A stretch of DNA of 52,095 nucleotides from Clostridiales bacterium (GTDB lineage Bacteria > Bacillota > Clostridia > Oscillospirales > Acutalibacteraceae): positions 1 through 52,095 of the forward strand of contig DUMT01000056.1 of the NCBI GenBank assembly GCA_012839705.1, given 5' to 3'. Shown piece after piece: positions 1 to 52,095 of this stretch. Made by a program: the position numbers and the translations under genes. The notes below the pieces were generated by a model. The model searched no databases, was not told where the DNA came from, and saw only the letters and a program-made list of their open reading frames with translations. Position 1 is the stretch's first letter. Every line of letters starts with the position of its first letter.

Positions 1-99
1 ATTTTTGCGGGAGGGGTTGTGGCTGCCCTGCTTTGCGATTTGGCGCTCAGAAAAAACAAAACCGAAGAACCCACCGACGAACAGGATAAAAAAGATTAA
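1..99 (+). CDS. 3' end of an unidentified CDS (last 32 codons); the start lies upstream of the window
   Basis: Frame 1 is open from base 1 to TAA at 97-99 (IFAGGVVAALLCDLALRKNKTEEPTDEQDKKD*). The sequence is hydrophobic, then a charged tail, and a strong hairpin terminator follows directly. Confidence 0.3.
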   Translation: MFAGGVVAALLCDLALRKNKTEEPTDEQDKKD

Positions 100-103
100 A
101 AAA

Positions 104-130
104 CAGGCTGCAATCTGCAGCCTGTTTTTT
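104..130. terminator. Bidirectional rho-independent terminator
   Basis: Perfect 9-bp stem CAGGCTGCA (104-112) / TGCAGCCTG (116-124) with a 3-nt loop. An A-run lies upstream and T6 (125-130) downstream. It sits between two convergent gene ends. Confidence 0.8.
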
Positions 131-142
131 ATGTATCAGTGT

Positions 143-1228
143 TTATTTAAAGTATACAGCCTCTCCGGTCTTGGCTGAAACATAAATAGCCTCAAGAATC
201 TGGGATACTACATAAGCCTGTTCGGGAAGAACCAGTGGCTGGGTATCATTCAGGATGGAGTCAATCCACATGGAGGTCTCCAGGTCTCCAGGGCTCATGT
301 CGCCGCTTCCTGCATAGAAATCAACGCCGCCTGCTTTCAGGTCGGGAATAATGGTAACCTGCCTGTTCAGGTCAACGGTGTTGATCCTGAGGCCGTCCAC
401 CATATCAGCGCCGCCCCTGGTACCGCAAAGGGTGGTCTTTGCCTCCCTGACATCCAGGGTATTGAGTGCCCAGCTGGATTCGAGGGAAATTGCCGCGCCG
501 TTTTCCATTACAATAAACCCGAATGCGGAATCCTCAACGGTAAACTGTGCGGGATCCCAGTCGCCCCAGGCGTTTGCCGTCTGGGTCTGGTTGTTGAGCT
601 TTTTAAATGCCTGGCCAAGCACTGCCTTGGGTTTGTAGTTGTCCATCATCCACAGGGTCAGGTCAAGGGCATGGGTGCCGATATCAATCAGCGGGCCGCC
701 ACCCTGCTCGTATTCGTTCAGGAACACGCCCCATGTGGGAACCGCACGGCGGCGGATAGCGTGGGCTTTTCCATAATAAATCTCGCCCAGATCGCCGCGA
801 TCAACATATTTCTTAAGCAGCAGGCTGTCAGGACGGAAACGGTTTTGATAGCCGATAGTCAGCTTTTTGCCGGTTTTCTTTGCGGTGTCCAGCATAAGCT
901 TTGCATCGGCAGCGGTTTTCGCCATGGGCTTTTCGCACATAACGTGCTTTCCGGCCTCCAGAGCCGCAACTGTAATCTCGCAATGGCTCCTGTTGGGTGT
1001 GCAGACGTGGACAACGTCAATGCTCTTGTCCTCCAGAAGCTGCCTGTAATCGGTATAAACCTTTGCGTCAGGCGTACCATATTTCTGGGCGGCTTGCCGA
1101 GCCTTCTCCTCAACAATGTCACAGAAAGCAACCATTTCCACCCTGTGGGATTGCTTCGCCAGGGCGGGCATATGCTTGCCGTTTGCAATGCCGCCGCAGC
1201 CAATAATACCAACTTTTAATTTGGCCAT
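143..1228 (-). CDS. Gfo/Idh/MocA family NAD(P)-dependent oxidoreductase
   Basis: N-terminal Rossmann motif KVGIIGCGGIANGKH and family-typical length. The ORF opens at 1237, but the ATG at 1228 (MAKLKVG) has AAAGGA about 9 nt upstream. Confidence 0.85.
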   Translation of the reverse strand: MAKLKVGIIGCGGIANGKHMPALAKQSHRVEMVAFCDIVEEKARQAAQKYGTPDAKVYTDYRQLLEDKSIDVVHVCTPNRSHCEITVAALEAGKHVMCEKPMAKTAADAKLMLDTAKKTGKKLTIGYQNRFRPDSLLLKKYVDRGDLGEIYYGKAHAIRRRAVPTWGVFLNEYEQGGGPLIDIGTHALDLTLWMMDNYKPKAVLGQAFKKLNNQTQTANAWGDWDPAQFTVEDSAFGFIVMENGAAISLESSWALNTLDVREAKTTLCGTRGGADMVDGLRINTVDLNRQVTIIPDLKAGGVDFYAGSGDMSPGDLETSMWIDSILNDTQPLVLPEQAYVVSQILEAIYVSAKTGEAVYFK

Positions 1229-1358
1229 ATTTACCATCCTTTCTAATGCGGAACATTTTTGGCGTGCAAATATCCATATAATAACTATAAATAATCATAC
1301 AAACTTTTGTAAAGGATGGCAATCAATTATTTTACTGAATTTTTAAACTTTTATAAAA

Positions 1359-2072
1359 TCAGCCAAGCCCCAGAATATCCCGGATAATCTGTCCGGCAAT
1401 AATCAGCCCGGCGGTGGAAGGCACAAAGGAAATGCTGCCGGGGACCTGCTTTCTTTCATTCGGCGCTTCATCGCTTTTTTCAGGCTTTAAGGGCGGCTCC
1501 TTTGAATACACTACCTTCAACTTTTTTATCCCCCGCTTGCGCAGCTCATACCTCATGACCCTCGCAAGAGGGCAAACCGATGTTTTGTAAATATCCGCCA
1601 CTTCAAATTTTGTGGGGTCCAGCTTGTTCCCCGCCCCCATACTGCTAATGATAGGCACCCCCGCAGCCGTCGCGTGTTCAATAAGCACAAGCTTTGAGGA
1701 TATGGTATCCATGGCATCGGCTATATAGGACAGGGAGGAATAATCAAACTCATCCGCATTATCCTTGGTATAAAAAACGGGATGGGTTTCAACCACCGCT
1801 TCCGGATTTATATCCAAAATCCTTTCCTTCATGACATCGACTTTATAACGCCCGATGGTGCTGTGTGTGGCAATAAGCTGGCGGTTAAGGTTGGACAGGG
1901 CAACCGTATCCCGGTCCACCAGCACCAGCCTTCCTACGCCGCTGCGTGCAAGGGCCTCCGCCACAAAGGAGCCTACCCCGCCAACGCCAAACACGGCAAC
2001 CGAGGCATTTTTTAATTTTTCCAATCCTTCATCGCCTATCAGCAGTTTTGTACGGACAAATTCACCTGACAT
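1359..2072 (-). CDS. tcdA: tRNA threonylcarbamoyladenosine dehydratase (ThiF/HesA family, TcdA/CsdL-like)
   Basis: Has VFGVGGVGSFVAEALARSGVGRLVLVDRD...LNRQ and is 237 aa, typical of TcdA-type E1-like proteins. Confidence 0.75.
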   Translation of the reverse strand: MSGEFVRTKLLIGDEGLEKLKNASVAVFGVGGVGSFVAEALARSGVGRLVLVDRDTVALSNLNRQLIATHSTIGRYKVDVMKERILDINPEAVVETHPVFYTKDNADEFDYSSLSYIADAMDTISSKLVLIEHATAAGVPIISSMGAGNKLDPTKFEVADIYKTSVCPLARVMRYELRKRGIKKLKVVYSKEPPLKPEKSDEAPNERKQVPGSISFVPSTAGLIIAGQIIRDILGLG

Positions 2073-2089
2073 TAAGTTTAGCCTTCCTT

Positions 2090-3340
2090 TTATTTCAGAT
2101 TCTGCTCCTTAAGAAGCTTTAAGTCATGCCCCGACGGGTTCTGGAAGATACGCAGCCCGAAATAGCCCACCACAGAAAAAATATGGTCGAATATATCGGA
2201 CTGGATGTTTTCATAAACCGCCCAGTCGGCAGTATTCGCGAATGCGTATATCTCCAAAGGCAGCCCGTTGGCTTCCTGCGGAAGCTGCCGGACAATCCTT
2301 GTCATATCCTGCCGTATGCCGGGATGGTTTTTAAGGTAATTCTGGATATACACCCTGAAAACCCCGATATTCGTCATCCTCCTGGCATTTACTGAGCTTT
2401 CAGGGTCAAGCCCGTGGCTTTTATTGTATTCGTCAATCTCAGCCTGTCGGGTTTCGATATAATCTTTTAGCAAAGTGCTGGATTTAAGCCTTTCAAGCAT
2501 TTCCGGAGTACAGAAGGAAATGCTGTTCACGTCGATGTAAACCGGCCTCATAATCCGCCGCGCCCCGATATTCTGCATCCCGCGCCAGTTTTTAAAGGAA
2601 TCGGAGATAAGGGCATAGGCGGGGATTGTGGTGATGGTCTTGTCGGAATTTAAAACCTTTACGGTGTTAAGGGATATTTCAATTATCTCCCCGTTTGCGT
2701 CGTATTTGGGCATTTCAATCCAGTCGCCAATACGTATCATGTCGTTGGAAGTAAGCTGGATTCCCGCCACAAACCCCAGAAGGGAATCCTTAAACACCAG
2801 GGAGAAAACCGCCGTCAGGGCGCCGATACCTCCAAGCAGTACAACAGGGTCCTGCCCCATCAAATCCGCCACTATTACAATCCCGCCGACAATAAAGCAG
2901 GCGATTTTCACTACCTGCAAAAAACCCTTTATCGGGCGGGTTTTGGATATCTCATACCTTCTGTAAATCTTGTCAATGGCGTCCAGCAGCGAATCGATTA
3001 CCAAAAGCAAAACCAGGGTGAAATATATTACAACGCCCTTTTGCACGAACCTGGAATAAGGGCCGAAGTCTTCAGAGAAAAACTTAATTATCGCCACCGG
3101 GACAATATGGGCAAGCCTTCTGAGCACCCCGCTTTCAACAAGCACGTCGTCCCATGTGATTTTGTTGTTTTTTACCCTCTTTGCTGCAAACTTCAAAACA
3201 ACTTTTCTGGTAAGCATGGTTGCTAAAACGCAAACCACCAGGATAATTATACCGAAAACAATATAGGCAATATGTTCCGCCAGTTCGCCGTTAAATCCAG
3301 CGCCGTCAAGCCAACTGCGAATCGTCTTGATTTTTACCAT
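2090..3340 (-). CDS. Mechanosensitive ion channel family protein (MscS-like)
   Basis: N-terminal TM helices followed by the MscS beta-domain signature (GDWIEMPKYDANGEIIEISLNTVKVLNSDKTITTIP). The ORF opens at 3433. The ATG at 3340 (MVKIK) was chosen, so the start is uncertain and overlaps the upstream gene end. Confidence 0.8.
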   Translation of the reverse strand: MVKIKTIRSWLDGAGFNGELAEHIAYIVFGIIILVVCVLATMLTRKVVLKFAAKRVKNNKITWDDVLVESGVLRRLAHIVPVAIIKFFSEDFGPYSRFVQKGVVIYFTLVLLLVIDSLLDAIDKIYRRYEISKTRPIKGFLQVVKIACFIVGGIVIVADLMGQDPVVLLGGIGALTAVFSLVFKDSLLGFVAGIQLTSNDMIRIGDWIEMPKYDANGEIIEISLNTVKVLNSDKTITTIPAYALISDSFKNWRGMQNIGARRIMRPVYIDVNSISFCTPEMLERLKSSTLLKDYIETRQAEIDEYNKSHGLDPESSVNARRMTNIGVFRVYIQNYLKNHPGIRQDMTRIVRQLPQEANGLPLEIYAFANTADWAVYENIQSDIFDHIFSVVGYFGLRIFQNPSGHDLKLLKEQNLK

Positions 3341-3968
3341 CCCTTTCGCAATCCTTCGCAGCCTCCCAAAGATAGAGGGAAGCCACCGTACCATATGGCG
3401 AGTACCTTTTCCTGTAAAACTCGAACTGTTCACGGGTCAGCCCGTTTAAGTCATAGACCTTCATCATGCCGCGCCTGATACCTAAATCCCCGAAACTTAC
3501 CACGTCCATTCTTCCCATGGAGAAAATCAGCAGCATTTCTGCCGTCCACCTGCCGATTCCGGGAAGCTTGACAAGTTCCTGCACTACTTCCTCATCCGAA
3601 AGCCCTTTAAGGCTGCCCAGATTGATTTTCCCCTCAAAAACAGCGCCGGCTACCTGCTTAATATACCCGGCTTTCCGCTCTGATATGCCGCAGCTCCTAA
3701 GCCTTTCTGTATCCGCTCCGGCAACAAGGGCAGGGGTAACCTCCCCTAAAAGGGATGTAAGCTTTGCCATTATGGTATCGGCGGCTTTAGGGGATATCTG
3801 CTGGCCGATTATACTAAAAATAAGGGCGGTAAACAGGTCCGGGATTAACTCCCGCCGGATATATCCGTATCTCTCTATAACCTCTGCAAGCCTGCTGTCC
3901 CTGCTTTTAAGATAATTTATCTCTTTTTCCCCGTAACTAAAATACTTCTTATTAAAAGTTCCCATCAT
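3306..3968 (-). CDS. DNA-3-methyladenine glycosylase II-like, HhH-GPD superfamily (AlkA-like)
   Basis: Helix-hairpin-helix plus Gly/Pro..Asp region (LVKLPGIGRWTAEMLLIFSMGRMDVVSFGDLGIRRG). The track start at 3998 is TTG. ATG ATG at 3968/3965 is preceded by GGAGAGA. Confidence 0.75.
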   Translation of the reverse strand: MMGTFNKKYFSYGEKEINYLKSRDSRLAEVIERYGYIRRELIPDLFTALIFSIIGQQISPKAADTIMAKLTSLLGEVTPALVAGADTERLRSCGISERKAGYIKQVAGAVFEGKINLGSLKGLSDEEVVQELVKLPGIGRWTAEMLLIFSMGRMDVVSFGDLGIRRGMMKVYDLNGLTREQFEFYRKRYSPYGTVASLYLWEAAKDCERDGKNQDDSQLA

Positions 3969-3994
3969 TCTCTCCAACCGATAAAACCAAGGAT

Positions 3995-5278
3995 TCAAAC
4001 AGCGTTAGCATTGAGTTTATCATCTTCAAAGAAGCTCTCATAGTCAGCGACAGCCTCCTGCTGCGACTTGTGGCACAAATCAACGAACAGGTCGATGTTA
4101 TTTATCAGCGTGTCCACGACAACCCCGCAAACCTCGCCGGCTTCCACCAAAACCCTGAATATGCTCTTTACCTGCTCCCTGTCAACACCGCTTCTGTAAG
4201 GGCGGTGTTCGGTAACGGCGGTGAAAATATCCGCCACAGTCATAATCCTGGAGCCCAAAGGAATCTGGTCAGCCGTAAGGTGGAAGGGGTAGCCCTTGCC
4301 ATTAAGCTTTTCGTGATGGAAGGAAGCCCACTGGTTGATGGTGGCGAAACCATCTATGCCGCTGAGCAGCTTGTAGGTGTAAAAAGTATGTTCACGTATC
4401 ACATTGTATTCGCTGGCAGTAAGCTTACCCGGCTTTTCCAGAATGGAATTCTTAATAGCCAGCTTGCCTAGGTCATGAAAATACCCGGCAATAAGCATCA
4501 TCTTGCACTCTTCCCCGGACATGCCCGAAAGCTCCGCCAGCTTTTCGGCGACACGGGCAACGCCTACCGAATGGGTGGCGGTAAAGCGGCTTCTGAAATC
4601 TATGACATGGGAGATAACTTTTGCAAGCTCCAAAACCTCGTCAAGGGAAAGTTCCCCAAGGTCAACTACTTCCTGGGGCAGGAAATTCATCGGCGACTTG
4701 TCGGTCATCTCCAGCCATATATACTCTTTCTTTGCAAGCTCGGCGAGGACTTCAATCAGCATGGGCGAATACAGCGAATTGGCGCTTTTATAAAAGTAGT
4801 CAATCATTTTTGAAGACCTGGATATTACGTTGATCGGGCTGCCAATGTATACGCTGACCCTGTCAGCCAAATGGAGTATATGGCTGTTCAGCGGTACCGG
4901 GTTGCCGCCAAATTCCCTGCCGCGCCCATAATCCCACGGAAGATGATGGTACCTGATTGCCTCCGCCATACCTGCAAAGGTGCTGCATTTTGAAAGCAGC
5001 TTTGCCCCGCGGAAGGCGTGGCTGTTCACGGTTATCGGCTCTTCTTCAAGCAGGGAAAGCCTTTCATCCACTGACAAGGCACCAATATCATGGACAAGCC
5101 CCTGCGTCATCACAGTCCGGCACTCCTGGACAGATAATCCAAGCTCGCTGGCAATGCGGTATGAAAGATATGCCACCTTATGGTGATGGCTGTTCAGTTC
5201 CGGGGAAATCAGGTCCACCGCGTCTGATATACCCAATAAAATCTGATATAATTTATACTTTTTCGAATATTTTAACAT
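3995..5278 (-). CDS. Tandem HD / HD-GYP domain protein (putative cyclic-di-GMP phosphodiesterase); no sensor or receiver domain
   Basis: The C-terminal half has H..HDLGK ... HHEKLNGKGYP (HD-GYP signature). The N-terminal half has HH..HDIGA ... HHLPWDYGRG (an HD fold with a degenerate GYP). The ATG has GAGGAAG upstream. Confidence 0.8.
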   Translation of the reverse strand: MLKYSKKYKLYQILLGISDAVDLISPELNSHHHKVAYLSYRIASELGLSVQECRTVMTQGLVHDIGALSVDERLSLLEEEPITVNSHAFRGAKLLSKCSTFAGMAEAIRYHHLPWDYGRGREFGGNPVPLNSHILHLADRVSVYIGSPINVISRSSKMIDYFYKSANSLYSPMLIEVLAELAKKEYIWLEMTDKSPMNFLPQEVVDLGELSLDEVLELAKVISHVIDFRSRFTATHSVGVARVAEKLAELSGMSGEECKMMLIAGYFHDLGKLAIKNSILEKPGKLTASEYNVIREHTFYTYKLLSGIDGFATINQWASFHHEKLNGKGYPFHLTADQIPLGSRIMTVADIFTAVTEHRPYRSGVDREQVKSIFRVLVEAGEVCGVVVDTLINNIDLFVDLCHKSQQEAVADYESFFEDDKLNANAV

Positions 5279-5287
5279 TTTGCTTCC

Positions 5288-5956
5288 TCAACCTTCCAAA
5301 ATTCCTTCCCATCTGAAATGTCCCAATATCTCGTTCAGCAAAAGTGCATCTTCTTCCCTTTTCGGCCTTGGGCTTAAATGAAGTATATAGGGAATGCCGC
5401 TTTTTCCCCGTTTGTCGGAAACAATTGCAATATCCCCGTCAAACACAACGATATCCCCCGGCTGCCACTGCTCAATCTGATAAGGGTCCAGGGTAAGGGA
5501 TTTGGCTTTCCTCTTAAAGAAAACCAGCAGATTCCTTACTCTCCTGAAATCAACATTTGGGTCGGGTTTGCCGTTCACAGCGGGATAAGCCCCCGGGTTT
5601 TCGGCTATGTCCTTGTCTATCATTTCCTTCAGCGGATAGCCAGCCCCCTCAAACGCCTTCCAGATTAAATCGGCGCCCATGCCCACCCCTTCGGGAGGGT
5701 AACCGCTGTCGTAAAACTCGAATTTATATTCAGGCTTTAAGCCCAGGTATTCCCTGGCGCTGAGCATTAAATCTGTATAATCGTCAATTCCGTCGTTATC
5801 GGCATCGTTTAAACTCTTAACAGTGTCAATCCCAAAATCTTTCGCAGAGTATATTTTGCGGGGCAGCAAATCAAAATAATACATCGGATACAAAACTGCA
5901 CTGATAGCCGCCAATACAGCGGATATTATACAAACTGCTGCCAATATTTTTTTCAA
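5288..5956 (-). CDS. DUF1287 domain-containing membrane-anchored protein
   Basis: N-terminal TM helix, then the DUF1287-like core (PDPNVDFRRVRNLLVFFKRKAKSL...WQPGDIVVFDGDIAIVSDK). Confidence 0.7.
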   Translation of the reverse strand: MKKILAAVCIISAVLAAISAVLYPMYYFDLLPRKIYSAKDFGIDTVKSLNDADNDGIDDYTDLMLSAREYLGLKPEYKFEFYDSGYPPEGVGMGADLIWKAFEGAGYPLKEMIDKDIAENPGAYPAVNGKPDPNVDFRRVRNLLVFFKRKAKSLTLDPYQIEQWQPGDIVVFDGDIAIVSDKRGKSGIPYILHLSPRPKREEDALLLNEILGHFRWEGILEG

Positions 5957-6182
5957 AACACATCACCTGCCCGCCATGTAAATCATCAAATAACCATAAT
6001 TCATCAAAAATTATCATAATTCACCATCAGCAACACGTTTGTAACGATTTAAATAGCTAAAACGCTCGTTTTATTTTACATTTTACAATATTTTTTGCGA
6101 TTTGTGAACCTATAAACAAATAATAAAACCAGGATTTATTGGTAATAATAAAACAACCAAATTACGGAAGGTGCATTCTGAT

Positions 6183-7799
6183 ATGTTCAGATACATTTAT
6201 AACAAACTCAAATACTCGGGATTTTTGAAAACCATGTCCAATGCCGGCGAACAGGAGCTTATTGAAAGCAAAGACGATATTGAGTTAAAAACCATTACCG
6301 GAAGCCTGCAATCCGACCTTGAGCTTATCAGAGAGGTAATGGGTACAAGCCCGGACATAAAAATCCACGAATTCCGTTATGGCGAAAACTGCGAATTCAA
6401 AGGCGCCATCATTTTTGTGGACGGCCTGGTCAGCAACGAAATAATTACCGACAGCATATTAAAACCATTAAAACTGTACAGGAATTTTAACAATTACCAG
6501 CAGGATTCAATCCAGCAAACCCTCGACACGGTAAAGCAGACCATCATCTGCGCCGGTGAAGTGACCGAAAAACACACCATCGGCGAGGTGGTGGAAAGCT
6601 GCCTGTCGGGCGATACCGTATTTATTTCCGACGGTTTTGACAAGGCGCTGGTAATAAGCACAAAAGGATGGGAAAAGCGCAGCATCAACGAGCCTCAGAC
6701 CGAATCTGTGGTAAGAGGCCCCCGGGAAGGCTTTACCGAAAACTTCAGGACAAACACCGCACTCTTAAGGCGAAGGATAAAAAGCCCCAAACTGAGGTTG
6801 GACCACTTAACCATCGGAGAAAAAACAGTAACCAACGTATGCGTGGCATATATCGAAGGTGTTGCCGACCCGGGTATAGTTGAAACGGTAAAAGCAAGGC
6901 TGAAATCCATCAATACCGATTCAATCATTGATTCGGGGTATATTGAGCAGTTTATCGAGGACCACCCGTTTTCAATATTCCCGACAATAGGGTACAGCGA
7001 AAAGCCGGACGTTATAGCCGGAAGGATTCTGGAAGGAAGGGTTGCAATTATCTCGGACGGCTCCCCGTTTGTCCTTACCGTCCCAATGCTTTTTGTGGAG
7101 AGCTTCCAGTCCGCTGAGGACTACTACATCCGCCCGTTTTTCGCAAGCTTAATCCGGGTACTCAGATATGTGGCATTCTTCCTCACTGTAACTGCCCCTG
7201 CGATTTTTATCGCCCTAACCACCTTTCATCAGGAATTAATCCCCACTACCCTGCTGTTCACCATTTCCGCAGCCAGGGAGGGAACACCCTTCCCCGCGTT
7301 TTTAGAGGCATTCATCCTGGTCATGTCCTTTGAGATACTGCGGGAAGCGGGGGTACGGCTGCCAAGGCCTGTTGGACAGGCTATCAGCATAGTCGGGGCG
7401 CTGATAATGGGCGAAGCGGCGGTTGCGGCAGGCCTTGTAGGGGCGCCAATGGTAATCACCATAGCCCTGACGGCGGTGGCGGGCTTTGTAGTGCCGGAAC
7501 AGATGGACTCCGCTGCGATAATGAGAATAATCCTGCTTTTACTGGCGTCAATTCTGGGAGCGCTGGGCATTGCCCTTGGGCTGCTGGGGATATTGAACCA
7601 CATAGCTTCAATAAAATCCTTTGGCATACCCTACTGCACTTCATTGACATTCCACCACAATATGCAGGACAGCTATATCAGGATGCCTTTGTGGTCAATG
7701 TCAAAACGGCCCAAAGGGATTGCGAGCAAGGATATCACACGCACCAACATGGAAATCCCACCCTCACCCATATATGCCAATATTCCGGACAATAAGTAA
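6183..7799 (+). CDS. Spore germination protein, GerA-family receptor A subunit
   Basis: Typical GerA/GerKA sequence (VRGPREGFTENFRTNTALLRRRI..., C-terminal TM bundle). The track start at 6171 is GTG. The ATG at 6183 was chosen, so the start is uncertain. Confidence 0.85.
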   Translation: MFRYIYNKLKYSGFLKTMSNAGEQELIESKDDIELKTITGSLQSDLELIREVMGTSPDIKIHEFRYGENCEFKGAIIFVDGLVSNEIITDSILKPLKLYRNFNNYQQDSIQQTLDTVKQTIICAGEVTEKHTIGEVVESCLSGDTVFISDGFDKALVISTKGWEKRSINEPQTESVVRGPREGFTENFRTNTALLRRRIKSPKLRLDHLTIGEKTVTNVCVAYIEGVADPGIVETVKARLKSINTDSIIDSGYIEQFIEDHPFSIFPTIGYSEKPDVIAGRILEGRVAIISDGSPFVLTVPMLFVESFQSAEDYYIRPFFASLIRVLRYVAFFLTVTAPAIFIALTTFHQELIPTTLLFTISAAREGTPFPAFLEAFILVMSFEILREAGVRLPRPVGQAISIVGALIMGEAAVAAGLVGAPMVITIALTAVAGFVVPEQMDSAAIMRIILLLLASILGALGIALGLLGILNHIASIKSFGIPYCTSLTFHHNMQDSYIRMPLWSMSKRPKGIASKDITRTNMEIPPSPIYANIPDNK

Positions 7800-7835
7800 T
7801 CCCTACACTTTCAGGCATTGAAAGGATGGAAGCAA

Positions 7836-9014
7836 ATGAAAAAAGCATTAAGGATAATAGCTGCCGCCATGCTAATCCTGTCGTCAGCACTTATTTCGGG
7901 CTGCTACGATATTGTCGAACTGGACACCATTTCAATCGTAACAGGATTAGGCATTGATAAGGCGGATGAAAATGGCAAAGTCCAACTCACCGTACAGGTT
8001 GGCAAGGCGGATGCTGTCGGAGGGGGCGGGCAGGAAGGCGGGGAAGCCAGCGAAAAGGCTTACCAGAACCTTGACTCAGTAGACCGCAACATTGTAGGGG
8101 CACTGGATAAACTTCTTCAGGACAACAGCAGGACCCTGTTCCTCCACCACAACCAGGTTGTGATATTCGGCGAATCCCATGCCAAAGAAGGCATATCCGA
8201 CGATATAGACGCCCTGATGCGCGACCTTCACTCCCACCTTAATGTTTTTGTCCTTATTTCGGAAACAAATACAAGCGAAATATTCAATGTAGAAATGGAG
8301 CTTGAAAAAATTCCATCCGTGGGAATAACCCGTATGATGAGAAACAAAACCGAGATTTCCGAAGCCTTTAGGGTAAAGATGCTGGAGCTTATATCAAAGC
8401 TTTCCGACGACCCCTGCACAGCGGTTCTGCCCATTATAAAACAGGTTAAGGAGCAGGACACCACAAGGCTTTCAATACAGGGATTGGCGGTAATCAAGGA
8501 TGGCAAAATGGTGGGAAAACTGACGGAAGACCAGGCAAAAGGGTATGCCTGGGCATTGGGGAAAATCAAAAGCGGCTATCTGCCAGTAAACACCGATAAA
8601 GGCACCGTCGAGCTGAGTATTAAGCCGCCCAGCCGCGAAATGAAGGTAAGCTTTGATAAAGAAGGAATCCCTAAAATAAAGATCGGCATAAAAGCAAGGT
8701 TTATTATAGGCCAGATCATAGGGTTTGACGGCCTTCAGCTCGAAGAAATTATTGAAATGATACAAAAAGAATCCGTAAATGCTGTGAAAGATATAATAAT
8801 TTCCTGTTTCAAGGAAACCCAGAGGTTAAATGCCGATATTTTCAGGTTTGGATGTTATTTAAACAAACACCACAATAAAAAATGGAAGAAAATTAAGGAT
8901 AAATGGGACCAGATTTACCCGAACCTCGAGCTTGAATTAACGGTGGAAACCCAAATTATCGATACGGGGAAAACCTCAAAATCTCCGAAAATGGTAGGAG
9001 GCAGATTAGCATGA
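7836..9014 (+). CDS. Ger(x)C family germinant-receptor lipoprotein (C subunit)
   Basis: Lipobox LISGC after a signal peptide (MKKALRIIAAAMLILSSALISGCYD) and GerC-like length. The ATG at 7836 follows AAAGGATGGAAG. Confidence 0.85.
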   Translation: MKKALRIIAAAMLILSSALISGCYDIVELDTISIVTGLGIDKADENGKVQLTVQVGKADAVGGGGQEGGEASEKAYQNLDSVDRNIVGALDKLLQDNSRTLFLHHNQVVIFGESHAKEGISDDIDALMRDLHSHLNVFVLISETNTSEIFNVEMELEKIPSVGITRMMRNKTEISEAFRVKMLELISKLSDDPCTAVLPIIKQVKEQDTTRLSIQGLAVIKDGKMVGKLTEDQAKGYAWALGKIKSGYLPVNTDKGTVELSIKPPSREMKVSFDKEGIPKIKIGIKARFIIGQIIGFDGLQLEEIIEMIQKESVNAVKDIIISCFKETQRLNADIFRFGCYLNKHHNKKWKKIKDKWDQIYPNLELELTVETQIIDTGKTSKSPKMVGGRLA

Positions 9015-10129
9015 CAATTGAAAACTCAAGAATATCTGCCGGTCAGTTCATGTTTTCAATAGCCTGTTTCCTTCACTCCTCCTCCCTCCTTACCTCCTTC
9101 TTTGTTATAATAACCAGAAACGAATCATGGATGCCGTTTGTAGCTTCGATAATTATCTGCATCCCGCTGATAGTTTCATATGTCCTGCTTTCAAAATCAT
9201 ATCCGGGCATGAACTTGATCCAGATAAACGAGGCCGTATTCGGGCGCGTAGCGGGAAAAATAGTTTCGGCATTGTATGTCTGGTTTTTCTTCACCCTGAC
9301 ATCGCTGAACATTCGGGACCTTGGCACCTTTGTAAATAAAACCACCATGGTTAAAACGCCGATTTCAATTATCATTATACTGTTTTTGCTGCTTTGCGTA
9401 TGGTCTTCATATTACGGGCTGGAAGTGGTCACCCGTTACAGCATTGTCTTCCTTATAATCTCCTGCGTGATTCTCTTTATATCAATAATCGCGGTTTATG
9501 ATTTGATTGAACTGGATAATTTCCTGCCCATGTTCGATATGCCCTTGAACAACTATGTTCAGGTATCCCACATTGCCAGCACCATCCCCTTTGGCGAAAC
9601 GGTAATCTTTTTAATGGTCACCCCGTATGTTGACAATGCCCCCAAAAATTTGATGCGCTATTTTCTGGGAGGTTTTTTGCTGGGCAGCATTCTTATCCTT
9701 ATAGTAATACTCAGGGATATCTCTGTACTGGGTAACACAATACAATACTTCTCGCTGCCATCCTTCGAGGTTTTCCGCCTGGGAACGCTCTTCCAGACAA
9801 TAAGCCATATGGAAATCATGTTTTCGATACTTTTAATAGTTTTGCTTTATTTTAAGATATCCGTCCTTTTTTACGTAACCATGCTGGCAATTGCGCAGCT
9901 ATTAAACATCAGGTCATACCGCCCTATATTGCTTCCCTGCGCCGCCCTGGTGGTGGTTTATGCATTTACAGCCTTTAAAGACGTTATAACCCACACAAAA
10001 ACCGCCCAGGAAACCACCCCGTTTTTCTGGACCTTATTCGAAATACTGCTGCCTGTTCTCACTCTGATTGTGTCTTTTGTTAAAAAGAAAGCCAAAAATA
10101 AGAACAACAGGAAGGCGGTATCAAAGTGA
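9011..10129 (+). CDS. GerA-family receptor B subunit (amino-acid-permease-like integral membrane protein)
   Basis: About 10 TM helices and a GerAB/GerKB-like N-terminus (RISAGQFMFSIACF). The start overlaps the C-subunit stop (ATGA). Confidence 0.85.
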   Translation: MTIENSRISAGQFMFSIACFLHSSSLLTSFFVIITRNESWMPFVASIIICIPLIVSYVLLSKSYPGMNLIQINEAVFGRVAGKIVSALYVWFFFTLTSLNIRDLGTFVNKTTMVKTPISIIIILFLLLCVWSSYYGLEVVTRYSIVFLIISCVILFISIIAVYDLIELDNFLPMFDMPLNNYVQVSHIASTIPFGETVIFLMVTPYVDNAPKNLMRYFLGGFLLGSILILIVILRDISVLGNTIQYFSLPSFEVFRLGTLFQTISHMEIMFSILLIVLLYFKISVLFYVTMLAIAQLLNIRSYRPILLPCAALVVVYAFTAFKDVITHTKTAQETTPFFWTLFEILLPVLTLIVSFVKKKAKNKNNRKAVSK

Positions 10130-10338
10130 TAGTTTTGATTATCCTCGCATTTATCATTATGCTGGCAATCAACCTTCCATCACTGATAAAGTCCCGGGAT
10201 TACAAACTGATAATCATATATGGGTGTTTTTATACGGCTTCATTTGCCTTAAGCCTGCTGCTTGCAATGAATGTCAAGTTGCCAAGCATTCTCGAAATGG
10301 CCGACAGCTTATTCAAAACATTAAAACTCAGCTACTAA
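10126..10338 (+). CDS. Small two-TM membrane protein translationally coupled to the receptor B subunit (possible D-type accessory subunit)
   Basis: 70 aa with two hydrophobic helices. The GTG start overlaps the B-subunit stop (GTGA). The operon terminator lies immediately downstream. Confidence 0.55.
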   Translation: MIVLIILAFIIMLAINLPSLIKSRDYKLIIIYGCFYTASFALSLLLAMNVKLPSILEMADSLFKTLKLSY

Positions 10339-10340
10339 AA

Positions 10341-10378
10341 AATGTACTATCTTTGCATAAGGGCAAAGATAGTACATT
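10341..10378. terminator. Bidirectional hairpin terminator between the ger operon and a convergent small gene
   Basis: Perfect 16-bp stem AATGTACTATCTTTGC (10341-10356) / GCAAAGATAGTACATT (10363-10378) with a 6-nt loop. A-run upstream and T-run downstream. Confidence 0.75.
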
Positions 10379-10381
10379 TTC

Positions 10382-10678
10382 TCAATTTATGCAGTCCAAA
10401 CTGCGGTCTGTTTCTCCGTCCTTCTGGTCCGCCGTCTTTATATCCCTGATTTCCAGCTGACAAAGCCTGTTGGTGACATCGCAAATCTCGCTGATGTAAT
10501 CAATGGCAATTGATAAAAAAGTCTGTGCCTTTTCATAGGTCAAATCTGCGCTAATGGCTATGCCTTCATGGATATTTCTACTGCTGTATTGGTTGAACAA
10601 ATACTCAATGACCGCTTTTACTTTTTCAGCAGTAGAATTTATACTGCAGATATTGTCCAATATCTCATGCGTAGTCAT
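10382..10678 (-). CDS. Hypothetical small acidic, predicted-helical protein
   Basis: 98-aa ORF with an ATG start that ends at the bidirectional terminator. I recognise no family. The RBS is weak (AAGGG only 2 nt from the ATG). Confidence 0.45.
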   Translation of the reverse strand: MTTHEILDNICSINSTAEKVKAVIEYLFNQYSSRNIHEGIAISADLTYEKAQTFLSIAIDYISEICDVTNRLCQLEIRDIKTADQKDGETDRSLDCIN

Positions 10679-10938
10679 AGCCCTTTGTTCACACCTTTCC
10701 TTCTGGCAAAATTTTGAGATTCAAAATTTGAACAATATGCCAAATTTTACAGTTAATTCCTTGTATTCTATTGATAAATTTAACTTGAATGTTTATTGCA
10801 GATTTGCTAATATAATGTAAAATTACTTAATATTAATAGGTATAGTATATTGTACCCTATATATCCATCGGCAAAACAATAAATAATTTTAACATATACT
10901 GTTATTTTATGTCGATTTTGAACCAAGGAAGTGAGCGC

Positions 10939-11154
10939 ATGGGGCCGGTTAGTGACGCACAGAAAAGGGCAACTGCCAAATATATAAGAACAAAGCTGGA
11001 TGAAATAAAAATCCGGGTAAGCAAGGGGCAAAAGAACCTGATTAAAGAACACGCCAATAAGCAGGGAGAGAGCTTAAACAAATTCATAATAAGGGCAATT
11101 TACGAAACAATGGAGAGAGACAACCTGAAAACGCAAAAAAAGCGGGAGGGTTGA
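10939..11154 (+). CDS. Ribbon-helix-helix (Arc/CopG/antitoxin-like) DNA-binding protein
   Basis: MGPVSDAQKRATAKYIRTKLDEIKIRVSKGQKNLIKEHANKQGESLNKFIIRAIYETMERD matches the RHH pattern (basic beta-strand, two helices). The ATG at 10939 follows AAGGAAGTGAG. The track start at 10909 was rejected. Confidence 0.6.
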   Translation: MGPVSDAQKRATAKYIRTKLDEIKIRVSKGQKNLIKEHANKQGESLNKFIIRAIYETMERDNLKTQKKREG

Positions 11155-11164
11155 CCCCCCGGCT

Positions 11165-11842
11165 CTACTTAAACAGTTTTCTGAAGAAATTGGCTATTTC
11201 TTCGAAAATTTCAACCACTTTTAGCCTGAATTCGTATTTCTGAGGTTTGGTAACGATCTTTTCCTGTCCCGGCTCAAGGACATCCGAAAGTTCAGAAGCA
11301 TCTGTTGCAGCGGACACACACATGGGAGGGAATACAACACACCACCAGTTCTGGCCCTTGCCCTCGCCTATAGTTACCCTCAGGGCGTCATATACACCGG
11401 CGGGCAGGGTTACGGTATCATAGCGGCGGGTTGTAAAATACATATCCACCAGTTCTGCTTTCACCCTGTATGTGTATCCCTCGTCATAAACACACTGCTG
11501 CGCCGCTGCCTCAATACTGTCAAGGCTCTCTTCGGCAAGTTTCAGCGCCTCGCTTTCATTTCTGGCTGTATCAAACAACCCGGCGGCAACCTCTACCACC
11601 CTGTCCCTGACTTTCAGCTTTAGTTCCTGATCCTCTTTTGAATCAGAATTAGCCAGGACATGGAGCCTAAGTACCCGCTGGCGTATTTCATTGCACTCTC
11701 CCGAAAACCCGCAAATTGATACCATCAGGGAAAGTATCAGCGCCGCGGCAATCGAGCGGATAAGTTTGTCCGCAACCGATCTGGTTTTATAATTCGTTTT
11801 ATTGCCTGTATAATTTACAAAATCAAAATTCAAACCATCCAA
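11165..11842 (-). CDS. spoIIR: Stage II sporulation protein R
   Basis: Hallmark LRLHVLANSDSKEDQELKLKVRD after an N-terminal TM/signal anchor. The start is TTG at 11842 with GGAAAGGGCGG upstream (start uncertain). Confidence 0.85.
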   Translation of the reverse strand: MDGLNFDFVNYTGNKTNYKTRSVADKLIRSIAAALILSLMVSICGFSGECNEIRQRVLRLHVLANSDSKEDQELKLKVRDRVVEVAAGLFDTARNESEALKLAEESLDSIEAAAQQCVYDEGYTYRVKAELVDMYFTTRRYDTVTLPAGVYDALRVTIGEGKGQNWWCVVFPPMCVSAATDASELSDVLEPGQEKIVTKPQKYEFRLKVVEIFEEIANFFRKLFK

Positions 11843-11924
11843 AGTTATTCCGCCCTTTCCGTTATCTGCTAATAGGAGTTTGGGCAGAACTTTTTAGTTT
11901 ATTCAAAATAATAAAAATTATACA

Positions 11925-11968
11925 TAAAAAACTTCAAGGCATGTAAAATTAACGCATGCCTTGAAGTT
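11925..11968 (-). terminator. Rho-independent terminator of ispE; the stem overlaps the ispE stop codon
   Basis: 14-bp perfect stem (11930-11943 / 11955-11968). The loop contains the TAA stop, and a T-run follows on the minus strand (A-run 11925-11929 on plus). Confidence 0.7.
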
Positions 11969-12827
11969 TTTCTATCCTCGCCCCTTCAGGATCCGGGCGG
12001 CAAATGAAAACATCAGAGTATAATCCATCAAGCTCCGCTGCACAGCTTTGGGCAACCTTTTCAGAATCAAAAATTCCGAACACTGCAGAGCCGCTGCCGG
12101 TCATCTGGCAACCAAGGCAACGGTACTTATTCATTATGCCTTTAATCCTGTCGACTTCTGGAATCCCTAAAACATCTTCAAACTGATTAAACATCCCACG
12201 GGCTATGGAGTGCAAATCCCCGGTTCGCATCGCATCCTCAATACTGCGGCTGTAAACAGCAGCGACTGCGCCGTCAATCAGCCTGTATGCCTCGGCGGTG
12301 GAAACGCTGATTTCCGGTTTGGCAATAACTATAAAACAATCCGGCATTGAAGGAAGCATCTCAAGCTCGGTGCCGGTGCCGGTACCGAGGGCGGCGCCCC
12401 CGGTTATGCAAAAGGGCACATCAGCCCCAACCTTTCCGCCTATTTTGGATAATCCGCCGGTGTCAAGGCCGGTGCCAAACAGCACGTTCAAGCCCACCAA
12501 CACCGCCGCGGCGTCAGCGCTTCCCCCGGCAAGCCCCGCTCCAACAGGGATGTTTTTTGTAATCTCAATATCAATCCCCGGCATTTTCAACCCGGTATAT
12601 TCAAAAAAGGCAAGAGCCGCCTTATAGGCGGTGTTATTTTTATCCAAAGGGATTCCAGGGCGGGAAACCACAAGGTTTATGCCGTGGTTGCGGCTTTTTT
12701 TAAGCCTTACAACCTCCCTGATGCTTACCGCCTGCATTACAGTACGCACCAGGTGGTACGCGCTGTCTCTCCGCCCTGTGACCTCGAAAGACAGGTTTAT
12801 CTTGGCAGGAGCGCTGGAAACGACCAT
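11949..12827 (-). CDS. ispE: 4-(cytidine 5'-diphospho)-2-C-methyl-D-erythritol kinase
   Basis: APAKINLSF N-terminus and the GHMP kinase motif KNIPVGAGLAGGSADAAA. The ATG at 12827 is preceded by GGGGGAAAAA. Confidence 0.9.
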   Translation of the reverse strand: MVVSSAPAKINLSFEVTGRRDSAYHLVRTVMQAVSIREVVRLKKSRNHGINLVVSRPGIPLDKNNTAYKAALAFFEYTGLKMPGIDIEITKNIPVGAGLAGGSADAAAVLVGLNVLFGTGLDTGGLSKIGGKVGADVPFCITGGAALGTGTGTELEMLPSMPDCFIVIAKPEISVSTAEAYRLIDGAVAAVYSRSIEDAMRTGDLHSIARGMFNQFEDVLGIPEVDRIKGIMNKYRCLGCQMTGSGSAVFGIFDSEKVAQSCAAELDGLYSDVFICRPDPEGARIEKLQGMR

Positions 12828-12862
12828 TTTTTCCCCCACTTCAATCAATTTTTTTCCAGTAA

Positions 12863-14059
12863 CTATTCCTGCTTTGCCGCACAGGCGCCTTTCCGGAAGT
12901 TATTTACAAAATCCTCAATGCGGTCCATAGCTTCGGTAATATGTTTCAGCGAATAGCAATAGGATATGCGCACAAACCCTTCCCCGCTGTCCCCAAAGGC
13001 GGTTCCGGGAACCACCGCAACGGATTTTTCCCTAAGCAGCCTGTGGCAGAAATCCTCAGAGGACAGGCCGGTAATTTCGATAGAAGGGAAAACATAAAAA
13101 GCCCCTTCCGGCTCAAAGCACTTAAGCCCCATTTTGCACAGCCTGTCGACGATATACCGGCGCCGGATATCGTATTCCGCCCGCATGTATTCAACATCCC
13201 CATCCCCGTTTTCCATGGCTTCTATAGCAGCGTACTGGGCGGTGGTTGGGGCGCACATCAGGGCATATTGATGGAGTTTTACCACCTGTTTCATAAGCTC
13301 CTTAGGCCCGCAGGCATATCCAAGCCTCCAGCCCGTCATGGCAAAGGCCTTGGAAAAACCGCTTATCAGCATTGTCCTCTCCTGCATGCCGTCAATGGAG
13401 GCAATGCTCACATGGGGCTGCCCGCCATAAGTCAGCTCGCCATATATTTCATCAGATATGACAAATATATCTGTTTCCCTCAGCACCTCGGCGATTCTCA
13501 CAAGGTGTTCCCTCCTCATCACCCCGCCGGTGGGGTTGTTGGGATAGGGGAGAATCAGCACCTTTGTTTTTGGAGTGATTGCGTTTTTCAGCGCTTCTGG
13601 GGTCAGCCTGAAGGAATCCTCCGCCTTTGTTACAATCGGGACCGGGATTCCGCCAGCCATCAGGGTAAGGGGGCTGTAACATACAAAGCTCGGTTCGGGA
13701 ATCAAAACCTCGTCGCCGGGCTCCACAAGGGTACGCAGCCCCAAATCAATGGCTTCGCTGCCACCGACGGTTACAAGTATTTCGGTTTTTGGGTCGTAAC
13801 TTAGCCCCTTGTGCCTTTCGGTGTATTTCGCTATGCTTTCCCGCAGCCTTATCAGCCCGGAATTGGGCGTATACCATGTTTTGCCCTTTTGAAGGGACTT
13901 GATACCCTCTTCCCTGATATGCCACGGAGTTGAAAAATCAGGCTCGCCTATGGAAAGCGAAATTACATCATCCATTTCAGCGGCAATATCAAAAAAACGG
14001 CGGATACCCGAGGGTTTAAGGTTTTCCAGCGTCTTATTAATCCGGATTTGGTAGCTCAT
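12863..14059 (-). CDS. Pyridoxal-phosphate-dependent aminotransferase, class I/II (aspartate/aromatic type)
   Basis: Has PNNPTG and the PLP-lysine region SGFSKAFAMTGWRLGY; 398 aa. Confidence 0.9.
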   Translation of the reverse strand: MSYQIRINKTLENLKPSGIRRFFDIAAEMDDVISLSIGEPDFSTPWHIREEGIKSLQKGKTWYTPNSGLIRLRESIAKYTERHKGLSYDPKTEILVTVGGSEAIDLGLRTLVEPGDEVLIPEPSFVCYSPLTLMAGGIPVPIVTKAEDSFRLTPEALKNAITPKTKVLILPYPNNPTGGVMRREHLVRIAEVLRETDIFVISDEIYGELTYGGQPHVSIASIDGMQERTMLISGFSKAFAMTGWRLGYACGPKELMKQVVKLHQYALMCAPTTAQYAAIEAMENGDGDVEYMRAEYDIRRRYIVDRLCKMGLKCFEPEGAFYVFPSIEITGLSSEDFCHRLLREKSVAVVPGTAFGDSGEGFVRISYCYSLKHITEAMDRIEDFVNNFRKGACAAKQE

Positions 14060-14063
14060 TTAA

Positions 14064-14537
14064 TTACAGTACCCCTCTTTCATCCTTTTCCTCACCCCTG
14101 AGAATAATACCGCTTTCCTTATAGCGCTGCAAAACAAAATGGGTGGCGGTAGAAATCACCGAATCAAGAGTGGATAAACGCTTGGCTACAAACATGGCGA
14201 TATCCTTGAAGGTCCTGCCGCTGACAATAACGGCAAGGTCATACCCCCCGGACATGAGATATACGCTTTCAACCTCGTTAAACCGCATGATGGTTTCGGC
14301 AATGCTGTCAAACCCGAAATCCCTTTTGGGAGTCACCCTCAGCTCAATAAGGGCAGTGACATAAGGGCGGTCGGTTTTTTCCCAGTCAACAACTGCTTTA
14401 TACCCGCGGATAACGCCCTCCCGCTCCCATTTGGCAATCTGGTCGGCAACATCTTTTTCTGAGCGCCCCAGCATAACGCCAAGCTGCTGATTTGTAAGCC
14501 TTGGATTGCTGTCCAATAACTCAAGCAGTTTATCCAT
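14064..14537 (-). CDS. Lrp/AsnC family transcriptional regulator
   Basis: N-terminal wHTH (LLELLDSNPRLTNQQLGVMLGRSEKDVADQIAKWEREGVIRGY) plus a C-terminal RAM/AsnC_trans_reg domain. It is coupled to the downstream aminotransferase (4-nt gap). Confidence 0.85.
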   Translation of the reverse strand: MDKLLELLDSNPRLTNQQLGVMLGRSEKDVADQIAKWEREGVIRGYKAVVDWEKTDRPYVTALIELRVTPKRDFGFDSIAETIMRFNEVESVYLMSGGYDLAVIVSGRTFKDIAMFVAKRLSTLDSVISTATHFVLQRYKESGIILRGEEKDERGVL

Positions 14538-14620
14538 CCTTAAATCACCTTTCTAAAACTGTTTTTAAAATTATACACGACTTAACCGCCTATTACAATC
14601 AGAATAATAAATAATATAAA

Positions 14621-15430
14621 TTATAATATGGGAACCATTTTGGGATGCCCGTTTTTGAATGTGGCGATATACCTGAAGCCTGCGCTGTAAGCGATATTGA
14701 TGCCGTCCCGGATATTCTTCCCCACATCGCAAGGTTTATGGGCGTCGGAGCCCACAGTTACCATTTCGCCCCCAAGCTCCCTGAAACGCCTGATTAAAAA
14801 TTCATCCGGCATTGTTTTGCCTAATGCCTGCCGAAGCCCCGAGGTGTTGATTTCAAGGGCTATGCCCTTTACCGCCAACAGCCTCAGTATTTCGTCAATC
14901 ACATCCCGCCAGTATCCGTAATCTTCAGGGTACCTGCCCTTTGGTATATACCTGAAGGGATATGTCAGGTGGGCAAGGGAATTGAATTTGCCCCATTTGA
15001 CCATCTCCAGCTGTTCGGCAAAATATCTGTCCATCAGGCTTCGGATATCCACGCTGGTAAAATCGTAATGGTAAAAGTCCCTGTCATCTTTTAAATTGTG
15101 CAGGGAGCCCAGCACAAAATCAAAATCGTAATTTTTCAAAAGCTGCTCGGCGGTATTAAGGTCATGTATAGGCTCACCAAGTTCAATGCCTTTGAGCACC
15201 TCTATCCTTCCCCTGAAAGCCGCCTGCATTTCCCCTGCCTGTTTATAAGATTCGTCGATGGTTTTATCATACCCGTCCTGAATAAAAGCCGGGATTTCCA
15301 CATGGTCGGTAATTGCAAGCTGCAAAATCCCCGCTTTTTCCGCCGCATTGCAGATTTCCAGCATATCAGCATCAGAATCGGGGGAAAATCCGGTATGGGT
15401 GTGGTAATCCACCAGTAATTTAAACTCCAT
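14621..15430 (-). CDS. PHP-family histidinol-phosphatase-like phosphoesterase
   Basis: DYHTHTGFSPDS N-terminal metal motif, with later ...SLH... and GSDAH motifs; 269 aa. Confidence 0.8.
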   Translation of the reverse strand: MEFKLLVDYHTHTGFSPDSDADMLEICNAAEKAGILQLAITDHVEIPAFIQDGYDKTIDESYKQAGEMQAAFRGRIEVLKGIELGEPIHDLNTAEQLLKNYDFDFVLGSLHNLKDDRDFYHYDFTSVDIRSLMDRYFAEQLEMVKWGKFNSLAHLTYPFRYIPKGRYPEDYGYWRDVIDEILRLLAVKGIALEINTSGLRQALGKTMPDEFLIRRFRELGGEMVTVGSDAHKPCDVGKNIRDGINIAYSAGFRYIATFKNGHPKMVPIL

Positions 15431-15559
15431 TTACGCCAACCTTCCAGCTCGCTAGAATTAATTAAGCCATATTATATCACAATCATCGCCGCTTGGCTAT
15501 TATTACAAAAATATTTTGATAAAGATATTGAAACTGCCGGGGGAACCTTTGAATTTCCG

Positions 15560-15587
15560 TTGCATTTCTCAGGATTTGTGTTAGAAT
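15560..15587 (+). promoter_or_regulatory. Sigma-A type promoter for the ACT/UPF0210 pair
   Basis: TTGCAT (15560-15565), 16-nt spacer, TGtTAGAAT with -10 at 15582-15587 (extended -10). Confidence 0.5.
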
Positions 15588-15663
15588 ATAATTTATGTTA
15601 AAATGTAAGCTTAGATAACAAGCAAGTTTATACTGTCTGTATTTTTTTAGGAGGATTTACGGT

Positions 15664-15933
15664 ATGCGAGCAGTGGTAACAGTAATCGGCAAGGACACGG
15701 TGGGGATTCTGGCAAAGGTATCCGCCGCCTGTGCTAAATATAACAACAATATTCTTGAAGTGACCCAGTCAATTCTGCAGGATTTGTTTGTTATGATAAT
15801 GATGATAGATATATCAAACTGCACCATCCCCTTCACCGAATTTGCGGACGAAATGGCAGCCCTCGGCGAAGAAATGGGTTTGCAGGTCCGGGCAATGCAT
15901 GAGGACATATTCAACTCAATGCACAGGATTTAG
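15664..15933 (+). CDS. ACT domain-containing protein (UPF0237 family)
   Basis: 89 aa. [20 protein letters not shown]... is typical of stand-alone ACT proteins. AGGAGG lies 9 nt upstream of the ATG. Confidence 0.85.
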
Positions 15934-15973
15934 CCTTTTAAATTTCACTTTCAGGCTCGAAAGGAATGGAACT

Positions 15974-17332
15974 GTGATTAACACCAAAGATATACTCGAA
16001 ACCATACGGATGATACAGGATGAAAACCTGGACATACGCACCATAACAATGGGAATCTCGCTGCTGGACTGCTGCGACAGCGACATTGGCCGCGCCTGCA
16101 ATAAGATTTACGACAAAATCACGGCATATGCCAAAAACCTGGTCAAAACAGGCGAGGATATAGAGAAGGAATACGGCATCCCAATCATAAACAAGAGGAT
16201 TGCGGTAACCCCGATAGCCATGGTCCTTGCTGCCTGCGAGAAAAAGGACCCGGTGCGTTTTGCCATAACCCTTGAAAAGGCTGCACAGGCCTGCGGCGTA
16301 AACTTTGTAGGGGGATATTCGGCGCTGGTTCACAAGGGTTTTTCCCCAGGGGACAGGGAACTTATTGAGAGCATACCCGAAGCCCTCTCCGTTACCGACC
16401 ATGTTTGTTCCTCAGTCAATGTGGGTTCCACCAAATCAGGGATTAACATGGACGCCGTTGCCCTTATGGGGCAGATAATCCGCAAAACGGCAGAGCTTAC
16501 CGCCGACAGGGACTGCATAGGCTGCGCGAAACTGGTGGTATTATGCAACGCACCTGAGGATAACCCCTTTATGGCAGGTGCATTCCACGGTGCCGGCGAA
16601 CCGGATTGCGTAATCAATGTGGGTGTCTCCGGCCCCGGAGTTGTACGCGCCGCCCTTGCCAAAGCCGGGGATTGCGATTTGACCCAGGTTGCGGATATTA
16701 TCAAGAAAACCGCATTTAAAATAACCCGCATGGGCCAGCTGGTTGCCAGGGAAGCCTCCAGGCGCTTGGGAGTGCCCTTTGGAATAGTAGATTTGTCCCT
16801 AGCCCCCACTCCGGCAGTTGGGGATTCGGTTGCCCATATCCTTGAGGAAATGGGCCTTGAATGCTGCGGCGCCCACGGCACCACAGCTGCCCTCGCACTT
16901 CTCAACGATGCAGTTAAAAAAGGCGGGGTTATGGCATCCTCCCATGTAGGCGGATTATCCGGAGCTTTCATCCCGGTAACCGAGGACGCAGGCATGATAG
17001 AGGCCGCCCGCAAAGGCTGCCTGAGGATAGAAAAGCTGGAAGCCATGACAGCAGTATGTTCTGTTGGGCTTGACATGATTAACATCCCGGGCGACACCCC
17101 CGCCGAGGTTATCGCCGCCATAATTGCGGACGAAGCCGCCATCGGCATGGTCAACTCCAAAACCACGGCAGTGCGCCTGATTCCCGCCATTGGGAAAAAG
17201 GTCGGGGAAGAACTGTCCTTCGGTGGCCTTCTCGGAGGCGGCCCGGTAATGCCCCTTAACACATGGTCACCTGCCCGGTTTATAGCCCGGGGAGGCAGGA
17301 TTCCCGCCCCGATGCAGAGCCTCAAAAACTAA
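15974..17332 (+). CDS. UPF0210 family protein (DUF711, PFL-like fold)
   Basis: [32 protein letters not shown] is the canonical UPF0210 N-terminus. The GTG at 15974 follows AAGGAA. The track start at 15842 overlaps the ACT gene and was rejected. Confidence 0.85.
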
Positions 17333-17348
17333 TAAGGGTTTTAATTAT

Positions 17349-17392
17349 GGATATAGATTAGACGGTTATCCGCCTATCTATATCCTTTTTTT
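17349..17392 (+). terminator. Rho-independent terminator after the UPF0210 gene
   Basis: 10-bp stem GGATATAGAT (17349-17358) / ATCTATATCC (17376-17385) followed by T7. Confidence 0.7.
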
Positions 17393-17559
17393 GTTTTGAT
17401 TTCGGGGGTTATTATGGATGGCAGATAATTTATTAAAAGAGTATAAAAAAAAAATTAATATTTAGTTAATATTCTATTGCGTTTATTTACAAAGTTTGGT
17501 ACTATTTAGTAAAAACACCCCATATATATTGTAGTACTGGATGCGAGGAAGGATAATTG

Positions 17560-17943
17560 ATGGAGAATTGCAGCCCCAAAATACCGGTTGAGGCTAAGTT
17601 CAACCAAACGCCATTCAATATACAGGGTACATATACTCAAGACAAGCCTTCAAACAGCTCAACCAGTTTTCTTTCTTTCCCAAGCATTAACCCTCTAAAA
17701 CCATACAAACACCCTCAACACCCCAGCATAGTTTCAGCAAGCAATCCCGAGCCGAGAATTTCATCAGCGGCTTTTGCCATTTCAATAATTGCCCTTGTTC
17801 TTTACTGGAATCCGGTTATAAGCATTATACTTGCAATAGTATCAATCATATTAGGCATCATAGGAAAAGCAAAAGGCAGCTCAGTTGCGTTGGCTACGAT
17901 TATGATTGGCACTGCTGCCTTCCTGATTCGTTTTATTACCTGA
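17560..17943 (+). CDS. Membrane protein with a disordered N-terminus and a C-terminal two-helix DUF4190-like domain
   Basis: The C-terminus AAFAISIIALVLYWNPVISIILAIVSIILGIIGKAKGS...IMIGTAAF matches the DUF4190 pattern. The ATG at 17560 follows GAGGAAGGA. Confidence 0.6.
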   Translation: MENCSPKIPVEAKFNQTPFNIQGTYTQDKPSNSSTSFLSFPSINPLKPYKHPQHPSIVSASNPEPRISSAAFAISIIALVLYWNPVISIILAIVSIILGIIGKAKGSSVALATIMIGTAAFLIRFIT

Positions 17944-18025
17944 TCTGCCAAGTGTAAACTCTGCTAATTGCCGGGTTTCGCCACACAATATTACCTGCTT
18001 AATACTGGCTTTTAGGAGGATATTT

Positions 18026-18685
18026 ATGAATAATTTTGGCGACATCAATTTTAATTCCGAAAACACCGGCCGGAATACTCAAAACCCGGAACCTGATAGC
18101 CCGGCTGACAATAAAAAAGGCTGGTTTGGCGAAACTCCGGAAGTAAATACAGCGGAAAATATAAGCCCGCCACCACCCCCTCCATACCAGCAGCATAATC
18201 AGAATTTCAATCAGCCTTATTGGAATCGATTCGCTGCGCAAAACGGGTTTAACAACCCCGGAGGGCAACAGTTTGGCGGTTATCCGGGCGGTGCTTACCA
18301 GCCCGGGCCTTACCCAAACGGCGTATATAACCAGGGGGCTTTCAATCATCCTGCCCCACCGCCAGTTGCCAAACCGAAGCGTGACACAGGCTTATCCTAT
18401 GCTTCCTTTGGCATTTCGATTGCCTCGATTGTTTTAATCTGGGTTCCTGCCCTAAACCTGATTCTTGCCTTAACAGCTTTAATCCTGGGTATTGTGTCAC
18501 TTGTCAAGGGATGCGGAGGTTTCGGTATTGCAGGCGTGGTTATAAGCTCGGTGGCTCTTTTTGCCTCGATAATATATTCATTATTATTCTTGTCCCTTTG
18601 GTCTCTTCGCATTTCTAAACCCAGCTTAGAATACGACTTTGATATTGGATGGATGATGGCCCTTTTGCCTTCAATCTTTAAATAA
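18026..18685 (+). CDS. Pro/Gln/Asn/Gly-rich membrane protein with a C-terminal DUF4190-like domain (paralogous architecture to the upstream gene)
   Basis: About 125 aa of low-complexity N-terminus (PPPPPPYQQHNQNFNQPYWN...GGQQFGGYPGGAYQPGPYPNG), then SFGISIASIVLIWVPALNLILALTALILGIVSLVKG. AGGAGG lies upstream of the ATG. Confidence 0.65.
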   Translation: MNNFGDINFNSENTGRNTQNPEPDSPADNKKGWFGETPEVNTAENISPPPPPPYQQHNQNFNQPYWNRFAAQNGFNNPGGQQFGGYPGGAYQPGPYPNGVYNQGAFNHPAPPPVAKPKRDTGLSYASFGISIASIVLIWVPALNLILALTALILGIVSLVKGCGGFGIAGVVISSVALFASIIYSLLFLSLWSLRISKPSLEYDFDIGWMMALLPSIFK

Positions 18686-18709
18686 CCCTTTTGTTTGTTA
18701 ATAATGCTA

Positions 18710-18746
18710 AAAAACGGGACTTCCTTTTGGGTTGTCCCGTTTTTTG
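18710..18746 (+). terminator. Rho-independent terminator
   Basis: AAAAACGGGAC (18710-18720) / GTCCCGTTTTT (18734-18744); a GC-rich stem plus a T-run. Confidence 0.75.
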
Positions 18747-18769
18747 TATTTTTGTGCTTTAACCTCTTT

Positions 18770-18803
18770 TTCGTCAGAATCACCCTGCTTACACCGTTAT
18801 AAT
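18770..18803 (+). promoter_or_regulatory. Candidate Spo0A-activated sigma-A promoter of spoIIGA-sigE (0A-box match plus -10 with a 22-bp spacer)
   Basis: TTCGTCA (18770-18776) is the reverse complement of TGACGAA and matches the 0A box TGNCGAA. TATAAT is at 18798-18803. There are exactly 22 nt between TTCGTC and TATAAT. Confidence 0.4.
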
Positions 18804-18848
18804 ATAAGAGTGTGGACTTGTAATCCGGCAAAGCGGGGGTGACAAAAG

Positions 18849-19781
18849 ATGCCGGTAATTTATCTGGATGTTTTGCTGGCCCTGAACCTGTTCATTGACT
18901 TTCTCCTGTTATCCGCCGTGGTGAGGATTCTAAGGCTGCCCTGCAAACGGTTCAGGCTGGTGCTGGGAGCTGTTGCCGGCAGCATATTTTCCGCCGCCCT
19001 GTTTTTACCTCCCCTGCCCGCCGCCGTTTCCATGCTGATTAAAATTGCAAGCGCATGCGTCATAGTTAAAATCGCTTTCAAATGGCAAAGCCCTATCCTT
19101 TACATAAAACAAGTGGCTGTATTCCTGATTTCATCAGCTTTATTCGGGGGCTTAGCTTTCGCCATCTGGTTTTTCGCCGCCCCCTCGGGTTTTTATGTGG
19201 TGAACGGAGTTGTATATTACAACGTTTCCCCGCTTATGCTGACTGTGCTTACCGTCGCAAGCTATCTGATAATCAGCCTGTATGACAGGCTCACTCATAA
19301 AAGGATGGCCTTGGGGCAGGAATACACGCTTACCATCGACTGCGGCTGTGGGCCCCTTGAATTGCGTGCCCTTTACGACACAGGCCACCATGTAACCGAC
19401 GTTTTTTCCGGGAAACCGGTGGCTGTCGTACGTTTTGGCGCAATCGAGCGAAACCTGCCCGAAAATTTGCGGGAATCGGTTTTGCCCTTGCTTGATTTTG
19501 GAAAAGCCTCCCAGAAAGGCGAAAACTACGCCACAGCAGCCGGCACCAGGCTTCGGATGATTCCCTTAAAAACCGTAAGCGGGACAGGGTTGCTTCCTGC
19601 CTTTTGCCCGGCACAGATGGTTTTATCCTCCTCCAGCGGCAAGTCAGCGGACATAACAGGCTGCTTTATTGCCGTATGCCAGATACTGGGGCGCGGGGAA
19701 TATGACGCAATAATTGGGACAGATATGATTACTCTATTGGAAGGGAGCAGCATTAAATGCAGCAGGCAATATCAGAACTGA
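18849..19781 (+). CDS. spoIIGA: Sigma-E processing peptidase SpoIIGA
   Basis: Typical N-terminus [21 protein letters not shown], 5 TM helices, and an aspartic protease-like motif [18 protein letters not shown]. Confidence 0.9.
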
Positions 19782-20479
19782 TACAACGGATACGGCTTCT
19801 TTGGTTTAAGCTGCTTAAATCGCTGGCGGACGAAGGCCATTACATAAACGGGGCGGATACTCTGCCTCCCCCTTTAACCGCAGAAGAAGAGGCTGTGATA
19901 TTTGGAAAAATCGAAAAAGGGGATACCACTGCAAGGAATAAGCTGATTACCCATAATCTGCGGCTTGTGGTTTATATTGCGCGAAAATTTGAAAATTCCG
20001 GGGTGGGAATCGAGGATTTGATTTCGATTGGCACTATCGGGTTGATAAAAGCCGTTAACACCTTCTGCCCATCACGGAATATTAAACTTGCCACATACTC
20101 CTCCAGATGCATTGAAAACGAAATACTGATGTATCTTAGGAAAAACGCACCGCTGAAAAACGAGATGTCAATTGACGAGCCCCTTAATGTGGACTGGGAT
20201 GGCAACGAGCTGCTGCTGTCGGATATCCTTGGCAGCGACCCGGACATAGTCAACCGCAATATAGAGCAGGAGGCGGAAAAAACACTTTTGCACGAGTGCA
20301 TTTCCCAGCTTAACGAAAGGGAGCGGTTTATCATGTGCCTTCGGTTCGGCATGAACGGCAACAAAGAGCACACCCAGAAGGAAGTTGCAGATTTATTAGG
20401 AATTTCCCAGTCGTATATTTCAAGGCTTGAGAAAAAGATAATCAAACGGCTTAAAAAAGACTTGGAAAGGGCATGTTAG
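19757..20479 (+). CDS. sigE: RNA polymerase sporulation sigma factor SigE (pro-sigma-E)
   Basis: Pro-sequence plus [17 protein letters not shown], with region 2 and region 4 motifs ([16 protein letters not shown]). Overlaps the spoIIGA end by 25 nt. Confidence 0.9.
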
Positions 20480-20493
20480 GCTTATGCCCTGCA

Positions 20494-20525
20494 AGCGGGC
20501 AAAAAAGGATTTGCCCGCTTTTTTA
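20494..20525 (+). terminator. Rho-independent terminator after sigE
   Basis: GCGGGCAAA (20494-20502) / TTTGCCCGC (20510-20518) followed by T7. Confidence 0.8.
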
Positions 20526-20617
20526 AATTTTCTGTGGAAATATTCCCAAATTTAGTATATACTTTGATTATCACACTTTCCCCGGCTACTTATAAACCTG
20601 ATGGAAGGTAAACCGCT

Positions 20618-21289
20618 ATGAGTTACTTTATTTCCTTTCTCGAAGGGATTATTACTTTTATCTCGCCATGCCTGCTTCCTATGCTGCCAATATACGTTTC
20701 CTATTTTGCAGGCACAAAGAATGAAAAAAGGCCGAAAGCTGCGGCTTTAAATGCCTCCGGTTTTATCCTGGGGTTTACCCTGATTTTTATGTTCCTTGGG
20801 CTCTTTGCCGGGACAGCGGGCAGGCTCTTAAAAGAGCACCAAACGGCGGTAAATATTGTTTCCGGATTACTGATGATACTGTTCGGGCTAAATTTTATGG
20901 ATGTTATAAAATTACCCCTTATCAACACCAGCCGGAAGTTTAAAGTAAATCTTGGCAATCTGGGTTTTGTGTCATCCATGCTGTTCGGCATGATATTCGC
21001 TGTCAGCTGGACGCCCTGTGTCGGCACCTTCTTAGGCTCGGCATTGCTGCTGGCAGCATCAGGCGGCGGCAGCGCAAAAGGGGGTTTAATGCTGCTTTGC
21101 TTTTCCCTGGGGCTTGGGATTCCTTTCTTTGTAAGCGCAATGTTGATTGACCGCCTTAAAGCCGCATTCGATTTTATCAAACGCCACTACAAGGTTATCA
21201 ATTTAATTTCCGGCGGGCTGCTGGTTTTGGTAGGTATCATGATGGCAACAGGAATGATGGGATATTTCCTTTCATTTTTGACTTTTTAG
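20618..21289 (+). CDS. ccdA: Cytochrome c biogenesis protein CcdA family (DsbD-like thiol-disulfide electron transporter)
   Basis: FISPCLLPMLPIY and WTPCVG conserved Cys-containing TM motifs; 6 TM helices. Confidence 0.85.
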   Translation: MSYFISFLEGIITFISPCLLPMLPIYVSYFAGTKNEKRPKAAALNASGFILGFTLIFMFLGLFAGTAGRLLKEHQTAVNIVSGLLMILFGLNFMDVIKLPLINTSRKFKVNLGNLGFVSSMLFGMIFAVSWTPCVGTFLGSALLLAASGGGSAKGGLMLLCFSLGLGIPFFVSAMLIDRLKAAFDFIKRHYKVINLISGGLLVLVGIMMATGMMGYFLSFLTF

Positions 21290-21299
21290 GAGGGTGAAT

Positions 21300-21878
21300 G
21301 TGAATAACAAATTTAAAATAATTCTGGGTATTGCATTGTTTGCATGTTTTTTGGTTTTAGCTGCGGTATCTTATTCCGCCCTGTCACAAAAATACAGGCC
21401 TGAAACCGGAATGGACAGCGGTTCACAACGCGAGGGCAGTTCAGAATCGGAGCAGGAAAAATACCAGGCTCCTGACTTTACGGTTTTCGACGCCGATGGA
21501 AACCCTGTAAAACTTTCAGATTTTAAGGGCAAACCTGTGGTGCTTAATTTTTGGGCTTCCTGGTGCGGCCCCTGCCAGAGGGAAATGCCGCATTTCAATA
21601 AAGCCTACGCAAAATATAAGGATGAAATTGTTTTTATGATGGTTGACCTTGTGGACGGCCAAAGGGAAACCCAGTCAAAGGGCAGCAGCTTTATCAAAAA
21701 TCAGGGGTATGATTTTCCGGTGTATTTTGACATCGAGGAAGATGCCGCATATACCTATGGGATTACCTCCATTCCAATGACACTGTTTATCGACAGGGAT
21801 GGGTATATTAAAACTGGCTACGCAGGCGCAATTGACGAGGAAACCCTTCAGGCTGCAATAGAACTTATAGACCAGTAA
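21300..21878 (+). CDS. TlpA/ResA/StoA-like membrane-anchored thioredoxin-fold thiol-disulfide oxidoreductase
   Basis: N-terminal TM anchor and active site WASWCGPCQREMP. The GTG at 21300 lies 6 nt after AGGAGG (21288-21293). The track start at 21294 is also a GTG. Confidence 0.85.
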   Translation: MNNKFKIILGIALFACFLVLAAVSYSALSQKYRPETGMDSGSQREGSSESEQEKYQAPDFTVFDADGNPVKLSDFKGKPVVLNFWASWCGPCQREMPHFNKAYAKYKDEIVFMMVDLVDGQRETQSKGSSFIKNQGYDFPVYFDIEEDAAYTYGITSIPMTLFIDRDGYIKTGYAGAIDEETLQAAIELIDQ

Positions 21879-21935
21879 AAAAAGCCGGCTTACGCCGGCT
21901 CACACTAATTATGGCCTTTGTTTTTAATGCCCGAA

Positions 21936-21973
21936 ACACAACCCCAAGCCCCTCAGTGGGCTTGGGGTTGTGT
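21936..21973. terminator. Strong hairpin in a convergent intergenic region (terminator-like, no clear T-run)
   Basis: Perfect 16-bp stem ACACAACCCCAAGCCC (21936-21951) / GGGCTTGGGGTTGTGT (21958-21973) with a 6-nt loop. Confidence 0.5.
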
Positions 21974-22043
21974 CAATAACAAAATCCTTTCCCGGCACGT
22001 ACCCTCGTTAACCGAGGGCACGTGAAAGGGGCTTATGAGAGGG

Positions 22044-23930
22044 TTACGGCAAGATTACGACCTGCGGCATTTTATCAGGTGTTGCCGAGGTTATATTTCC
22101 TACTCTGTTTAAATAATCCAACATGGCCTGTCTGGCTGTTTCGTTTTTAACATAAATTGTCAGCTGGTTGCCGCCATTTGCTGGACGGGAGGCGTGCAGG
22201 AATACGCTTGTTCCGAGGGTGGGCAGCGTATCCCCAAGGAATGTTACGCTTGTCAGATGATAGGTTACGCCCAGCCGCTCAAAGGCAATAAACTGATTGC
22301 CACAGGTTGTTACCGAAGCCGGTATTACCAGCGAGGTAAGCGACTCGCAGCTCTTAAACGCGTTCCTGCCGATGGAGGTAACGTCGCCAGCAAAGGTTAC
22401 ACCGCTGAGCTTGTAGCAGCCTTCAAACAGATGTTCCTCGATCACCGTAACACCTGCAGGTATCACCAAGCTGCTGGTCAGATTCTCGCAGGACGAGAAC
22501 GCAGCCGGCCCGATATAAGTCAGGGAGGATGGCAACTCTAGGGTTTCCAGGCCATAGCATCTGCGGAAAGCACGATTGCCGATTGTTTTAAGGTTCGACA
22601 TCTCGCCGAGGTTGATAGTCTTCAGGTTCACGCATTCATTGAATGCATAATCGCCTATCTTTTCAAGGGAAACGGGCAGAATGACCTCAGTCAGGGTATC
22701 ATTATAAGAAAAGGCAGAGTCGTATATCTCTTTTACGCCAGGGCGCACTGTATAGGAGGTCACGGTGTCAGGCATCTCACGGGCGGACAGCAGAATAGTG
22801 CCTTTTTCGCCATATATAACTCCGTATTCGTCAGTCTCAGTCTGCATGGGATCGAATGTTACACTGAACGGACTGAAGGAATCTGAATAAATGGTAAGAT
22901 AACCAGTTGCCGGATTGTATACAAAGTCGGAACCTTCAATCAGCGGCGTAGAGCCGTGGGTAACCTTAACATTCGTAAGATAACGGCCCACACTAAGTCT
23001 CACTGTCACTTTCTGTCCGGAGATAATTGCCACATCAGCACCATCCTGGTCTTTCAAGCTGATGTCATAGGTGACGCCCTTTTCACTGTATTCCACTGTG
23101 GATATAATCAGGCTGATCTCGGTAACACCGGCACTCAGCGCAGCCTGGGGAATAATCGCCTGGCTGCCGGACTCCGCATGGGTAACCGTTGTGTCTCCGG
23201 AGGAAGCCCTTGGAGCAGTGGCTTTAAAGTTCAGCTTGATGGGCAGCACGGGCAGCACGGCACCGGAATCATAGTCGTTGCCGAAGCTGTCGGATTCTTC
23301 CGTCTTTTGGGCTGCGTAAACAGTTATGCCGAGATTTATTTCAGGAGGAGTTGTGCCGGTTTTGTAGTTGGCTTCGTTACCAACCGTCTCAGGCACATAC
23401 ACCACAAGGGTGACATACTGAGGCGCTCCGCCGCTTAATATTGAACCTGTCTGAGTCAGGTCTATCTGATTCAGTTTCATATCTGTACCGGCAAGCTCTC
23501 TTGCAGCATTACGGTCAGCAGGGGTGGAATCGATTGTAGAGGGTTCTGTTGTTTTGAACACAAGATAATCGGACAACAAGAACTCTTCATCATATACATT
23601 GATTCCGCCTGTTTCATTAACCGGGCTGACCAGAACCCTGTAATTGAAAGCGAGTGTGCCCTTGTTTTCAATCTTCAGGGTTACATACTCGGTGTGACCG
23701 GGTTCCCAAAGATTCGAGGAGAACAGGGATGTGGACTCCTGAATGGGTACCCAATCATCTCCGACTTTGGAACTGACCTCAATATCGAGATTTCCGGCTA
23801 TGATTTTGTTGACGCCGGAGGACGCCGTGTCTGTGAACCATGCAAACGTGGTGCCGATAAGCAACGCCACGCAGAGCAGCAATGATGTCAGGTTCAAAAA
23901 CAACGACTTTTTAACTGCGCTCTTTTTCAT
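22044..23930 (-). CDS. Secreted protein with a TasA/camelysin-type N-terminal region (SipW-type signal peptide motif) fused to C-terminal BspA-type leucine-rich repeats
   Basis: N-terminus KKSLFLNLTSLLLCVALLIGTTFAWFTDTASSGVNKIIAGNLDIEV...WEPGHTEYVTLKIENKGTLAFNY. The C-terminus has repeated ..IGDYAFNECVNLKTINL.., ..IGNRAFRRCYGLETLELPSSL.., ..IGPAAFSSCENLTS.., ..IGRNAFKSCESLTSLVIPASV.. The ATG at 23930 follows GGAGGT. Confidence 0.75.
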   Translation of the reverse strand: MKKSAVKKSLFLNLTSLLLCVALLIGTTFAWFTDTASSGVNKIIAGNLDIEVSSKVGDDWVPIQESTSLFSSNLWEPGHTEYVTLKIENKGTLAFNYRVLVSPVNETGGINVYDEEFLLSDYLVFKTTEPSTIDSTPADRNAARELAGTDMKLNQIDLTQTGSILSGGAPQYVTLVVYVPETVGNEANYKTGTTPPEINLGITVYAAQKTEESDSFGNDYDSGAVLPVLPIKLNFKATAPRASSGDTTVTHAESGSQAIIPQAALSAGVTEISLIISTVEYSEKGVTYDISLKDQDGADVAIISGQKVTVRLSVGRYLTNVKVTHGSTPLIEGSDFVYNPATGYLTIYSDSFSPFSVTFDPMQTETDEYGVIYGEKGTILLSAREMPDTVTSYTVRPGVKEIYDSAFSYNDTLTEVILPVSLEKIGDYAFNECVNLKTINLGEMSNLKTIGNRAFRRCYGLETLELPSSLTYIGPAAFSSCENLTSSLVIPAGVTVIEEHLFEGCYKLSGVTFAGDVTSIGRNAFKSCESLTSLVIPASVTTCGNQFIAFERLGVTYHLTSVTFLGDTLPTLGTSVFLHASRPANGGNQLTIYVKNETARQAMLDYLNRVGNITSATPDKMPQVVILP

Positions 23931-23973
23931 AATCCAACCTCCATATTTTAGAAAAATTACCATTTTCTAGATA

Positions 23974-24002
23974 ATATTATCCTGTTTTTTCCAATTAGTC
24001 AA
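23974..24002 (-). promoter_or_regulatory. Sigma-A type promoter for the TasA-like/LRR gene
   Basis: On the minus strand: TTGACT (23997-24002), 17-nt spacer, TAATAT (23974-23979). The 12-bp palindrome GATAATATTATC (23970-23981) overlaps the -10. Confidence 0.5.
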
Positions 24003-24033
24003 TACTTAAAATTATAAAGTTTAAGTTTATAAT

Positions 24034-24081
24034 GAAAAAAATCCCCCGGAAAAGTCAGCATTTATGCCACTTTTCAGGGGA
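24034..24081 (-). terminator. Rho-independent terminator of the 136-aa hypothetical gene
   Basis: Imperfect 13-bp stem (24042-24055 / 24069-24081, one bulge, one G-U), then T7 on the minus strand (A-run 24034-24041 on plus). Confidence 0.65.
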
Positions 24082-24163
24082 GATTTTATAAAGCTGAAAT
24101 TTGCGCCGCGGGCGATAATACAAAACACACCCTCAACTGCCGGCTGTTATTGTATGTACTCAA

Positions 24164-24574
24164 TTAGTAATAACGCCTTCTCCTGCGGAACAGCTCGGAA
24201 ATAAGAAGAATCCCGATTAAATCCCTAAGGAGCCCTCTTCTCCTGTAATTACTGCCGTAAATCCCGTTTATAACATCCACAATCTCCGAGTCCTTGTTGG
24301 TTTTCTCATACTCCCTTGCGTACTCCGCAATATCCGGGTGCATCCTGCATACATCATTGTAGATTACCTCGGTCATGTGGTCGATAATTTCCTGGGGCGG
24401 GATGTCAATCCCCATGGCTTCTATCTGGTCACAGCAGACCATTACAAAGGGCTGAATTTTATAGAATATTTCAGGATATATAACCCTGTTGTTGATTAAG
24501 TCACTCAGCTCCCGGCTGCCGTACTGGGGGTTATACTGCTGCCATTGCTGGTTGTTTTGTTCCTCGTTATACAT
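24164..24574 (-). CDS. Hypothetical protein (Q/N-rich N-terminus, Arg-rich C-terminal tail)
   Basis: 136-aa ORF with AAGGAGG 6 nt upstream of the ATG and its own terminator. I recognise no family. Confidence 0.6.
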   Translation of the reverse strand: MYNEEQNNQQWQQYNPQYGSRELSDLINNRVIYPEIFYKIQPFVMVCCDQIEAMGIDIPPQEIIDHMTEVIYNDVCRMHPDIAEYAREYEKTNKDSEIVDVINGIYGSNYRRRGLLRDLIGILLISELFRRRRRYY

Positions 24575-24650
24575 CGGTTTGCCTCCTTAATATAAACTAT
24601 GATTTAAAACAGTATCGTTATAAAATATGAGATTCTAAAAAACCTTGTGA

Positions 24651-24693
24651 AAATAAAACGCAAAAAGGGAGCAAACCTTTGCGGTTTGCTCCC
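24651..24693 (-). terminator. Rho-independent terminator of pnp
   Basis: 11-bp stem GGGAGCAAACC (24667-24677) / GGTTTGCTCCC (24683-24693), followed on the minus strand by TTTTTGCGTTTT. Confidence 0.8.
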
Positions 24694-24708
24694 TTGTATT
24701 ATTATTTA

Positions 24709-26895
24709 TTATCTGCGGTGATGGTTGTCGTGGTTATTGTTATTGCGCTCCCTGCGCTGGAAGCGGGGGTTGCCGGAAGGCTCAGGTTCGGGGGTAATCC
24801 CCTCAACCTCAATCAGCGCATCCTTGCGGGACAGGTTGATTCTTCCCTGGTCGTCAATATCCGTAACCTTAACGATTACCTCGTCACCAACCGAAACAAT
24901 ATCCTCAACCTTGTCGGTGCGCTTTACATCCAGCTTGCTGATATGCACAAGCCCTTCCTTGCCCGGCGCAATCTCAACAAATGCGCCGAAGTTCATCAAA
25001 CGGGTTACCTTGCCCTTGTATATGGCGCCCACCTCAGGGTCCTTTGCAATGGTTTCAACAATCGACAAAGCACGGGCTGCGTCTTTCGCGTTGAGGGCGG
25101 AGATAAATACGCTGCCATCCTCTTCAATGTCGATGGTGCAGTTGCATTCCTGCTGAATCTTCTGGATTACAGAACCGCCCTTGCCGATAACCTCACGGAT
25201 TTTTTCCACATCAATCTTGGTGCTGAGCATCTTGGGCGCATAGGGCGAAAGCTCTGGGCGCGGAGCAGGGATTGCCTTAAGGATTATCTCATCAAGAATA
25301 TAGCAACGGGCTTTATAGGTTTTCTCAAGGGCTTCCCAGATGATTTCAGGGGTTAAGCCATGCACCTTCAAATCCATCTGGATTGCGGTAATTCCCTTGT
25401 GGGTGCCGCCAACCTTGAAGTCCATATCACCGAAGAAGTCCTCAACGCCTTGGATGTCAACCATGGTTATAAAGCGGTCGCCTTCGGTTACAAGTCCGCA
25501 GGAAATGCCGGCTACCGGTGCCTTAATCGGTACGCCTGCGTCCATAAGGGCAAGGGTTGAGCCGCAGATTGCGCCCTGGGAAGTGGAACCGTTGGAGGAC
25601 AACACCTCAGACACAAGCCTGATGGTATAGGGGAACTCTTCAATCGGAGGAATTACAGGCACCAGCGCCCTTTCTGCCAAAGCGCCGTGGCCAATCTCAC
25701 GCCGTCCGGGGCCTCTGGAAGGCTTGGCCTCACCTACAGAATAGGACGGGAAATTGTAATGATGGATATAACGCTTGCTTTCCTCATCGTCAAGCCCGTC
25801 GAGCAGCTGGGCATCCCTGCTGGAACCCAGGGTTGCGACGGTAAGGACCTGCGTCTGCCCCCTGGTAAACAGGCCGGAACCGTGGGTTCTGGGAAGGATA
25901 CCGACTTCGGCGGCAAGGGGGCGGATTTCGTCCAGCCCGCGCCCGTCAACACGCTTACCCTCATCCAGCAGCCAGCGGCGCACAATGAATTTCTGAATGC
26001 TGTACAGGCAGTCATCAATTTTAGCGGCAAGCTCGGGGTACTCGGGGTCAAATTTCTCGTGGACTTCGTTGTAGGCCACAAGCATCCGCTCATCCCTTAT
26101 GCGCTTGTCGTCAGTGTCAAGGGCGTATTTCAGCTTTTCAAGGGCAAATTCCTTGATTGCCTCATACATTTCCGGATCCGGAGCGTTGGATTCAAACTCA
26201 AACTTCGGCTTTCCTATTTCGGCCTGAATCTCCTTAATAAACTTCACAATCTCCTGGTTTGCCGCATGCCCGGCCATGATGCCCTTAAACATGGTCTGGT
26301 TGTCAATTTCGTTGGCGCCGGCTTCAATCATGGCAACAAGATCCTCAGTGGAAGCCACTGTCACATGCATTTCGGATTTTGCCGCCTGCTCTGCGGTGGG
26401 GTTTATTACATACTCCCCGTCCACAAGGCCAACAACAACGCCGGAAATCGGCCCATCCCACGGAATGTCGGAAATGGAGATTGCGATTGACGCGCCGATC
26501 ATGGCGGTGGTTTCGGGCTGGCAGTCAGGGTCAACGCTCAATACAGTGCAAACGATGGAAACATCGTTTCGCATGTCTTTCGGGAAAAGCGGGCGGATAG
26601 GCCTGTCAATCACGCGGGCGGAAAGGATAGCCTTTTCGCTGGGGCGTCCTTCCCTGCGCTGGAAGGAGCCGGGGATTTTGCCCACAGCATAAAGCTTTTC
26701 CTCGTAATCCACCGACAGCGGGAAAAAGTCAATGCCCTCCCTGGGCTTTTCCGAAGCTGTAGCAGTGCACAATACAACAGTATCGCCATACCTGATAAGG
26801 CAGGAGCCATTGGCAAGCTGGGCAACCTTTCCGGTTTCTACCACCAGGGGCCTGCCAGCCAGGGTTGTCTTGAACACCTTGTAGTTTTCAAACAT
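24709..26895 (-). CDS. pnp: Polyribonucleotide nucleotidyltransferase (PNPase)
   Basis: Full-length PNPase: two RNase PH domains, KH (GKGGSVIQKIQQE) and S1 (GAIYKGKVTRLMNFGAFVEI). The ATG at 26895 has GGAGG 9 nt upstream. Has an unusual basic/His-rich tail. Confidence 0.95.
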   Translation of the reverse strand: MFENYKVFKTTLAGRPLVVETGKVAQLANGSCLIRYGDTVVLCTATASEKPREGIDFFPLSVDYEEKLYAVGKIPGSFQRREGRPSEKAILSARVIDRPIRPLFPKDMRNDVSIVCTVLSVDPDCQPETTAMIGASIAISISDIPWDGPISGVVVGLVDGEYVINPTAEQAAKSEMHVTVASTEDLVAMIEAGANEIDNQTMFKGIMAGHAANQEIVKFIKEIQAEIGKPKFEFESNAPDPEMYEAIKEFALEKLKYALDTDDKRIRDERMLVAYNEVHEKFDPEYPELAAKIDDCLYSIQKFIVRRWLLDEGKRVDGRGLDEIRPLAAEVGILPRTHGSGLFTRGQTQVLTVATLGSSRDAQLLDGLDDEESKRYIHHYNFPSYSVGEAKPSRGPGRREIGHGALAERALVPVIPPIEEFPYTIRLVSEVLSSNGSTSQGAICGSTLALMDAGVPIKAPVAGISCGLVTEGDRFITMVDIQGVEDFFGDMDFKVGGTHKGITAIQMDLKVHGLTPEIIWEALEKTYKARCYILDEIILKAIPAPRPELSPYAPKMLSTKIDVEKIREVIGKGGSVIQKIQQECNCTIDIEEDGSVFISALNAKDAARALSIVETIAKDPEVGAIYKGKVTRLMNFGAFVEIAPGKEGLVHISKLDVKRTDKVEDIVSVGDEVIVKVTDIDDQGRINLSRKDALIEVEGITPEPEPSGNPRFQRRERNNNNHDNHHRR

Positions 26896-27132
26896 CAAAT
26901 TTTCCTCCGTTCGAATTCAATTTTTCCAAGAATACAACACACAAGAAGAAAACCGGGAAAACCATCTTCAAGTTTTCTGGAAAACGGAACTTAAACGGAG
27001 TTTAACAATAAAACCGCAGCTCACCATTATGCAAAAGTTACATCCCGATTATATTCAAAGCGTTTTGCTGTTGAGCTGTCGTTTCACTGCTAAACCCGTC
27101 GTCCGTTCCGTTTTCAGGTCAAATAATCATTA

Positions 27133-27160
27133 AGGCAGGGGGTTGATACACCGCCTGCCT
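27133..27160 (-). terminator. Hairpin just downstream of rpsO (partial terminator or processing site ahead of pnp)
   Basis: 10-bp stem with one mismatch (AGGCAGGGGG 27133-27142 / CCGCCTGCCT 27151-27160). Only a weak U-run follows on the minus strand. Confidence 0.4.
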
Positions 27161-27170
27161 CAGCGTCGCA

Positions 27171-27434
27171 TTATTTACGGATGCCAAGCTTTTCACAAAT
27201 GGCGCGGTATCGCATAATATCTTTTTTCATCAGATAGTTAAGCAGATTACGACGATGACCAACCATTTTAAGCAGCCCGCGACGAGAATGATGATCCTTT
27301 TTGTGAACCTTGAGATGCTCATTCAGATCGTTGATTCTCTTGGTGAGAACAGCAATCTGAACCTCCGGTGACCCGGTATCATTCTCATGCATTGCATATT
27401 CCTTGATAATAGCAGTTTTTTCTTCCGGCAACAC
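27171..27434 (-). CDS. rpsO: 30S ribosomal protein S15
   Basis: [53 protein letters not shown] is canonical S15. GTG start (27434) with AAGGGGTGA upstream. Confidence 0.95.
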
Positions 27435-27582
27435 AATTATTCACCCCTTTTATAAAAAATATTCCAAAAACCCAGCGCAGGGAACGGATGATCTCCCAAA
27501 ATGCGGGCATACTCCTCCGGCCGGGAATCGGAAGCCAGGCTCCGCAGCATTATGGCTGCGATGCCGCTATTTGAACCATAAT

Positions 27583-27611
27583 ATTCTAGCATAGTTTGGC
27601 GGCAATGTAAA
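27583..27611 (-). promoter_or_regulatory. Sigma-A promoter of rpsO
   Basis: On the minus strand: TTTACA (27606-27611), 17-nt spacer ending TGC, TAGAAT (27583-27588). This is an extended -10 TGcTAGAAT. Confidence 0.55.
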
Positions 27612-27757
27612 CCCCTTTTTACTCAATTATGCCTATTAAAATTATATAAATTATAAAGGAAAAATTATACGTTGTTTTGAGTAAGTTTTCATCATTATAT
27701 ATTAAAATTGTATATTAAGTGACATAAATAACCCATAAATTTTGCCTGTATTTCTAC

Positions 27758-27786
27758 TTGCATTGTTGGCCTGCAGCTTGTATAAT
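27758..27786 (+). promoter_or_regulatory. Sigma-A promoter of the branched-chain amino acid ABC operon
   Basis: TTGCAT (27758-27763), 17-nt spacer, TATAAT (27781-27786), about 45 nt upstream of the ATG. Confidence 0.6.
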
Positions 27787-27834
27787 AACTATAATTTGTT
27801 ACGAAATTATTCAAAAATGATGGAGGGTATAACC

Positions 27835-29001
27835 ATGAACAAAAAGCGTTTGTTTGCGCTGGTTTCAGCTCTGCTGATGATTATCGGCGTTCTGGCAGGC
27901 TGCCAGCCAAAGGAAGATAGCTCTACCGGAAGCAAAGACAGCGATGTTATCAAAATCGGCGGCCTTGCTCCTCTTACCGGCGACGTTGCCCAGTACGGCG
28001 AGGCTGTAAACAACGCAGTTTTGATTGCTGTTGATGAAATCAATCAAAAAGGCGGCATACTCGGCAAAAAAATCGAGTACAAGTACTATGACGAGAAAGG
28101 CGACGTTACCGAAGCCGTTAACGCTTATTACAAGCTTGTTGAAGAAGGGATTGTTGCCCTGGTTGGCGACGTAACATCCAAACCCACTAAAGCAGTTGCC
28201 CAAAAGGCTGCTGAAGACAACATGCCGATGATAACCGCGTCAGCAACCGAGGAAAGCATCACCCAGGCTGGCAAGAATGTCTTCCGCACCTGCTTTATCG
28301 ACCCCTATCAGGGCAAGCTGATGGCATCCTATGCCAAGAATAAGCTGAATGCCAAAACCGCTGCTATCCTTTACAATATCGATGACACTTACTCAAAGGG
28401 TATTGCAGACGCTTTTGAAGCTGCAGCAAAAGAGCTTGGCATGACCGTTACCAACACGGAAGGTTACGCTGACAAGAGCACAGACTTCAATTCTCAGCTC
28501 ACAAAGATCAAAACAAGCAATCCTGATGTACTTATGATTCCTGTATATTACAATGACTTAGCCCTGATTGTTGCCCAGGCAAAAGCTCTCGGCATTAAGG
28601 CCAAGCTTCTCGGCGGCGATGGATGGGACGGCGTTTTGGAAGTAATCGACAAATCAAATGTGGACGCCCTCGCGAATGCTTACTTCTGCAGCCAGTATTC
28701 AGCCACCGACCCCAATCCCAAGGTTCAGGAATTCCTCAAGAAATATAAGGAAAAATACAATAAGGATGCAAACATGTTTGCCGTTCTCGGCTATGACTCC
28801 ATGTACATCCTTGCGGATGCAATCAGCAGGGCCGGTTCCACAGATTCCGACAAGATAATCGAGGCTCTCAAAAATACAAACTACGAAGGCTTGACTGGTA
28901 CCACCACTTTTGATGAAAACCGCAACCCTGTTCGTCAGGCAATAATCACCTCTTTCGAAGGTAACAGCTACAAAGTTATTGAAAGCTATTCTATGGATTA
29001 A
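27835..29001 (+). CDS. Branched-chain amino acid ABC transporter substrate-binding lipoprotein (LivJ/LivK-like)
   Basis: Signal peptide with lipobox (LMIIGVLAGCQP) and a type-I periplasmic binding fold sequence (IKIGGLAPLTGDVAQYGE...). The ATG at 27835 is 7 nt after GGAGGG. The track start at 27742 was rejected. Confidence 0.9.
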   Translation: MNKKRLFALVSALLMIIGVLAGCQPKEDSSTGSKDSDVIKIGGLAPLTGDVAQYGEAVNNAVLIAVDEINQKGGILGKKIEYKYYDEKGDVTEAVNAYYKLVEEGIVALVGDVTSKPTKAVAQKAAEDNMPMITASATEESITQAGKNVFRTCFIDPYQGKLMASYAKNKLNAKTAAILYNIDDTYSKGIADAFEAAAKELGMTVTNTEGYADKSTDFNSQLTKIKTSNPDVLMIPVYYNDLALIVAQAKALGIKAKLLGGDGWDGVLEVIDKSNVDALANAYFCSQYSATDPNPKVQEFLKKYKEKYNKDANMFAVLGYDSMYILADAISRAGSTDSDKIIEALKNTNYEGLTGTTTFDENRNPVRQAIITSFEGNSYKVIESYSMD

Positions 29002-29034
29002 TCGGAATCACAAAAGATTAAAAACGGATTAGTT

Positions 29035-29066
29035 AAAAGAGGGTGACTGTGCTTCACCCTCTTTTC
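29035..29066 (+). terminator. Intra-operon hairpin attenuator/terminator after the binding-protein gene
   Basis: AGAGGGTGA (29038-29046) / TCACCCTCT (29054-29062) followed by TTT. Confidence 0.55.
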
Positions 29067-29107
29067 GGATTGTTCGGAATTATTCAAGGTAGTTGGAAGG
29101 TGCGGCG

Positions 29108-29989
29108 ATGGATTTTTTTAATCACATTATTAATGGCTTAGGGCTTGGCAGCATATATGCCCTTGTTGCCCTCGGCTATACAATGGTTTACGGAATCGTA
29201 AAACTGATCAACTTCGCTCACGGTGATATTATCATGGTGGGCGGGTATATGGTTTACCTTATTATGGTCAAATGGGGGCTTCCTATCTGGCTGGCAGTGC
29301 CTGCCTCAATAGTAATCTGCGCATTTACCGGAATGCTTGTTGAGCGGGTGGCATACAGGCGGCTGCTGGTGCACAACGCAGCCCGCATTTCACTGCTTAT
29401 TACCGCTATGGGTGTGAGCATTTTCCTGCAAAATGCCTTTATGTTGATTTTCGGCACCGACCCAAAGTTAATGCCCCCACTGTTCCAAGCCGAGCCTTTT
29501 AAGCTCGGTAGCTTCGAGCTGGCTTCCACTACCGTAATTAACATAGTGGTTTCCGTAATTATGATGATAGGGCTTAACCTTTTGGTCAACAAAACCAAAA
29601 TCGGAAAAGCAATGATTGCCACATCAGAGGATTCAAGCGCTGCCAAGCTTATGGGTATTAACACCAACCGGGTAATTTCCTTCACATTTGCCATAGGCTC
29701 CGCCCTTGCCGCGGTAGCGGCGTTGCTGTATTGCAACACCTATCCTCAGATAAAGCCTTCTATGGGCAACCTGCTGGGCCTTAAAGCCTTTGTAGCTGCT
29801 GTTTTTGGCGGCATAGGTTCGATACCCGGGGCAATGCTTGGAGGTTACCTGCTTGGCGTAATTGAAAGCCTTACCAAGGCTTACGTCAGCACTACTTTAA
29901 CCGATGCAGTAGTTTTTGGTATTTTAATTATTATTCTTTTGGTTAAACCCGCCGGTATTCTTGGCAAGAACAGAAAGGAGAAGGTATAA
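29108..29989 (+). CDS. livH: Branched-chain amino acid ABC transporter permease (LivH-like)
   Basis: MDFFNHIINGLGLGSIYALVALGYTMVYG and INFAHGD are LivH signatures. Confidence 0.9.
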   Translation: MDFFNHIINGLGLGSIYALVALGYTMVYGIVKLINFAHGDIIMVGGYMVYLIMVKWGLPIWLAVPASIVICAFTGMLVERVAYRRLLVHNAARISLLITAMGVSIFLQNAFMLIFGTDPKLMPPLFQAEPFKLGSFELASTTVINIVVSVIMMIGLNLLVNKTKIGKAMIATSEDSSAAKLMGINTNRVISFTFAIGSALAAVAALLYCNTYPQIKPSMGNLLGLKAFVAAVFGGIGSIPGAMLGGYLLGVIESLTKAYVSTTLTDAVVFGILIIILLVKPAGILGKNRKEKV

Positions 29990-31011
29990 TGGGATATTTA
30001 AAAAAGAAAACGGGTGTCTATTATCTTATAAACGCCGTTTTGGTCTTCCTTCTCTTTTTTGTTCTGCTGAATTTGATAAATAACCGTATTATCAACAGGA
30101 CCAGCACCCAGATTTTGACTCTTATTTGCATAAATATCATTTTGGCAGTCAGCCTCAACCTTGTCACCGGCGTTTTGGGCCAGCTTGTTTTAGGGCACGC
30201 GGGATTTATGCTGGTGGGCGCTTATACTTCAGCGTTATTTACAATGAATATAGGGCTCGACCTGAAAATAGCATTCCCGATAAGCCTTGTTCTCGCCGGC
30301 CTGATGGCGGCGGTGTTCGGAGTAATAATCGGAATCCCGGCGTTGCGCCTGAAAGGTGACTACCTGGCGATTATCACTTTGGGATTTGGCGAAATAATCC
30401 GCGTCATAGCAAATAACCTTAAAATAACAAACGGCGCAATGGGCTTAAGCGGTATCAAGTCTTTAAGCACCACAAAAAACCCAAGCCCCATGTTTATATA
30501 CGCTTACGCATTAGCAGCTTTGACTGTATTCTTAATGTTTACATTCGGGCGCTCACGCCACGGCCGCGCTGTAATTGCAATCCGTGAGGACGAAATTGCT
30601 GCTGAATCCATGGGAATCAACACAACTTACTACAAGCTGTTCACTTTTGTCCTCGCAGCTTTTTTTGCCGGCGTGGCAGGGGGAGTTTTCGCCCACCAAA
30701 TCGGGGTTATCGACCCATCCAAATTCGACTTTAACCGTTCTGTCGAAATCCTCATCATGGTAGTTCTGGGCGGCATGGGCTCCATAACAGGTTCCGTAAT
30801 CTCGGCTACCGTGCTTACATGGCTGCCTGAACAGCTCAGGGAATTCTCCAAGTACCGGCTGCTTGTATATTCGATTATTCTGATTTTAGTTATGCTGTTT
30901 AAGCCCTCGGGCTTACTCGGCCGTTATGAAATTTCTATACCGAAATTTCTTGATAAATTGTTCGCCAGAATCACTAAAAAAACGGCGAAAACCAAGACGG
31001 GAGGGGCATAA
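29989..31011 (+). CDS. livM: Branched-chain amino acid ABC transporter permease (LivM-like)
   Basis: GQLVLGHAGFMLVGAYTSA...ALRLKGDYLAIITLGFGEIIR. TAATG overlap with livH. Confidence 0.9.
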   Translation: MGYLKKKTGVYYLINAVLVFLLFFVLLNLINNRIINRTSTQILTLICINIILAVSLNLVTGVLGQLVLGHAGFMLVGAYTSALFTMNIGLDLKIAFPISLVLAGLMAAVFGVIIGIPALRLKGDYLAIITLGFGEIIRVIANNLKITNGAMGLSGIKSLSTTKNPSPMFIYAYALAALTVFLMFTFGRSRHGRAVIAIREDEIAAESMGINTTYYKLFTFVLAAFFAGVAGGVFAHQIGVIDPSKFDFNRSVEILIMVVLGGMGSITGSVISATVLTWLPEQLREFSKYRLLVYSIILILVMLFKPSGLLGRYEISIPKFLDKLFARITKKTAKTKTGGA

Positions 31012-31014
31012 TCG

Positions 31015-31773
31015 ATGCACCTGTTATTAACCAAGGATTTATCTATTGAGTTTGGCGGCCTTCAGGCCCTCAAGGATCTGCATATCGAAATAAACAACCG
31101 CGAAATCGTTGGTCTGATCGGGCCTAACGGTGCCGGCAAAACCACTGTTTTCAACCTTTTGACCGGTGTTTATCTTCCCACCAGCGGAGCCATGAGGCTT
31201 GAAGGAAACAGCATTATCGGCAAAAAGCCCTTCGAAATTAACCGTTCTGGTATCGCCCGTACCTTCCAGAATATCAGGCTGTTCAAAAACATGACGGTGG
31301 CGGACAACATCAAGGTTTCGATGCATCAGAACATGAAATACAACACCTTCTCCGCCATGTTCCGCCTTCCCTCCTACTGGAAGGAAGAGAAAAAGGTTGA
31401 TATTAAGGCCAGGGAGTTTTTGGAAATTTTCGGGATGGAGGATAAGGCTGACCAGTTGGCTTGCAATCTTCCCTATGGACAGCAGAGAAAGCTTGAGATT
31501 TTGCGAGCTCTCGCAACCAAGCCCAAAATCCTCTTGCTGGACGAGCCTGCTGCAGGCATGAATCCGACCGAAACACAGGAATTGATGGAGGTAATCCGCA
31601 GAATAAGGGACCAGTTCAATATTGCCATACTTCTTATTGAGCACGACATGAGCCTTGTCATGAACATCTGCGAACGCCTGTATGTGCTTGATTACGGCCA
31701 TCTGATTGCCCAGGGTACACCCGAAGAAATCCGCACCAACCCGCAGGTTATCTCGGCGTACCTCGGCAGCTAG
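31015..31773 (+). CDS. livG: Branched-chain amino acid ABC transporter ATP-binding protein (LivG-like)
   Basis: Walker A GPNGAGKTT, signature YGQQRKLEI and Walker B LLLDEPAAG. Confidence 0.9.
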   Translation: MHLLLTKDLSIEFGGLQALKDLHIEINNREIVGLIGPNGAGKTTVFNLLTGVYLPTSGAMRLEGNSIIGKKPFEINRSGIARTFQNIRLFKNMTVADNIKVSMHQNMKYNTFSAMFRLPSYWKEEKKVDIKAREFLEIFGMEDKADQLACNLPYGQQRKLEILRALATKPKILLLDEPAAGMNPTETQELMEVIRRIRDQFNIAILLIEHDMSLVMNICERLYVLDYGHLIAQGTPEEIRTNPQVISAYLGS

Positions 31774-31843
31774 GAAATTATTTTAAATCCCATTACAACA
31801 ATGCAGAAATTTGCAAGTGTTTGGTCGGAAAGGCGTGTCATCT

Positions 31844-32554
31844 ATGCTGAATGTTAATGGAATTAATGTATATTACGGCGCGATTCACGCGCTTAAAGAC
31901 GTCTCATTTCATGTAGAAGAAGGGGAAATAGTCTCCCTTATAGGTGCAAACGGTGCGGGAAAAACCACCACAATGCACACCATATCGGGCCTGCTAAGCT
32001 CCAAGACCGGCGATATTACCTTTATGGGCCAGAGCATTTCAAAGCTTGAGCCCCACAGGATTGTAAAACTGGGCCTTGCACAGGTTCCCGAAGGGCGCCG
32101 TGTTTTTTCAAATCTTACCGTACAGGATAACCTTGAAATGGGGGCATACACCCGCCCGATGAATGACAGGCGGGAGATTGAGCGTGACCTGGAATTGGTC
32201 TTCAAGAGGTTCCCAAGGCTTCACGAAAGGCGCCGCCAGCTGGCAGGCACCCTTTCCGGCGGCGAGCAGCAGATGCTTGCAATCGGCAGGGCGCTTATGT
32301 CCCGCCCGAAGATGCTTCTGCTGGATGAACCCTCCATGGGCTTGTCCCCGATACTGGTACAGGAAATATTCAACTGCATCCAGGAGGTTAATAAAAGCGG
32401 CACCACGATACTGCTTGTAGAGCAGAATGCGAAAATGGCGCTTTCAATATCCCACCGTGCCTATGTTATGGAAACCGGCAGCATTATTTTGGAGGGAGCA
32501 GCCTCCGAACTGCTTGACAACGACCAGGTTAAAAAGGCATACCTCGGTGGTTAA
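31844..32554 (+). CDS. livF: Branched-chain amino acid ABC transporter ATP-binding protein (LivF-like)
   Basis: Walker A GANGAGKTT, signature LSGGEQQMLAIGRAL and Walker B LLLDEPSMG. The ATG at 31844 was chosen. Confidence 0.9.
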   Translation: MLNVNGINVYYGAIHALKDVSFHVEEGEIVSLIGANGAGKTTTMHTISGLLSSKTGDITFMGQSISKLEPHRIVKLGLAQVPEGRRVFSNLTVQDNLEMGAYTRPMNDRREIERDLELVFKRFPRLHERRRQLAGTLSGGEQQMLAIGRALMSRPKMLLLDEPSMGLSPILVQEIFNCIQEVNKSGTTILLVEQNAKMALSISHRAYVMETGSIILEGAASELLDNDQVKKAYLGG

Positions 32555-32582
32555 AAAAAGTTTACCCAATATAAACCAATAC

Positions 32583-32615
32583 AAAAAAAGCGGGGATTCA
32601 TTTCCCCGCTTTTTT
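32583..32615. terminator. Bidirectional rho-independent terminator
   Basis: GCGGGGA (32590-32596) / TCCCCGC (32603-32609) flanked by A7 and T6, between convergent operons. Confidence 0.8.
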
Positions 32616-32629
32616 CATGCCACTAGAAC

Positions 32630-33454
32630 CTATTTAACCGAAGTTTTATGATTTAAGAGCCATACGGCAGCCAGTAGCAGCCCAATACCTGCCGCAAGGT
32701 CTGCAAAGCAGCTTCCAACCCCAATGCTGATGCCGCTTAATAGGGGCTGGTTTCCTGTGAAAGCCTCCATGTTAAATATAAGGTCGCCAAGCATGGTTTT
32801 GGTGGTCCATACAACCCCGGTTTCGGTAAATTTAATCCCCAAAGGAATCAGCAGCATTGCAGCCAGTTCCAGCAGGCTTACCGCGAAATTCGTGACAAAA
32901 AAGAACACAACCGAAAACACTACGTTATTTTTCAAAAATTGGCGGGTGTTTGCAAGGGAGATGGCGAAATAAAGCTCACCGAGGAAAGCAAAAAGCTGGA
33001 CAGCGCTGGAAACCACTATGAATATCACAAGAGGCGCAAAGCTGTTACCAAACACAAAATCTATTATATCTGGCATAATATTAAGATTGTTTGATACCAC
33101 CATCGCCCCTGCCCATGCCGCCACAAAAACCGCGGCGCTGGCTACCATCCATATATATGAGGATATCAGTTTTGAAAGCAGCAACTGCCCTTTACCCACT
33201 GGAAGGGTTTGTGTAAGGTATCCCTCATTTCCGAACATTCCCTTGTGAAACCTCATTATTACATATATAAGAGTAATAATTATACATGGAATCCCAGCAA
33301 AAAACAGAAGGATAGTGGTGGCAGTTGTCACCTGGTGGATTTTAAGGCTCCTCGCAATAAGCCCTACCAAAAAAACCGCAGCGGTTGCCAGATAGGATAT
33401 GGGAATCATCCTGGCTCCGGCTTTCATTTCATATTTTAGCAGTTTCCCTAACAC
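32630..33454 (-). CDS. ABC-2 type transporter permease (multi-pass membrane protein)
   Basis: 274 aa with about 6 TM helices. The GTG start overlaps the stop of the upstream ATPase gene. Confidence 0.7.
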   Translation of the reverse strand: MLGKLLKYEMKAGARMIPISYLATAAVFLVGLIARSLKIHQVTTATTILLFFAGIPCIIITLIYVIMRFHKGMFGNEGYLTQTLPVGKGQLLLSKLISSYIWMVASAAVFVAAWAGAMVVSNNLNIMPDIIDFVFGNSFAPLVIFIVVSSAVQLFAFLGELYFAISLANTRQFLKNNVVFSVVFFFVTNFAVSLLELAAMLLIPLGIKFTETGVVWTTKTMLGDLIFNMEAFTGNQPLLSGISIGVGSCFADLAAGIGLLLAAVWLLNHKTSVK

Positions 33455-34146
33455 CTGAATACCTCCCTGAAATACTGGTCAAGGGATTTGCCTGTCCTCT
33501 CCCGCAGGGCATCAGCGCTTTCCGCCACAAGCAAGGTCCCGTTGCCTATCATTATGATATCATCAAATATCCGCTCCACATCATGTATCAGATGGGTGGA
33601 CAACATAACAGTGGAGTTTTCACTATAATTATTGAGTATAATGTCAAGTATATTGTCCCTTGCCGCCGGGTCAATCCCGCTCAATGGCTCGTCAAGTATA
33701 TAAAGCTTTGCCGCCCGGGACATAACAAGTATAAGCTGCAGTTTTTCCTGCATGCCCTTTGACATGGATTTGAGTTTCATCCCCGGTTCAAGGTTGAAAC
33801 GTTTTAGCATTTCCAATGCCTTTTGCCGGTCAAAGTCTTTGTAAAAGTCAGCGAACATTGAAATGGCGGTTCCCGCCTTTATGCCTTCATCAAGGTAGGT
33901 TTTCTCCGGCAAAAAGGATATAATTTCCTTGGATTTTACCCCCGGCGGGTTTCCGTCAATCAGGACAGTTCCCTGATAGTCGCCAATAAGCCCGGCGATT
34001 ATTTTGAACATGGTGGTTTTTCCGCAGCCGTTAGGGCCCACAACCCCCACAATCCTGCCGCTTTCAACATTCAACGAAATGCCCTTCAATACCGGCCCTC
34101 TGTCGTAGGATTTGAACAGATTCCGGATTTCAAGAAGCGAGCTCAT
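33448..34146 (-). CDS. ABC transporter ATP-binding protein
   Basis: Walker A GPNGCGKTT, signature MSKGMQEKLQL and Walker B LYILDEPLSG. Confidence 0.9.
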   Translation of the reverse strand: MSSLLEIRNLFKSYDRGPVLKGISLNVESGRIVGVVGPNGCGKTTMFKIIAGLIGDYQGTVLIDGNPPGVKSKEIISFLPEKTYLDEGIKAGTAISMFADFYKDFDRQKALEMLKRFNLEPGMKLKSMSKGMQEKLQLILVMSRAAKLYILDEPLSGIDPAARDNILDIILNNYSENSTVMLSTHLIHDVERIFDDIIMIGNGTLLVAESADALRERTGKSLDQYFREVFRC

Positions 34147-34541
34147 GAATTTTCCTCCCTTTTACTCAAACCGGCGTGGTTTTCAAACGCCGATTCAACC
34201 AGTTTGATTGTTCTTTCACGGGTAAACCCCATTTGTGCCATTTGTTTGATAAATTCCGCCAATACCTGCCCCGCAAGGCGCTCCCTCGCCGCGTCGATTA
34301 TCCCGGTGTTTTCTGTAATAAACCGCCCGGCGGTACGCTCGCTGTATAAAAGCCCTTCCCTCTCAAGTTCGGACAGGGCTTTTTGCATGGTATTGGGATT
34401 TACCCCAAACTCAATTGCAAGGTCCCTGACTCCCGGAACCCTGCTTCCCGGAGCCCATTCACCCGAAACAATTTTTTGCCTAATCAGATGGATGATCTGA
34501 AGGTAAATAGGTACTCCGGAATCATACTTAACGTCAAACAC
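34143..34541 (-). CDS. GntR family transcriptional regulator, YtrA subfamily
   Basis: PIYLQIIHLIRQKIVSGEWAPGSRVPGVRDLAIEFGVNPNTMQKALSELEREGLLYS with a short C-terminal domain (132 aa). GTG start. Confidence 0.85.
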   Translation of the reverse strand: MFDVKYDSGVPIYLQIIHLIRQKIVSGEWAPGSRVPGVRDLAIEFGVNPNTMQKALSELEREGLLYSERTAGRFITENTGIIDAARERLAGQVLAEFIKQMAQMGFTRERTIKLVESAFENHAGLSKREENS

Positions 34542-34558
34542 ACTCCCATCCCCTGATT

Positions 34559-34592
34559 GTATTATTGTATTATGTGCTTAATACAATAATAC
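34559..34592. promoter_or_regulatory. Perfect 14-bp inverted repeat, candidate YtrA-type operator
   Basis: GTATTATTGTATTA (34559-34572), 6-nt spacer, TAATACAATAATAC (34579-34592). It lies 18 nt upstream of the gntR start and overlaps the predicted -10. Confidence 0.55.
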
Positions 34593-34613
34593 ACTATTTT
34601 CCGGATTTGTCAA
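34586..34613 (-). promoter_or_regulatory. Sigma-A promoter of the gntR-ABC operon
   Basis: On the minus strand: TTGACA (34608-34613), 16-nt spacer, TATTAT (34586-34591). Confidence 0.5.
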
Positions 34614-34654
34614 GCCGAATTTTCCTCAATTGCTAAAATATGCTCCAAAAAGAG

Positions 34655-34683
34655 TTGCAGCAAGTTGCTAAAACGTGTATATT
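34655..34683 (+). promoter_or_regulatory. Candidate sigma-A promoter of the DRTGG/hydrogenase-like cassette
   Basis: TTGCAG (34655-34660), 17-nt spacer, TATATT (34678-34683). A direct repeat TTGCTAAAA occurs at 34630 and 34665. Confidence 0.35.
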
Positions 34684-34720
34684 ATAATTTGAACAGTATG
34701 TAAAAACAGGAGGTATGCGT

Positions 34721-35059
34721 ATGACGATTGGCGACATAAAAAATTTACTCAATGCGACCGTTCTTTCCGGCCATGATTTGCTTGATACCGAGGTGCACAA
34801 CGCCTGCGGAAGCGACATGATGAGCGATGTACTGGCGTTTGTAAAGGACCAGTCGGTGCTTTTGACCGGCCTTGTCAACCCGCAGGTGGTACGCACTGCC
34901 GAAATGATGGATATGGTGTGCATTATATTTGTCCGCGGGAAGGAGCCCGGCGAGGACATTATCAAGCTTGCAGAAGAACGCGGTATTGTTTTGATGAAAA
35001 CCCCCCTCAGGATGTTCCCGGCTTGCGGTATTCTTTACGAGGCAGGCCTTCGTGGCTAA
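34721..35059 (+). CDS. DRTGG domain-containing protein (single domain)
   Basis: GSDMMSDVLAFVKDQSVLLTGLVNPQVVRTAEMMDMVCIIFVRGKEP resembles the DRTGG fold. The ATG at 34721 lies 7 nt after AGGAGG. Confidence 0.7.
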   Translation: MTIGDIKNLLNATVLSGHDLLDTEVHNACGSDMMSDVLAFVKDQSVLLTGLVNPQVVRTAEMMDMVCIIFVRGKEPGEDIIKLAEERGIVLMKTPLRMFPACGILYEAGLRG

Positions 35060-35088
35060 TACAATCTGACGAATGCGGGGGAATATGA

Positions 35089-35535
35089 TTGAAACTGCAT
35101 TATGAAGTCCCCGGAGATGATTTTACCCGTGCTGGCGAGGCATCCGGGGATGTTAAACGCAAGCTTAAAAGCCTGGGTTTTCCGCCCGACGTTATACGCC
35201 GTATTACCATCGCTATATACGAGGGCGAAATCAATATGGTAATCCATGCCGGCGGCGGTGTGGCTGATATTGAGATACTCCCTGACCGGATTACCGCCGT
35301 GCTCGCGGACCAGGGCCCCGGCATCCCTGACATAGAAAAGGCAATGCAGGAGGGCTGGTCAACCGCTCCCGACAACATCAGGTCATTGGGTTTTGGAGCA
35401 GGTATGGGGTTGCCAAACATTAAGAAATATTCTGACATACTTAATATAGATACCGAGGTGGGCAGGGGCACCACATTGACAATTACCGTTCTGGTTAACC
35501 CTGAGCACAGGGAAATGCACAACCACAATCATTAA
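35089..35535 (+). CDS. GHKL-type ATPase, anti-sigma-factor/serine kinase-like (RsbW/SpoIIAB-sized)
   Basis: N-box-like YEGEINMVIH, G1 DQGPGIPD and G2 GFGAGMGLPNI; 148 aa. TTG start 6 nt after GGGGGA (start uncertain). His-rich tail HREMHNHNH. Confidence 0.7.
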   Translation: MKLHYEVPGDDFTRAGEASGDVKRKLKSLGFPPDVIRRITIAIYEGEINMVIHAGGGVADIEILPDRITAVLADQGPGIPDIEKAMQEGWSTAPDNIRSLGFGAGMGLPNIKKYSDILNIDTEVGRGTTLTITVLVNPEHREMHNHNH

Positions 35536-35564
35536 TTGTTTTATTACCATGGGGGTGATAATCC

Positions 35565-36884
35565 ATGGACCGTTTTTTTCATTCGGTTATGCTGGTAAAG
35601 GAGCTTTGCGTCGGATGCACGAACTGCATCAAGCGCTGCCCCACCCAGGCAATCCGCGTCCGCGACGGCAAGGCGAGAATAATATCCGAAAGGTGCATTG
35701 ACTGCGGTGAATGCATACGGGTCTGCCCTCACCATGCCAAAAAGGCGGAACATGACAGCCTGGATATGCTAAAAAATTTTACATACAACATCGCATTGCC
35801 CGCCCCGTCACTTTATGGGCAGTTCAACAGGCTGGATGATATTGATTATGTCTTAAACGGGCTCAAAGCCCTGGGGTTTGACGACGTGTTCGAGGTTTCC
35901 CGGGCGGCGGAAATAATCTCCGACGCTACCCGGCAGCTGATTGCTGACGGAAAGCTGAAAAAACCTGTTATCAGCTCGGCATGCCCTGCTGTGGTCAGGC
36001 TGATTAGGGTGCGGTTCCCCGACCTGTGCGACAACGTCCTCCCCCTTGTCTCGCCAATGGAACTGGCGGCAATCCTTGCAAGGAAGCAGGCTGCGGAAAA
36101 AGGTATTCCTGATGAGCAAATCGGGGTGTTTTTCATTTCCCCCTGTGCCGCCAAGGTCACTGATGTCCGCGCCCCTTTAAGCATAGAACACTCCCACGTG
36201 AACGGGGTACTTGCCATAAGCGATATTTATCCAAAACTGGTAAGCTGCATGAACAAACTAAAAGAGGTTGAACCCTTAGCAAATTCCGGGATAATCGGCG
36301 TCAGCTGGTCCTCCATCGGAGGAGAGGCGGCGGGCCTTCTTAATGAAAACCACCTGGCGGCAGACGGGATTGAAAATGTCATAAAGGTTTTGGAGGAACT
36401 GGAGGATGAAAAGCTCCAGGAACTTGATTTTATTGAGCTTAACGCCTGCTCGGGCGGCTGCGTAGGCGGGATTTTTGCCGCCGAAAACGGATATGTCGCA
36501 AAGGCGAGAATCAAAAGGCTTCGCAAATACCTGCCCGTTTCCTGCAACAGGCTGAATGGTTCCATTGGGCTTAAAGATATATGCTGGACCGAACAGTTGG
36601 AATACGAGCCTGTCATGACCCTGGCTGAAAACGTGGAAGAAGCCATGCGAATGATGGACAAAATCGACAAAATCTCCGCAAAGCTTCCAAAACTTGACTG
36701 CGGTTCCTGCGGCGCCCCCACCTGCAGGGCGCTGGCGGAGGATATTGTAAAAGGCCTTGCCCAGGAAACGGACTGCATATTCTTAATGCGCCGGGAAATC
36801 CAGTACATTGCAAGCCAGCTAACCAAACTCAAAGGCTTCATCCCGGATGGCAATGACGATTCTAAAACAGGCGGACAGGAGTAA
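35565..36884 (+). CDS. [FeFe]-hydrogenase-like protein: two ferredoxin-type 4Fe-4S motifs, an Fe-hydrogenase large-subunit C-terminal-like domain, and a C-terminal RnfB/CFeSP-type Cys motif (putative sensory type)
   Basis: Has CVGCTNCIKRCP and CIDCGECIRVCP. H-cluster-like motifs are ISSACPAVV, FISPCAAKV and ELNACSGGCVGG. The C-terminus has CGSCGAPTCRALAEDI. Confidence 0.8.
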   Translation: MDRFFHSVMLVKELCVGCTNCIKRCPTQAIRVRDGKARIISERCIDCGECIRVCPHHAKKAEHDSLDMLKNFTYNIALPAPSLYGQFNRLDDIDYVLNGLKALGFDDVFEVSRAAEIISDATRQLIADGKLKKPVISSACPAVVRLIRVRFPDLCDNVLPLVSPMELAAILARKQAAEKGIPDEQIGVFFISPCAAKVTDVRAPLSIEHSHVNGVLAISDIYPKLVSCMNKLKEVEPLANSGIIGVSWSSIGGEAAGLLNENHLAADGIENVIKVLEELEDEKLQELDFIELNACSGGCVGGIFAAENGYVAKARIKRLRKYLPVSCNRLNGSIGLKDICWTEQLEYEPVMTLAENVEEAMRMMDKIDKISAKLPKLDCGSCGAPTCRALAEDIVKGLAQETDCIFLMRREIQYIASQLTKLKGFIPDGNDDSKTGGQE

Positions 36885-36889
36885 AAACA

Positions 36890-37225
36890 ATGACTGTATC
36901 TGAACTGGTAGCAGAACTTGGGCTGGAAGTCATCGTAATGGGGGATAAGGACAGGGAAATCACCGGGGGATATTCCTGCGACCTGCTAAGCTGGGTTATC
37001 GGCAGGGCAAACCCCGGTGACGCGTGGATTACGGTTATTGGAAATATTAATACTATTGCTGTATCTATTCTTGCGGACACCTCCTGCATAATACTGGCGG
37101 AGAACTCCGCCATTGACCCGCAGGCAACCAAACGGGCAGAAACTGAAGGCGTAACCGTCCTCAGAAGCAGCAAAAACGCCTTTCAGCTATCCTTTGAAAT
37201 CGGAAGGCTTTTAAAGGTGGTTTAA
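36890..37225 (+). CDS. DRTGG domain-containing protein (second copy)
   Basis: 111 aa. GGYSCDLLSWVIGRANPGDAWITVIGNINTIAVSILADTSCIILAEN is typical of small DRTGG proteins. Confidence 0.7.
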   Translation: MTVSELVAELGLEVIVMGDKDREITGGYSCDLLSWVIGRANPGDAWITVIGNINTIAVSILADTSCIILAENSAIDPQATKRAETEGVTVLRSSKNAFQLSFEIGRLLKVV

Positions 37226-37265
37226 GGATTCCTTTAAAGCCCTGCAGGAAAAGGAAGGTAATTTT

Positions 37266-37991
37266 ATGAGATTCTTTTACGACCTGCATATCCATTCATG
37301 CCTGTCCCCCTGCGGCGATAAAGACATGACCCCCAACAATATAGTTAATATGGCAAAACTTAAAGGTTTGGATATTATAGCATTGACAGACCACAATAGC
37401 AGTAAAAACTGCCCTGCTTTATTAAAAGCGGCTGAAAGGGCTGGTGTTCTGGCTCTCCCCGGCATGGAGCTTTGCACCGCGGAGGAATGCCATGTGGTAT
37501 GCCTTTTTCCAAACCTTGACGCCGCCCTAGAGTTTGACAAAATGGTGGAAAAATCCCTGCCTGATATAAAAAATAATCCTGATATATTCGGAGAGCAAAT
37601 TATCATGGATGGTGACGACACAATCACCGGCACTTACCCAACTCTCCTCACCACCGCATCATCAATAGGTTTGGATGAAGCGGCCAATCTGGCAGGCAGA
37701 TTCGGGGGAGTAGCCGTACCGGCGCATATAGACCGGCCCTCCTTCAGTGTGATATCCGTACTGGGCGATGTCCCCGGCGAAGGGTTTTCCGCCTATGAAA
37801 TCTCGGGGCTTAACTGTGTGGACACATTGTCGCAGCGTTATCCTGCCATAAGCGGCAAAACAATACTTATAAACTCCGACGCCCACTATCTTAGTGATAT
37901 AAACGAGACAGGTCAATGGCTCGAACTTGGCTTTCTGTCGCCGGAAAATGTTATCGGCGCCTTATTAAATGGGTGCCAATGGGGTTTTTAG
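37266..37991 (+). CDS. PHP domain-containing phosphoesterase
   Basis: FYDLHIHSCLSPCGD and ALTDHNS metal-binding motifs, with later VPAHIDRP and NSDAH; 241 aa. AAGGAAGG lies upstream of the ATG. Confidence 0.8.
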   Translation: MRFFYDLHIHSCLSPCGDKDMTPNNIVNMAKLKGLDIIALTDHNSSKNCPALLKAAERAGVLALPGMELCTAEECHVVCLFPNLDAALEFDKMVEKSLPDIKNNPDIFGEQIIMDGDDTITGTYPTLLTTASSIGLDEAANLAGRFGGVAVPAHIDRPSFSVISVLGDVPGEGFSAYEISGLNCVDTLSQRYPAISGKTILINSDAHYLSDINETGQWLELGFLSPENVIGALLNGCQWGF

Positions 37992-37993
37992 CC

Positions 37994-38022
37994 TTTTATT
38001 TTCCAGCAACACATGATATAAT
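37994..38022 (+). promoter_or_regulatory. Possible extended -10 promoter for pit
   Basis: TGaTATAAT (TG at 38014-38015, TATAAT at 38017-38022) with a weak -35 TTTTAT 17 nt upstream. Confidence 0.3.
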
Positions 38023-38077
38023 ATTGTTGTTTTGGGTTAAATCTATAATACATTAAGGATTCGAGAGGAGTACTTGA

Positions 38078-39127
38078 ATGCCATCGTTTTTTGAATTCTT
38101 ATCCGACGCAGTAACAAACCCTCCACTTCTTATCACAGCGCTTCTTACCATGGGGGTTATCTTCGTCAACGGATGGACCGACGCGCCGAACGCCATAGCC
38201 ACCTGCGTTTCAACCCGGGCGATTGCACCAAGAGCCGCAATCATCATGGCTGCTGTTTTCAACTTCCTTGGCGTATTTGTAATGACTATGTTTAATAGTA
38301 CGGTTGCCCAGACCGTTTATAACATGGTGGATTTCGGCGGGAATTCTAAAGATGCTTTAACCGCCCTGTGCGCCGCCCTTTTCGCAATAGTAGTGTGGGC
38401 GGTGGCTGCCTGGTATTTCGGCATACCCACAAGCGAGAGCCATGCGCTGATAGCAGGCCTTTCGGGAGCCGCCATTTCCCTAAAAGGCGGACTTAGCGGA
38501 ATAAACGGTAGCGAATGGGTCAAGGTACTGTACGGGCTTGGGCTTTCCACCGCTTTGGGATTTATCGCCGGCTGGGTTGCAGCCAAACTCACCACATTTA
38601 TATGCCAGGATCTTGACAGAAGGAAGACCACCACCTTTTTCCGTAAAGCCCAGGTATGCGGCGGTGCTGCAATGGCCTTCATGCACGGGGCGCAGGATGG
38701 GCAGAAATTCATGAGTGTTTTCCTGCTTGGCATGTTTCTTGTCAAGGGCCAGGCTAATGTAACTGAATTCGTAATTCCCACATGGCTTATGCTGCTATGT
38801 TCTGCCGTAATGGGGATTGGAACTTCCATAGGCGGTTACCGCATTATCAAGGCGGTGGGCATGGATATGGTAAAACTGGAAACATACCAGGGCTTTTCCG
38901 CTGACGTGGCTGCCGCAGGATGCCTGCTTTTATCCTCCCTTACAGGCATACCGGTAAGCACAACCCACACAAAAACCACCGCAATCATGGGTGTCGGGGC
39001 TTCAAAAAGGCTTTCCGCAGTCAACTGGAGCGTGGTTAAGGAAATGGTACTGACCTGGGTGCTTACCTTCCCCGGCTGCGGACTTATTGGTTATCTTATG
39101 GTAAAGCTTTTTGTATGGATATTCTAA
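38078..39127 (+). CDS. pit: Inorganic phosphate transporter, PiT family
   Basis: NGWTDAPNAIAT and ...SGIPVSTTHTKTTAIMGVG duplicated PiT signatures; about 10 TM helices. Confidence 0.9.
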   Translation: MPSFFEFLSDAVTNPPLLITALLTMGVIFVNGWTDAPNAIATCVSTRAIAPRAAIIMAAVFNFLGVFVMTMFNSTVAQTVYNMVDFGGNSKDALTALCAALFAIVVWAVAAWYFGIPTSESHALIAGLSGAAISLKGGLSGINGSEWVKVLYGLGLSTALGFIAGWVAAKLTTFICQDLDRRKTTTFFRKAQVCGGAAMAFMHGAQDGQKFMSVFLLGMFLVKGQANVTEFVIPTWLMLLCSAVMGIGTSIGGYRIIKAVGMDMVKLETYQGFSADVAAAGCLLLSSLTGIPVSTTHTKTTAIMGVGASKRLSAVNWSVVKEMVLTWVLTFPGCGLIGYLMVKLFVWIF

Positions 39128-39154
39128 CCACCGAACAGGAAAGGATGATTTATA

Positions 39155-39778
39155 ATGGCACGCAAAAACGATTATGATTATTTTAAAATGTTCGTGCGCG
39201 CGGCCGAGTATTCGGCACAGGCTGCAAATATCCTGCATAACACCCTGCAAAGCTACGATGCCGAATCGCTAAAAGAAAAAATGAAGGAAATGCACACGGT
39301 AGAACATGCCGCCGATATAGCCAAGCATGATATGAACCGTGCCCTTGCCCGCGCATTTATCACCCCTATCGAGCGGGAAGATATAATGATGCTGACACAG
39401 GAATTGGATGACGTTACTGACGCCATCGAGGACGTGCTTCTTCGCCTTTACATGTTCAACGTTTTGTCAATCCGGGAGGATGCCCTGGAGTTTTCAAAAA
39501 TGATATTAAAATGCTGCGAGGAAATGGAAGGGATGATGAAGGAGTTCAGAAACTTCCGGAAATCAGACTCTATTTCTGACAAAATTGTGGAAATCAACCG
39601 CCTGGAGGAAGAAGCAGATTCCCTCTATTATAAAGCTGTCAGAAAGCTTTATCTGCACTCAAAAGACCCTGTTGAACTTATGGTTTGGCGCGAAATCTTT
39701 GACCGTATGGAAAAATGTTGCGACACCTGCGAACATGTCGCCAACCTGATTGAAGGAATTATTATGAAAAACACCTAA
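39155..39778 (+). CDS. DUF47 family protein (PhoU-like putative phosphate-transport regulator)
   Basis: 207 aa. DYFKMF...HTVEHAADIAKHD...ITPIEREDI...LDDVTDAIEDV...EEEADSLY is typical of DUF47/YkaA. Confidence 0.85.
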   Translation: MARKNDYDYFKMFVRAAEYSAQAANILHNTLQSYDAESLKEKMKEMHTVEHAADIAKHDMNRALARAFITPIEREDIMMLTQELDDVTDAIEDVLLRLYMFNVLSIREDALEFSKMILKCCEEMEGMMKEFRNFRKSDSISDKIVEINRLEEEADSLYYKAVRKLYLHSKDPVELMVWREIFDRMEKCCDTCEHVANLIEGIIMKNT

Positions 39779-39801
39779 GACCGATATTTTTCGACAATTC
39801 C

Positions 39802-39843
39802 CGCCGGAATTAATTTTTATGTGGAAAATTCCGGCGCTTTTTG
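39802..39843 (+). terminator. Rho-independent terminator after pit-DUF47
   Basis: CGCCGGAATT (39802-39811) / AATTCCGGCG (39827-39836) followed by CTTTTT. Confidence 0.7.
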
Positions 39844-39856
39844 TTGCTTTAGCGGA

Positions 39857-39885
39857 TTTACAATTTAACCAAGTTGTGGTATAGT
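39857..39885 (+). promoter_or_regulatory. Sigma-A promoter of capD-like gene
   Basis: TTTACA (39857-39862), 17-nt spacer, TGgTATAGT with -10 at 39880-39885. Confidence 0.5.
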
Positions 39886-39938
39886 TTAAGAACGTGCTAT
39901 TATGTTGAATTATAAAGCAACTTTTAAAGAAGAGTGAT

Positions 39939-41810
39939 ATGCCGATGGCACATTTTAACAAAAGAAAGCTTTTGTTGTTGCAATCAGATATTCTGCTGTT
40001 GCTGCTATCCTGCATACTGGCTGAATCTCTGATTGCATTATTTAAGACCGGAAAGATTTCATTAGCATATAACCCGGCGGTTTTCCTTTCATATACAGGC
40101 TGCTGTTTGATATCCCTGATTGTTGCTGGTGTATACAAAACCATCTGGCGCTATGCAACTTCAAAAGATTTTTTCAAACTTGCAGCAGGGTTATCCGCCG
40201 GGAATATCTTAAGTTTTCTGGTTTTAAACGGTATATTCCATGTTGTGTCCGGTCCGCTTACCATTTTGGCTTTTATGCTTTCAGTCTTATCAATAGCAGG
40301 CGGCAGGATGCTGTACCAGCTGTATTCGGCTCATTATTACATGCATCAGTCTGACGGCATAGTGCCCCGGGAATCCACCATGATTGTAGGCGACATTACC
40401 TCAAGCCTTGGCCTGCTGACAGAAATGTCGGCTATTGGGTGCAAGCTGAAACCGGTGTGTATTGTAAACGACAGTTTCGACGCCATAGGCAGGTCGGTTG
40501 CAGGAGTCAGGGTTTTCGGCCCCATTGATATTATACCTGACCTATGCTCCAGGTTCCGCATTGAAAATATAGTCGTCCTTTCCTCATCCTATGACATGGA
40601 ATACCTTCAAAAGGTTTTAAGTACCTGCTCTAAAACTAAATGCTGCGTTAAGGTACTTCCCCGGCTTTATGACACCATCAAGGATAAAGATTTATACGGA
40701 AAACACTTTGACATAAATATTGAAAAGCTCCTTGGGCGCAACCCCATCAAATTCGAGTCCAGCGAACTGCAATCATTTATATCCGGCAAGGTTTGTATGG
40801 TGACAGGCGGAGGCGGTTCGATTGGTTCGGAGCTTTGCAGGCAAATTGCCAAATACAACCCAAAACACCTTATTATAGTTGATTTTTATGAAAATAACGC
40901 CTATGAAATCCAGCAAGAGCTTATAAACAGATACGGCAGCTCCCTTAACCTTACCGTGCACATCGCATCTGTCAGGGATTTTTGCAAAATGGACCGTATT
41001 TTCAAAACCCACAGGCCGGATATCGTTTTCCACGCCGCAGCCTACAAACACGTTCCCCTGATGGAGGACAACCCTGAAGAAGCGGTCTTAAACAACATTT
41101 TCGGCACTTTCCAGGTTGCTAACCTTGCGGATTTTTACCGCGTCAAAAAATTTATCCTTGTTTCCACCGACAAAGCTGTAAACCCGACAAATGTTATGGG
41201 GGCAACCAAACGTTGCTGCGAAATGATTATGCAGTACATGACCGAACAATCAGATTCCACCGACTACATTACCGTAAGATTCGGCAATGTCCTCGGCTCT
41301 AACGGGTCGGTAATACCCCTGTTTAGAAAGCAGATTGAGGCTGGAGGGCCAGTAACCGTCACCCATCCGGATATAATCCGCTACTTTATGACCATTCCAG
41401 AAGCGGTTTCCCTGATTTTGCAGGCGGGAGCCATGGCAAACGGAGGGGAAATCTTCGTTCTTGACATGGGTGAACCGGTGAGGATTGTGACCCTGGCGGA
41501 AAACCTGATAAAGCAGTACGGAAAACAGCCCTACAGCGAAATCCCGATAAAATTTGTCGGGCTGCGCCCCGGTGAAAAACTGTATGAAGAGCTGCTGATG
41601 AGTGAAGAAGGCCTGGAATCCACAATGAACAACAGGATTTTTGTGGGCAATCAGATACCGATAGACCCTGAAGATTTTATCCAAAAGCTGTATGACCTCA
41701 AATCTGTGCTTCCAACCGGGAATTCGGAACTGATAATCTCAAAACTCAGGCAAATTGTTCCTACCTTCAAGCACGAAGAAAGAGAGTCCAGATGCTCTGT
41801 AAATTCATAA
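39939..41810 (+). CDS. capD: Polysaccharide biosynthesis protein CapD/PglF/WbpM-like (membrane-anchored NAD-dependent UDP-sugar 4,6-dehydratase)
   Basis: 4 N-terminal TM helices, a Rossmann motif VTGGGGSIGSEL, and YKHVPLME...STDKAVNPTNVMGATKR. Confidence 0.85.
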   Translation: MPMAHFNKRKLLLLQSDILLLLLSCILAESLIALFKTGKISLAYNPAVFLSYTGCCLISLIVAGVYKTIWRYATSKDFFKLAAGLSAGNILSFLVLNGIFHVVSGPLTILAFMLSVLSIAGGRMLYQLYSAHYYMHQSDGIVPRESTMIVGDITSSLGLLTEMSAIGCKLKPVCIVNDSFDAIGRSVAGVRVFGPIDIIPDLCSRFRIENIVVLSSSYDMEYLQKVLSTCSKTKCCVKVLPRLYDTIKDKDLYGKHFDINIEKLLGRNPIKFESSELQSFISGKVCMVTGGGGSIGSELCRQIAKYNPKHLIIVDFYENNAYEIQQELINRYGSSLNLTVHIASVRDFCKMDRIFKTHRPDIVFHAAAYKHVPLMEDNPEEAVLNNIFGTFQVANLADFYRVKKFILVSTDKAVNPTNVMGATKRCCEMIMQYMTEQSDSTDYITVRFGNVLGSNGSVIPLFRKQIEAGGPVTVTHPDIIRYFMTIPEAVSLILQAGAMANGGEIFVLDMGEPVRIVTLAENLIKQYGKQPYSEIPIKFVGLRPGEKLYEELLMSEEGLESTMNNRIFVGNQIPIDPEDFIQKLYDLKSVLPTGNSELIISKLRQIVPTFKHEERESRCSVNS

Positions 41811-41840
41811 AAAAGGCGAGGAAGACCTCGCCTTTTTTTA
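41809..41840. terminator. Bidirectional rho-independent terminator
   Basis: GGCGAGG (41815-41821) / CCTCGCC (41826-41832), with A-run upstream and T7 downstream. Confidence 0.8.
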
Positions 41841-41843
41841 TTT

Positions 41844-42329
41844 TCATCTCGCCCCAAGAATGTGAAGATAGCGGTAAACCACCCCTTCCCAGGTGTTAAG
41901 AGGGCGGTTGTCGCTGTCTTTTGTATGGGTAGCAACAAGTATGTTTCTGAGAGTTGGCGGATATCCGGCTTCAACCACCAGAAGGCTGTGGGCATAGCGC
42001 CTTCCGCCGTTGAAGGAAAGCTGTACCACATCCCCAGGCTGAATGTCCTTTATGGTTGCCGCCACTGCAAAAGGCCCCTTGCCCTTGTTGGTGGTTAAAA
42101 ATCTGAAAAACTCCTCAACCCCCGTCCAGGCGGGCGCCCTGTTATTCATGCTGATATAATACCATCCGGTAACCGGGGTGTAATTCATGGCTGCTCCCCC
42201 GGCGTGAAGGCACTGGGATATAAAGTTGGTGCAGTCCCCTCCCATGCTGGTAAAATCGGCGTACAGTGGGTTTCTGCCAAATGCCCAGCGATGGGCATAG
42301 GCGACTGCCTTTTCCCTGTTGTAGGGCAT
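41844..42329 (-). CDS. Putative amidase domain protein (Amidase_6-like)
   Basis: AVAYAHRWAFGRNPLYADF...GGDCTNFISQCLHAGG...GWYY...W..VEEFFRFL...IQPGDVVQL...YAHSLLVV. The ATG at 42329 follows GGGAGGGGG. The track start at 42488 overlaps the upstream gene and was rejected. Confidence 0.7.
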   Translation of the reverse strand: MPYNREKAVAYAHRWAFGRNPLYADFTSMGGDCTNFISQCLHAGGAAMNYTPVTGWYYISMNNRAPAWTGVEEFFRFLTTNKGKGPFAVAATIKDIQPGDVVQLSFNGGRRYAHSLLVVEAGYPPTLRNILVATHTKDSDNRPLNTWEGVVYRYLHILGAR

Positions 42330-42346
42330 ACAGCCCCCTCCCAAAG

Positions 42347-43741
42347 CTATTTTTGTTTCAGGACAATTACGTTTTCTAGCCGGTATTTCTGATAGCTTGC
42401 AGTGCAATAGGAGAACATGATAAGGTTGCATATAAGCCCAATTACCGCCCCGTCTATTCCCCAGGGTTTGCTCAGGGCATAATTCCATGTAAGGGACGAT
42501 AAAAGCCCCGCCAGCAGCCCATACCTGAAAGCCCTGCCGTTTGACTTTACCCCAAGCATTGCCGCCGCTAATGGCACCAGTATCAGGGGCGACCAGAAGG
42601 AATAAGCCAGTATCAGAATATTAAATATGTCCGGCAGTATGAAGGCAAGAGTCACCGCCGCTATGCCGGTGGCGAGATTTACAGCCCGCAGCCACCACAG
42701 TTCCCCCTTATCTGTTAATCCCGGCCGCAGGGCTTTAACTGTGTCGCATACAAGGCTTATGGAGGCCCCGTTTAAAAAACTGTCCGCAGCGGAAAGTATA
42801 ATTGAAACCATGGAAGCCATGATTAGCCCCCTAATACCAACGGGAAGAATCGCTTTCACCAGCGACGGCATGGCGGTGGCTCCATTTGAAGTAATATTCA
42901 ATACATAGGCGCACATCCCTATCATGCCAGTAATTATAAAGAAAGGAACCGAAAACAATCCGCTAAAAACCGTTGCCCTGGCGGTAGTTTCCGGGGTTTT
43001 CCCTATCAGCAGGCGCTGGGTATAGGGAGGAGCCAGCGCTTCCCCGAACATCATGGTGAGAAAAATTGAGAAAAAACCTGCCGGCGTTGTCCCGTTGAAG
43101 GGGTTCAGGTACTCCCGGGGCAGCGCCCTTACCATCTCCTCCACCCCGCCGATTTTGGAAAGTGCCATTACCAGCAAAACAGGCATCCCGACAGACAGCA
43201 TCACAAACTGCACCAAATCCGCCATTATAACGGACTGGAGCCCCCCGGTAGTCGAATAAAGCAAGACTATCCCGCAACCGATTAATATCCCCAGTTTTGG
43301 GGGAATTCCAAGCAGTACGTTAAACACCATGCCAATGGCGCCCATCTGCGCACCCACCACCCCTGCGCAACAGGCAAAAGAAAATATGCCGGTGAGCACC
43401 CGGGCTGCCCGCCCGTAACAGGAGCCTATTATCCCACCTACCGTGGATACGCCCGTAAACCTCCGTATCCCCGGCACTAAAAATTTCCCTATCAAAACGG
43501 TAGACAGGCTGAAACCGAATAGCGCCAGGGGCATTTTTATCCCTTCAGCAAAAGCCTCCGCTGCATTGCCTGAAGAATATCCCCCGCCTATATATGAAGC
43601 AGAGAGGGATGCAAAAATTACAAACGTGCCATATTTTCCGCCGGAAGCGGTGAACCCCTTTACATCCTTCACCCTGCCGCGTATCCCAATTCCAATAAGG
43701 ACGGCAAGGTACAATATAACCAATGCCGTATCAATCCACAT
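42347..43741 (-). CDS. Sodium:solute symporter family transporter
   Basis: About 13 TM helices, SSS-like sequence. The ATG at 43741 follows GGGGGCGGGAGA. Confidence 0.8.
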   Translation of the reverse strand: MWIDTALVILYLAVLIGIGIRGRVKDVKGFTASGGKYGTFVIFASLSASYIGGGYSSGNAAEAFAEGIKMPLALFGFSLSTVLIGKFLVPGIRRFTGVSTVGGIIGSCYGRAARVLTGIFSFACCAGVVGAQMGAIGMVFNVLLGIPPKLGILIGCGIVLLYSTTGGLQSVIMADLVQFVMLSVGMPVLLVMALSKIGGVEEMVRALPREYLNPFNGTTPAGFFSIFLTMMFGEALAPPYTQRLLIGKTPETTARATVFSGLFSVPFFIITGMIGMCAYVLNITSNGATAMPSLVKAILPVGIRGLIMASMVSIILSAADSFLNGASISLVCDTVKALRPGLTDKGELWWLRAVNLATGIAAVTLAFILPDIFNILILAYSFWSPLILVPLAAAMLGVKSNGRAFRYGLLAGLLSSLTWNYALSKPWGIDGAVIGLICNLIMFSYCTASYQKYRLENVIVLKQK

Positions 43742-43831
43742 TCTCCCGCCCCCTTCCATTCATTTGTATTGCTTAAATGGCATATTTATGCCAGACAAAA
43801 TCAGCCGGGCAAAAATATGACCGGCATAAAT

Positions 43832-43864
43832 AATGCCGTATGCTCCTTTCAAGCATACGGCATT
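43832..43864 (-). terminator. Hairpin terminator after the paaK-iorAB-paaK operon
   Basis: 12-bp perfect stem AATGCCGTATGC (43832-43843) / GCATACGGCATT (43853-43864). On the minus strand it is followed by ATTTAT (weak U-run). Confidence 0.55.
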
Positions 43865-43899
43865 TGATTTCAGGCTTAGTATTCAGAAGGGTTTGCAGC

Positions 43900-45198
43900 T
43901 TAGATTTTACGCTTGTCGATGACCCTCTTTGCCTTGCCCTCAGAACGGGGAAGGGTGCCGGGTTCAACAAGCCTTACCCTGGCGCTGACACCTAATGTGC
44001 TTTGCAGGGCGTTTTCAATCCTCTTCTCCGTCGCCTCTATGTCCTTGACTGTATCCGAGAACAGCTGGGAATTCATCTCCACCTGTACTTCCATGGTGTC
44101 AAGGTTATGTACCCTGTCGACCACAATCAGGTAGTTGGGGTCCATTCCAAGCTCAAGAAGCACATGCTCAACCTGGGAGGGGAATACGTTTACGCCGCGG
44201 ATTATCAGCATATCGTCGGTTCTGCCGCGGGGTTTGGTCATCCTTACAAAGGTGCGCCCGCAGGGGCACTGCTCGCGGACAAGGGCGCATATATCCCTTG
44301 TGCGGTAGCGGATAAGCGGCAGCGCTTCCTTGCCAATGCAGGTGAACACAAGCTCGCCGTATTCGCCGTCCGGCAATGGCTCGCCAGTATCGGGGTCTAT
44401 TACTTCGGGATAGAAATAATCCTCACAGATATGCATGCCGTTCTGGTATTCGCATTCATAAGATACGCCCGGGCCGGTGATTTCGGAAAGCCCGTAGATG
44501 TCATAGGCCTTAATATCCAGCAGCTTTTCAATTTCCCTGCGCATGTTGTCGGTCCAGGGCTCAGCGCCGAAAATGCCTGCCCTTACTTTTAGGGTTTTCG
44601 GGTCGATTCCCATATCCCTGATGGTCTCGCCGATATACATCGCATAGGAAGGGGTGCAGCACAGAATGTCAGAGCCGAAATCCTGCAAAATCTGCACCTG
44701 CCTTTGGGTATTGCCCGAGGATACGGGTATTGCCGTCGCGCCAAGTTTTTCCGCGCCGTAGTGCAAACCGAGCCCTCCGGTAAACAGCCCGTAGCCATAG
44801 GAAATATGTATAAAGTCGTTTTTGGTGCCGCCGGCGGCGACTATAGCCCTTGCGGTGCACTGGGACCAAATCTCAATATCGTTTGCGGTATATCCCACAA
44901 CTGTCTGCTTTCCGGTGGTACCGGAGGAAGCATGGATACGCACCAGTTCGCCGGGCTCAACTGCGAACAGGCCGTAAGGATAATTGTTGCGCAGGTCGTC
45001 CTTAACCGTAAAGGGCAGCTTTACGACATCGTCAATTGAGCGTATGTCGTCCGGAGTAATGCCAGCTTCGTCTAGCTTTTTTCTGTAAAACGGCACTTTG
45101 TTGTAGGCGATATTGACCATTTTAATTAGCCGCGCAGACTGCAATGCATGCAGGTAATTGCGGGACGCACATTCAATTTCCGGCTGATAATACGGCAT
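43900..45198 (-). CDS. paaK: Phenylacetate-CoA ligase family (PaaK-like aryl-acid AMP-forming CoA ligase), copy 1
   Basis: [22 protein letters not shown] and [17 protein letters not shown]. The ATG at 45198 follows AGGAGGAGAA. The 72-codon upstream extension in the track was rejected. Confidence 0.85.
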
Positions 45199-45241
45199 AT
45201 TTCTCCTCCTTAAAATAATCTTCTGAATATTGATAATTTTT

Positions 45242-45817
45242 TTATTTTGCTGCATAACCCAGCTCAAAAGCCTTTTCGTTGATTTCCACCGTTTTCTTCG
45301 GCACAGTGCTGCATACAATCCGTTTCCAGGTTTCCTTGTCAAACCCGAGGAAGTGGGCGGCAACCCCCAGCAGCACAACATTGGTGGATTTTGCCGAGCC
45401 TGCCTCCTCGGCAAGCTTCAGGGCGTCAACCTCAATAACCTTAACTCCCTTTGCCCTGATGTCCTCGAGTATATTCTCGGGATATTCGGCTTTGCCCATA
45501 ATAACGGGCATCGGGTCGATTTTCTGGGTGCTTGAAATCAATATCCCGTCCGGCTTAAGGTATGGCAGCCAGCGGGCAGCCTCCAGCTGCTCAAAGGCAA
45601 TTATGATATCCGCCTCTCCCTTGTCAATCAGCGGCGAGTAGACCTTATCACCGTACCTTACATAGGTTACAACCGAGCCGCCGCGCTGGGACATTCCGTG
45701 AACCTCGCTGACCTTGACGTCGTAACCCTTCTCAATAAACGCGTTACCCATTATTCTAGAGGCAAGCAGGGTACCCTGCCCGCCGACACCGACTATAATT
45801 ATATTTTTTACCGACAT
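45242..45817 (-). CDS. iorB: Indolepyruvate:ferredoxin oxidoreductase subunit beta
   Basis: [20 protein letters not shown] and about 190 aa. The ATG at 45817 overlaps the iorA stop by 4 nt and follows AGGGAGGG. Confidence 0.85.
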
Positions 45818-45819
45818 GG

Positions 45820-47577
45820 TTATTTGCCCTCCCTGAATCCGATGGCGCCAAAGGCGCAGAGCTTTGCACAGATTTCGCAGCCGACGCACTGGTTTGGATC
45901 AATAATCGCGTTGCCCCTGCCTTTGTTGGCTTCTCCCCTGACCGAGATTGCAGGGCAACCGGCTTTAAGGCAGCTCTTGCAGCCTGTGCATTTCTCCGTG
46001 TCAACAACCATGGCGGGGTTGTGTTTTACTGTTTTCAGCAGCGCACAGGGGCGGCGTGCAATAATCAGGGATGGCTCCTCAGAGGCAAGCTCCGCTTCCA
46101 CCGCCTTGCGGGTGCCCTCGATGTCAAAGGGGTCCACCACCACAACCCTGTTTATACCCACAGCCTTAGCCAGGGCTTCAAGATTAACCGAAACCGTCGG
46201 GTCGCCTTTGATGGTCAGCCCGTTGGCAGGGTTATTCTGGTGCCCGGTCATGCCTGTAATGGAGTTATCCAGTACAATAACAGTTGAAATGCCTTTGTTA
46301 TAGGCTATATTAATCAGCCCTGTGATACCTGAGTGGATAAAGGTAGAGTCACCGACAACAGCCACCGATTTTTTAGCCTGTTCGCTCCCCCGGGCGACGT
46401 TGAACCCGTGGAGCCCGCTGACAGAAGCTCCCATGCATACGCAGGTATCCATCATGGCAAGGGGCGCCTGGGCGCCAAGGGTGTAACAGCCGATATCGCC
46501 GCTGACATAGAGTTTCAAATTCCTGAGAGCCACAAACAGCCCGCGGTGGGGGCATCCGGCGCAAAGCACCGGCGGGCGGGGCGGAACCGGCTTGTCATAT
46601 TCCACGCCGGAAAGCTTCTCCCCAAGTATTTCCTGCCTGACAATGGACTGGGAGAATTCGCCGCATACCGGAAAAATCTCCTTGCCGATTACATTGATGC
46701 CGTGCTTTTTACAATGGGTTTCGATTATATCGTCAAGCTCCTCGACCACATAAAGCTTATCCACCTTGCCCGCAAATTCTTTGAGGGAATCCACCGGCAA
46801 CGGGTAAACCATGCCGAGCTTGAAATAGCTTGCCCGTTCCCCTAAAGCTTCCCGGGCATACTGGTATGTAGAGCCGGCGCATATAACGCCGATAGAGGTG
46901 TCGTTGTATTCAACCCTGTTGATGCCCGAGGTTTCAGCCCACACCCGGATAGCTTCGTTGCGCTTTTCCACCTCAACATGTCGAAGTCTCGCCATGGCGG
47001 GCATCATAACATTTTTCATGACATCCTTTTTGTATTCCTTAACCGGATGCTCCTCCCTGGGGGAGAGCTCTACCAAGGAGCGTCCGTGGGAAATCCTTGT
47101 TGACAGCCTTAACAAAAAGGGGACATCGAATTTTTCGGAAAGCTCAAAAGCGAGCTTTGTGTATTCAAGGCACTCAGCCGAATCGCTGGGCTCCAGCATT
47201 GGTGTTTTTGAAGCCATGGCGTGGTGCCGGGAATCCTGCTCGTTCTGGGATGAGTGCATCCCCGGGTCATCGGCAACAGCGCAAACCATTCCGCCGTTGA
47301 CCCCGATATATGACGCGGTATAAAGCGGGTCTGCCGCCACATTCAGCCCCACGTGCTTCATGGCGCAAAAGCTTCGTGCTCCCCCGGTTGCTGCGCCGAA
47401 AGCCACTTCAAAGGCCACCTTTTCATTCGGCGCCCATTCGGTGTAGATTTCATCATACTGCGTTGCGTATTCTGTGATTTCTGTACTGGGTGTACCAGGA
47501 TAGGAGGACACGACGGTAACTCCAGCCTCATACAACCCTCTGGCAACAGCCTCGTTGCCAAGCATAAGGGATTTCAT
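45820..47577 (-). CDS. iorA: Indolepyruvate:ferredoxin oxidoreductase subunit alpha
   Basis: LMLGNEAVARGLYEAGVTVVSSYPGTPSTEI, a TPP-binding region, and two C-terminal 4Fe-4S motifs (CTGCKSCLKAGCP; CVGCEICAKLC). Confidence 0.9.
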   Translation of the reverse strand: MKSLMLGNEAVARGLYEAGVTVVSSYPGTPSTEITEYATQYDEIYTEWAPNEKVAFEVAFGAATGGARSFCAMKHVGLNVAADPLYTASYIGVNGGMVCAVADDPGMHSSQNEQDSRHHAMASKTPMLEPSDSAECLEYTKLAFELSEKFDVPFLLRLSTRISHGRSLVELSPREEHPVKEYKKDVMKNVMMPAMARLRHVEVEKRNEAIRVWAETSGINRVEYNDTSIGVICAGSTYQYAREALGERASYFKLGMVYPLPVDSLKEFAGKVDKLYVVEELDDIIETHCKKHGINVIGKEIFPVCGEFSQSIVRQEILGEKLSGVEYDKPVPPRPPVLCAGCPHRGLFVALRNLKLYVSGDIGCYTLGAQAPLAMMDTCVCMGASVSGLHGFNVARGSEQAKKSVAVVGDSTFIHSGITGLINIAYNKGISTVIVLDNSITGMTGHQNNPANGLTIKGDPTVSVNLEALAKAVGINRVVVVDPFDIEGTRKAVEAELASEEPSLIIARRPCALLKTVKHNPAMVVDTEKCTGCKSCLKAGCPAISVRGEANKGRGNAIIDPNQCVGCEICAKLCAFGAIGFREGK

Positions 47578-47659
47578 TAAAAGAACCTTCTTTCTGTATC
47601 ATCAAGTATTTACAGCGTTTAATTTTGTTATATAACCAAATCCCCAAAAAGGGGAAAGA

Positions 47660-48976
47660 TTATTTCCTTAAATCAACAACCCTTTGGGCTTTCCCTGTGA
47701 ACCTTTCAATTGACTTCGGCTCCACAAGGCTTACATCAATTTCAATGCCCAGTATGGATTTAATCCTGTCATGCACACGCTTTTGCAATGCCTCAAGCTC
47801 TGCGTAGCGCTCCAGCAGGGAGCCGTCTATAACCTCAACGCGAACTTCCAGGGTATCGGTGTAATTCCTGCGGCGCACCACCAGCTGGTAATGGGGGCCG
47901 ATTTCATTAATCCCAATCAGCGCGCTTTCCACCTGGGAGGGGAATACGTTGACCCCGCGGATTATCAGCATATCGTCGCTGCGGCCGATAATCTTGTGCA
48001 TCCGGGCGGTAGTCCTACCGCATTTGCAAGCCTCATAGTCGATTTTTGTAATATCCTTGGTCCTGTACCTGAGCATCGGGATACCCCTCTTTGTAAGGGC
48101 GGTAACCACCAGCTCGCCGGTTTCTCCCTTATCGAGCACCTCAAGGGTGTCGGGGTCGATAACCTCGCACAGGAAGTGGTCCTCATTTATATGTAACCCG
48201 CACCTTTCGGTACATTCGCCGGATAATCCGGGGCCGTTAAGCTCCGACATGCCGTAGTTGTCGGTGACAAAGAAACCGTTGCCCCAGGCTTTTTCAATCT
48301 GATCCCTCAGTTCGGGGGTACATCCCTCGCTGCCCAGCAGCCCCAGCCTAACCTTATATAAATCCATGGGGAATTCACCGGATTTTTCCCTTGCAGCCTC
48401 GGCAAGATACATGCAGTAGGAAGGGGTGGCAACAATAGTGTTGGTACCGAAATCCCTCATGAATTTAAGCTGCTTTTCTGTATTGCCGGAGGAAGTGGGG
48501 ACAATTGTTGCCCCAATCTTCTCAAGCCCGTAATGCAGCCCCAGGGCGCCTGTAAACATTCCGTATCCGAAACAGATCTGGACGATTGATTCTTCGCTGG
48601 CACCTGCGGCAACCACGATACGGGCCACCTGTTCCGTCCAGTGCTCCATATCCTCCCTGGTATATCCCACCACCGTCGGGTTACCCGTGGTACCGGACGA
48701 CGCATGGATGCGGACAATATCCTTCATGGGAACGCTGAATAACCCGAAAGGATAGTTGTCCCTCAGGTCGTCCTTTGTGGTATAGGGTATGTACTGAATA
48801 TCGGACAACTGCTTAATCTTGTCCCCCGTAACCCCTGCAGCCCTGAGCCGCTTGTGATAAAACTCAACATTGCGGTCACAATAGTCCACCAGCGCTTTCA
48901 ATCGTTCAAGCTGCAATTCCTCCAGCTCGCGGCGGGACATACATTCCATTTCAGGATTCCAAATACGGTTTTTCAC
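47660..48976 (-). CDS. paaK: Phenylacetate-CoA ligase family (PaaK-like), copy 2 (divergent paralog)
   Basis: [40 protein letters not shown] and [20 protein letters not shown] start at 48976. Confidence 0.85.
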   Translation of the reverse strand: MKNRIWNPEMECMSRRELEELQLERLKALVDYCDRNVEFYHKRLRAAGVTGDKIKQLSDIQYIPYTTKDDLRDNYPFGLFSVPMKDIVRIHASSGTTGNPTVVGYTREDMEHWTEQVARIVVAAGASEESIVQICFGYGMFTGALGLHYGLEKIGATIVPTSSGNTEKQLKFMRDFGTNTIVATPSYCMYLAEAAREKSGEFPMDLYKVRLGLLGSEGCTPELRDQIEKAWGNGFFVTDNYGMSELNGPGLSGECTERCGLHINEDHFLCEVIDPDTLEVLDKGETGELVVTALTKRGIPMLRYRTKDITKIDYEACKCGRTTARMHKIIGRSDDMLIIRGVNVFPSQVESALIGINEIGPHYQLVVRRRNYTDTLEVRVEVIDGSLLERYAELEALQKRVHDRIKSILGIEIDVSLVEPKSIERFTGKAQRVVDLRK

Positions 48977-49044
48977 AACAATTACGACCTTTCCAACTGA
49001 ATTTCCCTAAATTTTGTATAATCAACTGCTTTTGCCCTTTATCG

Positions 49045-49068
49045 CTTTAAACTAAATACACTTTAAAT
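49045..49068. promoter_or_regulatory. Two CTTTAAA(C/T) boxes upstream of the paaK/ior operon (candidate operator)
   Basis: CTTTAAAC (49045-49052) and CTTTAAAT (49061-49068). The 11-mer TACACTTTAAA (49057-49067) is identical to 50792-50802. Confidence 0.35.
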
Positions 49069-49120
49069 CATTTTACTAACTTTTAATTCAATTGTAAAGA
49101 GTTATCAGTTTTTTCTTCCA

Positions 49121-49162
49121 AAATAAAAAGATTCTCAGGATTATTGCAAACCTGAGAATCTT
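49121..49162 (-). terminator. Rho-independent terminator of the upstream symporter gene
   Basis: 12-bp perfect stem AAGATTCTCAGG (49128-49139) / CCTGAGAATCTT (49151-49162), followed on the minus strand by TTTTTATTTT. Confidence 0.8.
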
Positions 49163-49185
49163 TTGAAATCTTCAGATTAAAGCCT

Positions 49186-50718
49186 TTATACTGAAGCCGG
49201 TGCTGCTTCCTGGGCGGGTTCTATTTCATAAAATTTGTGGTTTGTGTCGCTGCCGGGAAGCTTTGCCGCTGCGAAAGCCTTGCTTACTACAGCGCACAGT
49301 GCAAATGAAAGCACCATGGCAAGGCAGGCGAAATGGGGCCCGAGGTTGGCTATTTTGTCAAGCCTGGGGATTTCTGCATCCGGGAAAAACAGCTTGCAGG
49401 TTACCGGAGGCAATGCAATAACGAAACCTCCAACCATTCCAGCCCATGCTCCGGCTCGGTTTAAATTCTTCCAGTACAGGGAGAGCAAATATGGCGCAAG
49501 GAAGCTTCCGCTTAAAATACCCCAGGAATACGACATCATGTCGAGGATGGGTGTTTTGCTGTTTGCGATAATGTAGGACAATACAACAAAGACGCCGCAA
49601 ACAACCTTGGTAACCACAGCAGCCCTTTCCGCGCTCATTTTCTGGAAAAGCCTTGCCTGGATAAAATCCATTGTAAGTGTTGAGGAAGCGGTAATGGTAA
49701 TGGCTGTCAGAGTGGAAACCGAGGCGGAAATCAGCAGAATCAGCACGATTCCCAGGAGTATATTCGGAATCCCGGCGCTTGACAGCATGTTGGGCACGAG
49801 GTAATCCCTTCCCTGCTCCGGCAGGGTGTCGAAGAACAGGTGTGACAGGGAACCAATAAAGTACCCGCCGCCCGCTATAACCAGTGAGAACACGGTTGAA
49901 ATAATCGTTCCGCGCTTTACTTCCTGGTCGTCACGGATTGCGTAATATTTATGAATCATCTGGGGAAGGCCCCATGTCCCGAAGGATGTCATAAGGATTG
50001 TGGCGGACAGGGCGAGGTAATGGTTCAAACCAAGATTCAGGGCTCTGGTTTCCTTTACGATGTTTGCAAGCCCATCGGCAAGCCCGCCCACCTGATTGCT
50101 GCGGACAACTGCCACAATCAGGACCAAAACGCCGACAAACATTACAATACCCTGCACAAAATCGGCCTTAAGGGTTGCCGCGTAGCCGCCAAGCACCAGT
50201 AGTAAAACCGCAGCAACGGCTATAACAATCATGGTCACCTTTTCATCAATTTTCAGCAAAACCGAGCATACGCTGGTAAGCCCTTTGTAAACTGAAGCCG
50301 AATAGGGCAGCAGGAAGATGAATATTACAGCCACTGCAAACCGTTTCATCCCCTGGCTTTCAAACCTTTTTTCAAAAAACTGGGGCATGGATTTTATATT
50401 CAGCCTCTGGGTAACCTCCCTGGTGCGGCGGGCCAGCACAATCCAGGCAAGCAAAGCGCCGAAAACCGCGTTTCCGACTCCCACCAAAACGCCCCAGATT
50501 CCGTAGCTCCATCCCGTGGAGCCTGCATAACCTATAAACATAACCGCCGAAAAATACGCAGTGCCATACGATAAGGCGGATACCCACGCCCCGGCATTGC
50601 GCCCGCCGACGGTAAAATTAGAGATGTTTTTGGTGCTGCGGGAATTCAGTATCCCTATCACCAGCATAAATACTATGTACACGCCGATAGTAGACCAAAT
50701 CACCAGTTCCTTCGTCAT
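49186..50718 (-). CDS. Sodium:solute symporter family transporter (PutP/PanF-like)
   Basis: 510 aa with about 13-14 TM helices. SSS-like N-terminal region (FTVGGRNAGAWVSALSYGTAYFSAVMFIGYAG). Confidence 0.8.
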   Translation of the reverse strand: MTKELVIWSTIGVYIVFMLVIGILNSRSTKNISNFTVGGRNAGAWVSALSYGTAYFSAVMFIGYAGSTGWSYGIWGVLVGVGNAVFGALLAWIVLARRTREVTQRLNIKSMPQFFEKRFESQGMKRFAVAVIFIFLLPYSASVYKGLTSVCSVLLKIDEKVTMIVIAVAAVLLLVLGGYAATLKADFVQGIVMFVGVLVLIVAVVRSNQVGGLADGLANIVKETRALNLGLNHYLALSATILMTSFGTWGLPQMIHKYYAIRDDQEVKRGTIISTVFSLVIAGGGYFIGSLSHLFFDTLPEQGRDYLVPNMLSSAGIPNILLGIVLILLISASVSTLTAITITASSTLTMDFIQARLFQKMSAERAAVVTKVVCGVFVVLSYIIANSKTPILDMMSYSWGILSGSFLAPYLLSLYWKNLNRAGAWAGMVGGFVIALPPVTCKLFFPDAEIPRLDKIANLGPHFACLAMVLSFALCAVVSKAFAAAKLPGSDTNHKFYEIEPAQEAAPASV

Positions 50719-50774
50719 GGCGAGTCCCCTTTCTCAACCTTGCAGCAAACACTTTGTTTTTATCGATTTAATCC

Positions 50775-50822
50775 GTAACGGTTTAAACTTTTACACTTTA
50801 AACTGTTACGGTTTAAAGTGTA
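50775..50822. repeat. Phased array of three (G/C)TTTAAA(C/G) palindromic boxes with an embedded 12-bp inverted repeat (candidate operator)
   Basis: GTTTAAAC (50781-50788), CTTTAAAC (50796-50803) and GTTTAAAG (50811-50818), with exact 15-bp spacing. Inverted repeat TACACTTTAAAC (50792-50803) / GTTTAAAGTGTA (50811-50822). Direct repeat GTAACGGTTTAAA / GTTACGGTTTAAA. Confidence 0.5.
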
Positions 50823-50895
50823 TATGTAACTATCCTACAAGATTTTTTTAAAAAAAGCAACAGCTTTTTTTAAAAATATTAATACAAAATAATGC

Positions 50896-50924
50896 TTGAT
50901 AATTGGAAAATTTTGCTATATACT
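50896..50924 (+). promoter_or_regulatory. Sigma-A promoter for the AraC-family gene
   Basis: TTGATA (50896-50901), 17-nt spacer, TATACT (50919-50924). Confidence 0.45.
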
Positions 50925-51087
50925 GGGGATATAGATATATCGCAATTTATCTAATTTGCTTGATCTGGTCAGGAGGTTATTTCAAGCATATACCGGTCGC
51001 CTGCGGGGATGACTGACATTTAATCACAGGCAGCCATATTGCTTTAACCCTCATGGTAAGATCTTCAAAGCAAAAGGATGTGATCCA

Positions 51088-51954
51088 ATGCCTCTTGAGC
51101 ATTTTTTGTGCCGGGCGGAAGAGTTTGGCCTGTTCTACAACCTGAATGAAAACTTTTCAGAACTTCAGTCAGGAGTCACCCAGATTATTCTTATTGAAAG
51201 CGGCTGTGCGCTTTTAAGCTATCTCAGCAAAAACCTTTTCATCCAATCCGGCATGATGTTGCTACGAAGTTCAAACACGGTATTCGATATAGTTTACAGC
51301 AAAAATTTATCAGCGTTGTCAATCTCCTTTAAACCCGAGCTTTTATTAGCAAATCACCCGGACTGCCCGCCTAATTTGAGTGCCGGGTTGCTTGACCCTT
51401 CCGGCCTTCTGGGCAGTTTGGTTTCAAGGGATGCGGAGATTCTGCCTTTAAACCCTCTAAACCGCGCCCGCTTAAAGAATCTGTTTATTGCCGCAATCGA
51501 CGAAATGATAAACGAAAAGGACAGTTTCTGGCTCATGCGAACCTCCTGCCTTCTAAAAGAGCTGCTGCTTTTAAGCTTTAGCACCTGCATACCTTTGGAC
51601 AACCGTGGCAATTCCCATGCAAATCTAGCAATGAAAACCCTGGATTTCGTGCATGAAAACTATAATAAAAAAATAACCGTCCACATGCTCTGCAAAATGT
51701 TTCATACCAATCATACCAGCATTTTGAAGGCTTTCAGGTCATATACCGGTACAACCATTGGCCAGTATATTCTTGACCTGCGCATAAATTTAGTATCAAA
51801 TGCACTGTTATTTACCGATTTGACGTTGGAAAAAATAGCCGAACAATACGGTTTTGGCCAGGTTTCTTATCTTTCCAGGGTGTTTCGCTCAAGGGTGGGC
51901 TTAGCACCCGGGCAGTTTAGAAGCCTGATTAGCGACAAAAAAATCATTGCTTAA
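51088..51954 (+). CDS. AraC family transcriptional regulator
   Basis: C-terminal double HTH (LDFVHENYNKKITVHMLCKMF...IAEQYGFGQVSYLSRVFRSRVGLAPGQFR). I do not recognise the N-terminal ligand domain. Confidence 0.85.
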   Translation: MPLEHFLCRAEEFGLFYNLNENFSELQSGVTQIILIESGCALLSYLSKNLFIQSGMMLLRSSNTVFDIVYSKNLSALSISFKPELLLANHPDCPPNLSAGLLDPSGLLGSLVSRDAEILPLNPLNRARLKNLFIAAIDEMINEKDSFWLMRTSCLLKELLLLSFSTCIPLDNRGNSHANLAMKTLDFVHENYNKKITVHMLCKMFHTNHTSILKAFRSYTGTTIGQYILDLRINLVSNALLFTDLTLEKIAEQYGFGQVSYLSRVFRSRVGLAPGQFRSLISDKKIIA

Positions 51955-52027
51955 AGCTCTTAAATTGCTGTGAGCAATTTAAGCCAGCCCGACTTTTGAA
52001 CCCATTACTCCATTAGCTTGCTGCTAA

Positions 52028-52088
52028 ACAGCGGCCCCGTGAAACGGCATCGCAGTTTTGCGGGGCCGCCGTATTGCTGTATTTTTTT
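52028..52088 (+). terminator. Possible terminator after the AraC gene
   Basis: GC-rich 9-bp stem GCGGCCCCG (52031-52039) / CGGGGCCGC (52061-52069) with a 21-nt loop. T7 lies at 52082-52088, 12 nt after the stem, so the geometry is non-ideal. Confidence 0.35.
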
Positions 52089-52095
52089 AAAATGG

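Follow-up and report, generated by a model that had tools for sequence, protein, structure and literature searches.

The five genes g1–g5 (Table 1) are inherited as a single unit and make up the conserved set of genes that accompanies a putative H2-sensing iron hydrogenase of a known class, the group D HydS. The usual partner of this cassette is a NuoE/NuoF-linked hydrogenase operon of the electron-bifurcating type. In the Candidatus Avimonas-like clade of gut Clostridia, which includes the copy in our window (the whole analyzed stretch of 52,095 nucleotides), the cassette stands alone, separated from the hydrogenase operon and maintained. We lean toward the view that it is a regulatory unit around HydS, which would act as a slow, high-affinity sensor of H2 (or redox state) and not as a bulk catalyst, and we infer a signaling mechanism and an output for it below.

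Table 1. Genes of the cassette and candidate signals upstream of it.
Feature	Position	Strand	Description
Candidate -10 hexamer TATAAT	34683-34688	+	Perfect match, read from sequence, ahead of g1
Candidate ribosome-binding site AGGAGG	34708-34713	+	Read from sequence, ahead of g1
g1	34721-35059	+	112-aa single-domain DRTGG protein, partner of the ATPase; alternative start 34715
g2	35089-35535	+	148-aa SpoIIAB/RsbW-like GHKL ATPase, putative Ser/Thr kinase; TTG start
g3	35565-36884	+	439-aa group D (M2e) putative sensory [FeFe]-hydrogenase, HydS type
g4	36890-37225	+	111-aa divergent DRTGG paralogue
g5	37266-37991	+	241-aa minimal PHP-barrel phosphoesterase

Organization and Conservation of the Cassette

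An earlier note on this DNA had described five same-strand ORFs with gaps of 5–40 nt and a ribosome-binding site each. This holds, since the gaps from g1 to g5 amount to 29, 29, 5, and 40 nt and Shine-Dalgarno-like purine runs are seen by inspection ahead of all five starts. For g1, translation probably begins at the ATG at 34721, because the AGGAGG ends 7 nt before it and homologue alignments begin at residue 3. The promoter-like element claimed upstream was recovered only as the TATAAT hexamer; its -35 candidates lie at a spacing of 12 or 22 nt, none of them proper, and a consensus scan revealed no sigma-70 promoter on the + strand upstream of g1. Likewise, no terminator-like site was found by scan after g5, and Rfam gave zero matches across 34000-38300. 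On the protein level, the domains that had been called by eye (DRTGG, HATPase_c-type, Fe_hyd_lg_C with FeS and Fer4, DRTGG, and PHP) were all matched by profile HMMs, with every Pfam match of g1–g5 exceeding the gathering score.

The suggestion to check whether the five genes travel together was followed, and the order g1–g5 turned out to be identical in 80 of 80 related species-level loci, wherever the contig allows, over a g3 identity range of 54–85%, which exceeds what chance would produce. In 48 of these loci, a nuoE–ATPase–ferredoxin–nuoF–hydA bifurcating hydrogenase operon (hydC-ATPase-hydD-hydB-hydA) directly adjoins the cassette and brings a second small GHKL ATPase (HK2). These genes (nuoE-HK2-fd-nuoF-hydA) are the sole recurrent neighbors, and conservation across the 80 loci does not extend to any sigma factor, STAS protein, transcription factor or other output protein next to the cassette. 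More distant contexts read rex-[g1g2]-HydS-g4-PHP-hydC-HK2-hydD-hydB-hydA and hdrCBA-like-[g1g2]-HydS-g4-PHP-HK2-nuoE-fd-nuoF-...-[NiFe] hydrogenase; a leading rex is confined to Thermoanaerobacterales-like loci. One distant locus (L081) harbors DRTGG, fusion and HydS genes and no PHP gene, and adjoins an FdhA-like/NfnAB-like set, not a hydrogenase.

A Group D HydS at the Center

The Pfam matches of g3 are Fe_hyd_lg_C (113 bits), FeS (PF04060, 48 bits) and Fer4, which corresponds to two N-terminal [4Fe-4S] motifs (Fer4x2; two copies of Cx2Cx2Cx3CP), an H-domain and a C-terminal [4Fe-4S] motif. All four H-cluster cysteines are present, and for g3 the proposal of a putatively sensory, non-prototypical [FeFe]-hydrogenase homologue is supported. 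The three signature loops are L1 (SSAC140P, with A139 at the CpI-C299 position), L2 (S192-PC194AAK, with S192 at the M353 position) and L3 (E291-LNAC295SGGC299). At the C-terminus, C379-x2-C-x4-C-x16-C404 follows a spacing kept exactly (Cx2Cx4Cx16C) in 74 of 74 orthologues, and E254, D267, and E291, residues of the proton path proposed for group D, are conserved in at least 97% of orthologues. Compared with the published definitions (PMC8163306, PMC10407848), g3 thus carries the full group D signature, which by sequence places it among the putative sensory [FeFe]-hydrogenases of group D (M2e, TamHydS type). The assignment to group C had to be abandoned, because group C bears a PAS domain and none is present in g3.

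Reference genes of this group are TamHydS of Thermoanaerobacter mathranii and the "D M2e" genes Cthe_0335, TTE0887, Athe_1292, Csac_1857, and Cphy_3798 (PMC8163306, PMC10407848, PMC13104023, PMC3561251). Here, g3 resembles them in its cluster architecture, the Ala and Ser substitutions, the proton-path Glu/Asp and the lack of PAS; a small histidine-kinase-like ATPase is likewise a neighbor, and in relatives a bifurcating hydrogenase, trimeric or tetrameric, is encoded downstream of the cassette. In contrast, g3 has Asn instead of Leu at the M497 position, no hydrogenase operon is nearby in the window, and ATPase and DRTGG are separate genes, unlike the Thermoanaerobacterales-like loci in which they are fused behind rex. 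TamHydS has a low activity, a Km(H2) of ~0.1 mM and an H2-induced change of secondary structure (PMC8163306, PMC10407848, PMC13104023), it catalyzes H2 turnover both ways (PMC8163306), and for the characterized homologue ~10^-1 umol H2 per mg per min was reported (PMC10407848). That group D enzymes act as sensors is itself a proposal. The TamHydS/D M2e literature examined does not mention the DRTGG and PHP companions, and no paper tying either protein to HydS was found in the literature searched, which agrees with the earlier statement that they have no demonstrated role.

The group C (M2f) HydS proteins, as in Thermotoga maritima and in Ruminococcus albus, where HydS is encoded with a Ser/Thr kinase, a phosphatase and Rex, share with g3 the non-prototypical H-domain without the proton-relay Cys and the C-terminal [4Fe-4S] motif, and they are also linked to bifurcating hydrogenase operons and kinase/phosphatase-type genes. 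However, group C proteins carry a C-terminal PAS domain and have Hanks-type or PP2C-type partners, whereas the partners of g3 are DRTGG, SpoIIAB-like and PHP proteins.

The DRTGG–ATPase Module

The protein g1 matches DRTGG with 31 bits and is 60–83% identical to its orthologues in the 80 loci, among which D34, S37, D38, T51, and K76 are invariant or near-invariant. For g2, which matches HATPase_c_2/HATPase_c, the N, G1, and G2 boxes noted before are indeed present and kept in 62 orthologues, with conserved catalytic motifs E..N, DxGxG, and GxGxG. SpoIIAB is the best solved relative (E 9e-8). Against the equivalog models of SpoIIAB and RsbW, g2 falls well short of the cut-offs (45 vs. 135 bits).

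In at least 120 protein clusters, a g1-type DRTGG domain is fused N-terminally to a g2-type ATPase in a single protein of 255–305 aa. Since they are fused in many lineages, g1 and g2 form a single functional module. The AF2 model of one such fusion reaches a pTM of 0.80 despite a disordered linker. Its ATPase half superimposes on SpoIIAB with a TM of 0.85–0.86 and an rmsd of 2.0 A, RsbW being matched as well, so that a SpoIIAB/RsbW-like nature of this ATPase of the ~145-aa GHKL Ser-kinase fold is supported by both sequence and fold. The DRTGG half matches the CBS-DRTGG regulatory region of the C. perfringens pyrophosphatase (3L31); on sequence level the hits to 2IOJ, 3L2B, and 3L31 are weak.

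The Second DRTGG Protein and the PHP Phosphoesterase

The second DRTGG protein, g4 (28 bits), is always located between HydS and PHP in the 80 loci. Its D31-L-L-S34 motif is invariant in 48 orthologues, and a D-L-x-S motif with an invariant Ser is common to both paralogues. While g4 here starts just past the g3 stop, it overlaps g3 and g5 in other lineages (start/stop overlaps at loci L083 and L086); g3, g4, and g5 are coupled tightly or translationally.

The metal-binding motifs of the PHP protein g5 are intact, and H8, H10, D42, H43, E68, H76, H154, D205, and H207 are invariant among orthologues. Its AF2 model (pLDDT 95) matches best the PHP domain of EndoQ (TMq 0.68), TM0559, BAD_1165 and RNase AM, with PolIII-type PHP also a good match. 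The barrel is closest to Endonuclease Q/TIGR00375 (COG1379) and to TrpH/RNase AM-type phosphoesterases, and the closest relatives (Cv1693, with AMP; RNase AM; EndoQ) act on nucleotides or nucleic acids. Although homologues are named "PHP family Zn ribbon phosphoesterase" by JGI, g5 differs from the EndoQ and TrpH/RNase AM types in being a barrel alone, without Zn ribbon and DNA-binding domains, and in its five subfamily-specific cysteines (C16, C49, and C79 invariant, C12 and C70 near-invariant).

A Maintained Stand-Alone Copy

As described earlier, the cassette is flanked by a divergently transcribed GntR/YtrA-type regulator with ABC genes upstream, and by pit (PHO4) and DUF47 downstream. A Pfam scan of 45 of the called ORFs of the window (nearly all of those >130 aa) identified no STAS protein, response regulator, NuoE/F, HydA or radical-SAM/HydF-like protein; however, a sigma factor, stated to be absent, is present in the spoIIGA-sigE sporulation pair (18849-20479), which has no relation to the cassette and lies at a distance of 15 kb. 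Genes for hydrogenase subunits or maturases are absent from the 34 kb upstream and the 14 kb downstream. The claimed uncoupling from structural hydrogenase genes therefore applies only to this clade, in which at least nine further species-level loci with full flanks share it: as 48 of the 80 relatives and more distant loci are hydrogenase- or rex-linked, it is specific to the Candidatus Avimonas-like clade. Against uncoupled relatives, dS is saturated and omega is about 0.04–0.24 for all five genes, while the proteins are still 53–85% identical, and by these substitution patterns the genes are under strong purifying selection. A cassette detached from the hydrogenase operon yet maintained suggests that its target is presumably encoded elsewhere in the genome.

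Proposed Mechanism and Alternatives

In the sensor reading, H2 at the H-cluster would cause a conformational change of HydS, which the bound DRTGG(g1)–ATPase(g2) module would read, spending ATP to move a partner from one state to another. This partner would most likely be the free paralogue g4, switched either by ATP-dependent binding or by phosphorylation of the D-L-x-S motif at the Ser that is invariant in both paralogues, and g5, co-made with g4, would reset the switch. The output would be control of a NuoEF-linked hydrogenase, probably post-translationally or via an unlinked regulator, since the unit has no conserved DNA-binding protein. Against this stand the grouping of g5 with nucleotide and nucleic-acid phosphoesterases and not with known PHP protein phosphatases, the L081 locus without PHP gene and the lack of an identifiable output protein.

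HoxJ is a PAS-histidine kinase working with a response regulator, both absent from the cassette, and the metal site of that system is unrelated to the [FeFe] cassette. Nevertheless, the concept of a slow hydrogenase homologue with a kinase-type ATPase controlling the expression or activity of energy-converting hydrogenases is common to HoxBC–HoxJ–HoxA and the cassette; such a regulatory [NiFe]-hydrogenase H2-sensing system is mentioned in PMC8163306.

The resemblance to RsbW/RsbV/RsbU pointed out before could be taken literally: g2 would be a Ser kinase of the DRTGG proteins and g5 their cognate phosphatase, and unphosphorylated DRTGG would cause g2 to release a sigma or transcription factor encoded elsewhere. 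The type of g2 with its intact catalytic residues, the D-L-x-S motif of both paralogues and the constant company of kinase-like and phosphoesterase genes with two small alpha/beta proteins, as in SpoIIAB–SpoIIAA–SpoIIE, fit this picture, and PHP enzymes can be protein phosphatases (CpsB/YwqE). However, g5 matches YwqE/CpsB poorly (E 0.08, TM 0.36), so that its EndoQ/RNase AM/PolIII-type fold does not support an RsbU-like phosphatase and weakens the strict form of the model. In contrast to the SpoIIAB/RsbW modules, the partners are DRTGG and not STAS proteins, the hydrolase is PHP and not PP2C, the input is an Fe-S/H-cluster protein, and the frequent fusion of g1 to the kinase is more readily explained if g1 serves for docking or regulation than if it is an antagonist that exchanges freely. 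Also the equivalog scores of g2 speak against it, and with no output protein conserved next to the cassette, partner switching stays an analogy; as a mechanism, it appears unlikely.

Alternatively, the DRTGG domains may bind a small molecule, namely a nucleotide, as in the regulatory insert of CBS-pyrophosphatases, and the PHP protein may hydrolyze this nucleotide or a short nucleic acid, with HydS and the ATPase setting the ligand level or the response without protein phosphorylation. The structural match to 3L31 and the substrates of the g5 relatives point in this direction, and the invariant D, S, D, T, and K of g1 would suit a phosphate-binding site. In CBS-pyrophosphatases, however, nucleotides bind the CBS domains rather than DRTGG, the cassette has no nucleotide cyclase or synthetase, and g5, with 241 aa vs. 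about 400 aa for EndoQ, has neither the Zn-finger nor the C-terminal DNA-binding region of that enzyme, which renders this quite improbable.

GHKL ATPases include chaperones, and g3 might be no sensor at all, but a hydrogenase that catalyzes at a low rate or relays electrons, or else a protein that carries a cofactor, and the ATPase, DRTGG and PHP proteins might help to assemble, maintain or activate NuoEF-linked hydrogenases. The two-way turnover by TamHydS and the location of the cassette next to [FeFe] and [NiFe] NuoEF-linked enzymes, and also an FdhA-like enzyme, would agree. This is very improbable, as g2 belongs specifically with the regulatory kinases of the SpoIIAB/RsbW type and not with Hsp90 or MutL, the activity of the characterized homologue is so low, and the uncoupled clade keeps the cassette without an adjacent enzyme to assemble. 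Finally, a decaying remnant, left when the hydrogenase operon was lost or moved elsewhere, would explain the flanks free of hydrogenase genes, but its probability is close to negligible, since all five ORFs are intact with every catalytic and ligand residue, are constrained as described, and are found uncoupled in the further species as well.

The cassette gives concrete candidates for the signaling partners of the putative HydS sensor.

The five-gene cassette and its surroundings

The five plus-strand open reading frames of the earlier note, here termed g1 to g5, are all present, separated by intergenic gaps of 29, 29, 5 and 40 nt, and a purine-rich ribosome-binding site lies ahead of every start. 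The domain calls made there (DRTGG, GHKL ATPase, hydrogenase-like protein, DRTGG and PHP) were reproduced by a Pfam profile search, in which the two DRTGG proteins (PF07085) score 31.0 (g1) and 28.2 bits (g4) against a cut-off of 25.2. For g1 the start at 34721 is preferred over 34715, since AGGAGG is located 7 nt upstream and the alignments of homologues begin at residue 3.

Genes of the cassette and their Pfam matches, all above the gathering scores
Gene	Position	Strand	Start codon	Pfam match
g1	34715/34721-35059	+		DRTGG
g2	35089-35535	+	TTG	HATPase_c_2/HATPase_c
g3	35565-36884	+		Fe_hyd_lg_C + FeS + Fer4
g4	36890-37225	+		DRTGG
g5	37266-37991	+		PHP

The promoter-like element proposed upstream of g1 was recovered in part. 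Here, a perfect TATAAT is found at 34683-34688, but neither a -35 element at the right spacing nor a plus-strand site in a consensus scan accompanies it. Shortly 5' of the TATAAT, two copies of the direct repeat TTGCTAAAA are located (34630-34638 and 34665-34673); this repeat is known from the window alone, as the upstream regions of the relatives cannot be aligned. At 34558-34593, a perfect inverted repeat of 15 nt (TGTATTATTGTATTA / TAATACAATAATACA) overlaps with a strong promoter of the minus strand (TTGACA-16-TATTAT, 34613-34586); the divergent GntR/YtrA-type regulator (34143-34541) probably uses this repeat as its autoregulatory operator. As the upstream sequence of g1 shares this intergenic region, cross-regulation is conceivable. 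Between g5 and pit no terminator-like structure was found, and an extended -10 element (TGATATAAT, 38014-38022) is present, which suggests that pit-DUF47 probably has its own promoter. Rfam (E<=1) gave no match in 34000-38300, and a defence system was rejected because the PADLOC models returned Fer4-motif noise only.

A Pfam scan of 45 of the called open reading frames of the window, nearly all those above 130 aa, bore out that it contains no hydrogenase subunit, maturase, NuoE/F, STAS protein or response regulator. The further statement that no sigma factor is present is wrong to the letter, since the sporulation genes spoIIGA-sigE lie at 18849-20479, unrelated to the cassette. Here, spoIIGA (18849-19781) overlaps the gene for pro-sigma-E (19757-20479); a gerA/gerC/gerB-type operon (6171-10129) and spoIIR (11165-11842) are also present. 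The source organism is a spore-former and is placed near Candidatus Avimonas, with a PHP protein 99% identical.

The hydrogenase homologue g3 is of group D

Judged by its sequence, g3 is a putative sensory [FeFe]-hydrogenase of group D (M2e, the TamHydS type) and not, as the earlier note had it, of the PAS-bearing group C. This assignment is based on the ferredoxin motifs, the H-cluster cysteines, an altered second sphere, an exact C-terminal motif and the lack of a PAS domain, and by such features Land et al. define M2e/group D apart from group C HydS (PMC8163306). The N-terminus carries two ferredoxin-type motifs (C15-x2-C-x2-C-x3-CP and C44-x2-C-x2-C-x3-CP), which match Fer4 families and whose cysteines are invariant in alignment A3. 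Within the H-domain (Fe_hyd_lg_C, 113 bits) all four H-cluster cysteines of the L1, L2 and L3 motifs are kept (C140, C194, C295, C299). In the second sphere, A139 replaces the proton-relay cysteine C299, S192 replaces M353 and N293 replaces M497 (CpI numbering), so that L1 reads SSA139C140P and L2 S192-PC; 73 of 74 orthologues have S or T at the M353 position. The C-terminal motif Cx2Cx4Cx16C (C379-GS-C382-GAPT-C387-x16-C404) is exact in 74 of 74 orthologues, and g3 matches the Pfam family FeS (PF04060) with 48 bits. No PAS domain was matched in g3 by Pfam or NCBIfam, and the protein stops 35 residues past the last cysteine.

For TamHydS, a putative proton path specific to group D has been proposed via E252, D265 and E289 (PMC10407848). 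At these motif positions, mapped by numbering and motif (offset +2, A137/A139), g3 has E254, D267 and E291, and among 71 orthologues each of the three is conserved to at least 97%. The E254 column is Val in a group A HydA and in a 492-aa Lacrimispora hydrogenase-like protein from the cassette loci. In the Thermoanaerobacterales-like HydS of locus L083 the numbering differs from TamHydS. A search for a solved structure of a close relative of g3 found none.

Group D HydS loci are already known as a kind, and the locus of the window is a further member. Carere et al. list Cthe_0335, TTE0887, Athe_1292, Csac_1857 and Cphy_3798 as examples of "D M2e", and a histidine-kinase-like ATPase adjoins TamHydS (Land et al., PMC8163306). 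TamHydS itself is slow, with a Km for H2 that is comparatively low, and exposure to H2 shifts its secondary structure; H2 does not reduce its C-terminal cluster, and its partners are not known in the literature (PMC8163306, PMC13104023). The typical group D context is adjacency to a group A hydrogenase, which is not a sequence criterion; in the window, the 34 kb upstream of the cassette and the 14 kb downstream of it contain no trimeric or tetrameric bifurcating enzyme of this group.

Conservation of the cassette and its hydrogenase neighbours

A scan with one genome per species gave 568 relatives, and synteny was analysed in the best 80 loci (54-85% identity), which belong to Oscillospiraceae, Acutalibacteraceae, Lachnospiraceae, Petroclostridium and others. 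In these best 80 of 568 the order g1-g2-g3-g4-g5 and the orientation are constant where the contig allows, in agreement with the idea that the cassette travels as a unit. Clustering of the flanking reading frames revealed a single recurrent set of neighbours: a nuoE-like hydC (~164 aa), a second GHKL ATPase (~185 aa, HATPase_c_3 type), a ferredoxin-like protein (123 aa), a nuoF-like hydB and a group A hydA. This hydrogenase operon adjoins the cassette in 48 of the 80 loci as judged by tblastn; in 18 it is located downstream and shares the strand of the cassette, and in 30 it is upstream and divergent. Therefore, the claim that the cassette is uncoupled from hydrogenase genes does not apply to the wider set. 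It does apply to the clade of the window: nine loci and the window, all of which extend 7 kb or more to either side, lack the operon, and since all closest relatives (at least 70% identity) are in this set, uncoupling is a feature of the clade. For all five genes of the uncoupled clade, synonymous sites are saturated at a dN of 0.09-0.43, with omega of about 0.04-0.24 where computable. The combination of saturated synonymous sites and low dN indicates that the cassette is maintained and not decaying.

Among the 80 loci, flank clustering revealed no conserved DNA-binding protein in the cassette or its flanks. SerA/SerC, LexA, a deacetylase and others each turn up in a handful of loci, apparently by coincidence, and were rejected as a conserved flanking regulator. 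No Rex box was found upstream of g1 in the window; sites with up to three mismatches occur in 16 of 78 loci, counted without a background control, and carry no weight here.

Two observations concern the neighbouring hydrogenases themselves. The HydA encoded beside the cassette (e.g. L036:3955-5718 (-) and L007:15587-17287) has the L1 motif TSCSPGW in 36 of 36 full-length genes, compared with the textbook TSCCPxW; HydA1 of Acetobacterium woodii (7Q4V) also has TSCSPGW, and HydA1 of T. kivui (8A6T) has TSCCP. Furthermore, five Lachnospiraceae loci (L035, L036, L037, L047 and L063, at ~100-3600 in locus coordinates) contain a third [FeFe]-hydrogenase-like gene besides the divergent hydABC. Its product has 492-598 aa, the copy in L036 keeps TSCCP, and in L036 a 393-aa protein (PP2C/SpoIIE-like by eye) and a 177-aa protein precede it. 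This gene may represent a second sensory system of a different type.

The DRTGG-ATPase module

When 1.8 billion representative proteins were searched with g1, 1550 relatives emerged. Some of these, 270-275 aa long, combine a g1-like DRTGG domain with a g2-like ATPase, and a linker of ~25 residues connects the two. With one of these natural fusions ([g1g2]) as query, at least 120 distinct clusters at 90% identity were found (255-305 aa, 44-80% identical, several phyla). These fusions are Rosetta-stone evidence that g1 and g2 act as one unit. Three long matches of g1, P0252 (SPOR+DRTGG), P0271 (ArgJ) and P0387 (M3 peptidase), were rejected as true fusions and are taken as gene-calling or assembly artefacts, since g1 matches partially or an upstream extension is apparent. 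No fusion of g4 with g5, or of g3 with any protein, was seen among the top matches or in the 80 loci.

The AF2 model of [g1g2] (90-sequence alignment; pLDDT 87, pTM 0.80, linker disordered) suggests that the two domains are packed in a defined way. The ATPase half of the fusion P0333 superposes over its full length on SpoIIAB (TM 0.85-0.86, rmsd 2.0 Å) and also matches RsbW; the DRTGG half resembles the DRTGG domain in the regulatory region of the C. perfringens CBS-pyrophosphatase (3L31). For g2 itself, which matches HATPase_c_2, SpoIIAB is the best solved relative (E 9e-8), and this small GHKL fold keeps the catalytic Glu/Asn of the N box and the G1 and G2 motifs. Its scores are far below the equivalog cut-offs for SpoIIAB (45.5 vs 135 bits) and RsbW (20 vs 145 bits).

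Pairwise BLAST of g1 against g4 is not significant, and their paralogy is based on the common Pfam family, transitive clustering and a shared D-L-x-S motif. The D-L/M-x-S motif is invariant in g1 (D34/S37, with D38, T51 and K76 as further conserved residues) and g4 (D31/S34), and D33, L34, S36, D37, L39, T50 and K75 are invariant in 90 DRTGG-ATPase fusions. The motif may represent a phospho-acceptor or phosphate-binding site.

Distant loci with fused g1 and g2 have further partners. Thermoanaerobacterales-like contigs display the order rex-[g1g2]-HydS-g4-PHP-hydC-ATPase-hydD-hydB-hydA, with start/stop overlaps between rex and [g1g2] and also among HydS, g4 and PHP. Two environmental contigs contain hdrCBA-like-[g1g2]-HydS-g4-PHP-ATPase-nuoE-fd-nuoF-polyferredoxin-FlpD followed by the small and large subunits of a [NiFe] hydrogenase. 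One contig (L081:9611-19098) has DRTGG-[g1g2]-HydS-nuoE-nuoF-FdhA-like-NfnAB-like and no PHP gene; its FdhA-like product is an 810-aa molybdopterin protein, and its HydS-like protein lacks equivalents of the group D residues E254 and D267. What the partner operons share is the NuoE/NuoF module, not one hydrogenase type.

The PHP protein g5

The metal ligands of the PHP fold (H8, H10, D42, H43, E68, H76, H154, D205, H207) are invariant in 48 sequences, and g5 is very likely, on this sequence evidence, an active phosphoesterase. The top fold match of its AF2 model (48-sequence alignment, pLDDT 95) is the PHP domain of endonuclease Q (TMq 0.68), followed by TM0559, BAD_1165, RNase AM, AMP-bound Cv1693 and the PHP domains of PolC/PolIII; searches by sequence gave the same picture. 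Endonuclease Q comprises a PHP domain, a Zn-finger and C-terminal DNA-binding domains (~400 aa), whereas the match of g5 is confined to the PHP domain; as a barrel of 241 aa scoring 17 bits against a cut-off of 327 (TIGR00375), g5 is not a full endonuclease Q. A tyrosine phosphatase of the CpsB/YwqE type was likewise rejected (3QY6 at rank 43, E 0.076, TM 0.36, no sequence match), and nothing points to an identity as protein phosphatase.

In addition, C12, C16, C49, C70 and C79 of g5 are invariant or near-invariant in the 48 homologues of this subfamily. Several of them seem, from their sequence positions, to be placed after barrel strands near the metal site, and the five could bind a further metal or an Fe-S cluster or act as redox-sensitive thiols. 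A second, unrelated PHP protein of 269 aa (14621-15430 (-), full-length PHP match of 89 bits) adjoins an Lrp/AsnC regulator and an aminotransferase.

A possible mechanism and its alternatives

The HydS of the cassette is thus a group D protein with intact cofactor ligands, which is co-inherited obligately with the DRTGG-SpoIIAB-like module and almost always with the DRTGG-PHP pair, and the cassette habitually adjoins NuoEF-linked hydrogenases with an additional small ATPase. As the preferred reading, we infer a signalling route in which HydS would report H2 to the g1·g2 module. At the expense of ATP, the latter would switch a partner, for which the free DRTGG protein g4 or a hydrogenase-associated protein is the most plausible candidate, and g5 would reset the switch. 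The output would act on the NuoEF-linked hydrogenase, either post-translationally or via an unlinked regulator such as Rex.

This reading has rivals. One of them, to which the affinities of the DRTGG and PHP domains point, is a model in which a nucleotide ligand would be involved. A non-sensory role of the cassette, in assembly or catalysis, is another. Of the partner-switching logic proposed in the earlier note, the SpoIIAB/RsbW-like fold of g2 is supported; a strict phospho-relay of the RsbW/RsbV/RsbU kind is weakened by the PHP fold of g5 and by the g1-g2 fusion, and neither the window nor the 80 loci have a STAS protein or sigma factor encoded next to the cassette. That the cassette is a remnant is disfavoured by the selection on all five genes.

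Taken as a signalling system, the cassette could, as a tentative proposal that we consider rather less probable than its alternatives taken together, represent a previously undescribed architecture. Here, an H-cluster input, a DRTGG-SpoIIAB-like kinase module and a DRTGG-PHP reset module would control NuoE/NuoF-linked electron-bifurcating enzymes, both [FeFe] and [NiFe], at the protein level and with no dedicated transcription factor, and the copy of the Avimonas-like gut clade, freed from the operon, may be a general H2 or redox sensor for other targets.

In the literature searched, we found no treatment of DRTGG and PHP companions of HydS and no report of the DRTGG-ATPase fusion, of a HydS cassette with [NiFe] NuoEF-linked enzymes or of the hydrogenase-free arrangement, although an earlier description of each is possible. 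Group D HydS proteins are at present under intense study in vitro, and the strict five-gene synteny, the widespread DRTGG-ATPase fusion and the tight coupling of HydS, DRTGG and PHP provide a short list of testable partners. The sensing of H2 partial pressure by fermenters is relevant to the hydrogen economy of gut and rumen as well as to the engineering of H2 or ethanol yields. Here, the uncoupled copy of the Avimonas-like clade would represent a natural case to ask what else the sensor controls.
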